From Solirubrobacterales bacterium (GTDB taxonomy: Bacteria; Actinomycetota; Thermoleophilia; Solirubrobacterales; 70-9): a DNA stretch of 44,955 nt. Both the position numbers and the translations under genes were made by a program. Within the stretch, counting starts at the first letter, position 1; the number at the start of each line of letters is the position of its first letter. The stretch is taken from contig DASZUH010000205.1 in the NCBI GenBank assembly GCA_035547715.1, positions 1-44,955 on the forward strand. The letters are read 5' to 3'. Below are positions 1 to 44,955 of the stretch, in pieces. Below the pieces are notes generated by a model that saw only the letters and a list, made by a program, of their open reading frames with translations, was not told the origin of the DNA and ran no database searches.

Positions 1-325
1 ACAAGCGACGAACGCACCCGAGCGAGGTATGGGGAAGTGGGACGGACCGTGACGTTCCATGGGTCTTCGTCACGGGACCTGCGCCTTCGTGGCCGATCAT
101 GCGCTCCTTCCCCACGACACGCGCACGTCCACCCGCCCCACGTCACGAACCCTCGCACCTCTCCCCACGGACCCGGCCTTCTCGGTGGCGGCCACAACCT
201 GCCAGGGTCGCCACCGAGAAGGCCGGGCGCAACTCGGACGGCCGCCAAGCCCGGGGCCGGCCCCCGTCCCGGGCGCCGGCTTCCGCCGCCGCCGCCCCCG
301 GAATCACCCATCTAGCATCGACGGC

Positions 326-1084
326 GTGAAGCAGGACGAGCGGGCTCCCTTCGTGCGTGCCCTCCGACGTGCCCGGGTCGGGGCGTATCCGCCCGGCGAG
401 TTCATCGAACAGGAGAGCTTCATGAATGCGACCGAAGTCCGCGCGCTGGCCCGGCACGCGGGCATCGGGCCGGGCGTCTCGGTGCTGGACCTCTGCTGTG
501 GAATCGGCGGGCCGGGGCGCTTCATCGCGGGCGAGCTGGGCTGCGATTACCTCGGGGTCGACTACAGCGCCGACGCCATCGCGATCGCCCGTCGGCGCGC
601 CGGCGACCTTCCGTGTCGCTTCGAGGTGGCGCGGATCCCGCCGGTGCCGTCGGGCCCGTTCGACGTGGTCCTCCTGCTCGAGACGTTGCTGGCGTTCGCC
701 GACAAGGAGCGGCTGCTGCGGGAGATCTCCGCCGCGCTCACCCCCGGCGGCCGGTTCGCCTGCACCTTCGAAGCGGGCGACCCCCTGACCGAGGCCGAGC
801 GCGAGCAGATGCCCGACGCCGACACCGTCTGGCTCATCCCGACCGACGAGATGCTCGCCGCCTTGGACCGGGTCGGGCTCGTCGTCCGCCGGCAGGAAGA
901 CGGCACCGAGTCGCACGCCGCGATGGCCGAATCGCTGACCGAGGCGTTCACCGCCGACGCCCCCGCCATCGCCGCGGAGATCGGCGACGAGGCACTGGAG
1001 GATTTGCTGCGCGCCCACCGGCTTTGGAGCGAATGGATGCGGGCCGGGCGCGTGCGCAAGATCGCCCTGGTCGCGGAGAAGTGA
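326..1084 (+). CDS. class I SAM-dependent methyltransferase
   Basis: Lies in the frame of ORF 59..1084. Carries the SAM-binding motif I VLDLCCGIGGPGRF followed by DVVLLLETL. The first ~89 codons of the ORF are Pro/Arg-rich low complexity, so the start is moved to the in-frame GTG at 326. ATG 422 is an alternative start. Confidence 0.75.
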   Translation: MKQDERAPFVRALRRARVGAYPPGEFIEQESFMNATEVRALARHAGIGPGVSVLDLCCGIGGPGRFIAGELGCDYLGVDYSADAIAIARRRAGDLPCRFEVARIPPVPSGPFDVVLLLETLLAFADKERLLREISAALTPGGRFACTFEAGDPLTEAEREQMPDADTVWLIPTDEMLAALDRVGLVVRRQEDGTESHAAMAESLTEAFTADAPAIAAEIGDEALEDLLRAHRLWSEWMRAGRVRKIALVAEK

Positions 1085-1168
1085 CCCCGGAGCGACGCCG
1101 CGGCGACCCGGTATCCCGTCGGACATCCGTTGATCGTTCAGCCGCCGCTCGGTAGGCTGGTCCGCCGT

Positions 1169-1348
1169 ATGAGGCTCCGGGCACTTACCGGTCGGACCGG
1201 AAGGGCCGTGCTCCTGCTGGTCGTCGGAGCCGTGGCCGGCGCGGCTGCGGCGGCCCGAACCTCCGGATCATCGATCCGTCGGCCGGCCAGACCTGCAACG
1301 CGCCCGGTGCCCCCGCCCAGCCCGAGCACGCGCTCAGCTGGAACGTGA
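1169..1348 (+). CDS. short ORF encoding a signal-peptide-like segment; possibly the detached N-terminus of the downstream Hcp-like gene
   Basis: Starts at ATG 1169 inside ORF 1130..1348. MRLRALTGRTGRAVLLLVVGAVAGAAAAA has a basic n-region followed by a hydrophobic h-region. The rest is Pro/Arg/Ser low complexity and the stop overlaps the next start (GTGA at 1345-1348). It is doubtful as an independent gene. Confidence 0.3.
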   Translation: MRLRALTGRTGRAVLLLVVGAVAGAAAAARTSGSSIRRPARPATRPVPPPSPSTRSAGT

Positions 1349-1884
1349 GCGGACCACCCGGCCCCGAAGGCGTCGCCGGATCTCCCGGGGCCGAGGGCGC
1401 GACCGGACCTCAGGGGGCGAGCGGACCCGCCGGGTCGACGGTGTCGATCGGCGGACAGACGTTCACGCTGGGCGACGGAAGGACGCTCACGGCGCCGGCG
1501 AGCCCGATCCCACCGCTGCAGGCGGTGTCCGGCGGACCTTCGGTCGCGACGATGACCCTCGGCAACGGCGGCGGGGCGACCTCGTCGGGCATCCTCGCCT
1601 GGCAGCTCGTCGGCGGATCCAAGGCGGCGCGCGGCATCCAGATCGTCAAGCCGCTGGACAAGGCCTCGCCGATCCTGCAACAGTCCTGCGCCAACGGCAA
1701 GCACATCCCGAAAGCCGTGCTTCATGTGCGCAGGAGCGGCGCCGGCGGCGGCCCGCAGACGATCATCCTCACCAACGCGAGGGTCGACTCCTACGGCACG
1801 GAGAAGGGCAAGGGCGGCACCGGCACGGTGACCGAGACCGTCTCGCTGAGCTTCGGCTCGATCAAGATCGAGGACGCGAGGTAA
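1345..1884 (+). CDS. collagen-like GXY repeat protein with a C-terminal Hcp-like (T6SS tube protein family) domain
   Basis: Nine consecutive GXY triplets (GPPGPEGVAGSPGAEGATGPQGASGPAG). They are followed by ILAWQLVGG...DKASPILQQSCANGKHIPKAVLHVRRSG...VTETVSLSFGSIKIE. From memory this lines up with Hcp1 motifs (IDVLAWSWG, DKSTPNLMMACSSGKHYPQAKLTIRKAG, TENVTLNFAQVQVDY). The frame stays open upstream to 1156 without a start codon. Confidence 0.75.
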   Translation: MSGPPGPEGVAGSPGAEGATGPQGASGPAGSTVSIGGQTFTLGDGRTLTAPASPIPPLQAVSGGPSVATMTLGNGGGATSSGILAWQLVGGSKAARGIQIVKPLDKASPILQQSCANGKHIPKAVLHVRRSGAGGGPQTIILTNARVDSYGTEKGKGGTGTVTETVSLSFGSIKIEDAR

Positions 1885-1932
1885 ATCCTCAGGGTCAGGC
1901 CTACCTGGGGCGGGAGGGCTCCGTCGACCCGC

Positions 1933-3708
1933 TCATACGTCCCGCCTCCGGAACGCCCCGAACGCGCCGGCCACCACCGCGGCGGTGGACCCCAGCATGA
2001 CCCCGAGGCCGGTCCAGGGGTCGAGCAGGTCGGGATCCGGCCGCGTGGTGAGGACGCGGGAACCGGCTTCGGTCGGCCAGTACTTCTTCACCAGGTCGGG
2101 CAGCGGCCGGGGAAGCGCGTCCTTGACCGCCAGGACGATCACGTCGACGCCGAAGAGGGTCGTGACGGCCCCGGCGGAGCTTCGGGTCAGGGTGCCGACC
2201 CCGAGGCCCAGCAGCGTGGCACCGGTGAGGTAGATGCCGCCGCCGACCACGGCGCGGACGGAGGCGGGGTCGGCGAGCGTGTCGTGGCGCACCCCGCGCC
2301 GGGCGAGCATCGCCTGCCCGGTCAGGAACGAGCCGCCGGTGGTGGCGAGCCCGGTCGCGAGGCCGATCCCGGCGGTGGTGAGCGCCTTGGCCGCCAGGAG
2401 CCGGTTGCGGTCCGGGACCGCCGCGAGGCTGGGGGTGATGGTGTCGGTCCCGTACTCGGAGGTGACCGCCAGCGCGCCCATGGCGCCGAGCGAGATCTGG
2501 ACCAGCACGCAGCTTTTCAGGCTCGTTTCGGTGGGATCGAAGGAGCGCCGTTCGTGACGGCTCATCTCGCCCCATCGTTCACCCATCGCGTTGCCGGCCA
2601 GGGCGGCGATCCCGATGCCGGCGACGAGGGAGCCCGCGACGCAGGCGACCTGCGAGCGGCTGGTGCGGAACTTGACCAGCTCCGAGCGGAGGACGTCGAC
2701 GAACGGCGCCGCCCGGACCTGGTCCACGGTGGTCGGGAGCGGGGTCGGGCCCTCGGGTCCGCCGGCGGCGGCCGGCGGCGCGGCGCCGGCCCGGGCGGGG
2801 GCCACGGCGGGCGCCTCGCGACCGGGGCGGGGAGCGGTCAGCTCCATGAACGCGTCCTCCAGCGAGCGTCGCATCACCGTCAGCTCGTGCAGCTCGACCC
2901 CGGCCTTCATCGCCAGTGCCCCGACCGCGGCGCAGTCGAGGCCGGAGACGGCGAAGGAGGTGGCGTCCAGGTCTCGCGACGCGCCGCCGGCCGCCGTGAC
3001 GACGCGGCGCAGCGCCTCCGGGTCGGGAGTGCGGACCCGGACCTCCTCGTGCTCGTGCTCACGCTGGAACTCCTCGATCCCGCTGTCGACCAGGAGCCGG
3101 CCTTCGCCGATGATCAGGAGGTGGTCGGCGGTGACCGCGATCTCCGACATCAGGTGGCTCGACATCAGGATCGCCCTGCCTTCCGCGGCCATCGCGCGGA
3201 TCAGGCCGCGGAACCAGATGATGCCCTCGGGGTCCAGTCCGTTGAGGGGCTCGTCCAGCACGAGCGTCGGCGGATCGCCGAGCAGGGCCGCGGCCAGCCC
3301 GAGACGCTGCAGCATGCCGAGCGAGAGCGTGCCCGCCGGTCGCGAGCCGAGGCTCGCCAGGCCGACCGACTCCAGCACCGCGGACACGCGACGGCGGTCG
3401 ATCCCGTTGCTGGACGCCAGGGCCAGCAGATGCTGGGCGGCGGTGCGCCCCGGGCTCACGGCCCGCGCGTCGAGCAGCGCGCCGACGTGGCGCAGCGGTG
3501 AGGCGAGCTCGGCGTAGGGCCGGCCGTCGACCGTGACCGTCCCGGCGCTCGGCCGCTCGAGCCCGAGCGCCATCCGCAGCGTCGTCGTCTTGCCGGCGCC
3601 GTTGCGCCCCAGGAATCCCGTCACCTCGCCGGGCCGGACCGAGAAGCTCAGCCCGTCGACCGCCAGGACCTCGCCGAAGTGCTTGGTCAGTCCCCGCGCC
3701 TCGATCAT
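1933..3708 (-). CDS. ABC transporter, ATP-binding domain fused to an ABC-2-type permease domain
   Basis: Begins MIEARGLTKHFG at ATG 3708. Shows Walker A GRNGAGKTT, signature LSLGMLQRL and Walker B LVLDEPLNGLD. An Ala/Pro linker then leads into a multi-TM C-terminal half with no intervening stop. The 1195-aa ORF-track extension upstream of 3708 reads through the MFS gene in another frame and is rejected. Confidence 0.85.
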   Translation of the reverse strand: MIEARGLTKHFGEVLAVDGLSFSVRPGEVTGFLGRNGAGKTTTLRMALGLERPSAGTVTVDGRPYAELASPLRHVGALLDARAVSPGRTAAQHLLALASSNGIDRRRVSAVLESVGLASLGSRPAGTLSLGMLQRLGLAAALLGDPPTLVLDEPLNGLDPEGIIWFRGLIRAMAAEGRAILMSSHLMSEIAVTADHLLIIGEGRLLVDSGIEEFQREHEHEEVRVRTPDPEALRRVVTAAGGASRDLDATSFAVSGLDCAAVGALAMKAGVELHELTVMRRSLEDAFMELTAPRPGREAPAVAPARAGAAPPAAAGGPEGPTPLPTTVDQVRAAPFVDVLRSELVKFRTSRSQVACVAGSLVAGIGIAALAGNAMGERWGEMSRHERRSFDPTETSLKSCVLVQISLGAMGALAVTSEYGTDTITPSLAAVPDRNRLLAAKALTTAGIGLATGLATTGGSFLTGQAMLARRGVRHDTLADPASVRAVVGGGIYLTGATLLGLGVGTLTRSSAGAVTTLFGVDVIVLAVKDALPRPLPDLVKKYWPTEAGSRVLTTRPDPDLLDPWTGLGVMLGSTAAVVAGAFGAFRRRDV

Positions 3709-5153
3709 GCGGGGACCGCCCCGGGTTCGCCGGCGGGGGTTTCGGGCGCGGCGCGGTCGCGGCCGGGCAGCGCGAGGGCGGGGATGATCGCGACGACGGT
3801 GAGGCCGAGCGCCCACCAGAAGGCGGTGCCGAACGCGTCGGCCTGGGCCGGGAGGCCGGTGGCGTGGTGGGCCTTGATCTGGGTCGAGAGGATCATCGCC
3901 AGGATCGCGGTGCCGAAGGCGCCGCCGACCTGCAGGGCGATCCGGGTGACGCTGCTCGCGTGCGGCACCTGCTCGGGCCGCAGCCCCAGGTAGGCGGTGG
4001 CCATGACGGGGATCGTGATGGCGCCGAGGCCGGCGCCCCGTACGACGAGGCTCGCGCCGAGGAGGATCTCGCTGGTGTGGACGCCGACCTGCGTGTAGGC
4101 GACGGTACCGATCGCGGTCAGCGCGATGCCGACGAGCACGATCGGGCGCCCGCCGATCCGGTCGGTGAGCTTGCCCGACTGGGTCCTCGTGAGCAGGATC
4201 CCGAGGCCCTGCGGCGCCAGCAGGAGGCCGGCCTGGAGCGCGCTCTGGCCGCGGATCTGCTGGTAGTAGAGCGGCAGGAGCAGGAGCGCACCGAAGCTGC
4301 CGAAACCGGCGATGAACATCAGCACGGTCGCGGCCGAGAAGGAGCGCACCTTGAACAGGCGCAGGTCCACCAGCGGCGGCCGGTCGGTGCGCAGCGCGTG
4401 CGTCACGAAGGCGGCGAGCAGGCCGACGCCGAGGACGAGCGGCACGATCACGACGGGGTGGCCGAAGCCCCCCTCGATGCCGACCTCGGTGGCGGCGAAG
4501 AGGATCAGGGCGAGCGCGGGTGAGAGCAGGAACAGGCCGATCAGGTCGAGGTAGGCCCCCTTGCGCGGCGCGCTCGACTTCAGGCCGCGCCAGGCCAGGA
4601 CCAGACCGGTGATCGAGAACGGCACGTTGACCCAGAAGATCCAGCGCCAGGAGAGGTGGCTGACGATCAGGCCGCCGACGACCGGTCCGACGATCGGCCC
4701 GAACAGCGTGGGAAGGCTGATCAGGGCCATGATCCGACCGAGCTTGCGTCCCCCGGCCGCTTCGACCAGCAGGTTCTGGAGGATCGGCAGCATGAGGCCG
4801 CCGCCGAGGCCCTGCAATACCCGAAAGGCGATCAGCGAGCCGATGTCCCAGGCCAGGCTGGAGAGGATCGAGCCGAACATGAAGAGCGCCAGGGCGCCGA
4901 TCCAGACCCGCTTGGCGCCGAAGCGCTCGCTCGCCCAGCCGGCGACCGGGACGACCATCCCGAGCGCCAGCACGTAGCCGCTGATCGTCCACTGGGCGCT
5001 CGACACCGAGGTGTGCAGGCCGCGCGCCAGGGTGTCGATCGCGACGTTGACGATGGTCGAGTCGAACACGACCATCGTCACGCCGACCAACAGGACCACG
5101 GCAAGCTTGATGAACGCCGGATCGAGCTTTTCGCTGTCTTTTGACTCGGTCAT
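3705..5153 (-). CDS. MFS transporter, DHA2 (EmrB/QacA-like, 14-TMS) drug efflux family
   Basis: Has FDSTIVNVAI...LGMVVPVAGWASERFGAKRVW...RVLQGLGGG and many TM segments. Start chosen at ATG 5153 (MTESKD), preceded by GGAGG. The stop overlaps the ABC start as ATGA (3705-3708). Confidence 0.9.
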   Translation of the reverse strand: MTESKDSEKLDPAFIKLAVVLLVGVTMVVFDSTIVNVAIDTLARGLHTSVSSAQWTISGYVLALGMVVPVAGWASERFGAKRVWIGALALFMFGSILSSLAWDIGSLIAFRVLQGLGGGLMLPILQNLLVEAAGGRKLGRIMALISLPTLFGPIVGPVVGGLIVSHLSWRWIFWVNVPFSITGLVLAWRGLKSSAPRKGAYLDLIGLFLLSPALALILFAATEVGIEGGFGHPVVIVPLVLGVGLLAAFVTHALRTDRPPLVDLRLFKVRSFSAATVLMFIAGFGSFGALLLLPLYYQQIRGQSALQAGLLLAPQGLGILLTRTQSGKLTDRIGGRPIVLVGIALTAIGTVAYTQVGVHTSEILLGASLVVRGAGLGAITIPVMATAYLGLRPEQVPHASSVTRIALQVGGAFGTAILAMILSTQIKAHHATGLPAQADAFGTAFWWALGLTVVAIIPALALPGRDRAAPETPAGEPGAVPA

Positions 5154-5205
5154 GCGCCTCCGGCACATAAGAAACGGAAATGACTCTTAGCGTCGCCACG
5201 GTATC

Positions 5206-5868
5206 GTGATGGCGGAGGAGACGCAAGTGACTCTTGGGTCGGCAAGAAAGAAAGGTCCGGCGACGCGACGACGGGGGGCCGAGCTGGAGGCCGCCCTGTT
5301 GGACGCCGCCTGGGGCGAGCTGACCGAGGTCGGCTACGGCGCCTTCACGATGGAGGGCGTCGCCGCCCGGGCCAAGACCGGTCGGGCGGTGCTCTACCGG
5401 CGTTGGCCGAACCGCGGCGAGCTCGCCCTCGCCGCGATCCAGCATCGGACCGGCCTGGCGACCGTCGAGGTTCCCGACACCGGCACCCTGCGGGGGGACG
5501 TCCTCGCGCTGCTGCGGCATCTCGCCGCGCGGGGCGGCGAGGTCGCCGGCCTGTTCAGCTTCCTCCTCGCCGACTACTTCGAGCAGACGGGCCTCTCCCT
5601 CGCCGAACTGCGGGAGCGGGTGCTCGCCGGACGGCCGAGCGCGATGCAGACCGTCCTCGATCGCGCCGTCGATCGCGGCGAGATCGACCCCGATCGCCTC
5701 AGCCCCCGCATCGCCTCACTCCCGGCCGACCTCGTGCGTCACGACCTGATCATGCACCGCGCGCCGCCGCGCGACGAGGCCCTGGTCGAGATCGTCGACG
5801 CCATCTTCCTGCCGCTCGTCACCGGCGCCCCCGACCCAGCCGACCGCGGTAATCGCGGGAAGCGGTGA
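5206..5868 (+). CDS. TetR/AcrR family transcriptional regulator
   Basis: N-terminal HTH LLDAAWGELTEVGYGAFTMEGVAARAKTGRAVLYRRWPNRGEL. Divergent from the MFS/ABC genes. Start is ambiguous among GTG 5206, ATG 5209 and GTG 5227; the last is preceded by GGAGGAG. Confidence 0.9.
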   Translation: MMAEETQVTLGSARKKGPATRRRGAELEAALLDAAWGELTEVGYGAFTMEGVAARAKTGRAVLYRRWPNRGELALAAIQHRTGLATVEVPDTGTLRGDVLALLRHLAARGGEVAGLFSFLLADYFEQTGLSLAELRERVLAGRPSAMQTVLDRAVDRGEIDPDRLSPRIASLPADLVRHDLIMHRAPPRDEALVEIVDAIFLPLVTGAPDPADRGNRGKR

Positions 5869-6300
5869 GGCGCTCTCTGGTTCAAACCAATGGGTTTGAA
5901 TGGGCACGGCTGCCTGCGTCAGGGCACGTTCGGGGGTGTTTGCAACCCTGAATCTCCCCACGGGACTCGTCGGCGACCTCCACCGGACGCCCTCCCGATC
6001 CAGCCTGGTGACCGTTTCGGGCTTCTCCAGACCATGCCCGCTCGGCAGGGCTCCACTCGCCTTCGGTGATCTCTTCTCCCAGCACGGGGTCGAGCATCGC
6101 TGCGGCCTCCCGGTGTCCTGCGGCGAGGTCCGTCGGGATCCCGACCGGCTCGATCCCGCTGGACCGCAGACGCGGAAGGAAACTGCCCACGGGCCGAGAT
6201 CGAACTCGAACGGATCCTCGAGAAGATCAGGCGAGGGACCCGGACCCCGCCGGAGGAGATGGCAAAGACGGTACCGCCGTCGACTACAAACGGCATCTCA

Positions 6301-6334
6301 CCGTCACCACCTCCGCGAGCGGAGGTGGTGACGG
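6301..6334 (-). terminator. intrinsic-terminator-like hairpin downstream of cbtA
   Basis: Perfect 16-nt inverted repeat CCGTCACCACCTCCGC / GCGGAGGTGGTGACGG separated by 2 nt. It begins 17 nt past the cbtA stop. On the minus strand it is followed by only a weak T-containing tract (GCCGTTTGT). Confidence 0.55.
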
Positions 6335-6350
6335 TTGCGGAATCGTCGGG

Positions 6351-7226
6351 TCAGACGAGACCCGGTGACGAAATCTCCTGGGCGGTCCTGGGTGAGCCCA
6401 GGCTGGGCGCGGGCGCAAGCATCCGCTCCACCAGCCATCCGAAGGTCAGCCCGATCGTGCCCCAGAGAATGACCTGATTGATGACCGAATAGAGGCGGAA
6501 CTTGAACAGCGTGTCGGCGGGGAAACCCGGGTAGACGATGTTGCCGTTGGCGTCACGAAGTGGAAGTGGCGTCTCGGTCACATGACGGCCATATTCGACC
6601 ACGTTGGCGTGCAGGTGGCCGAGCGGAGGGAGGATCGCCATGACCACGGCCATGACGACGGCATATCCCGCGCCGCACCAAAGCGTCGCGTTCCAGGCAC
6701 CGAGTCTCGGCATCAGCTTGCGCGCCGCGATGACCGCGCCGATCAGGAGGGTGACCGAGAGGACCACCATGATCACGTAGAGCAAAGTGCGATCGCCGAT
6801 CGTATTTTCGTGCCCGATCGCCGGCGGGTTCGCTGGATACTTGAGAAACGGCACGAGATAGAGGCCGAGGAAGGCGGCGCCGGCGATGGCCAGAGCGAGG
6901 ACACGAGGGCGCAGGGTCGTCCGCGTGCGTCGCTGGACGAGGATGTAGGTGACGGCGAAGAGGCCGCCCATCGCCGCCCCGAACAGGATCAGCCCGACGC
7001 CGATGCCGACGTTGCGCTGGATGCCGCGGCTGAATATGTCCGGCCCGGCCGGCTCCAGGGCGAGCCCGGCGGCCTTCCGCAGGGCGTCCTGTGCGGCATC
7101 GCGTCCACTCTCGTAATTGATCGCCTGCTGGATGATCGGCTCGGCCATGATGCGCGCGAAGATGAAGGCGAACAGGCCGGCGAGTGCGCCCGCGCCGAAT
7201 CCGCGCAGGATGAATCTCTTCTCCAT
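6351..7226 (-). CDS. cbtA: cobalt transporter subunit CbtA
   Basis: Multi-TM protein MEKRFILRGFGAGALAGLFAFIFARIMAEPIIQQAINYE typical of the CbtA family. Sits immediately downstream of cbtB and behind a B12 riboswitch. Confidence 0.85.
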   Translation of the reverse strand: MEKRFILRGFGAGALAGLFAFIFARIMAEPIIQQAINYESGRDAAQDALRKAAGLALEPAGPDIFSRGIQRNVGIGVGLILFGAAMGGLFAVTYILVQRRTRTTLRPRVLALAIAGAAFLGLYLVPFLKYPANPPAIGHENTIGDRTLLYVIMVVLSVTLLIGAVIAARKLMPRLGAWNATLWCGAGYAVVMAVVMAILPPLGHLHANVVEYGRHVTETPLPLRDANGNIVYPGFPADTLFKFRLYSVINQVILWGTIGLTFGWLVERMLAPAPSLGSPRTAQEISSPGLV

Positions 7227-7241
7227 GTCGGCAGCTCCCGC

Positions 7242-7475
7242 TCAGTGGCAGGGGAAGCCGAGGAAGTGGCGGGCGTCATGCACGAACTCATGGATGTGCA
7301 TGTCGTTGCCGAACACCGACGTCGCTCCCTGGTCCATGCCGATGAAGTAGTAGAGCAACAGGGATACGAGCACCGTGCCGATCATCCACCGGGCACCGCC
7401 GGACAGCGGGATGGAGATCGATTCAGGCGTGCCGGTCGCGGGGGGTGCATAACCGGAGCCGGGAGATGCCTTCAT
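7242..7475 (-). CDS. cbtB: cobalt transporter subunit CbtB
   Basis: 77 aa with one TM segment and the C-terminal signature HEFVHDARHFLGFPCH. Strong RBS AAGGAGG 6 nt upstream of ATG 7475. Confidence 0.85.
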   Translation of the reverse strand: MKASPGSGYAPPATGTPESISIPLSGGARWMIGTVLVSLLLYYFIGMDQGATSVFGNDMHIHEFVHDARHFLGFPCH

Positions 7476-7499
7476 GACTGCCTCCTTCGAGATCGTGCG

Positions 7500-7640
7500 T
7501 CTCGGTCGTGGGTCTGTGTTGCTTGCCGAGTGTCTGACTTACGGGCTTTCCCGAAGGAGCTCCCGATCACAGTGGCGCGACCGTCCCGGACTTTCACCGG
7601 ACTTCCTCAAACAAGCGTCGACATCGTAGCCACCCCGAAG
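7500..7640 (-). promoter_or_regulatory. cobalamin (B12) riboswitch controlling cbtBA
   Basis: The minus strand reads GAGGAAGTCCGGTGAAAGTCCGGGACGGTCGCGCCACTGTGATCGGGAGC...AAGTCAGACAC. This gives the conserved GGTGAAA..CC, GCCACTG and B12-box-like AGTCAGACAC elements. Boundaries are approximate. Confidence 0.8.
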
Positions 7641-7643
7641 CGG

Positions 7644-8390
7644 CTACGCCAGACCGAGGAGCAAGACGACCACCACCGCCTCCGTCAAGGCCACGGTGGC
7701 GCCGAGCGTGTCACCGGTGCGACCGCCTACTCCTCGGCGCGCCGACCAGGTGACGAGCGCCGCCACGATCGCCCCGGCTCCCAATGCCGCCAGACCCGGA
7801 CCGACGCCGCCCGCGACCAGCGCGGCGGCCACGGCCAACGCCGTCCCGATGGCCAGCCCGGCCCTCGAGACCTCGAACCCGGCCCCGAGCCCCTCACGCC
7901 GAGCGGGCGAGGCGCCCACCGCGTGGAGTAGGGAGGACCAACGGCCGACCGCGGCGGCGACGAGCAGCGCGTCGAAGGCGCCGCCGCGGTCGAGCCCGGC
8001 GACTCCCGCGACGACCAGTGCCAGCCAGAGCGCGAGCGCAAGGGTCCCGAAGGTGCCGATCATGGAGTCGCGCATCACCGCCAAGCGTCGCTCGGCGCCG
8101 CCGCGGGCGCCAAACCCGTCGGCACAGTCGGCGAGGCCGTCGAGGTGCAGCGCCCCGGTCAGGGCGACGAGGACGACGACCGCGAGAACGGCCGCGACCG
8201 TCGGGCCGAACGTCGGCGCGGCGACGTAGGCGATGGCGCCGGCGACGGCCCCCAGCGCGGCGCCGACCGCCGGAAACCAGGGGGCCGCGGCGCCGAGCGG
8301 AAGTGCCGCGCGCAGGCGTACCGGCACGATGGTGAGGAACGCGAGCGCAAGCAGCAGGCCGTCGAGCGAGCGCCGGACGGAGTCAGGAAT
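7644..8390 (-). CDS. cobS: adenosylcobinamide-GDP ribazoletransferase (cobalamin synthase)
   Basis: LLLALAFLTIVPV...ALTGALHLDGLADCADGFG...RDSMIGTFG...GGRTGDTLGA match CobS motifs. The stop at 7644 is secure. The start is unresolved: no in-frame ATG/GTG/TTG lies between about 8470 and the GTG at 8327, which sits inside the conserved FLTIVP motif. In-frame ATT 8390 and CTG 8357/8354 are the only nearby options. Confidence 0.75.
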   Translation of the reverse strand: MPDSVRRSLDGLLLALAFLTIVPVRLRAALPLGAAAPWFPAVGAALGAVAGAIAYVAAPTFGPTVAAVLAVVVLVALTGALHLDGLADCADGFGARGGAERRLAVMRDSMIGTFGTLALALWLALVVAGVAGLDRGGAFDALLVAAAVGRWSSLLHAVGASPARREGLGAGFEVSRAGLAIGTALAVAAALVAGGVGPGLAALGAGAIVAALVTWSARRGVGGRTGDTLGATVALTEAVVVVLLLGLA

Positions 8391-10158
8391 GCCGCGCGAC
8401 GCCGGCCTCCTCGAAGGTCGCCATGTCGCGGTGAAGGACCCCCGCCGCCTCGATGATCGGAAGGGCGAGCAACGCTCCCGAAGCCTCTCCGAGGCGCAGG
8501 CGGAGGTCGAGCAGTGGCTCGAGCCCGAGCTCTGCAAGGACGAGGTCGTGTCCGGGCTCGGCGGAGCGGTGGCCGGCGAGCAGAACCTCGCCGACCGCCG
8601 GGTCGATCCGGGTCGCGGCGAGGGCGGCCACGGCGGTGGCGTAACCGTCGAGCACCACGGGCAGGCGGCGCCGTGCCGCCTCCAATGCCGCGCCGGCGAG
8701 CGCCACGATCTCGAGGCCGCCGACCGCCTCCATCGCAGGGCCGACATCGAGCGGCGCACCGTGGCGGTCCAACGCGGCCTCGACGACTGCCCGCTTGCGC
8801 TCGAGACCGGCGGCGTCCATCCCCGTCCCGCGACCCACGGTGACGCTCGGCGCCGCCCCGGTGAGAGCCCCGGCGAGAGCCGCTGCCGTCGTGGTGTTGC
8901 CGATCCCGATCTCCCCGATCACCAGGCAGGTGACGCCGCGGTCGGCGAGATCGCCGGCGAGCTCCGCGCCCGCCTCGAGCGCTGCATCGACCTGTTCGCC
9001 GGTGAGGGCGGGAGCCTTGAGCATGTCGGCGCTGCCGGCGGTGACCTTGGCGTCGCGTACGCCCGCGGGGGTCGGCCCGACGAGCCCGAGGTCGGCGACG
9101 AGCAGCTCGTGCCCCCCTGCCCGCGCGAGCACGCCGACGGCGCTCTCCGCGCGCGCCGCAGCCCTGGTGACCTGGGCCGAGACCTCGGCGTCGAAGAGGC
9201 TGGTGCGATGCGCGGTGTGGCCGTGGTCGGCGGCGCAGACAAGGACGCCTGCGCGGAGCTCCACGGGCGGCGGGCTGCCGGTGATCGCCGCCCAGCGTTC
9301 GATCAAGGGCTCCAGGGCGCCGAGGCTCCCGGCGGGCTTGACGAGTCGGTCGAGGCGGTCGCGGGCGGCGATGGCGGCCTCCCGGTCCGGACCGTCCCCG
9401 GAGGTCCGCTTGGCGCTTTCGATACCGGCGCTCCCATCCCAGCGCTCGCGCATCACGACTTCGTCGAGCGGCACGCGGGAGGCCCAGCCCGCCGCCTCCA
9501 GACCGGGTCGCTCGGGTCGCTCGTCAGGCCAGCCGACGCAGAGGTAGGCGAGCGGGTCGACGCGGTCCGGGATCCCGAGCAGGGCACGTAGGTCGGCCGG
9601 ACGGTAGAAACTGACCCAGCCGACGCCGAGACCTTCGGCGCGGGCGGCCAGCCAGAGGTTCTCGATCGCGCAGGCGGTCGAGTACACGTCCGTGTCGGGG
9701 ATCGTCCCCCGCCCGAGTACCTCGGCGTCCGGTGCGCCGTGGTCGCAGCAGACCACGATTCCGAGCGGCGCCTCGACGATGCCCTCGATCTTCTGGTCAA
9801 GGAACGCGCGGGCCCGCTCCTCGAAGCGCCTCGCCTGTCGGAGGCGCTCGCGCTGGGCCAGGCGCCTCACCTCGATCCGCGTCGCCAGGTCACGGACGAC
9901 GATCATGCGCCACGGCTGCATCAGCCCCACCGACGGCGCCTGGTGGGCCGCCGTGAGAACCCTCTGCAGGACCTCGTCGGAGATCCCGTCGGGTCGGAAG
10001 CGGCGGATGTCGCGGCGCTCGCCGATCACCCGGAAGACCGCCTCGCGAGCCTCCTCGGGGTAGCGCCACGCCGTGGGCTCGGCGGCGCGCTCGGCTGCCC
10101 GTGAGGCGTCGAACCCGGGAGGGGTGGGGGGTCGCACGAGTGGGTCGGAGGCGGACAC
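8383..10158 (-). CDS. bluB-cobT: fusion: 5,6-dimethylbenzimidazole synthase (BluB-like) + nicotinate-nucleotide--DMB phosphoribosyltransferase (CobT)
   Basis: The N-terminal half (EAVFRVIGERRDIRRF...AHQAPSVGLMQPWR...LGVGWVS) matches the BluB flavin-destructase family. The C-terminal half (KPAGSLGALE...GEIGIGNTT...) matches CobT. Start set at in-frame GTG 10158 (GTG 10137 also possible), because the ORF-track start at 10236 overlaps the opposite-strand riboswitch. Confidence 0.85.
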   Translation of the reverse strand: MSASDPLVRPPTPPGFDASRAAERAAEPTAWRYPEEAREAVFRVIGERRDIRRFRPDGISDEVLQRVLTAAHQAPSVGLMQPWRMIVVRDLATRIEVRRLAQRERLRQARRFEERARAFLDQKIEGIVEAPLGIVVCCDHGAPDAEVLGRGTIPDTDVYSTACAIENLWLAARAEGLGVGWVSFYRPADLRALLGIPDRVDPLAYLCVGWPDERPERPGLEAAGWASRVPLDEVVMRERWDGSAGIESAKRTSGDGPDREAAIAARDRLDRLVKPAGSLGALEPLIERWAAITGSPPPVELRAGVLVCAADHGHTAHRTSLFDAEVSAQVTRAAARAESAVGVLARAGGHELLVADLGLVGPTPAGVRDAKVTAGSADMLKAPALTGEQVDAALEAGAELAGDLADRGVTCLVIGEIGIGNTTTAAALAGALTGAAPSVTVGRGTGMDAAGLERKRAVVEAALDRHGAPLDVGPAMEAVGGLEIVALAGAALEAARRRLPVVLDGYATAVAALAATRIDPAVGEVLLAGHRSAEPGHDLVLAELGLEPLLDLRLRLGEASGALLALPIIEAAGVLHRDMATFEEAGVARHS

Positions 10159-10164
10159 GGTGGA

Positions 10165-10300
10165 GGGAGCGTTAGGATGGCACCATAAGCGCGGCGACAC
10201 GAGGAAGCCGGTGAAAGACCGGCGCGGTCGCGCCACTGTGACCGGACCCAGGCGGGTCCGGGAGCCAGGAACTCGGTCGCCTTCAACCCTTCGAGAGCGG
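10165..10300 (+). promoter_or_regulatory. cobalamin (B12) riboswitch at the head of the 18-kb cob operon
   Basis: GAGGAAGCCGGTGAAAGACCGGCGCGGTCGCGCCACTGTGACCGG...GGGAGCCAGGAACTCGG, carrying GCCACTG and the B12 box AGCCAGGAAC. It lies about 50 nt upstream of ATG 10352. Boundaries are approximate. Confidence 0.8.
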
Positions 10301-10351
10301 GACGCATGATTCCGCGGAGGTGTCAGCGATGGCCCTGGCGGCGGTGGTGGT

Positions 10352-10954
10352 ATGAGAAGGCTCTTCCTCGTGCGCCATGCGCCGACCGCGGCGACGCGCT
10401 CCTACGCGTTCCCGGGCGACGAGCCTCTGGACGAGCGTGGCATCGCCGCCGCGGCGGAGCTCGATCTGCCGGCGCGCGCCGAGGTGCTGTGCAGCCCATC
10501 GCGGCGGTGCCGCGAGACCGCCGCGGCGGCGGGGCTGGCCGTCGGCTCGGTGGAGCCGGCGATCGCCGAGTGTGATTTCGGCTCCTGGGGCGGGCGCCGC
10601 CTCGAGGAGCTGGTCGCCGAGCGCCCCGACGACACCCGTATCTGGATGACCGCTCCCGACAGCGCACCGCACGGGGGCGAGAGCCTTCGCGAGTTCGTGG
10701 CGCGCGTGACCGATTGGCTCGATCGGCAGGTGCGATGCGACGGCAGGTGCCTCGCGATCACCCATGGCGGCGTCGTCAAGGCCGCCGTGGTCCACGCACT
10801 CGGGGCGCCGATCGAGGCGTTCTGGCGGGTCGACTGCGCACCGTTGTCGGTGACCGAGCTGCATGCCGACGGCACTCGTTGGCGCCTCGTCAAGGTCAAC
10901 GTCCCGGCTCGCGCGCTGCACGCGCCCGTCCTCGAGGAGACCGTGCCGGCGTGA
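10352..10954 (+). CDS. cobC: histidine phosphatase family protein, probable alpha-ribazole-5'-phosphate / AdoCbl-5'-P phosphatase
   Basis: Has the LFLVRHAPT (RH motif) and a later ITHGGV motif of the phosphoglycerate-mutase-like histidine phosphatases. First gene behind the riboswitch. Confidence 0.7.
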   Translation: MRRLFLVRHAPTAATRSYAFPGDEPLDERGIAAAAELDLPARAEVLCSPSRRCRETAAAAGLAVGSVEPAIAECDFGSWGGRRLEELVAERPDDTRIWMTAPDSAPHGGESLREFVARVTDWLDRQVRCDGRCLAITHGGVVKAAVVHALGAPIEAFWRVDCAPLSVTELHADGTRWRLVKVNVPARALHAPVLEETVPA

Positions 10955-11889
10955 GCGCCGTCGGGCTCGGCGGGGGCTTCGCCGCCGATGCGCTCCTCGG
11001 CGATCCGCCCCGCCTACACCCGGTGGCCGGCTTCGGCAGGGTCGCGTCGGCTGCCGAGCGGCTCGGCTACGCGCCGAGCAGGGCGCGCGGCGCGCTCTAT
11101 GCGGCGACGCTCGTCCTCGGTGCGGCGCTCTTCGCCGAGCTTGCCACGCGGGCCTGCGAGCGGACGCGACTCGGCCGCGGCGGGGCCCTGGCACTGTCGA
11201 CCTGGACGGCGCTCGGCGGGCGCTCGCTGGCCCGCGCGGCGCGCCGGCTGGGCCGGTCCCTCGATGCGGGTGACCTTGACCGGGCGCGCCAGGCGCTGCC
11301 CGCGCTCTGCGGTCGCGATGCGTCCGAACTCGACTGCGCCGACCTCAGTCGGGCAGCCGTGGAGTCGGTCGCGGAGAACACGGCCGACGCGGTGGTCGGT
11401 GCCTTGTTCTGGGCGGCCCTCGCCGGACCGGCGGGCGTCGTCGCCTACCGGGCGGCCAACACCCTCGACGCGATGGTCGGCTATCGCGACGAGCGCTACG
11501 CCTCCTTCGGCTGGGCGGCCGCCAGGCTCGACGACGTGCTCAGCTGGCCGGGGGCACGGCTGACCGCGGCGCTCGCGATCGCACTCGCTCCGCTCGTGGG
11601 CGGGTCGCCCCGGCCGGCCTTGCGCGTGGCCCTCCGAGACGGCCCCGAGCATCCAAGCCCCAACGCGGGGCTGGTCGAGGCCGCCTTCGCGGGCGCGCTC
11701 GGGCTGCGGCTCGGCGGTCCGCTCGCCTACGGTGGCCGGGCCGAGGTCCGCGCCACCCTCGGTGACGGGCGGGCGCCGGCGGCCGCCGACATCGAGCGGG
11801 CGATCCGCCTGAGCACCGCGGTCGGTGTCGCGTCGGCGGCTCTCGCCACCTGCGCCCGGGCCGTGGTGGTCAGGAGGAGGCGACCATGA
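10951..11889 (+). CDS. cbiB: adenosylcobinamide-phosphate synthase (CbiB; CobD in Pseudomonas nomenclature)
   Basis: ADALLGDPPRLHPV..., CGRDASEL..., VESVAENTADAVVGALFW, NTLDAMVGY and PNAG motifs. GTG 10951 overlaps the upstream stop as GTGA. Confidence 0.85.
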   Translation: MSAVGLGGGFAADALLGDPPRLHPVAGFGRVASAAERLGYAPSRARGALYAATLVLGAALFAELATRACERTRLGRGGALALSTWTALGGRSLARAARRLGRSLDAGDLDRARQALPALCGRDASELDCADLSRAAVESVAENTADAVVGALFWAALAGPAGVVAYRAANTLDAMVGYRDERYASFGWAAARLDDVLSWPGARLTAALAIALAPLVGGSPRPALRVALRDGPEHPSPNAGLVEAAFAGALGLRLGGPLAYGGRAEVRATLGDGRAPAAADIERAIRLSTAVGVASAALATCARAVVVRRRRP

Positions 11890-13409
11890 AAGGGGCGCTG
11901 CTGGTCGCGGGCACCCACTCGGACGCCGGCAAGTCGGTCGTGACCGCCGGGATCTGCCGGTGGCTGGCGCGTCAAGGCGTGCGGGTCGCCCCGTTCAAGG
12001 CGCAGAACATGGCGCTCAACTCCGTGGTGACGCGTGACGGAGCCGAGATCGGGCGCGCCCAGTGGGCCCAGGCGGCGGCGGCCGGAGTCGAGCCCGAGGC
12101 GGCGATGAACCCGGTCCTGATCAAGCCCTCCGGCGAGCGCCACAGCCAGGTGATCGTGATGGGCAAGCCCTACGCCGACGCCGACGCGCGTTCCTATCGC
12201 GAGATGAAGCATGAGCTGCGCCCGCTGGTGGCCGAGGCGCTCGCCGGTCTGCGCGAGCGCTTCGACGTGGTGATCTGCGAGGGCGCCGGCAGCCCGGCCG
12301 AGGTGAACCTGCGCGACGCCGACCTGACCAACATGTGGCTGGCGCGAGAGGCGGGGATGGCGGCGATCGTGGTCGCCGACATCGACCGCGGTGGCGTCTT
12401 CGCCTCGCTGTTCGGGACGCTCGCCCTGCTCGACCCGCAGGACCAGTCCCACGTCGGCGGTTTCGTCATCAACAAGTTCCGCGGCGACGGCTCGATCCTC
12501 GCTCCCGGTCTCGGGACGCTCGAGGAGCGCAGTGGCCGGCCGACGCTCGGGGTGCTGCCCTACGTCGAGGACCTCTGGCTCGACGTCGAGGACTCCCTGG
12601 CGCTGGAGGGTCGCCGTGCCGAGGCCCCGACGGACGGCGACACGATCGACGTCGCGGTGCTCCGGCTGCGCTGGATCAGCAACTTCACCGACGCCGACGC
12701 GCTCGCCGCCGAGCCCGGGGTCCGCGTCCGCTTCACCACCTCCCCGGCCGACGTCGAGCGGGCCGACCTCCTCGTCATCCCGGGGACGAAGGCGACGGTC
12801 GAGGACCTCGAGCGTCTGCGCGCCGCCGGCCTCGACGCCGCCCTGCGCCGGCGCGCCGAGGCCGGCCGCCCGATCCTCGGCATCTGCGGCGGCTACCAGC
12901 TGCTCGGCGAGCGCGTCGAGGACGCGGTCGAGTCGCGGCGCGGGACCGTGACGGGCCTCGGGTTGCTGCCGGTGCGCACCCGGTTCGCCCCGGAGAAGCT
13001 CCTGCGATGGCGGAGCGGACGCTCGGCCCTGCTCGGATCCGAGGCCGGGGGCTATGAGATCCGCCATGGTCGGGTCACGCGCCTGGGCGGCGAGGCCCTG
13101 CTCCGCGCCGACGACGGCGAGCCCGACGGCTGCATCGCGGGCAGCGTGATCGGGGCCTCATGGCACGGCCTGCTCGAGCACGACGGGTTCCGCCGCGCGC
13201 TGCTCGCCCGCGTCGCGGAGGGGTGCGGCCGCAGGTTCGTCCCCGGCGCGACGCCGTTCGCCGAGCAGCGCGCCGCCCGCCACGACGCGCTCGGTGACCT
13301 GATCGGCGAGCACCTCGACGGCGAGCGGCTGACCCGCCTGATCGAGGGCGGCCCGCCGCCCGGACTGCCAACCATCGAGACGGAGGTGCGGACATGCTGC
13401 GCTTCGTGA
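11886..13409 (+). CDS. cobQ: cobyric acid synthase
   Basis: MKGALLVAGTHSDAGKSVVTAGICRWL...APFKAQNMALNS, with a C-terminal GATase domain ILGICGGYQLLG. ATGA overlap with cbiB. Confidence 0.9.
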   Translation: MKGALLVAGTHSDAGKSVVTAGICRWLARQGVRVAPFKAQNMALNSVVTRDGAEIGRAQWAQAAAAGVEPEAAMNPVLIKPSGERHSQVIVMGKPYADADARSYREMKHELRPLVAEALAGLRERFDVVICEGAGSPAEVNLRDADLTNMWLAREAGMAAIVVADIDRGGVFASLFGTLALLDPQDQSHVGGFVINKFRGDGSILAPGLGTLEERSGRPTLGVLPYVEDLWLDVEDSLALEGRRAEAPTDGDTIDVAVLRLRWISNFTDADALAAEPGVRVRFTTSPADVERADLLVIPGTKATVEDLERLRAAGLDAALRRRAEAGRPILGICGGYQLLGERVEDAVESRRGTVTGLGLLPVRTRFAPEKLLRWRSGRSALLGSEAGGYEIRHGRVTRLGGEALLRADDGEPDGCIAGSVIGASWHGLLEHDGFRRALLARVAEGCGRRFVPGATPFAEQRAARHDALGDLIGEHLDGERLTRLIEGGPPPGLPTIETEVRTCCAS

Positions 13410-16400
13410 CGACCGCCGACACCGAGATCCTCGCCACCGCCGCCGCGGTCCGGCGGCTGCCGGCCGACTTCCCCGAGGTGCGCTGCGCGAACCCGGGCGG
13501 ACACCCGGATCCAGGGGCGCTCGTCGACGACGTCCTCGACGGCGCCCGGGTCGTCCTCTGCCGGATCCTCGGCGGCCGCCGAGGGTGGCCGGAAGGCCTC
13601 GACCTGCTCGTCGAGGGGGCGCGCGAGCGCGGCGCCGTCCTCCTCGCCCTCGGCGGCGAGGCGGAGCCCGATGCCGAGATGACGGCGCTCTCGACGGCGC
13701 CCGCCGGGGCCGTCGCGCAGGCCGGTGAGTACCTGCGCCACGGCGACGTCGACAACGTCGAGCAGCTGTTGCGCTTCCTCGCCGACACGTTCCTGCTCGA
13801 GGGCCACGGTTTCGAGCCGCCGCACGAGGTCGAGGACCTCGGCGTCTACGTTCCGGGCAGGGGCGACGTGGCGGTCGAGGAGGCGCTCGCCGGGCTCGAC
13901 CCCTCGCGGCCCACGGTCGGCGTCTGCTTCTACCGCTCCCACCGGCTGACCGGCAACACCGAGTTCGTCGACGACCTGCTCGGTGCGCTGGACGCCGCGG
14001 GCGCCAACGGTGTCGCCGTCTGGAGCTACACGCTGCGGCGCGACGCCGAGGGCCGGGTGCCGGCCCTCGAGCTGCTCGACGGTCGGGTCGACGCCCTGAT
14101 CACGACCATGCTGGCGACCGGGGGCAGCGGCTCGGCCGACAACGCCGCGGCGCCCGGCGAGGGGGTGGGGGAGACCTGGCAGGACTGGGACGCGAGCGCG
14201 CTCGCCGCGCTCGACGTGCCGGTGATCCAGGCCGTCTGCTCGACCTCCTCGCGCGCCGCCTGGCTCGAGTCGGACTCCGGCCTGACGCCACTCGACGCCG
14301 CGACCCAGGTGGCGATCCCCGAGTTCGACGGCCGGCTGCTGGGCGGCGTGATCTCCTTCAAGGAGCGCGAGGCCGAGGGATCGCCGGTCGGCGTGCCGGT
14401 GCCGCGCTACGTCGCCGACCCCGAGCGCTGCGCCCGCGTCGCCGGCCTCACCGTCGCCCACGCGCGGCTGCGCCACCTGCCGGCCGCCGAGCGCCGGGTC
14501 GCCGTGCTCCTGACCGCGTTTCCGACCAAGCACGCGAAGATCGGGATGGCGGTCGGCCTCGACACCCCGGCCAGCGCGATCGCCCTGCTGGAGGCGCTCC
14601 GCCTCGACGGGATGTGCGTCGTCCACGACTTCGCCGACGGCGACGCGCTGATCCACGCGCTGGTCGCCGCAGGCGGGCACGACCCGGAGTTCCTGACCGA
14701 GGAGCAGCTGGCCGCGGCGCCGCTGCGCCTGCCGGTCGCCGACTACCTCGAGTGGTACTCGACGCTGCCGGCCGACCTACGCGGGTCGATCGAGGAGCGC
14801 TGGGGGCCGCCGCCGGGTGACCGCTACCTCGACGGCGAGGACTTCGTCGTCGCCGGGCTCGAGCTCGGCAACGTCGTCGTCGCGATCCAACCGCCGCGGG
14901 GCTACGGCGAGGACCCGGTCGGCATCTATCACGACCCGGAGCTGCCGCCGACCCATCATTACCTCGCCTGCTACCGCTGGATCGCGGCGTCATGGGGCGC
15001 CGATGCGATCGTCCACCTCGGCAAGCACGGGACGCTCGAGTGGACGCCCGGCAAGATGCTCGCCCTGAGCGCCTCCTGCGCGCCCGACGCCGCGCTGGGC
15101 TCGCTGCCGCTGATCTACCCCTTCGTCGTCAACGACCCCGGCGAGGGGATGCAGGCCAAGCGCCGCGTGCACGCGGCGATCGTCGACCACCTGGTGCCGC
15201 CGATGATGCGCGCCGACAGCTACGACGAGATCGCCGAACTCGAGTCGCTGCTCGACGAATACGCGCGGCTCGAGGTGCTCGACCCATCGAAGCTGCCCGG
15301 CCTCGCCGCGAAGATCTGGTCGGCGATCGAGCGCGCCAACCTGCAGGCCGAGCTCGAGATCGAGGAGCGTCCCGACGACGTCGGCGCCCTCGTCGAACAC
15401 ATCGACGGCTATCTCTGCGAGGTCAAGGACATCCAGATCAAGGACGGCCTGCACGTCCTCGGCCGCGCCCCGGGCGGCGAGCAGCTGCGCGGCCTCACCG
15501 CGGCGATGCTGAGGCTCGGCTCGGGCGAGGTGCCGGGCCTGCGCCGCGCGGTCGGGGCGGCCTACGGGCTCGACGAGCCCGCCCTGGTCGCGGATCCCGG
15601 CGCCCCGGCGCCGCCGCTCCCGGCGGAGCTGCGCGAGCGCTTCCGCGGCCCGGTGGCGAGCGGCGGCGACGTCGTCGACCGGCTCGAGGATGTCCAGATG
15701 GCCCTGCTCGACGCGCTCGCCGGACGCGACTGGGAGGCCGCCTCGGCGCCGGCGGTCTGCCGCGAGGTCCTCGGATTCGCCGATGAAGGTGTGGAGCGGG
15801 TGCTCGGCTTCGCCTGCAAGGAGGTGGTGCCCAGGATCCTCCGCACCCCCGAGGAGCTGGGGGCCGTGGTGCGGGCGCTGCACGGTCGCCACATCGAGCC
15901 GGGCCCCTCCGGCGCGCCGACCCGCGGCCGTGTCGACGTGCTCCCGACGGGCCGGAACTTCTACGGGGTCGACCCGCGCTCGCTGCCCTCCGAGCTCTCA
16001 TGGGAGGTCGGCCGAAGCCTCGCCGAGGCGCTGCTCGACCGCCACCGGGAGCAGACCGGGTCGCTGCCGCGAATGGTCGGCCTGGTCGCCTGGGGGACGG
16101 CGGCGATGCGCACCCAGGGCGACGACGTGGCCGAGATCCTGGCCCTCCTCGGGGTGCGACCGCGTTGGCATCCGGAGTCCAGGCGGGTGACCGGCATCGA
16201 GGTGATCCCGCCGGCCGAGCTGGGCCGGCCGCGGATCGACGTCACCGTGCGGATCTCCGGTTTCTTCCGCGACGCCTTCCCCCATCTCCTCGCCCTGCTC
16301 GACGACGCGGTCGCGATGGTGGCGGGGCTGGACGAGGCCGAGGAGGAGAACTACGTCGCCGCCCACGCCCGCGCCGACGCCGAGCGGCTGGCCGCCGAGC

Positions 16401-17158
16401 TCGGCGCGGAGCCGGCCTGGCGGCAGGCGACGACGCGGATCTTCGGCTCGAAGCCCGGCACCTACGGTGCCGGCCTCCTGCAGCTGCTCGAGAGCCGCGA
16501 CTGGCGTGAGGACGGTGACCTCGCCTCGGTCTATGAGGCCTGGGGCGGCTTCGCCTACGGTCGCGGCCTCGAGGGGGCGGCGGCGCGCGAGGCGATGCGG
16601 GACGCCTACGCGCGGATCGAGGTGGCGGTCAAGAACGTCGACTCGCGCGAGCACGACGTCCTCGACTCCGACGACTACTACCAGTACCACGGCGGCATGG
16701 TGGCGACGGTGCGGGCGCTGAGCGGCACCGACCCGGCCGCCTACGTCGGCGACTCCTCGGACCCCTCGCGGGTCGTCGCCCGCACGCTGGTCGAGGAGAC
16801 GCGCCGGGTCTTCCGCGCCCGGGTGTCCAACCCGCGCTGGATCGCCTCGATGATCCGACATGGCTACAAGGGCGCCGCGGAGCTCGCGGCGACCGTCGAC
16901 TACCTCTTCGGCTACGACGCGACGGCCGGCGTCGCGGACGACTGGATGTACGAGCAGGTCGCCCGGCGATACCTGCTCGACCCCGACGTGGCGAAATTCA
17001 TGTCGGCCTCCAATCCCTGGGCCGCGCGTGGGATCGCCGAGCGGCTGCTCGAGGCGGCCGACCGCGGGATGTGGGCCGACCCCGACACCGAGACGCTGGC
17101 GGCGATCCGCGACCGGTACCTGACCCTGGAGGACGACCTCGAGGGGACCCCGGCATGA
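13394..17158 (+). CDS. cobN: cobaltochelatase large subunit CobN
   Basis: 1254 aa with CobN/Mg-chelatase family features throughout (HLGKHGTLEWTPGK, FYGVDPR, RISGFFRD). Overlaps the cobQ stop by 16 nt. Confidence 0.9.
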   Translation: MLRFVTTADTEILATAAAVRRLPADFPEVRCANPGGHPDPGALVDDVLDGARVVLCRILGGRRGWPEGLDLLVEGARERGAVLLALGGEAEPDAEMTALSTAPAGAVAQAGEYLRHGDVDNVEQLLRFLADTFLLEGHGFEPPHEVEDLGVYVPGRGDVAVEEALAGLDPSRPTVGVCFYRSHRLTGNTEFVDDLLGALDAAGANGVAVWSYTLRRDAEGRVPALELLDGRVDALITTMLATGGSGSADNAAAPGEGVGETWQDWDASALAALDVPVIQAVCSTSSRAAWLESDSGLTPLDAATQVAIPEFDGRLLGGVISFKEREAEGSPVGVPVPRYVADPERCARVAGLTVAHARLRHLPAAERRVAVLLTAFPTKHAKIGMAVGLDTPASAIALLEALRLDGMCVVHDFADGDALIHALVAAGGHDPEFLTEEQLAAAPLRLPVADYLEWYSTLPADLRGSIEERWGPPPGDRYLDGEDFVVAGLELGNVVVAIQPPRGYGEDPVGIYHDPELPPTHHYLACYRWIAASWGADAIVHLGKHGTLEWTPGKMLALSASCAPDAALGSLPLIYPFVVNDPGEGMQAKRRVHAAIVDHLVPPMMRADSYDEIAELESLLDEYARLEVLDPSKLPGLAAKIWSAIERANLQAELEIEERPDDVGALVEHIDGYLCEVKDIQIKDGLHVLGRAPGGEQLRGLTAAMLRLGSGEVPGLRRAVGAAYGLDEPALVADPGAPAPPLPAELRERFRGPVASGGDVVDRLEDVQMALLDALAGRDWEAASAPAVCREVLGFADEGVERVLGFACKEVVPRILRTPEELGAVVRALHGRHIEPGPSGAPTRGRVDVLPTGRNFYGVDPRSLPSELSWEVGRSLAEALLDRHREQTGSLPRMVGLVAWGTAAMRTQGDDVAEILALLGVRPRWHPESRRVTGIEVIPPAELGRPRIDVTVRISGFFRDAFPHLLALLDDAVAMVAGLDEAEEENYVAAHARADAERLAAELGAEPAWRQATTRIFGSKPGTYGAGLLQLLESRDWREDGDLASVYEAWGGFAYGRGLEGAAAREAMRDAYARIEVAVKNVDSREHDVLDSDDYYQYHGGMVATVRALSGTDPAAYVGDSSDPSRVVARTLVEETRRVFRARVSNPRWIASMIRHGYKGAAELAATVDYLFGYDATAGVADDWMYEQVARRYLLDPDVAKFMSASNPWAARGIAERLLEAADRGMWADPDTETLAAIRDRYLTLEDDLEGTPA

Positions 17159-19059
17159 GTGTCGGGTTCCCGCTGAGCGCGGTCGTCGGCCAGGAGGTGC
17201 TGGTCGAGGCCCTGCTGATCAACGCGGTCTCGCCCGAGGTGGGCGGCGTCCTCGTGCGCGGAGAGCGGGGGACCGCCAAGTCCACCGCGGTGCGCGGCCT
17301 GGCGCCGCTGCTGCCGCCGACCGCGGCGGCGCAGGGCGAGGCCTTCGCCTTCGGCCCGGGAGAGCTGGCGCCGGGGGGCCTGGTCCCCGACGACGCGCCG
17401 ACGGTCGAGCGCCCGGCACGGCTGGTCGAGCTGCCGCTGGGGACCACGCTCGACCGGCTCGTCGGCGCGCTCGACCTCGGTCGCGCCTTGGCCGGCGAGC
17501 ACGCCTTCGAGCCGGGGCTGCTGGCGCGCGCCCACCAGGGGATCCTCTACGTCGACGAGGTCAACCTGCTGCCCGCCCACCTGGTCGACGCGTTGCTGGA
17601 CGCGGCGGCCTCGGGCGTCGCCCGGGTCGAGCGTGAGGCGGTCTCGACCGAGCACGCGGCCCGCTTCATCCTGGTCGGGACGATGAACGTCGAGGAGGGC
17701 GAGCTGCGCCCGCAGTTGCTCGACCGCTTCGGTCTCGGCGTCGAGGTCGGGTCGCCGGAGGACCCCGGCGTGAGGGCCGAGATCGTCCGCCGCCGGCTTG
17801 CCTTCGAGTCCGATCCGCGGGCCTTCGCCGAGCGCTGGCGACCCGAGGAGGGGCGGCTCGCGGCGCGGATAGCCGACGCGCGCGCCCGGCTCGGCTCCGT
17901 CCGGCTGCCCGAGCGCGAGCTGCTCCGGATCACCGCCGCCTGCGCCCGCCTCGGTGTCGACGGTGTCCGGGGCGACATCGTCAGCGCCCGGGCCGCACGC
18001 GCGCTGGCGGCGCTCGACGGCGTCGAGGAGGTCGGCGAGGACCAGGTTCGGCGAGCCGCCGCCCTCGCCCTCGCCCACCGTCGTCGCCGCGACCCACTCG
18101 ACGGCCATCCGCCGAGCGAGGAGGATCTGCAGCGTGCCCTCGACGACCCGGCCGGGGACGAGCCACCCGAGGACCCGCCCCCCTCGCCGCCTCGGGGCGG
18201 CGGCGACCGTGTCCCGGCACCCTCGCCGGGCGACGGCGGTGCAGACGGCGAGCCCGGCGAGACCCCGGGCGAGCCGCCGCCACCTTCCCGGGCCCCCGCC
18301 CCGACGCGAGACGTCGCACCCCTTCCCGCCCGTCTGGACCGCGACGCCCTGACCCTGGCCGGGGTCGGCCGGGGCCCGGCCGGGGGTCGGGCGCGGGCCG
18401 CCGGCGCCGGTGCCGGCTCGATCGACAGCCGCCCGGCCGCCGCGGGCGCCGAGGACATCGCGATCGTCGCCAGCCTGCGGGCGCGACTGCTGGGGGATGG
18501 GAAGCCGCTGCGCACGCACGTGCGCGCCGGCCGCGAGGGCGCGTTCCTCTGCCTGGTCGTCGACGCCAGCGGTTCGATGGGTGCCCGGCGCCGGCTCGCC
18601 CGCGTCAAGGGGGCGCTGGCCGAGCTCCTGCGCGACGCCTACGCCCGTCGCGACCGGGTCGCGGTCGTCGCCTTTCGCGACAGCGCGGCCGAGGTCCTCG
18701 TCGCGCCCGGGATGCCGCTCGAGCGCGCGGCCGCGGCACTGGCCTCGCTACCCGCCGGCGGCCGCACGCCGCTGGCCGCCGGCCTGCGGGCCGCCGAGCA
18801 GCTGGTCCGCCGCGAGCGGCTGCGCGATCCGGGCCGGCGCTCGGTCGCGGTCGTCCTCACCGATGGCCGGGTCCGCGACCCCGAGGGCGCGATCCCACGA
18901 GCCGCGGCCGGCCTCGGCCGCGCCGCCTCGGCGGTCGAGGTCGTCGACACCGAGGAGGGTCCGGTCCGGGTCGGCCTGGCGGCGAGCGTCGCCGGCGCCG
19001 CCGGTGGGCGACTGCATCGCCTGGTCCTGCCGGGCAGCCCGTCGAGGAGGGCCGCATGA
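17155..19059 (+). CDS. cobaltochelatase ATPase subunit, fused ChlI-like AAA+ and ChlD-like vWA domains
   Basis: MSVGFPLSAVVGQEVLVEALL..GERGTAKST (AAA+), ILYVDEVNLL (Walker B), a Pro/acidic linker, then the vWA domain LVVDASGSMG..AGGRTPLAAGL. ATG 17155 overlaps the cobN stop as ATGA. Confidence 0.85.
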   Translation: MSVGFPLSAVVGQEVLVEALLINAVSPEVGGVLVRGERGTAKSTAVRGLAPLLPPTAAAQGEAFAFGPGELAPGGLVPDDAPTVERPARLVELPLGTTLDRLVGALDLGRALAGEHAFEPGLLARAHQGILYVDEVNLLPAHLVDALLDAAASGVARVEREAVSTEHAARFILVGTMNVEEGELRPQLLDRFGLGVEVGSPEDPGVRAEIVRRRLAFESDPRAFAERWRPEEGRLAARIADARARLGSVRLPERELLRITAACARLGVDGVRGDIVSARAARALAALDGVEEVGEDQVRRAAALALAHRRRRDPLDGHPPSEEDLQRALDDPAGDEPPEDPPPSPPRGGGDRVPAPSPGDGGADGEPGETPGEPPPPSRAPAPTRDVAPLPARLDRDALTLAGVGRGPAGGRARAAGAGAGSIDSRPAAAGAEDIAIVASLRARLLGDGKPLRTHVRAGREGAFLCLVVDASGSMGARRRLARVKGALAELLRDAYARRDRVAVVAFRDSAAEVLVAPGMPLERAAAALASLPAGGRTPLAAGLRAAEQLVRRERLRDPGRRSVAVVLTDGRVRDPEGAIPRAAAGLGRAASAVEVVDTEEGPVRVGLAASVAGAAGGRLHRLVLPGSPSRRAA

Positions 19060-19679
19060 GCGCCGAGGGTCCGCTGGAGCGTCACGGCGGCGCCGACGTC
19101 GACGTGCCGCATCGTCCCGGCGACAAGGGCAGCGCCGAGCCGAGGCGCCGCAAGCCGCGCGACCGCCCGCTGGTGATCGTGGTGACAGGCGAAGGAAAGG
19201 GCAAGAGCACGTCGGCTTTCGGGATGCTGCTGCGCGCCTGGGCGCGCGGCTACCGCTGTGGCGTCTTCCAATTCGTCAAGTCCGGCAGGTGGAAGGTCGG
19301 CGAGGCGAAAGCCGCGGCGGCCCTCGGTGGGATCGACTGGGAGAAGATGGGCGATGGCTGGTCGTGGCTCTCGAAGGACCTCGAGGAGTCGGCCGACCTC
19401 GCGCGCGAGGGCTGGGCCGGGGTCAAGTCGGCGATCGAGCAGGAGCGCTACGAGTATCTGTTGCTGGACGAGATCACCTACCCGATCAAGTGGGGCTGGA
19501 TCGACGTTGATGACGTGGTCGCCACGATCCGGGACCGCCCCGGCTTCCAGCACGTGGTGATCACCGGCCGCGACGCTGCCCCGGAGCTGATCGAGCTCGC
19601 CGATCTGGTCTCCGAGGTGGTCAAGGTCAAGCACCCGATGGAAGAGGGGATCCGCGCCCAGCAGGGGATCGAGTGGTAG
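19056..19679 (+). CDS. cobO: cob(I)yrinic acid a,c-diamide adenosyltransferase
   Basis: VTGEGKGKSTSAFG, FQFVKS, LLLDEITYP and VVITGR are characteristic of CobO/BtuR. ATGA overlap upstream. Confidence 0.9.
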   Translation: MSAEGPLERHGGADVDVPHRPGDKGSAEPRRRKPRDRPLVIVVTGEGKGKSTSAFGMLLRAWARGYRCGVFQFVKSGRWKVGEAKAAAALGGIDWEKMGDGWSWLSKDLEESADLAREGWAGVKSAIEQERYEYLLLDEITYPIKWGWIDVDDVVATIRDRPGFQHVVITGRDAAPELIELADLVSEVVKVKHPMEEGIRAQQGIEW

Positions 19680-20635
19680 AGGTACTGCTGATCCTCGACG
19701 GCGCGGCCGAGCCGCTCGGCACGGAGCCGACCTCGCTGGAGCGCGCCCGCACCCCCGCCCTCGACGGCCTCGGCCGCGACGGGCGCCTGTCGCGCCTGCG
19801 CACCGTGGCGCCCTGGCTGGCCGCCGGGTCGGAGGCGGCGATCCCGGCGCTCCTCGGGTGGGTACCCCCGGCGCCGGTCGACCGCGGCGCGCTCGAGGCC
19901 GCCGCGCGCGGCATCGAGGTGGCGCCGGGCGAGCGCGCCCGGCGGATCGACGTCCGCACCGGGTCGCGGGGCCGGGCCGGGGAGGAGGACACCGCGGCGG
20001 CGGCGAGGGGGCTCGCGCGCGCGGTCCCCGGCCACTCGGTCCACCGCCTCGGCGGCCACAAGCTCCTGCTCGTCGGGCCGCCGCCCCTGGCCCTGCCCCC
20101 GGCCGAGCCCGGGGCGGTGACCGAGCTGCGCGCCTGGCCCGAGGGCATCGTCCCGCCCCGGATCCTGGGCGAGGAGGTCGTCGTGGTCGCGGCGGCGGGC
20201 GCCGCGGCGGGGGCCGGGCGGCTGATGGGGGCCGAGGTCGTCGTCCCGCCCGAGGCGACCGGGAAGCCCGGCACCGACCTCGCCGCGAAGGCCGCGGCGG
20301 CCCTGGTCGCGGTCGACTCCGGGGCGCGGCGGGTCGTGGTCCACGTCGGGTCGCCCGACGAAGCCGCCCACGGGCGCGACGCGGCCGGCAAGGTAGCCGC
20401 GATCGAGGCGGTGGACGCGCTTCTGGTCCCGCCGCTGGTGGGCGCGGTGACGGAGGCCGGGGGAACCCTCTTCGTGTGCCCCGACCACGGCTGCGATCCC
20501 GCCACCGGCGAGCACGACGGCGACCCGGTGCCGTGCCTGCGCTGGCCGTCCCCCGCGGGGCCGCGCGGTCGCCTGGGCGAGCGTGACGCGGCCGCCCTTC
20601 CGGCGCTGGACCTGCCGGTCGAGGTGAGGGCGTGA
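19673..20635 (+). CDS. cofactor-independent phosphoglycerate mutase (ApgM)-like metalloenzyme, alkaline-phosphatase superfamily
   Basis: VLLILDGAAEP...TPALDGL...AAGSEAAIPALLGW at the N-terminus and VVHVGSPDEAAHGRD...AIEAVD...CPDHGCD at the C-terminus resemble ApgM-type metal/phospho-Ser site motifs. Overlaps both neighbouring genes. Confidence 0.6.
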   Translation: MVEVLLILDGAAEPLGTEPTSLERARTPALDGLGRDGRLSRLRTVAPWLAAGSEAAIPALLGWVPPAPVDRGALEAAARGIEVAPGERARRIDVRTGSRGRAGEEDTAAAARGLARAVPGHSVHRLGGHKLLLVGPPPLALPPAEPGAVTELRAWPEGIVPPRILGEEVVVVAAAGAAAGAGRLMGAEVVVPPEATGKPGTDLAAKAAAALVAVDSGARRVVVHVGSPDEAAHGRDAAGKVAAIEAVDALLVPPLVGAVTEAGGTLFVCPDHGCDPATGEHDGDPVPCLRWPSPAGPRGRLGERDAAALPALDLPVEVRA

Positions 20636-21987
20636 TCCCACGCGTCGTCATCGCCGGGACCAGCTCCGGCGCCGGCAAGACCAGCGTCACCTGCGGGCTG
20701 ATCGGCGCCCTGCGGCGGAGCGGCCTCGTCGTCCAGGGCTTCAAGGTCGGCCCCGACTACATCGACCCGAGCTACCACGCGCTCGCATCGGGTCGCCCCG
20801 GGCGCAATCTCGACGCGTTTCTGAGCGGCCCCGAGCTGATCGCGCCGCTCGCCCGGCATGGCGCGGCCGGGGCCGACCTCGCGGTCGTCGAGGGCGTGAT
20901 GGGGCTCTTCGACGGTGCCTCGGGGAAGGGCGAGCTGGCTTCGACCGCCCACGTCGCAAAGCTCCTGCGCGCCCCCGTGGTGCTGGTCGTCGATGCATCG
21001 GCGATGGCGCGCTCGGCCGCCGCGATCGTCCACGGCTATGCCACCTTCGACCCCGACGTCCGCGTCGCCGGGGTGATCTACAACAAGGTCGGTTCCGACC
21101 ACCACGAGGAGCTGCTGCGCGAGGCGACCGCGCCCCTGGGGATCCCCGTGCTCGGCGCGATCCGCCGCAGCGAGGAGGTCGCGGCGCCCGAGCGCCACCT
21201 CGGCCTGGTGCCGGCGGGCGAGCGGGAGGGCCGCACCCGCAGCGCGCTCGAGGCCCTCGCCGACGCGGCGTCGGGCTCGGTCGACCTCACGGCCGTCGAG
21301 CGGCTGGCCCGCGGCGCCCCGGCGCTCGACGGACCCGCCTGGAGTCCCGAGCCGGGCGCCGCCCCGGTCGCCTCCAGGATCGCGATCGCCCGCGGCCCGG
21401 CGTTCTCGTTCCACTATCAGGAGAACATCGAGCTGCTCGCCGCCGCGGGCGCCGAGCTGGCGCCCTTCGACCCGCTGGCCGACGGATCGCTCCCGCCCGG
21501 CGCCGGCGCCCTGGTGCTCGCGGGTGGGTTCCCGGAGGTCTTCGGCGCACAGCTCGAGGCCAACGCGCCCCTTCGCGAGGAGATCCGCGCCTTCGCCCGC
21601 TCCGGGCGCCCCGTGCTCGCCGAGTGCGGCGGCCTGCTCTACCTCTGCGCCGAGCTCGACGGCCACGCGATGTGCGGGGTACTGCCGGCCCGTGGCCGGA
21701 TGGCGGGGCGACTGACGCTCGGCTACCGCGAGGCCCTCGCCGCCACCCCGACCCCGTGGCTCGACGGTGGCGCCAGGGTCCGGGGCCACGAGTTCCACCA
21801 CTCGGCGATCGAGCCGCTCGCCTCCGGTGCGTCGCCCGCCTGGTCGCTGAGCGCACGCGGCACGACCAGGCCCGACGGCCTGGTCGCCGGCGCCGTCCAG
21901 GCGGGCTATCTGCACGTCCACTGGGCCGCCCACCCCGAGATCGCGCGGCGCTTCGCCGCCGTGGCCGCCGCGGCGGTGCCGGCATGA
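20632..21987 (+). CDS. cobB: cobyrinic acid a,c-diamide synthase
   Basis: VVIAGTSSGAGKTSVTCGL...FKVGPDYIDPSYH plus the C-terminal GATase motif AECGGLLYL. GTGA overlap upstream. Confidence 0.9.
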   Translation: MIPRVVIAGTSSGAGKTSVTCGLIGALRRSGLVVQGFKVGPDYIDPSYHALASGRPGRNLDAFLSGPELIAPLARHGAAGADLAVVEGVMGLFDGASGKGELASTAHVAKLLRAPVVLVVDASAMARSAAAIVHGYATFDPDVRVAGVIYNKVGSDHHEELLREATAPLGIPVLGAIRRSEEVAAPERHLGLVPAGEREGRTRSALEALADAASGSVDLTAVERLARGAPALDGPAWSPEPGAAPVASRIAIARGPAFSFHYQENIELLAAAGAELAPFDPLADGSLPPGAGALVLAGGFPEVFGAQLEANAPLREEIRAFARSGRPVLAECGGLLYLCAELDGHAMCGVLPARGRMAGRLTLGYREALAATPTPWLDGGARVRGHEFHHSAIEPLASGASPAWSLSARGTTRPDGLVAGAVQAGYLHVHWAAHPEIARRFAAVAAAAVPA

Positions 21988-23561
21988 GCCTCACCCTTCT
22001 CATCGGCGGCACCAGGTCGGGGAAGAGCGCGCGGGCCGAGCGGCTCGCCGCGGCAAACGGCCCCGAGGTCCGCTACGTGGCGACGGCCGACGGCGCCGAT
22101 CCGGCGATGGCCGGGCGGATCGAGGCCCACCGCGAGCGCCGGCCCGCCGACTGGAGGACGGTCGAGGCGGGGGACGACCTTGCCGAGGCCGCCGCGGGCG
22201 CCTCCTGCGTGCTGGTCGACGGGCTGGGCGCCTGGATCGCCGGCGTCATGCACCGGGCCGGGGCTCTCGAGGACCCTTCGCGCGAGCGCCTCGCCGGCGC
22301 CGGCGACCGGGTCGAGGCCGAGATCCGGGCCCTCGTCGAGCTGTCGCGGAGCGTCGAGCTGATCATCGTCGCCGAGGACGCAGGGTCCGGCCTCCTGCCG
22401 CCCGATGCCGCCTCGCGCAGCTGGCTCGACCTCCTCGGCGCGGCGACGCAGCGCCTCGCGCGGGCGGCGGAGCGGGCCGAGCTGATCGTCGCCGGCGAGT
22501 CGATCCCGCTGCGGCGCGGAGGATCGCTCATCCCTGCGGCCGAGCAGGAAGAACTGCGCCACCACGGCGACCGCGAGCTGCGTCCGGGCGATGCCGACCA
22601 TGCCGTCAACGTCCTCGCCGGCGGGCCGCCGCCGTGGTTGCGCGGGGCCCTCGACGCCGCCCTCGAGCGCGATGCCCGCCGCTACCCGGACGAGTCGGCG
22701 GCGCGGGCCGCACTGGCGAGCCTGCACGGCCGCGACCCGGAGGAGATCGTCCCGACCAACGGCGCCGCCGAGGCCCTGTGGCTGCTCCCGGTCGCCCTGC
22801 GGCCATCTCTCGCCGCCTGCGTCCATCCCGGCTTCGGCGAGGCCGAGGCCGCCCTGCGCGCCCACGGCGTGCCGGTCGCCCGGGTCATGCGCGATCCCGA
22901 GCGCTCCTTCTCCCTCGACCCGGCGGCCGTCCCCGAGCAGGCGGACCTCGTGATCCTCGGCAATCCGGCGTCGCCGAGCGGCACCCTCGATCCCGCCGCG
23001 GCGATCCTCGCCCTTCGTCGCCCCGGTCGCATCGTCGTCGTCGACGAGGCGTTCATGGACCTGGTCCCGGGCGCCGTGCCGACGCTGGTCGGCGAACGCC
23101 TCGACGACGTGATCGTCGTCCGCAGCCTGACCAAGGTGCTGGCGATCCCCGGTCTGCGGGCCGGTTACGCGGTCGCTGACGCGCGGCTGGCGCAGCGACT
23201 GGAAGCGGCGAGGCCGCCTTGGTCTGCCAACGCGCTCGCGCTGGCGGCGCTCGAGACCGCCGCCCGCCACCCGCACGAGCTCGCCTCGATAGCCGAGCGC
23301 GCCGTCCGCGAGCGCGAGGACCTCGTCGGCCGCCTCGGAGAGGTCAAGGGGGTGCGCACCTGGCCTTCGGTCGCCAACTTCTGCCTGCTCGAGGTCGAGG
23401 ACGGCGATGCACTGGCGGCGAGGCTGCGCGAATCCGGCATCGCGGTCCGGCCCGCCTCCTCCTTTCCTGGTCTCGACCGGCGCCACGTCCGCGTCACCGC
23501 CCGTGATCCGGCGGCGAACGCGCGACTGGTGGCCGCGCTGATCGATGCGGTGGAGCGGTGA
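21984..23561 (+). CDS. cobU-cobD: fusion: adenosylcobinamide kinase/guanylyltransferase (CobU/CobP) + threonine-phosphate decarboxylase-type aminotransferase (CobD Salmonella / CobC Pseudomonas)
   Basis: The N-terminal part has LLIGGTRSGKSARAE..YVATA...HRERRP..W.T (CobU). The C-terminal part has GNPASPSG..VVVDEAFMD..RSLTKVLAIPGLRAGY (class I/II aminotransferase with PLP lysine). Single frame with no stop between the two. ATGA overlap at 21984. Confidence 0.8.
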   Translation: MSLTLLIGGTRSGKSARAERLAAANGPEVRYVATADGADPAMAGRIEAHRERRPADWRTVEAGDDLAEAAAGASCVLVDGLGAWIAGVMHRAGALEDPSRERLAGAGDRVEAEIRALVELSRSVELIIVAEDAGSGLLPPDAASRSWLDLLGAATQRLARAAERAELIVAGESIPLRRGGSLIPAAEQEELRHHGDRELRPGDADHAVNVLAGGPPPWLRGALDAALERDARRYPDESAARAALASLHGRDPEEIVPTNGAAEALWLLPVALRPSLAACVHPGFGEAEAALRAHGVPVARVMRDPERSFSLDPAAVPEQADLVILGNPASPSGTLDPAAAILALRRPGRIVVVDEAFMDLVPGAVPTLVGERLDDVIVVRSLTKVLAIPGLRAGYAVADARLAQRLEAARPPWSANALALAALETAARHPHELASIAERAVREREDLVGRLGEVKGVRTWPSVANFCLLEVEDGDALAARLRESGIAVRPASSFPGLDRRHVRVTARDPAANARLVAALIDAVER

Positions 23562-24763
23562 CTCCGTTGACGGTCGTCGGGATCGGCGCGGACGGGTGGA
23601 CGGGGCTGGGCGAGGGGGCGCGCGCGGCGTTGCGCGACGCCGGCGTCGTGGTCGGGTCCCGGCGCCAGCTCGAGCTGCTGCCCGGTGAGCTCGCCGCCGA
23701 GCGGCGAGCGCTGCCCTCGCCGCTCGAGCCCTTCCTCGACGAGCTCGCCGCCACCGACACGGAGGGGATCTGCGTCCTCGCCAGCGGCGACCCGATGCTG
23801 CACGGCATCGGCGCCTCACTCGCCCGCCGAGTCGAGGCCGGGCGGCTGCGGGTCCACCCCCATCCTTCGGCGTTCGCCTTGGCCTGCGCCAGGCTCGGCT
23901 GGCCCGCCGCCGAGGTCGAGCTCGTCAGCGCGGTCGGGCGTCCGGTGGCGGTGGTCGCCCGCCTGCTGCAGCCGGGCCGGCGCCTGGTCGCCTACGTCAC
24001 GGGCGCCGAGGGCGCCCGCTCGCTCGCCCGCATGGTCACCGACCGCGGCTTCGGGCCGAGCCGCCTGACCGTGTTGGAGCGCCTCGGCGGGCCCGAGGAG
24101 CGCCTGATCGAGTCGAGCGCCGAGGCCTTCGACGCCGACGCCGACCCGCTGCACGTCGTGGCGCTCGAGGTCCGGGCGGCAGTCGGGGTCCTCGCGCGGG
24201 GACTCGCTCCGGGCCTTCCCGACGACGCCTTTGAGAACGACGGCCAGCTGACCAAGCGCCACGTCCGCGCCGTCACCCTCGCCGCCCTGGCGCCGATGCC
24301 GCATTCCCTCCTCTGGGACATCGGCGCCGGGAGTGGCTCGATCGCCGTCGAGTGGCTGCGCTCCGAGGCGACCGCCACCGCGGTGGCGGTCGAGCGCGAC
24401 CCCGCGCGCGCCGCGCGCGTCGCCCGTAACGCCGAGGCTCTCGGCGTCCCCGACCGCCTCGAGGTCGTGCCGCTCGCCGCCCCCGAGGCCCTCGTCGGGC
24501 TGGACGTCCCGAGCGCCGTCTTCATCGGCGGCGGGCTGACCGAGCCGGGGCTGCTCGACGCTTGCTGGGCTGCGCTCCGACCGGGCGGCAGGTTGGTCGC
24601 CAACGCGGTCACGCTCGAGGGCGAGCGCACCCTCGGCACCATCCAGGAGGAGTACGGTGGGGCGTTGACGCGGATCGAGATCGCCCATGCCCGCCCGCTC
24701 GGCGGCTTCACCGGCTGGCGGGCACAGATGCCGGTCGTCCAGTGGGAGGCGAGGAAGCCATGA
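23558..24763 (+). CDS. cobL: precorrin-6Y C5,15-methyltransferase (decarboxylating), CbiE/CbiT-type
   Basis: LTVVGIGADGW...VLASGDPMLHG (tetrapyrrole methylase) followed by LWDIGAGSGSIAVEW (class I methyltransferase). GTGA overlap upstream. Confidence 0.85.
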   Translation: MTPLTVVGIGADGWTGLGEGARAALRDAGVVVGSRRQLELLPGELAAERRALPSPLEPFLDELAATDTEGICVLASGDPMLHGIGASLARRVEAGRLRVHPHPSAFALACARLGWPAAEVELVSAVGRPVAVVARLLQPGRRLVAYVTGAEGARSLARMVTDRGFGPSRLTVLERLGGPEERLIESSAEAFDADADPLHVVALEVRAAVGVLARGLAPGLPDDAFENDGQLTKRHVRAVTLAALAPMPHSLLWDIGAGSGSIAVEWLRSEATATAVAVERDPARAARVARNAEALGVPDRLEVVPLAAPEALVGLDVPSAVFIGGGLTEPGLLDACWAALRPGGRLVANAVTLEGERTLGTIQEEYGGALTRIEIAHARPLGGFTGWRAQMPVVQWEARKP

Positions 24764-26631
24764 CCGTCCACTTCATCGGTGTCGGGCCGGGCGCCCCCGA
24801 CCTGCTGACCCTGCGCGGCCGGGACCTGATCGCGGCGAGCCCGGTTTGCCTCTACGCGGGCGCGCTGGTGCCGGCGGAGATCCTCGCCCACGCGCCCGCC
24901 GACGCCCGCCTCCTCGACACCCAGGACCTGACGCTCGCGGAGATCGTCGCCGAGTACGAGCGCGCCCAGGCGGCGGGCGAGGACGTGGCGCGCCTGCACT
25001 CGGGCGACCTCTCGATCTACAGCGCCGCCGCCGAGCAGATGCGCCGCCTCGACGCGCTCGGCATCCCCTGGGACCTCACGCCCGGCGTGCCGGCGTTCTC
25101 GGCGACGGCCGCGGCCCTCGGCCGCGAGCTGACCATCCCCGAGGTGGCGCAGACGGTGATCCTCACGCGCTACGGTCGACGGGCCTCGGCGATGCCGCCC
25201 GGCGAGCGCCTCGCCGACCTCGCCACGCATGGCAGCACGCTCGTCATCCATCTCGGGGTCCAGGCGATCGAGGAGATCGCCGAGACCCTCGTCCCCCACT
25301 ATGGCCGCGAGTGCCCGGTCGCGGTCGTCGCCCGGGCCAGCCGGCCCGACGAGGTGGTCCTCCGGGCGACCCTCGCGACGATCGCAGGGGAGGTTCGCGG
25401 CGCCGGCATCGCCCGCACGGCGACGATCGTCGTCGGCCCGGCGCTCGCCGCCGAGGGCTTCCGCGACAGCCACCTGTACTCGGAGGGGCGGGAGCGCCCG
25501 GCAAGGTGCCGCGGCGCCGCGACGAGGGCCCGAACCGACGCGTGCCCCGGCATATTGCGCCTGCACCGCGCCGAGGATGGCGGCCTCGCGCGCGTCCGCC
25601 TGCCCGGGGGGGTGCTCGGCCTCGACGGGTTGCAGGCCCTGCGGCGGGCAGCGGGCATCGGCAACGGCGTCGTCGAGGTGACGGCGCGCGCGAACCTTCA
25701 GGTCCGCGGCATCCCCGAGCAGGCCGAGCAGTCCCTCGCCGAGGCCCTGCACTCCGGCGGCCTCCTGCCCTCGCCCGAGCACGATCGCGTCCGCAACGTG
25801 GCCGCGAGCCCGCTCGGCGGTCGCCTGCCGGGCGCCTCGGCGCCCACCGACGGGATCGTGGCGGCGCTCGACCGACATCTCTGCGAGGACCGGGACCTCA
25901 CCTACCTCTCGGGCCGGTTCCTGTTCGCGGTCGACGACGGCAGCGGCACCGCCGCCGGCCGCGATGCCGACATCGCCCTCACCGCCGAGGGTGACGGTGC
26001 CTTCCGCCTGCGCCTCGCCGGTCGCCCGACCGAGCGGACCGTGGCGGCCGGCGATGCCGCGGCACTCGCGATCGAGGCGGCTCACGCCTTCCTCGCGGCG
26101 GCGCGCGAGGCCGACCGGGGCGAGGCCTGGCGGATCACCGACCTCCCGGGCGGACCCGAGCGGGTCGCCGAGCGTATCGGCGCCTCGCTGGTCGAAGGTC
26201 CGCCCGCCGCCGGGCCCCTCCCGGTTCCACTCGGTCGCGTCGAGCAGGCCGACGGACGCTGCGCGGTGACCGTGCTGCCCCCGCTCGGCCGACTCGACCC
26301 GGCGATGCTCGACGTCCTGGTCGGCCTCGGTCACCGCGACGTGCGCACCTCGGCGAGGCGGACGCTGAGCTTCCTCGACGTGGCGCCGGACGGGGTCGAG
26401 CGGCTGCTCGGCGCCCTCGGGGCGGCCGGCTTCGTCTCCTCCGAGGAGTCCGGCTGGTGGGGGCTCAGCGCCTGCGCGGGCCTCGGGGCCTGCGCGCGTG
26501 CCGGTCGCGATGTCCGCGCCCTGGCCGCCCGGCGGGCCGCCGAGCGGCGCCCGGGCGACCCGCCCGAGCATTGGTCGGCCTGCGGGCGCGGCTGCGGCCG
26601 GCCCCGCGGCGCCAGGGAGATGGGGGGATGA
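24760..26631 (+). CDS. cobM-cobG: fusion: precorrin-4 C11-methyltransferase (CobM) + precorrin-3B synthase (CobG-like, sulfite/nitrite-reductase ferredoxin fold)
   Basis: The N-terminal part has [33 protein letters not shown] (CobM). After a linker of about 20 aa come [26 protein letters not shown] and C-terminal Cys clusters ([18 protein letters not shown]), matching CobG. No stop and no obvious internal start between the two. ATGA overlap at 24760. Confidence 0.8.
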
Positions 26632-27254
26632 GCGCCTACGTCCGCGACGGCGCCGAGATCTACCGCCGCTCGTTCGCGATGATCCGCGCGGAGGCCGACC
26701 TGGAGGGCCTCGATCCGGTCCTGGAGCGGGTCGTCGTCCGCATGATCCATGCCTGCGGGATGGTCGATCTCCTCGACGACGTGGCCGCCTCGCCGGGCTT
26801 CGCGACGGCCGGCGAGGAGGCGCTCCGCGCGGGCGCGCCCATCCTCTGCGACACGACGATGGTCGCCTCCGGCGTGACGCGCTCGCGCCTTCCGGCCGAC
26901 AACGAGGTGGTGTGCACCCTCTCCGAGCCCTCGGTGCCCGATCTTGCCGCGCGCCTCGGGACGACCCGCACCGCGGCGGCGATCGAGCTCTGGCGCGAGC
27001 GGTTGGGCGGTTCGGTGGTGGTCGTCGGCAACGCCCCGACTGCCTTGTTCCGGCTGCTGGAGCTGGTCGAGGAAGGGGTCGCGCCTCCCGCCGCCGTGAT
27101 CGGGGTGCCGGTCGGGTTCATCGGCGCCGCCGAGTCCAAGCAGGCGCTCGCCGAGCACCCGGCCGGACTCGAGCACGTCGTCGTAGGAGGCCGTCGCGGG
27201 GGCAGCGCGATCGCCGCCGCCGCCGTCAATGCGTTGGCGAGCGCGGCCGAGTGA
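26628..27254 (+). CDS. cobH: precorrin-8X methylmutase
   Basis: [51 protein letters not shown] overlap upstream. Confidence 0.9.
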
Positions 27255-28726
27255 GCGGCAGGCTCTTCGGCGTCGGCGTCGGGCCCGGGGACCCGGATCT
27301 CCTGACCGTCAAGGCGCAGAGGATCATCGGGGCGGTCGACGTCATCGCCTACCCGAACGCGCGCCACGGCCGCAGCGTGGCGCGCGGCATCGCGGCCCCG
27401 CACTTCCGTGGCGACCAGATCGAGGTGGCGCTCGAGTACCCGGTGACAACCGAGGAGACCGATCACCCCGGCGGCTACGAGGCCGCGATCAGTGAGTTCT
27501 ACGACGCCTGCGCAGGGCAGCTGGCCGAGCACCTCGACGCCGGGCGCGACGTCGCCGTCCTCTGCGAGGGCGACCCGTTCTTCTACGGCTCCTATATGTA
27601 TCTGCACGAGCGCCTCTCACCCCGGTATCCGACCGAGGTGATCCCCGCCGTCACCTCGTTCAGCGCCGCGGCCGCCGCCGCGGGCACCCCGCTGGTGCGC
27701 CGCGACGACGTGCTGACGATCCTGCCCGGGACCCTGCCGCCCGAGACGCTGGCGGCGCGCCTGCGGAGCAGCGACGCCTCGGTGGTGATCAAGCTCGGCA
27801 GGCGCTTCCCCGGTGTGGCCGAGGCGATCGAGCGGGCCGGCCTGTCCGAGCGGGGGATCTACGTCGAGCGGGCCGGCAGCGAGGCCGAGCGGGTGGCGCC
27901 CCTGAGGGAGGCGGGGGAGAAGGTGCCCTACATGTCTTTGGTGCTGGTCCCGGGCGGCGAGCCCGCGGCGCCGGCCGACCGGCCCGGGCGGGTGAGTGTG
28001 GTCGGCCTCGGCCCGGCGGGGCCCGACTGGCTGACGCCGGAGGCCCAGGCCGAGCTGGCGGCGGCCGAGGAGATCGTCGGCTATGAGACCTACATCGCCC
28101 GCGTCCCCGCGCGTCGGGGGCAGCGCCGCCACGCCACCGACAACCGGGTCGAGACCGAGCGCGCGCGCCATGCGCTGGAGCTCGCCGCGCGGGGCGCGCG
28201 GGTGGCGGTCGTCTCCTCGGGGGACCCGGGGATCTTCGCGATGGCGGCGGCCGTCCTCGAGGTCGTCGACGGCGACGCGACGTTCGCCGACGTGGAGCTG
28301 CGGATCGTCCCCGGCCTCTCGGCGATGCAGGCGGCGGCGGCCAGGGTAGGGGCGCCGCTCGGCCACGATTTCTGCGTCATCTCGCTCTCCGACCGGTTGA
28401 AGCCGTGGGAGGCCATCGAGCGAAGGCTGGACGCCGCCGGCGCGGCCGATTTCGTCCTCGCCCTCTACAACCCGGCCTCGAAGTCGCGTCGCGAGCAGCT
28501 CGCGCGCGCGATCGAGGTGCTGCGCCGCCACCGCGACACGGCGACGCCGGTCGTCGTCGCCCGTGCCGTCGGGGCGCCCGAGGAGTCGGTCGCGGTGACG
28601 ACGCTGGGGGAGCTGGACCCGGGCGTCGTCGACATGCGCACGCTGCTGATCGTCGGCTCCTCCAACACCCGCACGATCGCCGGGCCTGTGCCGCGGGTCT
28701 ACACGCCCCGGAGCTATCCGAGTTGA
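27251..28726 (+). CDS. cobIJ: fusion: precorrin-2 C20-methyltransferase (CobI) + precorrin-3B C17-methyltransferase (CobJ)
   Basis: Two tandem tetrapyrrole-methylase domains ([24 protein letters not shown] and [25 protein letters not shown]). GTGA overlap upstream. Confidence 0.85.
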
Positions 28727-29445
28727 GCCCGCACCCAGCGCAGGGCCGCCTCGACCGAGCCCTCGGTGGGGACGTCCGGCCGGGGCGGTCGCCGCACCAC
28801 GATCACCGGCAGCCCCCGCTCACGGGCGACCTCGAGCTTGGCCTCGGTATGGGTGCCGCCGCTGTCCTTGGTGACGAGGAGATCGACCCCATGTCGCTCG
28901 ACCAGCGAGCGCTCACCGTCGGGCGTGTAGGGGCCCCGGTCGAGCAGCAGCTCGTGGTGAGGCGGGAGCGGCCCGTCGGGCGGATCCACGCAGCGGACCA
29001 GGAACCACGCCTCCTCGACGCCGGCGAACGATGCCAGGCCCTGGCGGCCCGTGGTCAGCAGGACCCGCCGGCCGAGCCCGTGGATCGCCGCGGCGGCCTG
29101 GTCGAGGTCGGGGACCCAGGTCCAGCGGTCGCCGGGACGCTCGCGCCAGCCCGGACGCTCGAGCCGCAGCAGCGGCACCCCTGCCGTGGGAGCCGCTTGC
29201 GCCGCGTTGGCCGATATTCCCTCCGCGAAGGGATGGGTGGCGTCGACGACCGCGTCGACCTCGTGGTCGTCCAACCAGCGGACCAGCCCGCCGGGGCCGC
29301 CGAAGCCGCCGATCCTCACCTCGCCTACCGGCAGGCGCGGGTTGGCGACGCGCCCGGCGAGCGAGGAGGTGACCTCGACGCCCGAGGCGTCGAGCTCCGC
29401 CGCGAGCTCGCGCGCCTCCGCCGTGCCCCCGAGGACCAGGATCAT
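28714..29445 (-). CDS. cobK: precorrin-6A reductase
   Basis: MILVLGGTAEAREL...GGFGG..DATHPFA are CobK motifs. Its 3' end overlaps the convergent cobIJ end by 13 nt. Confidence 0.85.
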   Translation of the reverse strand: MILVLGGTAEARELAAELDASGVEVTSSLAGRVANPRLPVGEVRIGGFGGPGGLVRWLDDHEVDAVVDATHPFAEGISANAAQAAPTAGVPLLRLERPGWRERPGDRWTWVPDLDQAAAAIHGLGRRVLLTTGRQGLASFAGVEEAWFLVRCVDPPDGPLPPHHELLLDRGPYTPDGERSLVERHGVDLLVTKDSGGTHTEAKLEVARERGLPVIVVRRPPRPDVPTEGSVEAALRWVRAQLG

Positions 29446-29468
29446 GCCGTCACCCGCGGGCCCCGACG

Positions 29469-30242
29469 ATGAGGAAGCTGCTCCTGATCGGCATCGGTGC
29501 GGGTGATCCCGAGTACGTCACGGCCCAGGCCGCGCGGGCACTCGGTGAGGTCGACGTGTTCTTCGTCGTGGACAAGGGCGGCGATGTCAGGGACCTGGTG
29601 GCACTGCGCAGGCTCCTCCTGGAGCGCTTCGTCGAGAGTCCGTCGTACCGGATCGTAGAGCTCCCTGATCCGCCTCGCGACCGCGCCGCGGCCGCCTATC
29701 GGGCGGCGGTCGAGGACTGGCGCGAGCGACGCGCCCAGGTCTGGGGCGCCGCGCTTCGTGAAGAGCTCGAGGAGGACGGAGTCGGTGCCTTCCTCGTCTG
29801 GGGCGACCCCTCGCTCTACGACAGCACCATCGACGTGGTCGAGCGCATCCACGGGCGCGGCGAGATCGCCTTCGACCACGAGGTGATCCCGGGGGTGAGC
29901 AGCGTCCACGCACTCACCGCCCGTCACCGGATCCCCCTCAACCGGGTCGGCGGCGCGGTGCAGGTCACCACCGGGCGCCGCCTGGCGAGGCTCGGCTGGC
30001 CCGAGGGCGTCGACGACCTGGTCGTGATGCTCGACGCCGACTGCTCCTTCGAGGCACTGGACCCCGAGGGGCTCGAGATCTACTGGGGCGCCTACCTGGG
30101 GACGGCGGACGAGCTGCTCGTGTCCGGCCCGCTCGGCGAGGTCGCCGGCGAGATCCGGCGCGTCCGCGCCGAGGCGCGGGAGCGGAAGGGGTGGATCATG
30201 GACACCTACCTGCTGCGACGCCGCGAGCAGGGCGGCGCCTAG
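29469..30242 (+). CDS. cobF: precorrin-6A synthase (deacetylating)
   Basis: LLLIGIGAGDPEYVT..VWGDPSLYDS..IPGVSS; a tetrapyrrole methylase of CobF length and layout. Only 23 nt separate it from the divergent cobK start. Confidence 0.8.
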   Translation: MRKLLLIGIGAGDPEYVTAQAARALGEVDVFFVVDKGGDVRDLVALRRLLLERFVESPSYRIVELPDPPRDRAAAAYRAAVEDWRERRAQVWGAALREELEEDGVGAFLVWGDPSLYDSTIDVVERIHGRGEIAFDHEVIPGVSSVHALTARHRIPLNRVGGAVQVTTGRRLARLGWPEGVDDLVVMLDADCSFEALDPEGLEIYWGAYLGTADELLVSGPLGEVAGEIRRVRAEARERKGWIMDTYLLRRREQGGA

Positions 30243-30354
30243 GCGACGAGCCCGCCGAGCCGACGCGAGGAGATCCTTGATCGGATGCCGCAGGCCCGGG
30301 GGACGCCGCCCCGAGGCCACGGGCTCCGAGAGCGCAGAGATCGGCTCGGGTCGC

Positions 30355-30550
30355 GCCCTCGGAGGAGCTTCGAGGGTGTAGGATCGCCGCGCCGTCAGGG
30401 GAACCCGGTGCGAATCCGGGGCTGACCCGCAACTGTCACCGCAGAGTGAATTCCACCCGTCTTCGGACGGGTCAAGGCCACGGCCCATCGCAGGCTGGAA
30501 GGCCGGAAGGAACGTCGACGCGGAAGCCAGGACACCTGAGGGCCCAACGC
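30355..30550 (+). promoter_or_regulatory. cobalamin (B12) riboswitch controlling the BtuFCD-like importer
   Basis: GTCAGGGGAACCCGGTGCGAATCCGGGGCTGACCCGCAACTGTCACC ... GGAAGCCAGGACACCTGA, carrying GGTG.GAA.CC, a GCAACTG variant of GCCACTG, and the B12 box AGCCAGGACAC. The ORF-track start at 30446 lies inside it, so that start is rejected. Boundaries are approximate. Confidence 0.8.
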
Positions 30551-30577
30551 GAAAAAAACCGACGCGAGGAGTCGTCC

Positions 30578-31663
30578 ATGCCAGTCGTGCCCAACGGTCG
30601 CCGGAGTATCCCGAGGACCTGGATCCGCCCGGGCATCGCCATCCTGCTCCTCTGCATCGGCCTCGTCGCGGTCGCCGGCTGCGGCTCCTCATCGAGCTCG
30701 GCCTCATCTTCGACGTCGGAAAGTGACACGACCTCGGGCGCCGAAACCACCTCTGGCGGCGAATCGACCACCGGGGGCGCGACCGTCGTCAACTGCGGCG
30801 TCCACGTCCACGTCGACCAGCCGCCGACGCGTGCGATCTCGCTGAACCAGGGCGCGACCGAGCTGATGCTGACGCTCGGCCTCCAGAACTCCATGATCGG
30901 CACCGCCTACCTCGACGACTCGGTGCTGCCCTCGCTCCAGAGCGCCTACGAATCGGTCCCGGTGCTGTCGAAGGAATACCCCTCCGCCGAGAGCTTCCTG
31001 GCCGAAGAACCCGACTTCGCGATCGCCTCATACGAAAGCGCATTCGGGACCAAGGAAGGGGTCGGCACCCGCAGCTCGCTGGAAAAGCTCGGGATCGCGA
31101 CGTATCTGATGCCCGACGGATGCGCGAACGCGAACGAGAACGTGCCGTGGACGTTCGCCGACAACTTCAACGAGATCCGTCAGGTCGGCACCTTGTTCGG
31201 CGTCGAGGAAAAGGCGCAGGAAGTGATCGCCCGGCAGCAGGCCGAACTAAAGGAAGCGGTCGGTTCCGGGCCCGCTCCGGGCAAGGGCCACACGGTCATG
31301 TGGTGGGACTCCGACGACAAATCGCCGTTCGTCGGTACCTGCTGTGGGGGCCCGGGGCTGATCATGAAGACGGTCGGTGCGACCAACGTCTTCGCCGGCG
31401 TGAAAGGCAACTGGCAGAACGTCAACTGGGAAGCCGCGATCGCCAAGGATCCCGAAGTGATCGTCCTGATCGACGCCGGCTGGGACACCGCCAAGTCGAA
31501 GATCAAGTTCATCGAAGGCGACCCCGCGCTCCAGTCGCTGCCGGCGGTCAAGGAGAAGCACTTCGTCATCATCCCCTTCTCGGACTCGACCCCGGGCGTG
31601 CGTAACGTCGACGGGGTCAAAAAGCTGGCCGCCGGGCTCCGCAAGATCTATCCGAGCGGGTGA
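30578..31663 (+). CDS. ABC transporter substrate-binding lipoprotein, FecB/BtuF (periplasmic binding protein 2) family, probable corrinoid binder
   Basis: ATG 30578 is preceded by GAGGAG. Signal peptide with lipobox LVAVAGC, followed by a Ser/Thr-rich linker. Context is riboswitch plus FecCD-type permease plus ATPase. Confidence 0.8.
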   Translation: MPVVPNGRRSIPRTWIRPGIAILLLCIGLVAVAGCGSSSSSASSSTSESDTTSGAETTSGGESTTGGATVVNCGVHVHVDQPPTRAISLNQGATELMLTLGLQNSMIGTAYLDDSVLPSLQSAYESVPVLSKEYPSAESFLAEEPDFAIASYESAFGTKEGVGTRSSLEKLGIATYLMPDGCANANENVPWTFADNFNEIRQVGTLFGVEEKAQEVIARQQAELKEAVGSGPAPGKGHTVMWWDSDDKSPFVGTCCGGPGLIMKTVGATNVFAGVKGNWQNVNWEAAIAKDPEVIVLIDAGWDTAKSKIKFIEGDPALQSLPAVKEKHFVIIPFSDSTPGVRNVDGVKKLAAGLRKIYPSG

Positions 31664-32688
31664 CCCGCGGGCGCCTGCGCCCCTGGATACCAGCCCTCGT
31701 CGGGCTGGTCTTGGCGCTGGGCTCGATCATCGTCGCCTCGGCGATCGGACCCTCGTCGGTCGGTCCCGCCGACGTCTGGGCGGTCGTGCTCAACAAGCTC
31801 GGGCTGGCCTCCCATCGCGACGTGAGCCCGATCATGCAGGCGATCGTCTGGGACCTCCGGATGCCGCGGACCGTGCTGGCCGCCCTCGTGGGAGCCGGGC
31901 TCGCGGTCGCCGGCGCGGTGATGCAGGCGGTCACGCGCAATCCGCTTGCCGACCCCTACCTGCTCGGCCTCTCCTCGGGCGCCGCGCTCGGCGCGGTGGT
32001 GGTGCTCGTCCTGGGGGTCGCGGCTGGTTCACTCGGCGTCGCCGGCGGAGCCTTCATCGGTGCGCTGGTCGCGTTCGGGTTCGTGATCGCGATCGCGGTC
32101 TCCGGCCGGCGCCTGGATCCGGCCGTCACCGTGCTCGCCGGGGTCGCGGTCGGCACCATCTGTGCGGCGCTCACCTCGCTGATCGTCGTCGTGGCCGCCA
32201 ATCCGTTCAAGACCCGCGAAGTCGACTACTGGCTACTCGGATCGCTGGCCGGGACGACCTGGGGCAACGACCTGGTCGCGGCGCCTGTCGTGGTCGCCTG
32301 CGTCGGCGTCTGCATCGGGTGCGCGCGATCCTTGAACGCGATGGCATTCGGGGACTCCGACGCCAGGGCGCTGGGTGTCGACACGACGCGCCTGCGCTGG
32401 ATCCTCCTGGTCACCTGCGCCCTGATGACGGGCGTCCTGGTCTCACTCTCGGGTGCGATCGGATTCGTCGGCCTGCTGCTGCCGCATGCGGCGCGGATGA
32501 TCGTCGGTCGCGACAACCGGCGCCTCCTGCCGGTGTCGGCGCTGGCAGGAGCCATCTTTCTCGTCTGGGCCGACACGGTGGCCCGGACCGCCCTGCAACC
32601 GCGCGAAATCCCGGTCGGGGTCGTCACCGCGCTGGTCGGCGCGCCGGCGTTCGCGTTGCTGATCCGACAGCGCAGGCGCGCACCCTGA
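31660..32688 (+). CDS. FecCD/BtuC-family ABC permease
   Basis: About 9-10 TM segments, with WDLRMPRTVLAALVGAGLAVAGAVMQ and GAIGFVGLLLPH motifs. GTGA overlap upstream. Confidence 0.85.
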   Translation: MTRGRLRPWIPALVGLVLALGSIIVASAIGPSSVGPADVWAVVLNKLGLASHRDVSPIMQAIVWDLRMPRTVLAALVGAGLAVAGAVMQAVTRNPLADPYLLGLSSGAALGAVVVLVLGVAAGSLGVAGGAFIGALVAFGFVIAIAVSGRRLDPAVTVLAGVAVGTICAALTSLIVVVAANPFKTREVDYWLLGSLAGTTWGNDLVAAPVVVACVGVCIGCARSLNAMAFGDSDARALGVDTTRLRWILLVTCALMTGVLVSLSGAIGFVGLLLPHAARMIVGRDNRRLLPVSALAGAIFLVWADTVARTALQPREIPVGVVTALVGAPAFALLIRQRRRAP

Positions 32689-33485
32689 TGCTCGCCGCCA
32701 CGAACATCACCTGGAGCGCCGGCGGTGCGCTGATCCTCGACGGTGCCAGTGTGCAGGTGGACGCCGGCAGACTGGTGGGCCTGATCGGCCCCAACGGCTC
32801 GGGCAAGACCTCGCTGTTGCGCTGCGCCGCCGCACTCACCGCGGCCGACTCAGGGGAGGTGATGCTGGACGGCGCGGACGTTCGGGCGATGCGTCGGCGT
32901 GCGATCGCCCGGCGGCTCGCTTTCGTCGAGCAGGATGCCGACACCGATGTCGAGCTCGAGGTACGCGATGTGGTGCTGCTCGGCCGCACGCCACACCGGC
33001 GGGCCTTCGAGCCCGATACCGCGGAGGACCTGTCGCTCCTCGCCGTCGCCTTGGAGCGCACCGGGCTCACCGGCCGCGAGCATCAGTCGTGGCATACCCT
33101 CTCGGGAGGGGAGCGGCAGCGCGCACGGATCGCCCGGGCGCTCGTCCAGCAGCCGGAGGTGCTGTTGCTCGATGAGCCGACCAACCACCTCGACGTCGCC
33201 CATCAGCTCGAGCTCCTGGATCTCGTGCGCTCGCTCGAGCTGGCGACGGTGGCCGCCCTGCACGACCTCAACCTCGCAGCGGCCTTCTGCGACGAGATAG
33301 TCGTCCTCGCCAAGGGACGGGTCGTCGCCACCGGCCCGCCGCCGGAGGTGTTGACCGCCGAGCTGATCGACGACGTCTACGACGTCGAGGCGATAGTCGG
33401 GGAGCATCCCGTGACCGGCAGGCCGACGATCGTGTTCACCCCGAGGACACGCGGTCGCGGTCGGCAAACCGCCGGAGGTGATTGA
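32688..33485 (+). CDS. ABC transporter ATP-binding protein (FecE/BtuD-like)
   Basis: Walker A GPNGSGKTS, signature LSGGERQR and Walker B LLLDEPTNHLD. ATG 32688 shares one nucleotide with the upstream TGA. Confidence 0.9.
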   Translation: MLAATNITWSAGGALILDGASVQVDAGRLVGLIGPNGSGKTSLLRCAAALTAADSGEVMLDGADVRAMRRRAIARRLAFVEQDADTDVELEVRDVVLLGRTPHRRAFEPDTAEDLSLLAVALERTGLTGREHQSWHTLSGGERQRARIARALVQQPEVLLLDEPTNHLDVAHQLELLDLVRSLELATVAALHDLNLAAAFCDEIVVLAKGRVVATGPPPEVLTAELIDDVYDVEAIVGEHPVTGRPTIVFTPRTRGRGRQTAGGD

Positions 33486-33772
33486 AGTGTCCCGAAACGG
33501 GGCGGCCCTCCACAGGATCGGTACCCGACCTCGGCGAGGACTGGCTGACGATGCCACGGCATGAAGGCGGCTGGTACAGGGCAGAACCGAAGAAGCGCGA
33601 CGGCACACGGCGCCTGCTGAAACCACAGCCCCGGGCCGACGGGGTCGGCGAGGAGGCGGTGCTCCTGACAAGGCACGGAGAACCGGCGGTCTTCATCGTC
33701 CCGCTGGCGCCGGCGGCGCGCCTGGGGCTCGAGCCCCCGCCGGGTGCCGACGACCCGGGGAGGGAGTCCCTT

Positions 33773-33845
33773 TGGCCGCAGGCTCGAGTTTCGAACCAAC
33801 TACCTCTCGTTTTCTCGTTACGAGCGCTTCACAATTAGGCCTGCG
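33773..33845 (-). pseudogene. degenerate tRNA-like element
   Basis: On the minus strand, a 7-nt terminal complementarity (CGCAGGC ... GCCTGCG) is followed by G-CCA. It has a T-loop-like GTTGGTTCGAAAC and a perfect 5-bp stem (CTCGT/ACGAG) closing a 9-nt loop. The T-stem does not pair and the D-arm region is too short (14 nt). It shares a 22-nt core with the fragment at 33999-34040. Confidence 0.35.
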
Positions 33846-33851
33846 GGCAGG

Positions 33852-33902
33852 CTGAAATGCCTTGAAATCGCCGCCGATCGGCCTCGATTTCTGCGATTTC
33901 AG
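33852..33902. repeat. 51-bp imperfect palindrome built from four GAAAT/ATTTC motifs around a central GCCGATCGGC
   Basis: Sequence is CTGAAATgccttGAAATCG-ccgccgatcggcct-CGATTTCtgcgATTTCAG. The outer and inner 7-nt arms are perfectly complementary. Confidence 0.6.
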
Positions 33903-33998
33903 CCACCCGTGCCCGAAGCGGATCGCTGAACTCGGGGCGGTTGGCGTCACACCCGCAAGTCGGGAGTTCCTTATATGTAGGGGCTTTCGGCCTCCGGA

Positions 33999-34040
33999 TG
34001 GGCACGGCTGGTTTCGAACCAGCGACCTCTCGCGTGTGAA
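33999..34040 (-). repeat. 3'-part copy of a tRNA-Val(CAC)-like gene (anticodon loop to discriminator); att-type scar
   Basis: The minus strand reads TTCACAC-GCGAG-AGGTC-GCTGG-TTCGAAA-CCAGC-CGTGCCC-A. This gives an anticodon loop with CAC, the 3' anticodon stem strand, a variable loop, a perfect T-arm, the acceptor 3' strand and the discriminator. No matching 5' half exists upstream (no CTCGC and no GGGCACG in position), so it is not an intact tRNA. Confidence 0.6.
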
Positions 34041-34246
34041 ATTCGCTCGGAAAATGCTGATCGGTGAGTAAAAAACGCCATTTGCAGGGACTTCGTGGGC
34101 GGTATTTTGGGCCTCGGAATCCTCGATGTGTGGCGATATGCGCGGATATGTCGCCGAGTCAGGCAGTCTCGGCGAGAACTGCCTGAGATCCGGAGGGGCG
34201 GTTCGAAAATCTGAGAGCGACCGCATCTTGATGCAATAATGCGATC

Positions 34247-34495
34247 ATGTCGAAGACCCGCACGACCGTCACCCTCGACGAGGACGTCTTCCGCGCCGTC
34301 AGGATCAAGGCCGCCCGCACCGGCAAGCGCGACTCGCAGGTGATCGAGGAATCGCTGCGGCGCGACCTCGGCCTCGACGACCTGGCCGAGATCTGGGCGA
34401 AGGTCACGCCCGCCGACGAGGAGGAGGGCATGGATCTCGCCGGCGAGGAGCTGCGCGCGATGCGCAAGGAGAGGCGTGACGAGGGCGGTACTTGA
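34247..34495 (+). CDS. ribbon-helix-helix (CopG/VapB-like) antitoxin
   Basis: 82 aa. MSKTRTTVTLDEDVFRAVRIKAARTGKRDSQVIEESLR is a typical RHH N-terminus. Overlaps the downstream PIN gene by 20 nt. Confidence 0.8.
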   Translation: MSKTRTTVTLDEDVFRAVRIKAARTGKRDSQVIEESLRRDLGLDDLAEIWAKVTPADEEEGMDLAGEELRAMRKERRDEGGT

Positions 34496-34886
34496 CCCGG
34501 GCGTCCTCGTCTCGGCGCTGATCACCCCCACGGGCACCCCGGCAAGGCTTCTGACCGCCGGCCGCGGCGGAAGCTTCGAGCTGATCGTCTCGGCCCTGCT
34601 GCTCGAGGAGCTCGGATCCGTCCTGCGGCGGGAGAAGTTCCGCCGCCACGTCGACCTCGACGTCGTCGACCGATACCTCGCGCTTCTGCGTCGGGACGCG
34701 GTGACGGCCATCGACCCGGCGGGACCGCCGCCGGTCCGCTGCGCCGACCCCGACGACGACTACCTGATCGCCCTGGCGCACGCCGGCGCCGCCGCGCTCG
34801 TCTCCGGTGACCGGCATCTGCTCGACCTCGCCGGGCGGATCCCGGTCTTCACCCCAGCGGAGTTCCTCGCCGCGCACGGCGGATAG
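34476..34886 (+). CDS. PIN-domain toxin (putative toxin-antitoxin system toxin component, PIN family)
   Basis: AVLDPGVLVSALI...LIVSALLLEELGSVL...DPDDDYLIALA...LVSGDRHLL shows the spacing of the conserved acidic residues of this PIN subfamily. GTG start at 34476. Confidence 0.8.
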   Translation: MTRAVLDPGVLVSALITPTGTPARLLTAGRGGSFELIVSALLLEELGSVLRREKFRRHVDLDVVDRYLALLRRDAVTAIDPAGPPPVRCADPDDDYLIALAHAGAAALVSGDRHLLDLAGRIPVFTPAEFLAAHGG

Positions 34887-34988
34887 CGAGACGGTTGAGC
34901 CGGACGGACCTTCTGGGCTCTCGTAAAGGTCGTCAGGCTCTTAGGTGCGCACCATCAGTCGCTACCGGTAGCGTACCCATGGGCGCGC

Positions 34989-36125
34989 ATGGACAAGGAG
35001 ACACTCAACGATCCGGCAGAGATGCGCACCGCGGTGGTGGACAGCCTGGTCCGGCAAGGATTTAGCGTGGAGGACGGGCAGATCCGCGCGCCTGAGATGA
35101 GCTCAAAGGCTGCGCTGCGAGCGTTGCACCGCGAGGCCGTAGAACATCAACGTGAGCGCTCGAAGCCCGGATTGCGCCGCCACGAGGAGTGGCTGCTTGG
35201 GCAGATTGCGGACGGCTCAGATCTGCTGCCGAGTGCGATCTGCCCGAGCCTAGTTCTCGTTACTCCCGAGTCCAAGGAGGAGCTTCTGTTTCGATGGGCG
35301 CGCCTGCATTGGTCCATCCCGACGTCGGCTGGCTACGGCCGTCGGCTTCGCTTCCTTGTGATGGACGAGGCTCACGGAAAGCTGATGGGCATTATCGGCC
35401 TCGCAGATCCGGTGTTCGGTCTGAGTAGCCGCGATCTCTGGGTCGGCTGGGACGCGCAAGCTCGTCGGGAGCGGCTCCATCAGGTGATGGACGCCTTCGT
35501 GCTTGGCGCGGTTCCACCTTACAACCAGCTGCTCGCAGGCAAGCTTGTTGCAATGCTCGCAACCTGCGCAGAGATTCAGACCGCCTACCGTGAACGTTAC
35601 TGCGGTGTCGCTTCCGTTATCAGCGGTCGCGACAGGGAGGAGCCTCTCGCAATGGTTACGACGGCTTCGGCATTGGGGCGCTCTTCCGTCTACAACCGTC
35701 TCCGCATGGACGATCGCAAAGTAGCTATCAGCGTTGGATTCACCAAGGGTTCGGGAGATTTTCAGTTCGCTAATGGCCTATACGAGGATCTAACCGCGTA
35801 TGCCAGGTTGCACTGCACTCCGACCGCCAAGCACAGTAAGTGGGGAAGCGGATTCCGAAATAGGCGAGAGGTCGTCAAGAAGGCCCTACGGCATCTCGGA
35901 CTGGGGGAGGCGCTTCTCTACCACGGAGTCCGACGCGAGGTCTTTGTGTTTCCGATGGGGGAGAACGCGGCAGCCGCGCTTACGTATGGCGAAAGTCTGC
36001 GGCCGTACGCAGAGACGGCAGCCGACATGGCGGAATTCTGGAAGCAGCGATGGATGATTCCGCGAGCGATCCGGCGAGAGGACTACAAGTCCTTCCGACC
36101 CGAGAACTGGCGCCTGTGGACTTGA
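34989..36125 (+). CDS. DUF4338-domain protein (DruA-like)
   Basis: From memory, WARLHWSIPTSAGYGRRLRFLVMDEAHGKLMGIIGLADPVFGLSSRDLWVGWDAQARRERLHQVMDAFVLGAVPPYNQLLAGKL follows the DUF4338 pattern: hYLG..G..LRYLV..g..lg.lgF..aa....RD.wIGW....R...L..v.nn.RFLilP....NLaSk. No search was run. Confidence 0.65.
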   Translation: MDKETLNDPAEMRTAVVDSLVRQGFSVEDGQIRAPEMSSKAALRALHREAVEHQRERSKPGLRRHEEWLLGQIADGSDLLPSAICPSLVLVTPESKEELLFRWARLHWSIPTSAGYGRRLRFLVMDEAHGKLMGIIGLADPVFGLSSRDLWVGWDAQARRERLHQVMDAFVLGAVPPYNQLLAGKLVAMLATCAEIQTAYRERYCGVASVISGRDREEPLAMVTTASALGRSSVYNRLRMDDRKVAISVGFTKGSGDFQFANGLYEDLTAYARLHCTPTAKHSKWGSGFRNRREVVKKALRHLGLGEALLYHGVRREVFVFPMGENAAAALTYGESLRPYAETAADMAEFWKQRWMIPRAIRREDYKSFRPENWRLWT

Positions 36126-36585
36126 CCCAATCCGAGCTATCAACCTCCCAACCTTTCACCGACCTGCCTGCTGGGCTCGTAGACGAGCTCATCGACGGGA
36201 CCGGTGAGATTGGGACGCGGGTCCTGGGAGGATTCGAGGAGCTGCGCGCGCGACGTGCCGAGCTTCGCTCTGGTCTCGAGAGTGAGGGCATCCTTGGTTT
36301 CGAGGGAGATCTCCCCGACGCCGAGCCGGCGACCGTAGCCGCGGTCGATGGCTCGTATGCAGTCGATCGCCTCTTGACGACCGACTTGTGCGTCTGCGCC
36401 GCGCGGCGCCCGGGATGATGGAGCCGTATCCCATTTACATGGCCGACCGCATGGTCAAGTCCGTCGCGACCGCGCTCCCGGCGATCCGCCAGATTGTGAC
36501 GCAGCAGGCTTGCGACAACTACGCGGGCGATGTCAGCGAGGTTTTCTTCGGCCTACACAGCTATCGATCGGAGGCAGGCGCTTGA
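36116..36585 (+). pseudogene. NurA-like nuclease remnant: N-terminal and C-terminal motifs only, in two frames (ORFs 36116..36418 and 36415..36585)
   Basis: ORF 1 has ATVAAVDGSYAVDRLLTTDLCVCAA, which resembles the first NurA motif (archaeal FVAIDGGS..). ORF 2 has MMEPYPIYMADRMVKSVA, which resembles the last NurA motif (GYPFPLLKAHMDV). The roughly 200-250 aa that normally lie between them are absent, and the two parts are in different frames joined at an ATGA overlap (36415-36418). Confidence 0.45.
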
Positions 36586-36587
36586 CC

Positions 36588-38330
36588 ATGGACAACGGAA
36601 TGAGCGAGCTGGTCGCCCAGTCCGAGCGACTAGGGGTCGTTGGTTCCCCGTCGACCACGGCTGAGCTCTCAATGGATGTGCTCGGGACCGCCGTGCAAAA
36701 AAAGCTTGTGGGCGAGCTCGCCTTTCTTCAATTTCCTCAGGACGGCCGCGAGCACTATGCCCTGGGCCAAATCACCGAGGTTGAGTTACGCAACGTTTGG
36801 CACGAGGACCCTACGATTCGCAGCCTGATTCGACAGCGCGGTGGTGTTGAGCAGATTTCCGAGCGCCAGGACACCCATCTTGGCCGCATGACGCTTAGCG
36901 CAATCTTTGCTGCCGACCCGTCCGGTCGTTACCAACCCGCGTTCCTCGGCACCGTTCCGTCGACCGGCGGCAACATCTACCTCGTTCGCGATGGCCTGTT
37001 GGAGAAGCTGCTCGAGCCCTTCAAAGACGAGCTTTTCTACCTCGGTCGGGTTTACGGCTCTACTCCGCGTCTGCCGATGTGGTTTAAGCATTTCGGGTCA
37101 GGAGCTGGCGGCGCTGGCGAGGCCTATCACCTTGGCATCTTTGGCAAGAGCGGCTCCGGTAAGTCTGTGCTCGCCAAGCTGATTCTCCTGGCCTATGCGC
37201 GTCATGCCGAAATGGGCGCGATCATCGTCGATCCACAGGGGGAGTTCGCGCGCGATCTTCGTGAGGGCGCACCGCCACACGAGGGCATGCAACTGCCGAT
37301 CCGTCAGACCCTTGACGGACTTGGCCGCGACACCGTGGTGCTGGGCGTCTCGGATCTTGTGCTGGATCGCTGGGAGATCTTCGAGGAGATCCTCTTTGAG
37401 TCGTCGTTGTTCGAGCGAGTTGCCATGCGGCGTGCCGAGAATCGTCGGCTTGCCTGCTCTGAGGTAGTCCAGCACCTCAAACGACGCAAAGTGAAGTTGG
37501 TCGACCTTCACAAACGGGAGAGTCTCGACGTTCTCTGGAGTACGTTCGACGACGAGAAGGCTCGCCAGCGCGTCTATAAGGACAAAGGAACGCGGGAACT
37601 GTTCGAGGCGCAGATAGCCGCGCTCGATCTGGATGTGATGCATAGCGAGATCTGGGCGCCAATCGGTGAACTGTTCAATGACTCTCGATCTGGTGCACGC
37701 AAGGTTAACTGGGCGATCGATAGTGCGCTGAACGACAAGAAGATCCTGGTGATTGATCTCTCGGGAAAGGACAGCGAGGGGCTTTACTGGACGTCGCGTA
37801 TACAGGCGCTCACCATTCGCAAGGTCCTCCAAGACCTGCAGCGACGCGCTGAGGACGCGTACAAAGAGGGCGAGAGCCTGAACACGCTCGTTCTCATCGA
37901 TGAGGCTCATCGTCTGGCCCCTCGCGAGAAGCCGGACGATCAGGTTGAGGAGCGGGTCCGATCGCAACTGATCGACGCTGTCAGGACCACCCGCAAGTAC
38001 GGACTGGGTTGGATGTTCATCTCTCAAACGCTGGCGAGCTTGCATCCCGAGATTCTCAACCAGCTCCGGATCATGTTCTTTGGCTTCGGGCTCGCGTTGG
38101 GTCAGGAGTACGAGGCAGTGGCCCGACTCATTGGTTCGCGTGGCCCGGCGCTAGACCTCTACCGCCTGTTTCGCGATCCGCATTCGTCATTCAGTGTCGA
38201 GAGTCGTGAGTATTCATTCATGACCATCGGGCCGGTCAGTCCGCTGTCGTTCGCGGGCACCCCTCTATTTCTGAACGTGTTCAATAATTCTGCCGACTTC
38301 CTTGGCGCGAACCGAGGACTCCAGACCTAG
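36588..38330 (+). CDS. HerA-like (FtsK/HerA superfamily, DUF87-type) ATPase
   Basis: Start at ATG 36588 (MDNGMSELV), 2 nt after the preceding stop. The N-terminal region is HAS-barrel-like (GVVGSPSTTAELSMDVL...ALGQITEVEL). Walker A is GIFGKSGSGKS, Walker B is LVLIDEAHRLAP, and C-terminal FISQTLASL is also present. 581 aa, the size of the HerA partners in SIR2-HerA and DUF4297-HerA systems. Confidence 0.8.
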   Translation: MDNGMSELVAQSERLGVVGSPSTTAELSMDVLGTAVQKKLVGELAFLQFPQDGREHYALGQITEVELRNVWHEDPTIRSLIRQRGGVEQISERQDTHLGRMTLSAIFAADPSGRYQPAFLGTVPSTGGNIYLVRDGLLEKLLEPFKDELFYLGRVYGSTPRLPMWFKHFGSGAGGAGEAYHLGIFGKSGSGKSVLAKLILLAYARHAEMGAIIVDPQGEFARDLREGAPPHEGMQLPIRQTLDGLGRDTVVLGVSDLVLDRWEIFEEILFESSLFERVAMRRAENRRLACSEVVQHLKRRKVKLVDLHKRESLDVLWSTFDDEKARQRVYKDKGTRELFEAQIAALDLDVMHSEIWAPIGELFNDSRSGARKVNWAIDSALNDKKILVIDLSGKDSEGLYWTSRIQALTIRKVLQDLQRRAEDAYKEGESLNTLVLIDEAHRLAPREKPDDQVEERVRSQLIDAVRTTRKYGLGWMFISQTLASLHPEILNQLRIMFFGFGLALGQEYEAVARLIGSRGPALDLYRLFRDPHSSFSVESREYSFMTIGPVSPLSFAGTPLFLNVFNNSADFLGANRGLQT

Positions 38331-38366
38331 GTGTTGCAACCCTTGGTGAGTTCGATCGAGTGCGCA

Positions 38367-39287
38367 CTAGCCGACATTCCGCCAGCCCGCCACCCTGCGT
38401 GAGGGGCGGGCGAAGCGCGGCTGGTAGTAGAGGTCGTCGGCGATCTCGACCAGTTTCGTTGCGAGGTCGTCGCTCTCGGCGGCGAGCGGCCCCGAGCTGC
38501 CAAACGCATCCGCGGCAAGCCCGGCGTCGTGGAGACCTTCTCGTACCTCTGCTGCGTTTACTTCCCTGAGCACGCCCTCCGCAAGCAGTCGTTCCACCCG
38601 CCGGGCGGTGAAGGCGTTCCGTGAGCAGACCCGCTCGACCGCCATGACGGTGTCGGCGCTGAGTCGAGCGCCAATGTCCTTCGCGAAGCGCCCGACGGTC
38701 TCCGGCGCCCGTCGTTTGACCTCGTCCGCGTCGACGAAGAGCCGTTCGGTTTGCTCGGGCCGGAGCACGTAGACCCTCTGGTCGACGACAGCCACCTCGG
38801 CGTCGTAGTCGAAGCTCAACAGCGGCTCCTCGACTGGACGGAGCTCGGTCCCCGCTAGGACGGCGTACCACTTGTTGGTCAGGCCGTAGGTCGGGGCGCG
38901 CCTGCGGATGACGACGGTATCGGTGCCGGCCTCTGCCAGACGAAGCGCGTAGAAGCTCCAGCGTCCTCCCTCTATTTCCTTCGCCCCGAGCGGCTCAGGG
39001 ACGCCGCTGGCCCGCACGGAGGCGACGGTGCGCTCGAGGCTCCAGGGCGCCTTCTCCTGGTAGTGGGAGTCGAAGCCATGGAGGCTACCGGCCAAAACCT
39101 CGCCGTCCTCGGGGCGGTCGGTTGGGTGGAAGGGGACCTCCTCTGATCCCTCGCACCGCTCTTTCACTCCGCGAACGATGTCGGCCAGCTGGGCCCTTGC
39201 CTTTTCGGAGAGGTCGACGTGGCCGAAAGCGGGCTCGCCTCTTGGCGGCCGCCGCCCCAGTATCGCCCGTACGTCATCACCCGGCAT
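38367..39287 (-). CDS. kwaB: KwaB-like protein (DUF4868), Kiwa defence system component
   Basis: 306-aa soluble protein. RWSFYALRL...VVIRRRAPTYGLTNKWYAVL...LLSFDYDAEVAVVDQRVYVLRPEQTERLF follows the DUF4868 pattern as I remember it. Its start overlaps by 11 nt the end of a 4-TM protein gene, which is the Kiwa architecture. Confidence 0.6.
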   Translation of the reverse strand: MPGDDVRAILGRRPPRGEPAFGHVDLSEKARAQLADIVRGVKERCEGSEEVPFHPTDRPEDGEVLAGSLHGFDSHYQEKAPWSLERTVASVRASGVPEPLGAKEIEGGRWSFYALRLAEAGTDTVVIRRRAPTYGLTNKWYAVLAGTELRPVEEPLLSFDYDAEVAVVDQRVYVLRPEQTERLFVDADEVKRRAPETVGRFAKDIGARLSADTVMAVERVCSRNAFTARRVERLLAEGVLREVNAAEVREGLHDAGLAADAFGSSGPLAAESDDLATKLVEIADDLYYQPRFARPSRRVAGWRNVG

Positions 39288-39849
39288 CTCCCGCTCCCGT
39301 CATGTTCTCTCGGCTCGGTATGTAGGTAACTCCTACCGCGCGCACAACCGTAACATCGCCTTCCGGAAGTGAAGCGTCCTCGACCAGCACGATGGTACGT
39401 TCGCCAGCCACCGTCGCCCGGCCAACCCTGAACCCCAACACATATATAAGTGGGTTCGCGACGGAGAGGTCGCTGACGAAGGCCACGAGGAGGATAAGGG
39501 CGGCGCAGATGCCATAGGCGACCAAATCACCGGAGCTCGGATCTCCGGCGGCGATCACGGGCAGAAGCAGCGAAACGATATATCCGGTGACCTCTGAATC
39601 GATCGGCTCGATATTGGTGACCAACGCGGTGCGCGGCTGGTGGCGTGGAAGCCAGCCCAAGAAAAGAGTCCAGGCGCCGAGCCCGATCATCCCAACAGCG
39701 AGTGCGACCCAGCCTGCCGGGTGCGGGATCGCCCGAGCGGCGACGATCAGAGCGATTGGCGAGTAGGCGCCGAGGAGCAGCACCAGGCGGCCCGCGAGCG
39801 GGCCCTGTCCGTGGCGCCGGGACTTGGCTCTTCTCGGTTGGTCCACCAT
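39277..39849 (-). CDS. kwaA: KwaA-like four-TM membrane protein, Kiwa defence system component
   Basis: Start chosen at ATG 39849 (MVDQPRRAK), giving 190 aa. Four hydrophobic segments (LVLLLGAYSPIALIVAA, WVALAVGMIGLGAWTLFLGW, GYIVSLLLPVIAAG, LVAYGICAALILLVAFV) precede a soluble tail. The first 50 codons of the ORF-track version lack coding character. Confidence 0.55.
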   Translation of the reverse strand: MVDQPRRAKSRRHGQGPLAGRLVLLLGAYSPIALIVAARAIPHPAGWVALAVGMIGLGAWTLFLGWLPRHQPRTALVTNIEPIDSEVTGYIVSLLLPVIAAGDPSSGDLVAYGICAALILLVAFVSDLSVANPLIYVLGFRVGRATVAGERTIVLVEDASLPEGDVTVVRAVGVTYIPSRENMTGAGDAG

Positions 39850-40190
39850 CCGATCGACGGTCGCACTCGATTCGGACGGGACGAGGGGCGAGAATCCAAA
39901 AGAGATCCCTGACGATGGCCGAGTGTCGGTGACTGCGCAAATTATTCGAGTGACTGACCGCCGGGCCCATGAGACTTGGACCCAGGGCGCAAAAGCCATC
40001 CTGTCTCGCTCGGCGTGAGCGCTGACGCCGTGTTCGGGGTCCCACGATTGCCTGGCACGCTGTCCGGCTGTCTGCCTCCCATATCCTCCGACCGTTTAAG
40101 TAAGATCGAGGCGCTCAAGGAACTTTCCGTCGCCGTCGTGGTTCACCTCGATGATTCATCGGCCGGTCATTCTCGAGCTCTCGGCTGACT

Positions 40191-43100
40191 GTGATCGATC
40201 CCGCGACAATTTTGCTCAATGGCCTGACCGCGAGTCAGGCCAAAGCCGTCCGGTCACCGCGGCGCGAGTTGATGGTCGTCGCCGGAGCGGGATCGGGCAA
40301 GACGGATGTGATGGCCAGGCGCATCGCCTGGTGGGTTGCCGTCGAAGGTGTGCCGAAGAGCCAGATCGTCGCCTTCACCTTCACCCGGCGGGCAGCGGAG
40401 GAGATGCAGTTCCGAATTAGGCAGTTCATCGAGCGGGTGACACCGGCCGGAGAAGACGTAACGCTCGGGGACATGTACGTCGGGACCATCCACGGCTTCT
40501 GCGTGAAAATGCTCCGTGACCTGGCCTCGGACGAGTACCACAACCTCGATGTTCTCGAGGATGGGGCGCGTGTGGCGCTCGTGCAGCGCGGCTATCACGG
40601 CACCCTCGGTCTCCCGAAGCTGCAATCGGCGATGAGCGCCGAGAGCGGCAAAAAGGTCGGCCAGTTCGCGACGATCAGCCGCTTCCTGAAAGCGTACGAC
40701 CTCCTAAACGAGTACGACGAGCTCGAGGTCGTGCTGCCGACGCCGACGCCTCCCGCGCGCCTTGGCGATGAGCGCGATTGGTGCCATGGCGCCGAGATGA
40801 AGACCGACGTCGGAGTCGGCGACGTGGCCGAGTCCTTCGAGCTCGCCGCCGGTCGCCTCTACGCCTTCGAGCGCTGCCGCCGCTTCCTCGACCACAGCAC
40901 CTCACAGTCGGAGCTACTGCGGTTGCTTCGCCGTGACGAGGGGTTGCTCGAAGCCCTACGAGAGCGAACCTCACACCTTGTCGTCGACGAGGTCCAAGAC
41001 ATCAACCAGGTGCAGAGTCGCGTAATAGAGGCGATCCTGGGTGAGACCGGACACCTGACCTGCGTGGGAGACCATCGTCAGGCGATCTTTGCCTGGCGCG
41101 GCGGTCGAGTCGAGATCATGGCCGACATCTTCGAAGAGCTGAGCGCCGAACCCGACGGTGAGGTGGTCGAGTTGACGCACAACTTCCGCTCGACCCCTCG
41201 AATCATCGAGATCGCCAACCGCTGGGCGTCCTCGATTGGTCCCGTGCAGTCGATGAGTAGTCCTGACATGGAGCACGGCCGAAGCTCCCGCGACGACGAA
41301 GCCGATGGCCACATCGCCGCGCTGGCATTCGAGGAGCGCACCGCCGAGGCCGCGTGGATAGCCGAGAAGATCCTCACCCTCGCCGACCCGCAGGCAGGCC
41401 TAGGCGCCGCGATGGACATCGCCGACGGCGAGGAGAGGGGCCTGACCTTCGCCGACATCGCGGTCCTCATTCGCTCGGGGACCGATGCGCGCACCTACAT
41501 GAAAGCGCTGCAGTCCAAGGGGATCCCGGCGGTGTTCACCGGCGGCGACCTCTTTTCCCAGCCCGAGATCCTTTTTCTGATGGCGGCCCTCGCCGCGATG
41601 GCCGGTATTGAGAAGTTCTACGGGAACCCCAAAGATCCGCGCTCCCTCCCGGGCCGGATCGCCCAAGTCCTCGACTGCGAGCCGACCCCAGAGGCCGTTT
41701 TACATTCCGCCGCCGCCGCGCTTGCGTCCGACGGCCTTCTTGTCGCCGACGACGTGGTCGAGCGGCTGTTGCTGGCGGCAAGGCTCTTCCGGGCCCGTAT
41801 CGAGAAGGAGACCGGCGCCTCCAAAGCCGAGAGGGACATACTGGCAACGCCCGACCTAGGTGCATTTCTGGGCAGAGCCGGAAAGGTCCGGCGGGTCTTC
41901 CCCCAAGAAATCCTTCACCTGATCCTCTCCGAGGCTGGGGTTCATGCCTGGGATGGCGCCGGTCCCCGCGGCGACACCGCCATGTTCCACCTCGGAGCAC
42001 TGAGTGCCTTGGTGCAGAGTATGGAGACGCCGGGCTGGACCTCGCCGTCGGACTTCACCTACCAGGTGGTTGCACTCGGCAACTGGGCCCCTCAGCAGGC
42101 CCGCCTGGAAGAGGCGCCGCTCCTCGAGCAGCCCGAAGCCGTGACGATCAGCACGGTGCACTCGGTAAAGGGGGCGGAGTATGCGGCCGTCTTCCTCGCC
42201 GACGTCTGCTCGCGACGCTTCCCGAGCTCCTTCGCCAAACGGATGGAGAGCCTGCCATTCGAGTCGCCGGTCTTCGACAAAATCGATCCGGCCGAACTCG
42301 CCGACAACGAGAACCTCGACAACGAGCGGCGTCTCATGTATGTCGCCCTGACTCGCGCGGAACGGTTCCTCGCAGTTACCTGCTCCGGGAAGTCGTCCTC
42401 CTTTTTTCAGCCCGTCCAAGGCCTGGTCGAGGAGGTCGGTGGCGAGACTTCGGACGAGAAGGCCGCGATGGGCCCGGTCCGGTTGGCCGAGGCCGCCCCC
42501 AAACGGGAGAGCCGCCTCGTAAGTACGTTCTCGGATCTGCGCTATTACCTCGAGTGCCCGCACGACTTCTATCTGCGCAAGGTGCTTGGGTTTGCGCCGA
42601 CGATCGACCAGGCCTTCGGCTACGGGCGTGGCGTCCACAATTTGCTGCGGGCGGTTCACTCCGAACCGGCGCGTTGGTCGGAGATTGCAACGAAGGATCC
42701 GGGACAATTGCGCCCCGAGCTCGAGAAATTGGTCGATCGCGGTCTCTTCTACCTCCGCTACACGACCGGAGAGCCGCTTGAACGGATGCAGAATCGTGGT
42801 CTCGAGATCGTCACTGACTACATCCTGAACTACGCTGGCGAGCTGGCCGAGCTCGAATTCGAGCCGGAGCGGGAGTTCGAGACGCTGATTGAGGAGGAGC
42901 AGGTGCTCATCTCCGGCGCGATTGATCTGGTCAGGCACGACGATCCTCCCACCGTGACCTTGGTCGATTTCAAGTCCGGTGAACCTGAATCAGATGTCAG
43001 CTCAAAACTCGACCGCGAGGAGATGCAGCTGCAGATCAGCCTCTACGGTGTCGCCGCGAAGAAGGAGCTCGAGTACAAACCCGAACAGGGTCTGGTTCGG

Positions 43101-43337
43101 TATTTAGGTGAGGCCGATCCCGACCGACGTGAGCTCAAGGTCCCCCTCGATGACGACGCGCTGGCCGAGGCGCGCCACGTCGTCGCCGGGACCGCCCGAT
43201 CGATCAAAGAACGGACGTTCAACTCCGGCCCGGCGCGTAAGCCGCGCGACAATAAATTGCACATTCGCTGCGAAGAGTGCGACTTCCTACGCTTCTGCGG
43301 ATTGCCAGCCGCCGAGACCGCACGCCAGCGCTCATAG
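40191..43337 (+). CDS. UvrD/PcrA-type SF1 helicase fused to a C-terminal Cas4/RecB-type PD-(D/E)XK nuclease with a 4-Cys Fe-S cluster signature
   Basis: Helicase motifs: LNGLTASQAKAV (Q), AGAGSGKT (I), FTFTRRAAEEM, LVVDEVQDI (II), VGDHRQAIFAWRGG (III), NFRS, ISTVHSVKGAEY (V) and YVALTRAE (VI). Nuclease domain: YLECPHDFY (Cys 1), GAIDLV, LVDFKSG (D..K), QISLYG (QxxxY) and CEECDFLRFC (Cys 2-4). Confidence 0.85.
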   Translation: MIDPATILLNGLTASQAKAVRSPRRELMVVAGAGSGKTDVMARRIAWWVAVEGVPKSQIVAFTFTRRAAEEMQFRIRQFIERVTPAGEDVTLGDMYVGTIHGFCVKMLRDLASDEYHNLDVLEDGARVALVQRGYHGTLGLPKLQSAMSAESGKKVGQFATISRFLKAYDLLNEYDELEVVLPTPTPPARLGDERDWCHGAEMKTDVGVGDVAESFELAAGRLYAFERCRRFLDHSTSQSELLRLLRRDEGLLEALRERTSHLVVDEVQDINQVQSRVIEAILGETGHLTCVGDHRQAIFAWRGGRVEIMADIFEELSAEPDGEVVELTHNFRSTPRIIEIANRWASSIGPVQSMSSPDMEHGRSSRDDEADGHIAALAFEERTAEAAWIAEKILTLADPQAGLGAAMDIADGEERGLTFADIAVLIRSGTDARTYMKALQSKGIPAVFTGGDLFSQPEILFLMAALAAMAGIEKFYGNPKDPRSLPGRIAQVLDCEPTPEAVLHSAAAALASDGLLVADDVVERLLLAARLFRARIEKETGASKAERDILATPDLGAFLGRAGKVRRVFPQEILHLILSEAGVHAWDGAGPRGDTAMFHLGALSALVQSMETPGWTSPSDFTYQVVALGNWAPQQARLEEAPLLEQPEAVTISTVHSVKGAEYAAVFLADVCSRRFPSSFAKRMESLPFESPVFDKIDPAELADNENLDNERRLMYVALTRAERFLAVTCSGKSSSFFQPVQGLVEEVGGETSDEKAAMGPVRLAEAAPKRESRLVSTFSDLRYYLECPHDFYLRKVLGFAPTIDQAFGYGRGVHNLLRAVHSEPARWSEIATKDPGQLRPELEKLVDRGLFYLRYTTGEPLERMQNRGLEIVTDYILNYAGELAELEFEPEREFETLIEEEQVLISGAIDLVRHDDPPTVTLVDFKSGEPESDVSSKLDREEMQLQISLYGVAAKKELEYKPEQGLVRYLGEADPDRRELKVPLDDDALAEARHVVAGTARSIKERTFNSGPARKPRDNKLHIRCEECDFLRFCGLPAAETARQRS

Positions 43338-43608
43338 GGGCTGGCGTATGCCTTACCCAATGCCCGACAATGCGAACGGCGGGCAACCCGGCCTGTATCC
43401 GCTCGGGTGGCGATGACCCTGGAAATCGCGCCGTGCGAGGTCTTCAGTTCTTCGTTCGGAAGTCACCCCTCTGCGAGCAAGTAGATAGCCGTCGTCTCGA
43501 GCGGTGATGGACAGCGCGTGAGACAGAAATCGGTTTGGGTCACCGCAGTCAGTTGACGCAATTCTCCGTCATCGAGCATCTGCGTTGGTCCTACTCGCAC
43601 GGCGCCAT

Positions 43609-44955
43609 CTACCAACGGTCCGGCCCGTATGGGCTCCATGATCCGAGGTACGGCTTCAAGCCCTCGTTGTTGATCTCGGGGTCCGCCGGCATCGTCGGAA
43701 GGCGTTGGAGGCGGTCGGCGTGCTCGCGGGCGAGTTCTAACCAGGCGGCGGTGTCGGGCTGGGTCGCGGCCTCCCCGTAGCGTGCCTCGACGGCGTCGCA
43801 GTAGGCGCGGATGGCATCGGCCGCCTGCCATGCACGGACGCGGCGGCGCAGGACGTCGAGTCGGTGGTCCTCGAGGAAGCGGCGTTTGGCGTCCGCCATG
43901 GCCGCCTCCCACTGGCGCTGCCGCTCGGCTTCCTCACGCTCGCGCGCCAGGCGGCGTTCCTCGGCCTCGTCGGCCTGGGTCTCGAGCTCGCGCAGGACCT
44001 GACCGAGACGGTCGTCGAGCCTCCAGCGTTTGCGATCGCCCCAGGTGGTCTGCCGCGGGCTGTAGCCCAGCAGCGAGATGTTGAGCTGGCCGGTCGCGTC
44101 CTTGTCGTAGGCGGTGGGGCGCGACGGGAGATAGCCGAGGTGGAAGTTCAGCCTGTTCTCCTCGTAGTAGGCCTTCTGCTGCTCCCAGGTGCCGCGGAGC
44201 CCGACGCCTTTCTCGTAGATGCGCAGCCCGATCTCGTGGCCCTTGACCGTGACCAGGAGGTGCGCGGAGTCCTTGGCATTGCGCTCGCGCCGGCCGTACC
44301 GGTCGGTCGGGGGTGCATTTGCGCACTCGATCTGGTGCCCGCGACGCTCGATCTCGACGGCGAGCGCATGGATGATCCTCAGTGCCCGCGAGAGGGCCTT
44401 GCGTGAGATCTGCTGGAGATCGGTGTGATCGCGAAACTGCCGGGCGACGCGGTGGTATTTGGTCAGCCGGGCCGGGACGTGGATCTCCTCCGCACCAAGC
44501 TCGTTTCCGGTCAGGCCGTCCTTTAGCTCGATGACGAAGCCCTCACGGCCCCGGGAGACGACGAGGCGCTTGCCGTCGGGGACCTTGCCGTGGCGCTGGG
44601 CGGCGTAGGCGCGCTGGCGCCAGTTGACGCCACCCTTGGCGGTCTCGTCGGGTAGCGCGAGGCGACCACTCGCGGCGATCACGTCGGCGACGAGTTGCTC
44701 GGTCTTGCTCGACGGCCGATCGAGCACGCGCGTGGAGGAGGGATGCGGTCCTCGATCCGTGGCTGGCAGACGCGCGGGCCTGCTCCGAGGCGAAGTTGGA
44801 CGGGATGCGGCCGAGCCATCGAGAAATGCACGGCCGCGGTCGGTCAGCTCTGCATTCCAGGTTTGGCCACGTCCGCGGATCCTGACCAGGCCACGGGCCC
44901 TCAGCGCCGCTGCGGAGACCTTGTGGCCTTCGCCCTCGAAGACACCGGCCGGACA
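43609..44955 (-). CDS. conserved hypothetical protein with a charged coiled-coil segment (5' end probably outside the window)
   Basis: The ORF track gives 43609..44727 with a GTG start. The same frame stays open to the window edge (44955) and there encodes plausible protein (GHKVSAAALRARGLVRIRGRGQTWNAELTDRGRAFLDG, winged-helix-like). A coiled-coil-like stretch follows (EAEERRLAREREEAERQRQWEAAMADAKRRFLED). No family recognised. Confidence 0.6.
   Translation of the reverse strand, partial: CPAGVFEGEGHKVSAAALRARGLVRIRGRGQTWNAELTDRGRAFLDGSAASRPTSPRSRPARLPATDRGPHPSSTRVLDRPSSKTEQLVADVIAASGRLALPDETAKGGVNWRQRAYAAQRHGKVPDGKRLVVSRGREGFVIELKDGLTGNELGAEEIHVPARLTKYHRVARQFRDHTDLQQISRKALSRALRIIHALAVEIERRGHQIECANAPPTDRYGRRERNAKDSAHLLVTVKGHEIGLRIYEKGVGLRGTWEQQKAYYEENRLNFHLGYLPSRPTAYDKDATGQLNISLLGYSPRQTTWGDRKRWRLDDRLGQVLRELETQADEAEERRLAREREEAERQRQWEAAMADAKRRFLEDHRLDVLRRRVRAWQAADAIRAYCDAVEARYGEAATQPDTAAWLELAREHADRLQRLPTMPADPEINNEGLKPYLGSWSPYGPDRW

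Follow-up and report, generated by a model that had tools for sequence, protein, structure and literature searches.

A decayed copy of a conserved druA-like–nurA–herA operon in a Solirubrobacterales bacterium and its candidate role in defence

We analysed a 44,955-nucleotide stretch of a Solirubrobacterales genome (contig DASZUH010000205.1; hereafter the window) and find that it probably carries a recently decayed copy of a mobile druA-like/nurA/herA operon, intact copies of which would serve as a DNA-end-degrading defence module. The druA–nurA–herA triad is a conserved, translationally coupled operon whose gene adjacency is not due to chance. It constitutes a real and apparently undescribed type of system, and a good candidate for anti-phage or anti-plasmid activity.

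Table 1. Features of the druA-like–nurA–herA locus and its neighbours in the window.
Feature	Positions	Strand	Description	Basis
PIN toxin	34476–34886			PF13470, 2e-16
druA-like gene	34989–36125	+	Intact, 378 aa	ORF and profile searches
nurA 5′ remnant	36107–36418	+	Codons 1–99 of a ~391-codon gene	tblastn with L001 NurA
nurA deletion junction	36395–36410	.		blastn collinearity with L001; junction sequences compared
nurA 3′ remnant	36403–36585	+	Codons 332–391, other frame	tblastn with L001 NurA
herA-like gene	36588–38330	+	Intact from its ATG, 580 aa	ORF, Pfam DUF87 and Foldseek
UvrD + PD-(D/E)XK helicase-nuclease	40191–43337			Domain search

The first gene of the triad had been described, in an earlier sequence-only reading of this DNA, as a 378-aa DUF4338 protein; the motifs quoted for it are present in the open reading frame, and profile searches bear the assignment out. 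Residues 40–331 match the Pfam DUF4338/DruA profile PF14236 over essentially its full length (E = 1.9e-104; 349.5 bits, cut-off 27; profile positions 4–295 of 297), which places the protein in this family, and the PADLOC DruA model agrees (7e-107). The protein is 75% identical over its full length to its orthologue at locus L001; DruAs of the triad type score 349–389 bits against PF14236, canonical Druantia DruA 272 bits. Searching the PDB with its AlphaFold2 (AF2) model (mean pLDDT 89) using Foldseek returned GNAT-fold acetyl- or acyltransferases as all of the best matches, at weak scores (E = 0.018–0.2, probability ≤0.97), while a search for a GNAT match at the sequence level found none, and the signatures by which known GNAT toxins are recognised in sequence are missing from DruA. 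The core is thus predicted, weakly, to be GNAT-like, and any catalytic activity stays putative given these E values of at least 0.018 and the missing sequence-level match. DUF4338 has been assigned to GNAT elsewhere, in a study reporting a DUF4338-GNAT domain fused to DndF (PMC10853773).

The herA-like gene encodes an ATPase of 580 aa, not the 581 aa counted previously, and the HerA-type assignment itself stands. Its Walker A (GKSGSGKS, G186–S193) and Walker B (LIDEAH, D438–E439) motifs are invariant in the family alignment, and it matches the Pfam DUF87 ‘HerA central domain’ (PF01935; E = 1e-9, 39.3 bits, cut-off 23.2) as well as PADLOC models for HerA (5e-14 to 1e-8) and mad8 (1.4e-17). The alignment further contains an invariant glutamine after a strand (Q480), a candidate sensor-1, and invariant upstream arginines (R466/R469), candidates for the arginine finger, judging from their positions; a sensor-1 glutamine with an upstream arginine finger is the signature of the HerA/FtsK clade (PMC10853773). 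All 34 Foldseek PDB matches of its AF2 model at E ≤ 1e-3 are HerA proteins, among them Thermococcus kodakarensis HerA–NurA, Sulfolobus solfataricus HerA and Deinococcus radiodurans HerA, and fold, DUF87 match and motifs together place the protein in the HerA/FtsK clade. Its N-terminal 190 residues, described in the sequence-only reading as HAS-barrel-like and hence a candidate docking site for NurA, are highly conserved in the alignment and modelled unreliably, at pLDDT <50. Identity to the closest relatives is 81–82%, and 54–60% across phyla.

Between these two genes, nurA has broken down. Residues 1–99 of the L001 NurA (391 aa) align by tblastn to window positions 36107–36403 in frame +2 (81% identity), and residues 332–391 to 36403–36582 in frame +1 (90% identity). 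The 5′ remnant, whose probable GTG start at 36116 overlaps the druA stop by 10 nt as first noted, keeps the VDGS aspartate motif, then loses the frame and meets a stop codon at 36416–36418; the 3′ remnant, which corresponds to the EPYPxYxADRxVK motif region, lies in an open frame listed at 36388–36585 and finishes 2 nt short of the ATG of herA. A single NurA-like frame from 36116 to this point, as the sequence-only reading had it, is therefore not present, its latter end belonging to the second frame. Collinear blastn matches to L001 (window 35022–36402 with L001 5741–7121; window 36401–38284 with L001 7817–9700) reveal that ~695 nt, not a multiple of three and comprising nurA codons ~100–331, are gone at the junction, and short TGCGC(C/T)GCG-like repeats occur at both ancestral breakpoints. 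Neither fragment alone matches Pfam or PADLOC, and with only residues 1–99 and 332–391 the window copy does not span the NurA domain (PF09376). Because the two remnants lie in different frames after this internal deletion, we regard the window nurA as a pseudogene; the out-of-frame deletion should leave the system non-functional despite the intact druA and herA, and activity of the window locus is very improbable. In principle, an error of assembly could have produced the apparent deletion.

In relatives, by comparison, a full-length NurA, which the sequence-only reading had suggested looking for, is found between DruA and HerA (PF09376, E ~1e-8; 32–35 bits, cut-off 21; profile positions 2–253 of 254). 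All 77 orthologues measure ~390 aa, with residues at least 95% conserved within the segment deleted in the window. Invariant acidic and histidine positions of the orthologues, candidates for an RNase-H-like catalytic site, are D81, E103, E110, E144, D159, D209, D235/D236, E308, D346 and H153/H263. A profile of this DruA-linked NurA subfamily gave no hmmsearch match to any solved NurA structure.

Members of this HerA subfamily were found in 295 of 185,579 species genomes (~0.16%). The hosts, many of them thermophilic, belong to a wide range of bacterial phyla and, in one case, to the archaea (Ferroglobus). Operon structure was read from the best 80 genome loci found via HerA, in essentially all of which druA, nurA and herA are adjacent, co-oriented and in the same order wherever upstream DNA exists; the four exceptions all look like decay or insertion, and decayed copies besides the window are L016, L056 and L077. 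The genes overlap or stand 2–4 nt apart, most often at −4 nt (druA to nurA) and +2 or +3 nt (nurA to herA). Within ±10 kb of 84 loci, these three families are universal and no fourth is. Pairwise-identity matrices of DruA, NurA and HerA correlate at r = 0.60–0.87, the highest value being that of NurA with HerA, and none of 500 permutations reached the observed value. Searching from the DruA side recovered the triad in 62 of 76 metagenomic loci, so that the adjacency of DruA and HerA homologues, proposed earlier as a test, is found from both directions. In 8 of the 76, DruA is instead paired with a kinase–ORC/CDC6 ATPase; since these DruAs are close relatives (60–78% identity), DruA appears to be a swappable module, its NTPase-module partners comprising NurA–HerA, kinase–ORC/CDC6 and DruB–E. 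The suggested coupling of DruA to a NurA/HerA motor thus holds as a conserved operon in relatives, but the window nurA is a pseudogene and DruA is not dedicated to NurA–HerA. Viral contigs seldom carry the triad (4 of 2.9 million), a count that is uninformative either way. The presence of the triad in so small a fraction of species genomes, yet at 54–59% identity across phyla, points to spread by horizontal rather than vertical transfer.

The surroundings of the window copy largely agree with their first description as a lower-G+C island, G+C falling from 0.72–0.81 to 0.59–0.67 from about 34 kb to the window end. The PIN toxin and the helicase-nuclease in this island are well supported, but the Kiwa call is weak: PADLOC matches a Kiwa-like pair at 4.7e-10 for KwaA and only 2.4e-3 for KwaB, and neither protein matches Pfam. 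The UvrD-nuclease, whose best PADLOC matches are GajB and RTasHel, shares only 26–29% identity with the helicase-nucleases that accompany the triad elsewhere, and so there are no grounds for counting it as a component of the system in the window. In the closest relatives an integrase lies immediately upstream of druA, and other triads are found near ParDE toxin–antitoxin pairs, transposases, Fic/RhuM, a deaminase, BrxC, or DUF4231 together with a protein of the nucleoside phosphorylase family PNP_UDP_1. A recurrent extended form (~15% of loci) joins UvrD/PD-(D/E)XK, a type-III-like Mod and Res to the triad (14, 9 and 8 occurrences, respectively, among 84 loci), and in some loci the triad is linked to RadC and to a helicase-nuclease of RecB/AddA type. 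Immediate neighbours across genomes are otherwise heterogeneous (the 115 flanking genes cover 134 Pfam families, with housekeeping genes among them). Taken as context, the low-G+C island, toxin–antitoxin genes, integrases and restriction–modification linkage suggest a function in defence.

That this combination is not among described systems, as had been supposed, agrees with our searches: no named system with the druA–nurA–herA gene set was found in PADLOC v2, NCBIfam or the searchable literature. Druantia type I resembles the triad in that a gene for a full-length DruA/DUF4338 protein heads an operon in which a motor NTPase is encoded as well. Compared with the DruA of the canonical druABCDE of Pseudomonas putida pKF715A (L088), the window DruA shows 37% identity across 96% of the window protein. 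The motor is the DruE helicase in Druantia type I and HerA in the triad. A further likeness is a weak CoiA_N match of DruB, which hints at a nuclease-like protein. As noted at the outset, the Druantia partners are absent: PADLOC detects no DruB, DruC, DruD or DruE among the window proteins and no DruB, DruC or DruD among those of the L006 operon, and none of the 80 related genome loci holds DruB, DruC, DruD or the DUF1998 helicase DruE. No large DEAD/DUF1998 helicase occurs in the related loci, and the sole nearby helicase in the window is the UvrD + PD-(D/E)XK protein. The absence of DruB–E, with NurA and HerA as the partners of DruA, sets the triad apart from Druantia type I. MADS is an eight-gene operon, mad1–mad8; we rejected it as a match, since at the locus mad8 is matched only in part and at the level of the ATPase (62 bits, positions 28–247 of 314 in the profile), mad3 faintly and no other mad gene at all. 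Variants of DndFGH, an anti-invader system, likewise unite DUF4338 with a nuclease and a HerA/FtsK-type ATPase (carried by DndH, the partner of DndF; PMC10853773), but there as a domain fusion within a three-protein complex with a restriction endonuclease effector, and no DndF, DndG or DndH homologues were found at the druA–nurA–herA locus.

ATP-driven degradation of DNA ends is established for the archaeal and Deinococcus NurA–HerA complexes (PMC9960219). In intact copies of the triad, a NurA dimer and a HerA hexamer would likewise assemble into a machine that uses ATP to engage free DNA ends in the cell and degrade them. The DruA-like protein, in which a helical N-terminal region precedes a predicted core resembling GNAT-fold acyltransferases, would act as a sensing, licensing or co-effector subunit. 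DruA would limit the machine to DNA from invaders, for example replication intermediates, the linear genomes of phages, or ends that a linked restriction enzyme has cut. No part of the triad is an obvious source of self/non-self discrimination. Given an end-degrading NurA–HerA machine restricted to invaders by DruA, anti-phage or anti-plasmid defence would be the most likely function.

A different division of labour is suggested by SIR2–HerA and DUF4297–HerA, in which a HerA-family ATPase is likewise encoded directly downstream of the effector and whose HerAs are the top structural matches. HerA could be the scaffold and activator of an abortive-infection system, with DruA a putative toxic GNAT-type acyltransferase acting on host tRNA or proteins and NurA adding indiscriminate DNA degradation, so that the cell dies and phage DNA is not selectively removed. 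Such HerA-scaffolded effector systems are established (PMC11472057, PMC11291478), and their structures are the closest folds to the window HerA; the DndF-fused DUF4338-GNAT has been read by the Aravind laboratory as a possible self-targeting co-effector on proteins (PMC10853773); and both the swapping of NTPase-module partners by DruA, which would fit an effector or sensor cassette, and the frequent adjacency of toxin–antitoxin genes are in keeping with this. The triad differs from these systems in having NurA as effector and DruA as a third component. No SIR2 or DUF4297 effector matches in the window (Pfam, PADLOC) or the L006 operon, herA being preceded by genes for DruA and NurA, and the PADLOC HerA models match the window HerA at ≤50 bits, far below family membership. 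We consider the abortive-infection reading unlikely. The strict conservation of NurA and its tight co-variation with HerA are what a primary effector would be expected to show, DruA is without GNAT toxin signatures, and the linkage to restriction–modification and RecB-like helicase-nucleases in ~15% of loci indicates DNA-targeting immunity.

On ICEth1 of Thermus thermophilus, an operon of the Tth111II restriction endonuclease, a NurA-like protein, TdtA and a methylase sits on a low-G+C, integrase-bearing element and is required for DNA donation, or ‘transjugation’ (PMC5365140), a precedent for reading the triad as a DNA-processing or transfer module that benefits an integrative element rather than host immunity. 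The likeness, judged from the description of gene order (TdtA/TTC1878), lies in a NurA-like nuclease and a HerA/FtsK-family ATPase flanked by restriction and methylase genes, as in the subset of triads flanked by Mod and Res; the integrases that immediately precede druA in the closest relatives and the patchy cross-phylum spread with many thermophilic hosts also fit. Integrases, however, are only 3 of the 115 immediate neighbours, most loci are without other element-like genes or conserved ends, ICEth1 lacks DruA, and TdtA is reported at the membrane whereas no membrane or secretion component is linked to the triad, which makes this reading quite improbable.

Housekeeping resection of double-strand breaks by a Deinococcus/Thermus-like NurA–HerA with an acquired regulatory acetyltransferase is, in our estimate, very unlikely. 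NurA–HerA is an established resection machine (PMC9960219, PMC3326311, PMC5715905), the complexes of Sulfolobus, Thermococcus and Deinococcus share with the triad a NurA domain, the HerA fold and a nurA immediately upstream of herA at 2–4 nt spacing, and the RecB/AddA-like and RadC linkages could be read in the same sense. The sequences, however, are very divergent (HerA matches solved HerAs at 1e-8 to 4e-3 over ~100 residues), druA is obligatory, and the patchy, horizontally transferred distribution, the G+C-deviant islands with toxin–antitoxin, integrase and restriction–modification neighbours and the ready decay of copies all speak against a repair function. No recurrent Mre11/Rad50-type family occurs among the neighbours, so that the triad shows neither the mre11–rad50 linkage nor the vertical conservation of an archaeal/Deinococcus-type repair operon. 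Chance juxtaposition of unrelated genes in the source genome, for which only the broken window copy could be cited, is refuted by order, strand and overlap kept in ~80 genome and 62 metagenome loci, by protein co-variation and by the DruA-side search, and retains almost no probability.

Within the preferred reading of the triad as an end-degrading defence module, a more specific role for DruA can be put forward only tentatively and with low confidence: that intact operons make up a widespread, as yet unnamed form of immunity in which the GNAT-fold DruA is an active acyltransferase marking an invader molecule or a system subunit and thereby licensing NurA–HerA, a shared sensor or modifier across DruA systems. 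The marked target in such a scheme might be a DNA-bound protein, the nucleic acid itself or a subunit of the system. If true, the DruA module would be common to Druantia I, DruA–NurA–HerA, DruA–kinase/ORC–CDC6 and the DndF fusions, and the minimal triad would offer a tractable entry point to the mechanism of Druantia.

The sequence-only reading had proposed a DUF4338 (DruA-like), NurA-like and HerA operon as an undescribed defence system, and profile searches recognized both of its outer genes. The 378-aa protein, assigned to DUF4338 from its residues, covers the Pfam DruA/DUF4338 profile essentially in full. In the ATPase, GKSGSGKS forms Walker A and LIDEAH Walker B, and its score against Pfam DUF87 ('HerA central domain') is 39 bits, with the cut-off at 23. 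The ATPase core of its AlphaFold model is confident, and every one of the 34 PDB matches at E ≤ 1e-3 is a HerA protein, among them T. kodakarensis HerA–NurA, S. solfataricus HerA, D. radiodurans HerA, DUF4297–HerA and SIR2–HerA; the earlier HerA assignment stands on these grounds, with its length corrected from 581 to 580 aa. The N-terminus, a putative HAS barrel, is poorly modelled by AF2.

The middle gene of the window copy is a deletion pseudogene. What had been taken for a single NurA-like reading frame resolves into two out-of-frame remnants of a 391-codon nurA, and the candidate of a short NurA was rejected accordingly. Among relatives on long contigs the closest is L001 (81% identical to the window in HerA and 75% in DruA), which encodes a 391-aa NurA between druA and herA; in tblastn the residues of this NurA align in two pieces, as 1–99 match window 36107–36403 in frame +2 (81% identity) and 332–391 match 36403–36582 in frame +1 (90%). 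Window 35022–36402 is collinear with L001 5741–7121, and 36401–38284 with L001 7817–9700, from which ~695 nt, not a multiple of three, are missing from the window gene. The spacing originally noted, in which the frame from GTG 36116 reaches 10 nt back over the end of druA and a 2-nt gap precedes herA, is correct at both junctions, although these belong to two different frames rather than one. Both ancestral breakpoints lie at a Cys-Ala-Ala-coding stretch similar to TGCGC(C/T)GCG, which suggests that the segment was lost by microhomology-mediated deletion. Full-length NurA orthologues are ~390 aa in 77 of 77 cases and exceed the Pfam NurA gathering score (32–35 bits, profile 2–253/254), and many of their acidic and histidine residues conserved at 95% or more fall in the lost segment; the NurA profile found no true match among PDB sequences. 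The window copy of the triad is a pseudogenised, very probably dead remnant in a defence-type island.

Features of the window around the druA–nurA–herA locus
Feature	Coordinates	Strand	Profile support
Cobalamin-biosynthesis cluster (CobD, CobQ, CobN, Mg-chelatase-like/VWA, CobB, CobU-aminotransferase)	10714–29472	+	
Fec-type ABC importer (periplasmic-binding/permease/ATPase)	30446–33485	+	
PIN-domain toxin and overlapping upstream 82-aa ORF, directly upstream of druA	34247–34886	+	toxin PF13470 2e-16, TIGR00305
druA-like gene, 378 aa	34989–36125	+	Pfam DruA/DUF4338 E 1.9e-104, PADLOC DruA 7e-107
Two short frames between druA and herA	36107–36585	+	no Pfam or PADLOC match
herA-like ATPase gene, 580 aa	36588–38330	+	Pfam DUF87 39 bits, weak PADLOC HerA/mad8 matches
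Kiwa-like gene pair, convergent on herA	38367–39999	−	PADLOC KwaA 4.7e-10, KwaB 2.4e-3
UvrD-helicase + PD-(D/E)XK (AddA/RecB/Cas4-like) protein, 1,048 aa	40191–43337	+	

The lower-G+C island described around the operon is evident in the base composition, which runs at 0.72–0.81 up to ~34 kb and at 0.59–0.67 from there to the window end, with the triad in the low part. The high-G+C part is core genome, and its cobalamin cluster and subsequent Fec-type importer end at the island start. Two direct repeats spaced 223 nt apart (33788–33809 and 34011–34032, read on the minus strand) coincide exactly with the G+C drop and resemble a tRNA T-arm and 3' acceptor end (GGTTCGAAACC...); ARAGORN detects no intact tRNA there, and the repeats may be att-site remnants at the left edge of an island extending beyond the window end. 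The toxin of the reported toxin–antitoxin pair is a PIN-domain protein, its antitoxin presumably being the 82-aa ORF, which matches no family; two unrelated triad loci, L176 and L178, have a ParD/ParE pair directly after herA. The reported Kiwa system is a tentative assignment, moderately supported for KwaA by PADLOC (9e-5 in NCBIfam, far under its cut-off) and for KwaB only by the PADLOC score of 2.4e-3, with no Pfam match. An Rfam match to the sRNA SorX within the kwaA-like coding region (39662–39729, minus strand) scores 31 bits where the gathering score is 46.6 (E 2.6e-4), and was rejected as probably due to chance. The UvrD/PD-(D/E)XK protein, separated from the triad by the opposite-strand Kiwa-like pair, shares the architecture of triad-linked helicase–nucleases; since it is only 26–29% identical to them and absent from the closest relatives, we rejected it as an unproven fourth component of the window copy.

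Elsewhere the triad is conserved and widespread. A protein search with the window HerA returned more than 3,000 relatives from many phyla, typically 57–60% identical, and the neighbourhoods of all three inspected were DruA–NurA–HerA; in a scan of one genome per species, this HerA subfamily occurred in 295 of 185,579 species. Across the best 80 loci from that scan, druA, nurA and herA keep the same order and strand wherever upstream DNA exists, apart from four loci that look like products of decay or insertion: a Mutator transposase replaces druA and the nurA 5' end in Pyrinomonas (L077), druA is split by an insertion in L016, nurA is split and frameshifted in Thermovorax subterraneus (L056), and in an archaeal Ferroglobus sp. 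MAG (L070:1622–8826) druA and nurA are separated by an extra gene, whose product is a 1,054-aa Sacsin-type ATPase/NOV_C protein. Cultured carriers of an intact operon include Thermoleophilum album (FNWJ01000002.1, ~145.1–149.2 kb), Tepidiphilus olei J18, Limisphaera sp. 4302-co and Thermanaerothrix solaris. A scan from the DruA side found the triad, or as much of it as the contig covers, in 62 of the 76 metagenomic loci with enough downstream DNA; the adjacency that was to be looked for among homologues holds in both collections. All-against-all ORF clustering within ±10 kb yielded three universal families only, the other widely shared clusters being read as shadow frames, that is, short ORFs inside the triad genes. 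Modal spacing is −4 nt from druA to nurA and +2/+3 nt from nurA to herA, and the pairwise-identity matrices of the three proteins correlate (r = 0.72, 0.60 and 0.87, values not attained in any of 500 label permutations). The triad is a real, conserved and coupled unit, and chance juxtaposition of its genes is excluded.

This unit corresponds to no system with which we compared it. Canonical DruA from the druABCDE locus of P. putida pKF715A (L088) is 37% identical to the window DruA, and DruB–E are absent from the triad, as had been pointed out from the outset; it is therefore not Druantia type I. The effectors of SIR2–HerA and DUF4297–HerA differ from those of the triad, which is thus neither system, and membership of MADS was rejected because the match to mad8 is a partial ATPase similarity only. 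PADLOC-DB v2 holds no model for the triad NurA and gave weak HerA matches only, none of the three proteins has an NCBIfam family, and searches of the open full-text literature returned no description of DruA/DUF4338 combined with NurA/HerA. The triad is, within these resources, an undescribed combination of known parts, as originally claimed, and comparison across genomes strongly supports a new, widespread type of system.

Some triads are flanked by further enzymes. Among 84 loci, a UvrD + PD-(D/E)XK (RecB/AddA/Cas4-like) helicase–nuclease adjoins the triad in 14, a type-III-like N6/N4 methyltransferase in 9 and a ResIII-type enzyme in 8, some copies of the last being fused to an S24 peptidase domain. 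An extended form unites the triad with all three (L006/L007 2927–16111, L177 4921–18952, L004 5661–17761, L085, L014 and L018); its methyltransferase matches PADLOC MTase_III at 1e-117, its ResIII protein is ~1,100 aa and fused to the S24 (LexA-like) domain, and some loci add an RNase_T exonuclease or RadC. L082, L083 and L178 carry the accessory UvrD-nuclease in fragmented or truncated form. Two metagenomic loci (L102:4487–9580 and L174:991–3651) encode between druA and nurA a ~350-aa protein that has no Pfam match.

DruA also occurs with other partners. Eight metagenomic loci of a kinase–ORC/CDC6 type (L097/L098, L101, L107, L145 at 382–5214, L164 at 618–5437, L169 and L170) carry, without NurA–HerA, a DruA 60–78% identical to triad DruAs (63% to that of the window). 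In seven of them its neighbours, in variable order, are a ~850-aa Ser/Thr-kinase + ORC/CDC6-like AAA+ protein (PF24389, E ~1e-38) and, with a faint HFX_2341_N match, a protein of ~368 aa. These genes are co-oriented and overlap with druA in five loci and are divergently transcribed in two (L097/L098); in the eighth, L170, the kinase–ORC gene is seen only as a fragment at the contig end. The ~368-aa partner was rejected as a cryptic NurA (hhalign probability 0.1%), and the operon is possibly another undescribed system. Fusion of DUF4338 to DndF has been reported by the Aravind laboratory (PMC10853773). From the NurA–HerA, kinase–ORC/CDC6, DruB–E and DndF contexts, we regard DruA as a module that plugs into several NTPase/nuclease partners, NurA–HerA being the commonest within this DruA clade.

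What DruA might do can be approached through its predicted fold. Its AlphaFold model, built from 35 homologues, is confident (mean pLDDT 89, pTM 0.87), and nearly all of its Foldseek PDB matches, including all the top ones, are GNAT-fold acetyl/acyl-transferases (KKT23, bacterial GNATs, TmcA/NAT10, FeeM, GCN5 and EsaI among them) at weak statistics (E 0.018–0.2, TM-scores 0.4–0.57 on target). No sequence-level link to acetyltransferase Pfams appeared even at E ≤ 10, nor did a sequence search of the PDB return a solved homologue. The predicted fold hints that DruA may be a GNAT, and published work likewise places DUF4338 among the GNAT domains (PMC10853773); such agreement does not demonstrate catalysis by DruA. 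The family is rich in invariant polar residues in an enzyme-like pattern, including the loop HWSIPxSxGYGRR, modelled at low confidence, and GAVPPYxxLLxGK at a strand–helix junction; R118/R119, Y178, K185 and R290 are among its invariant positions.

In its biology the triad resembles defence or mobile cargo: it is rare (~0.16% of species) and yet 54–59% identical across phyla and one archaeon, it sits here in a G+C-deviant island, integrases lie directly upstream in its closest relatives, and decayed copies are frequent. Its neighbours across loci include PIN or ParDE toxin–antitoxin pairs, transposases, Fic/RhuM, a deaminase, PNP_UDP_1 + DUF4231, BrxC and RM genes, although 134 Pfam families, metabolic genes included, are represented among the 115 immediate neighbours, which counts against a defence context. 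A phage origin was rejected, as only four viral contigs carry the triad. Many named carriers are, judging by genus names, presumably thermophiles or moderate thermophiles (Thermoleophilum, Tepidiphilus, Thermovorax, Thermanaerothrix, Limisphaera, Pyrinomonas, Thermaceae, Chloroflexus, Ferroglobus, Nitrospira calida and Tepidimonas), which may be sampling bias.

In characterized systems a NurA dimer caps the HerA hexamer, and the assembly takes up DNA by its free ends, threading and degrading it (PMC9960219). We lean towards the triad being an anti-invader system, in which NurA–HerA would act as a DNA-end shredder against the invader and DruA would gate or complement it. An abortive-infection variant, with DruA as the effector, seems unlikely, and an element-encoded DNA-transfer function like that of Thermus ICEth1 TdtA/NurA somewhat less likely again, the integrases beside the closest relatives notwithstanding. 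The triad lacks mre11 and rad50 and is horizontally patchy, and so is not a classical repair NurA–HerA operon; we consider a role in DNA repair improbable.

Such candidate systems are a fairly common output of defence-island mining, and for this genome the finding is modest, the window adding only a pseudogenised copy. Annotation is also affected. Public records title triad proteins 'Druantia anti-phage system protein DruA' where there is no Druantia system, and such labels mislead defence-system censuses; against Pfam PF14236 'DruA', the NurA–HerA-linked proteins (window, P0143, P0197 and P0239) score 349–389 bits versus 272 bits for canonical Druantia-I DruA. Neither Druantia type I nor its signature protein DruA has, to our knowledge, a published mechanism, and none emerged from the literature searched; the NurA–HerA machine is biochemically well understood. 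If the defence reading is true, the triad would offer a far simpler setting than Druantia for learning what DruA senses or modifies, and would extend the HerA-centred defence systems by a NurA-based member. The swapping of DruA between partners suggests a reusable sensor/co-effector cassette, which would then bear on how defence systems are assembled from parts.
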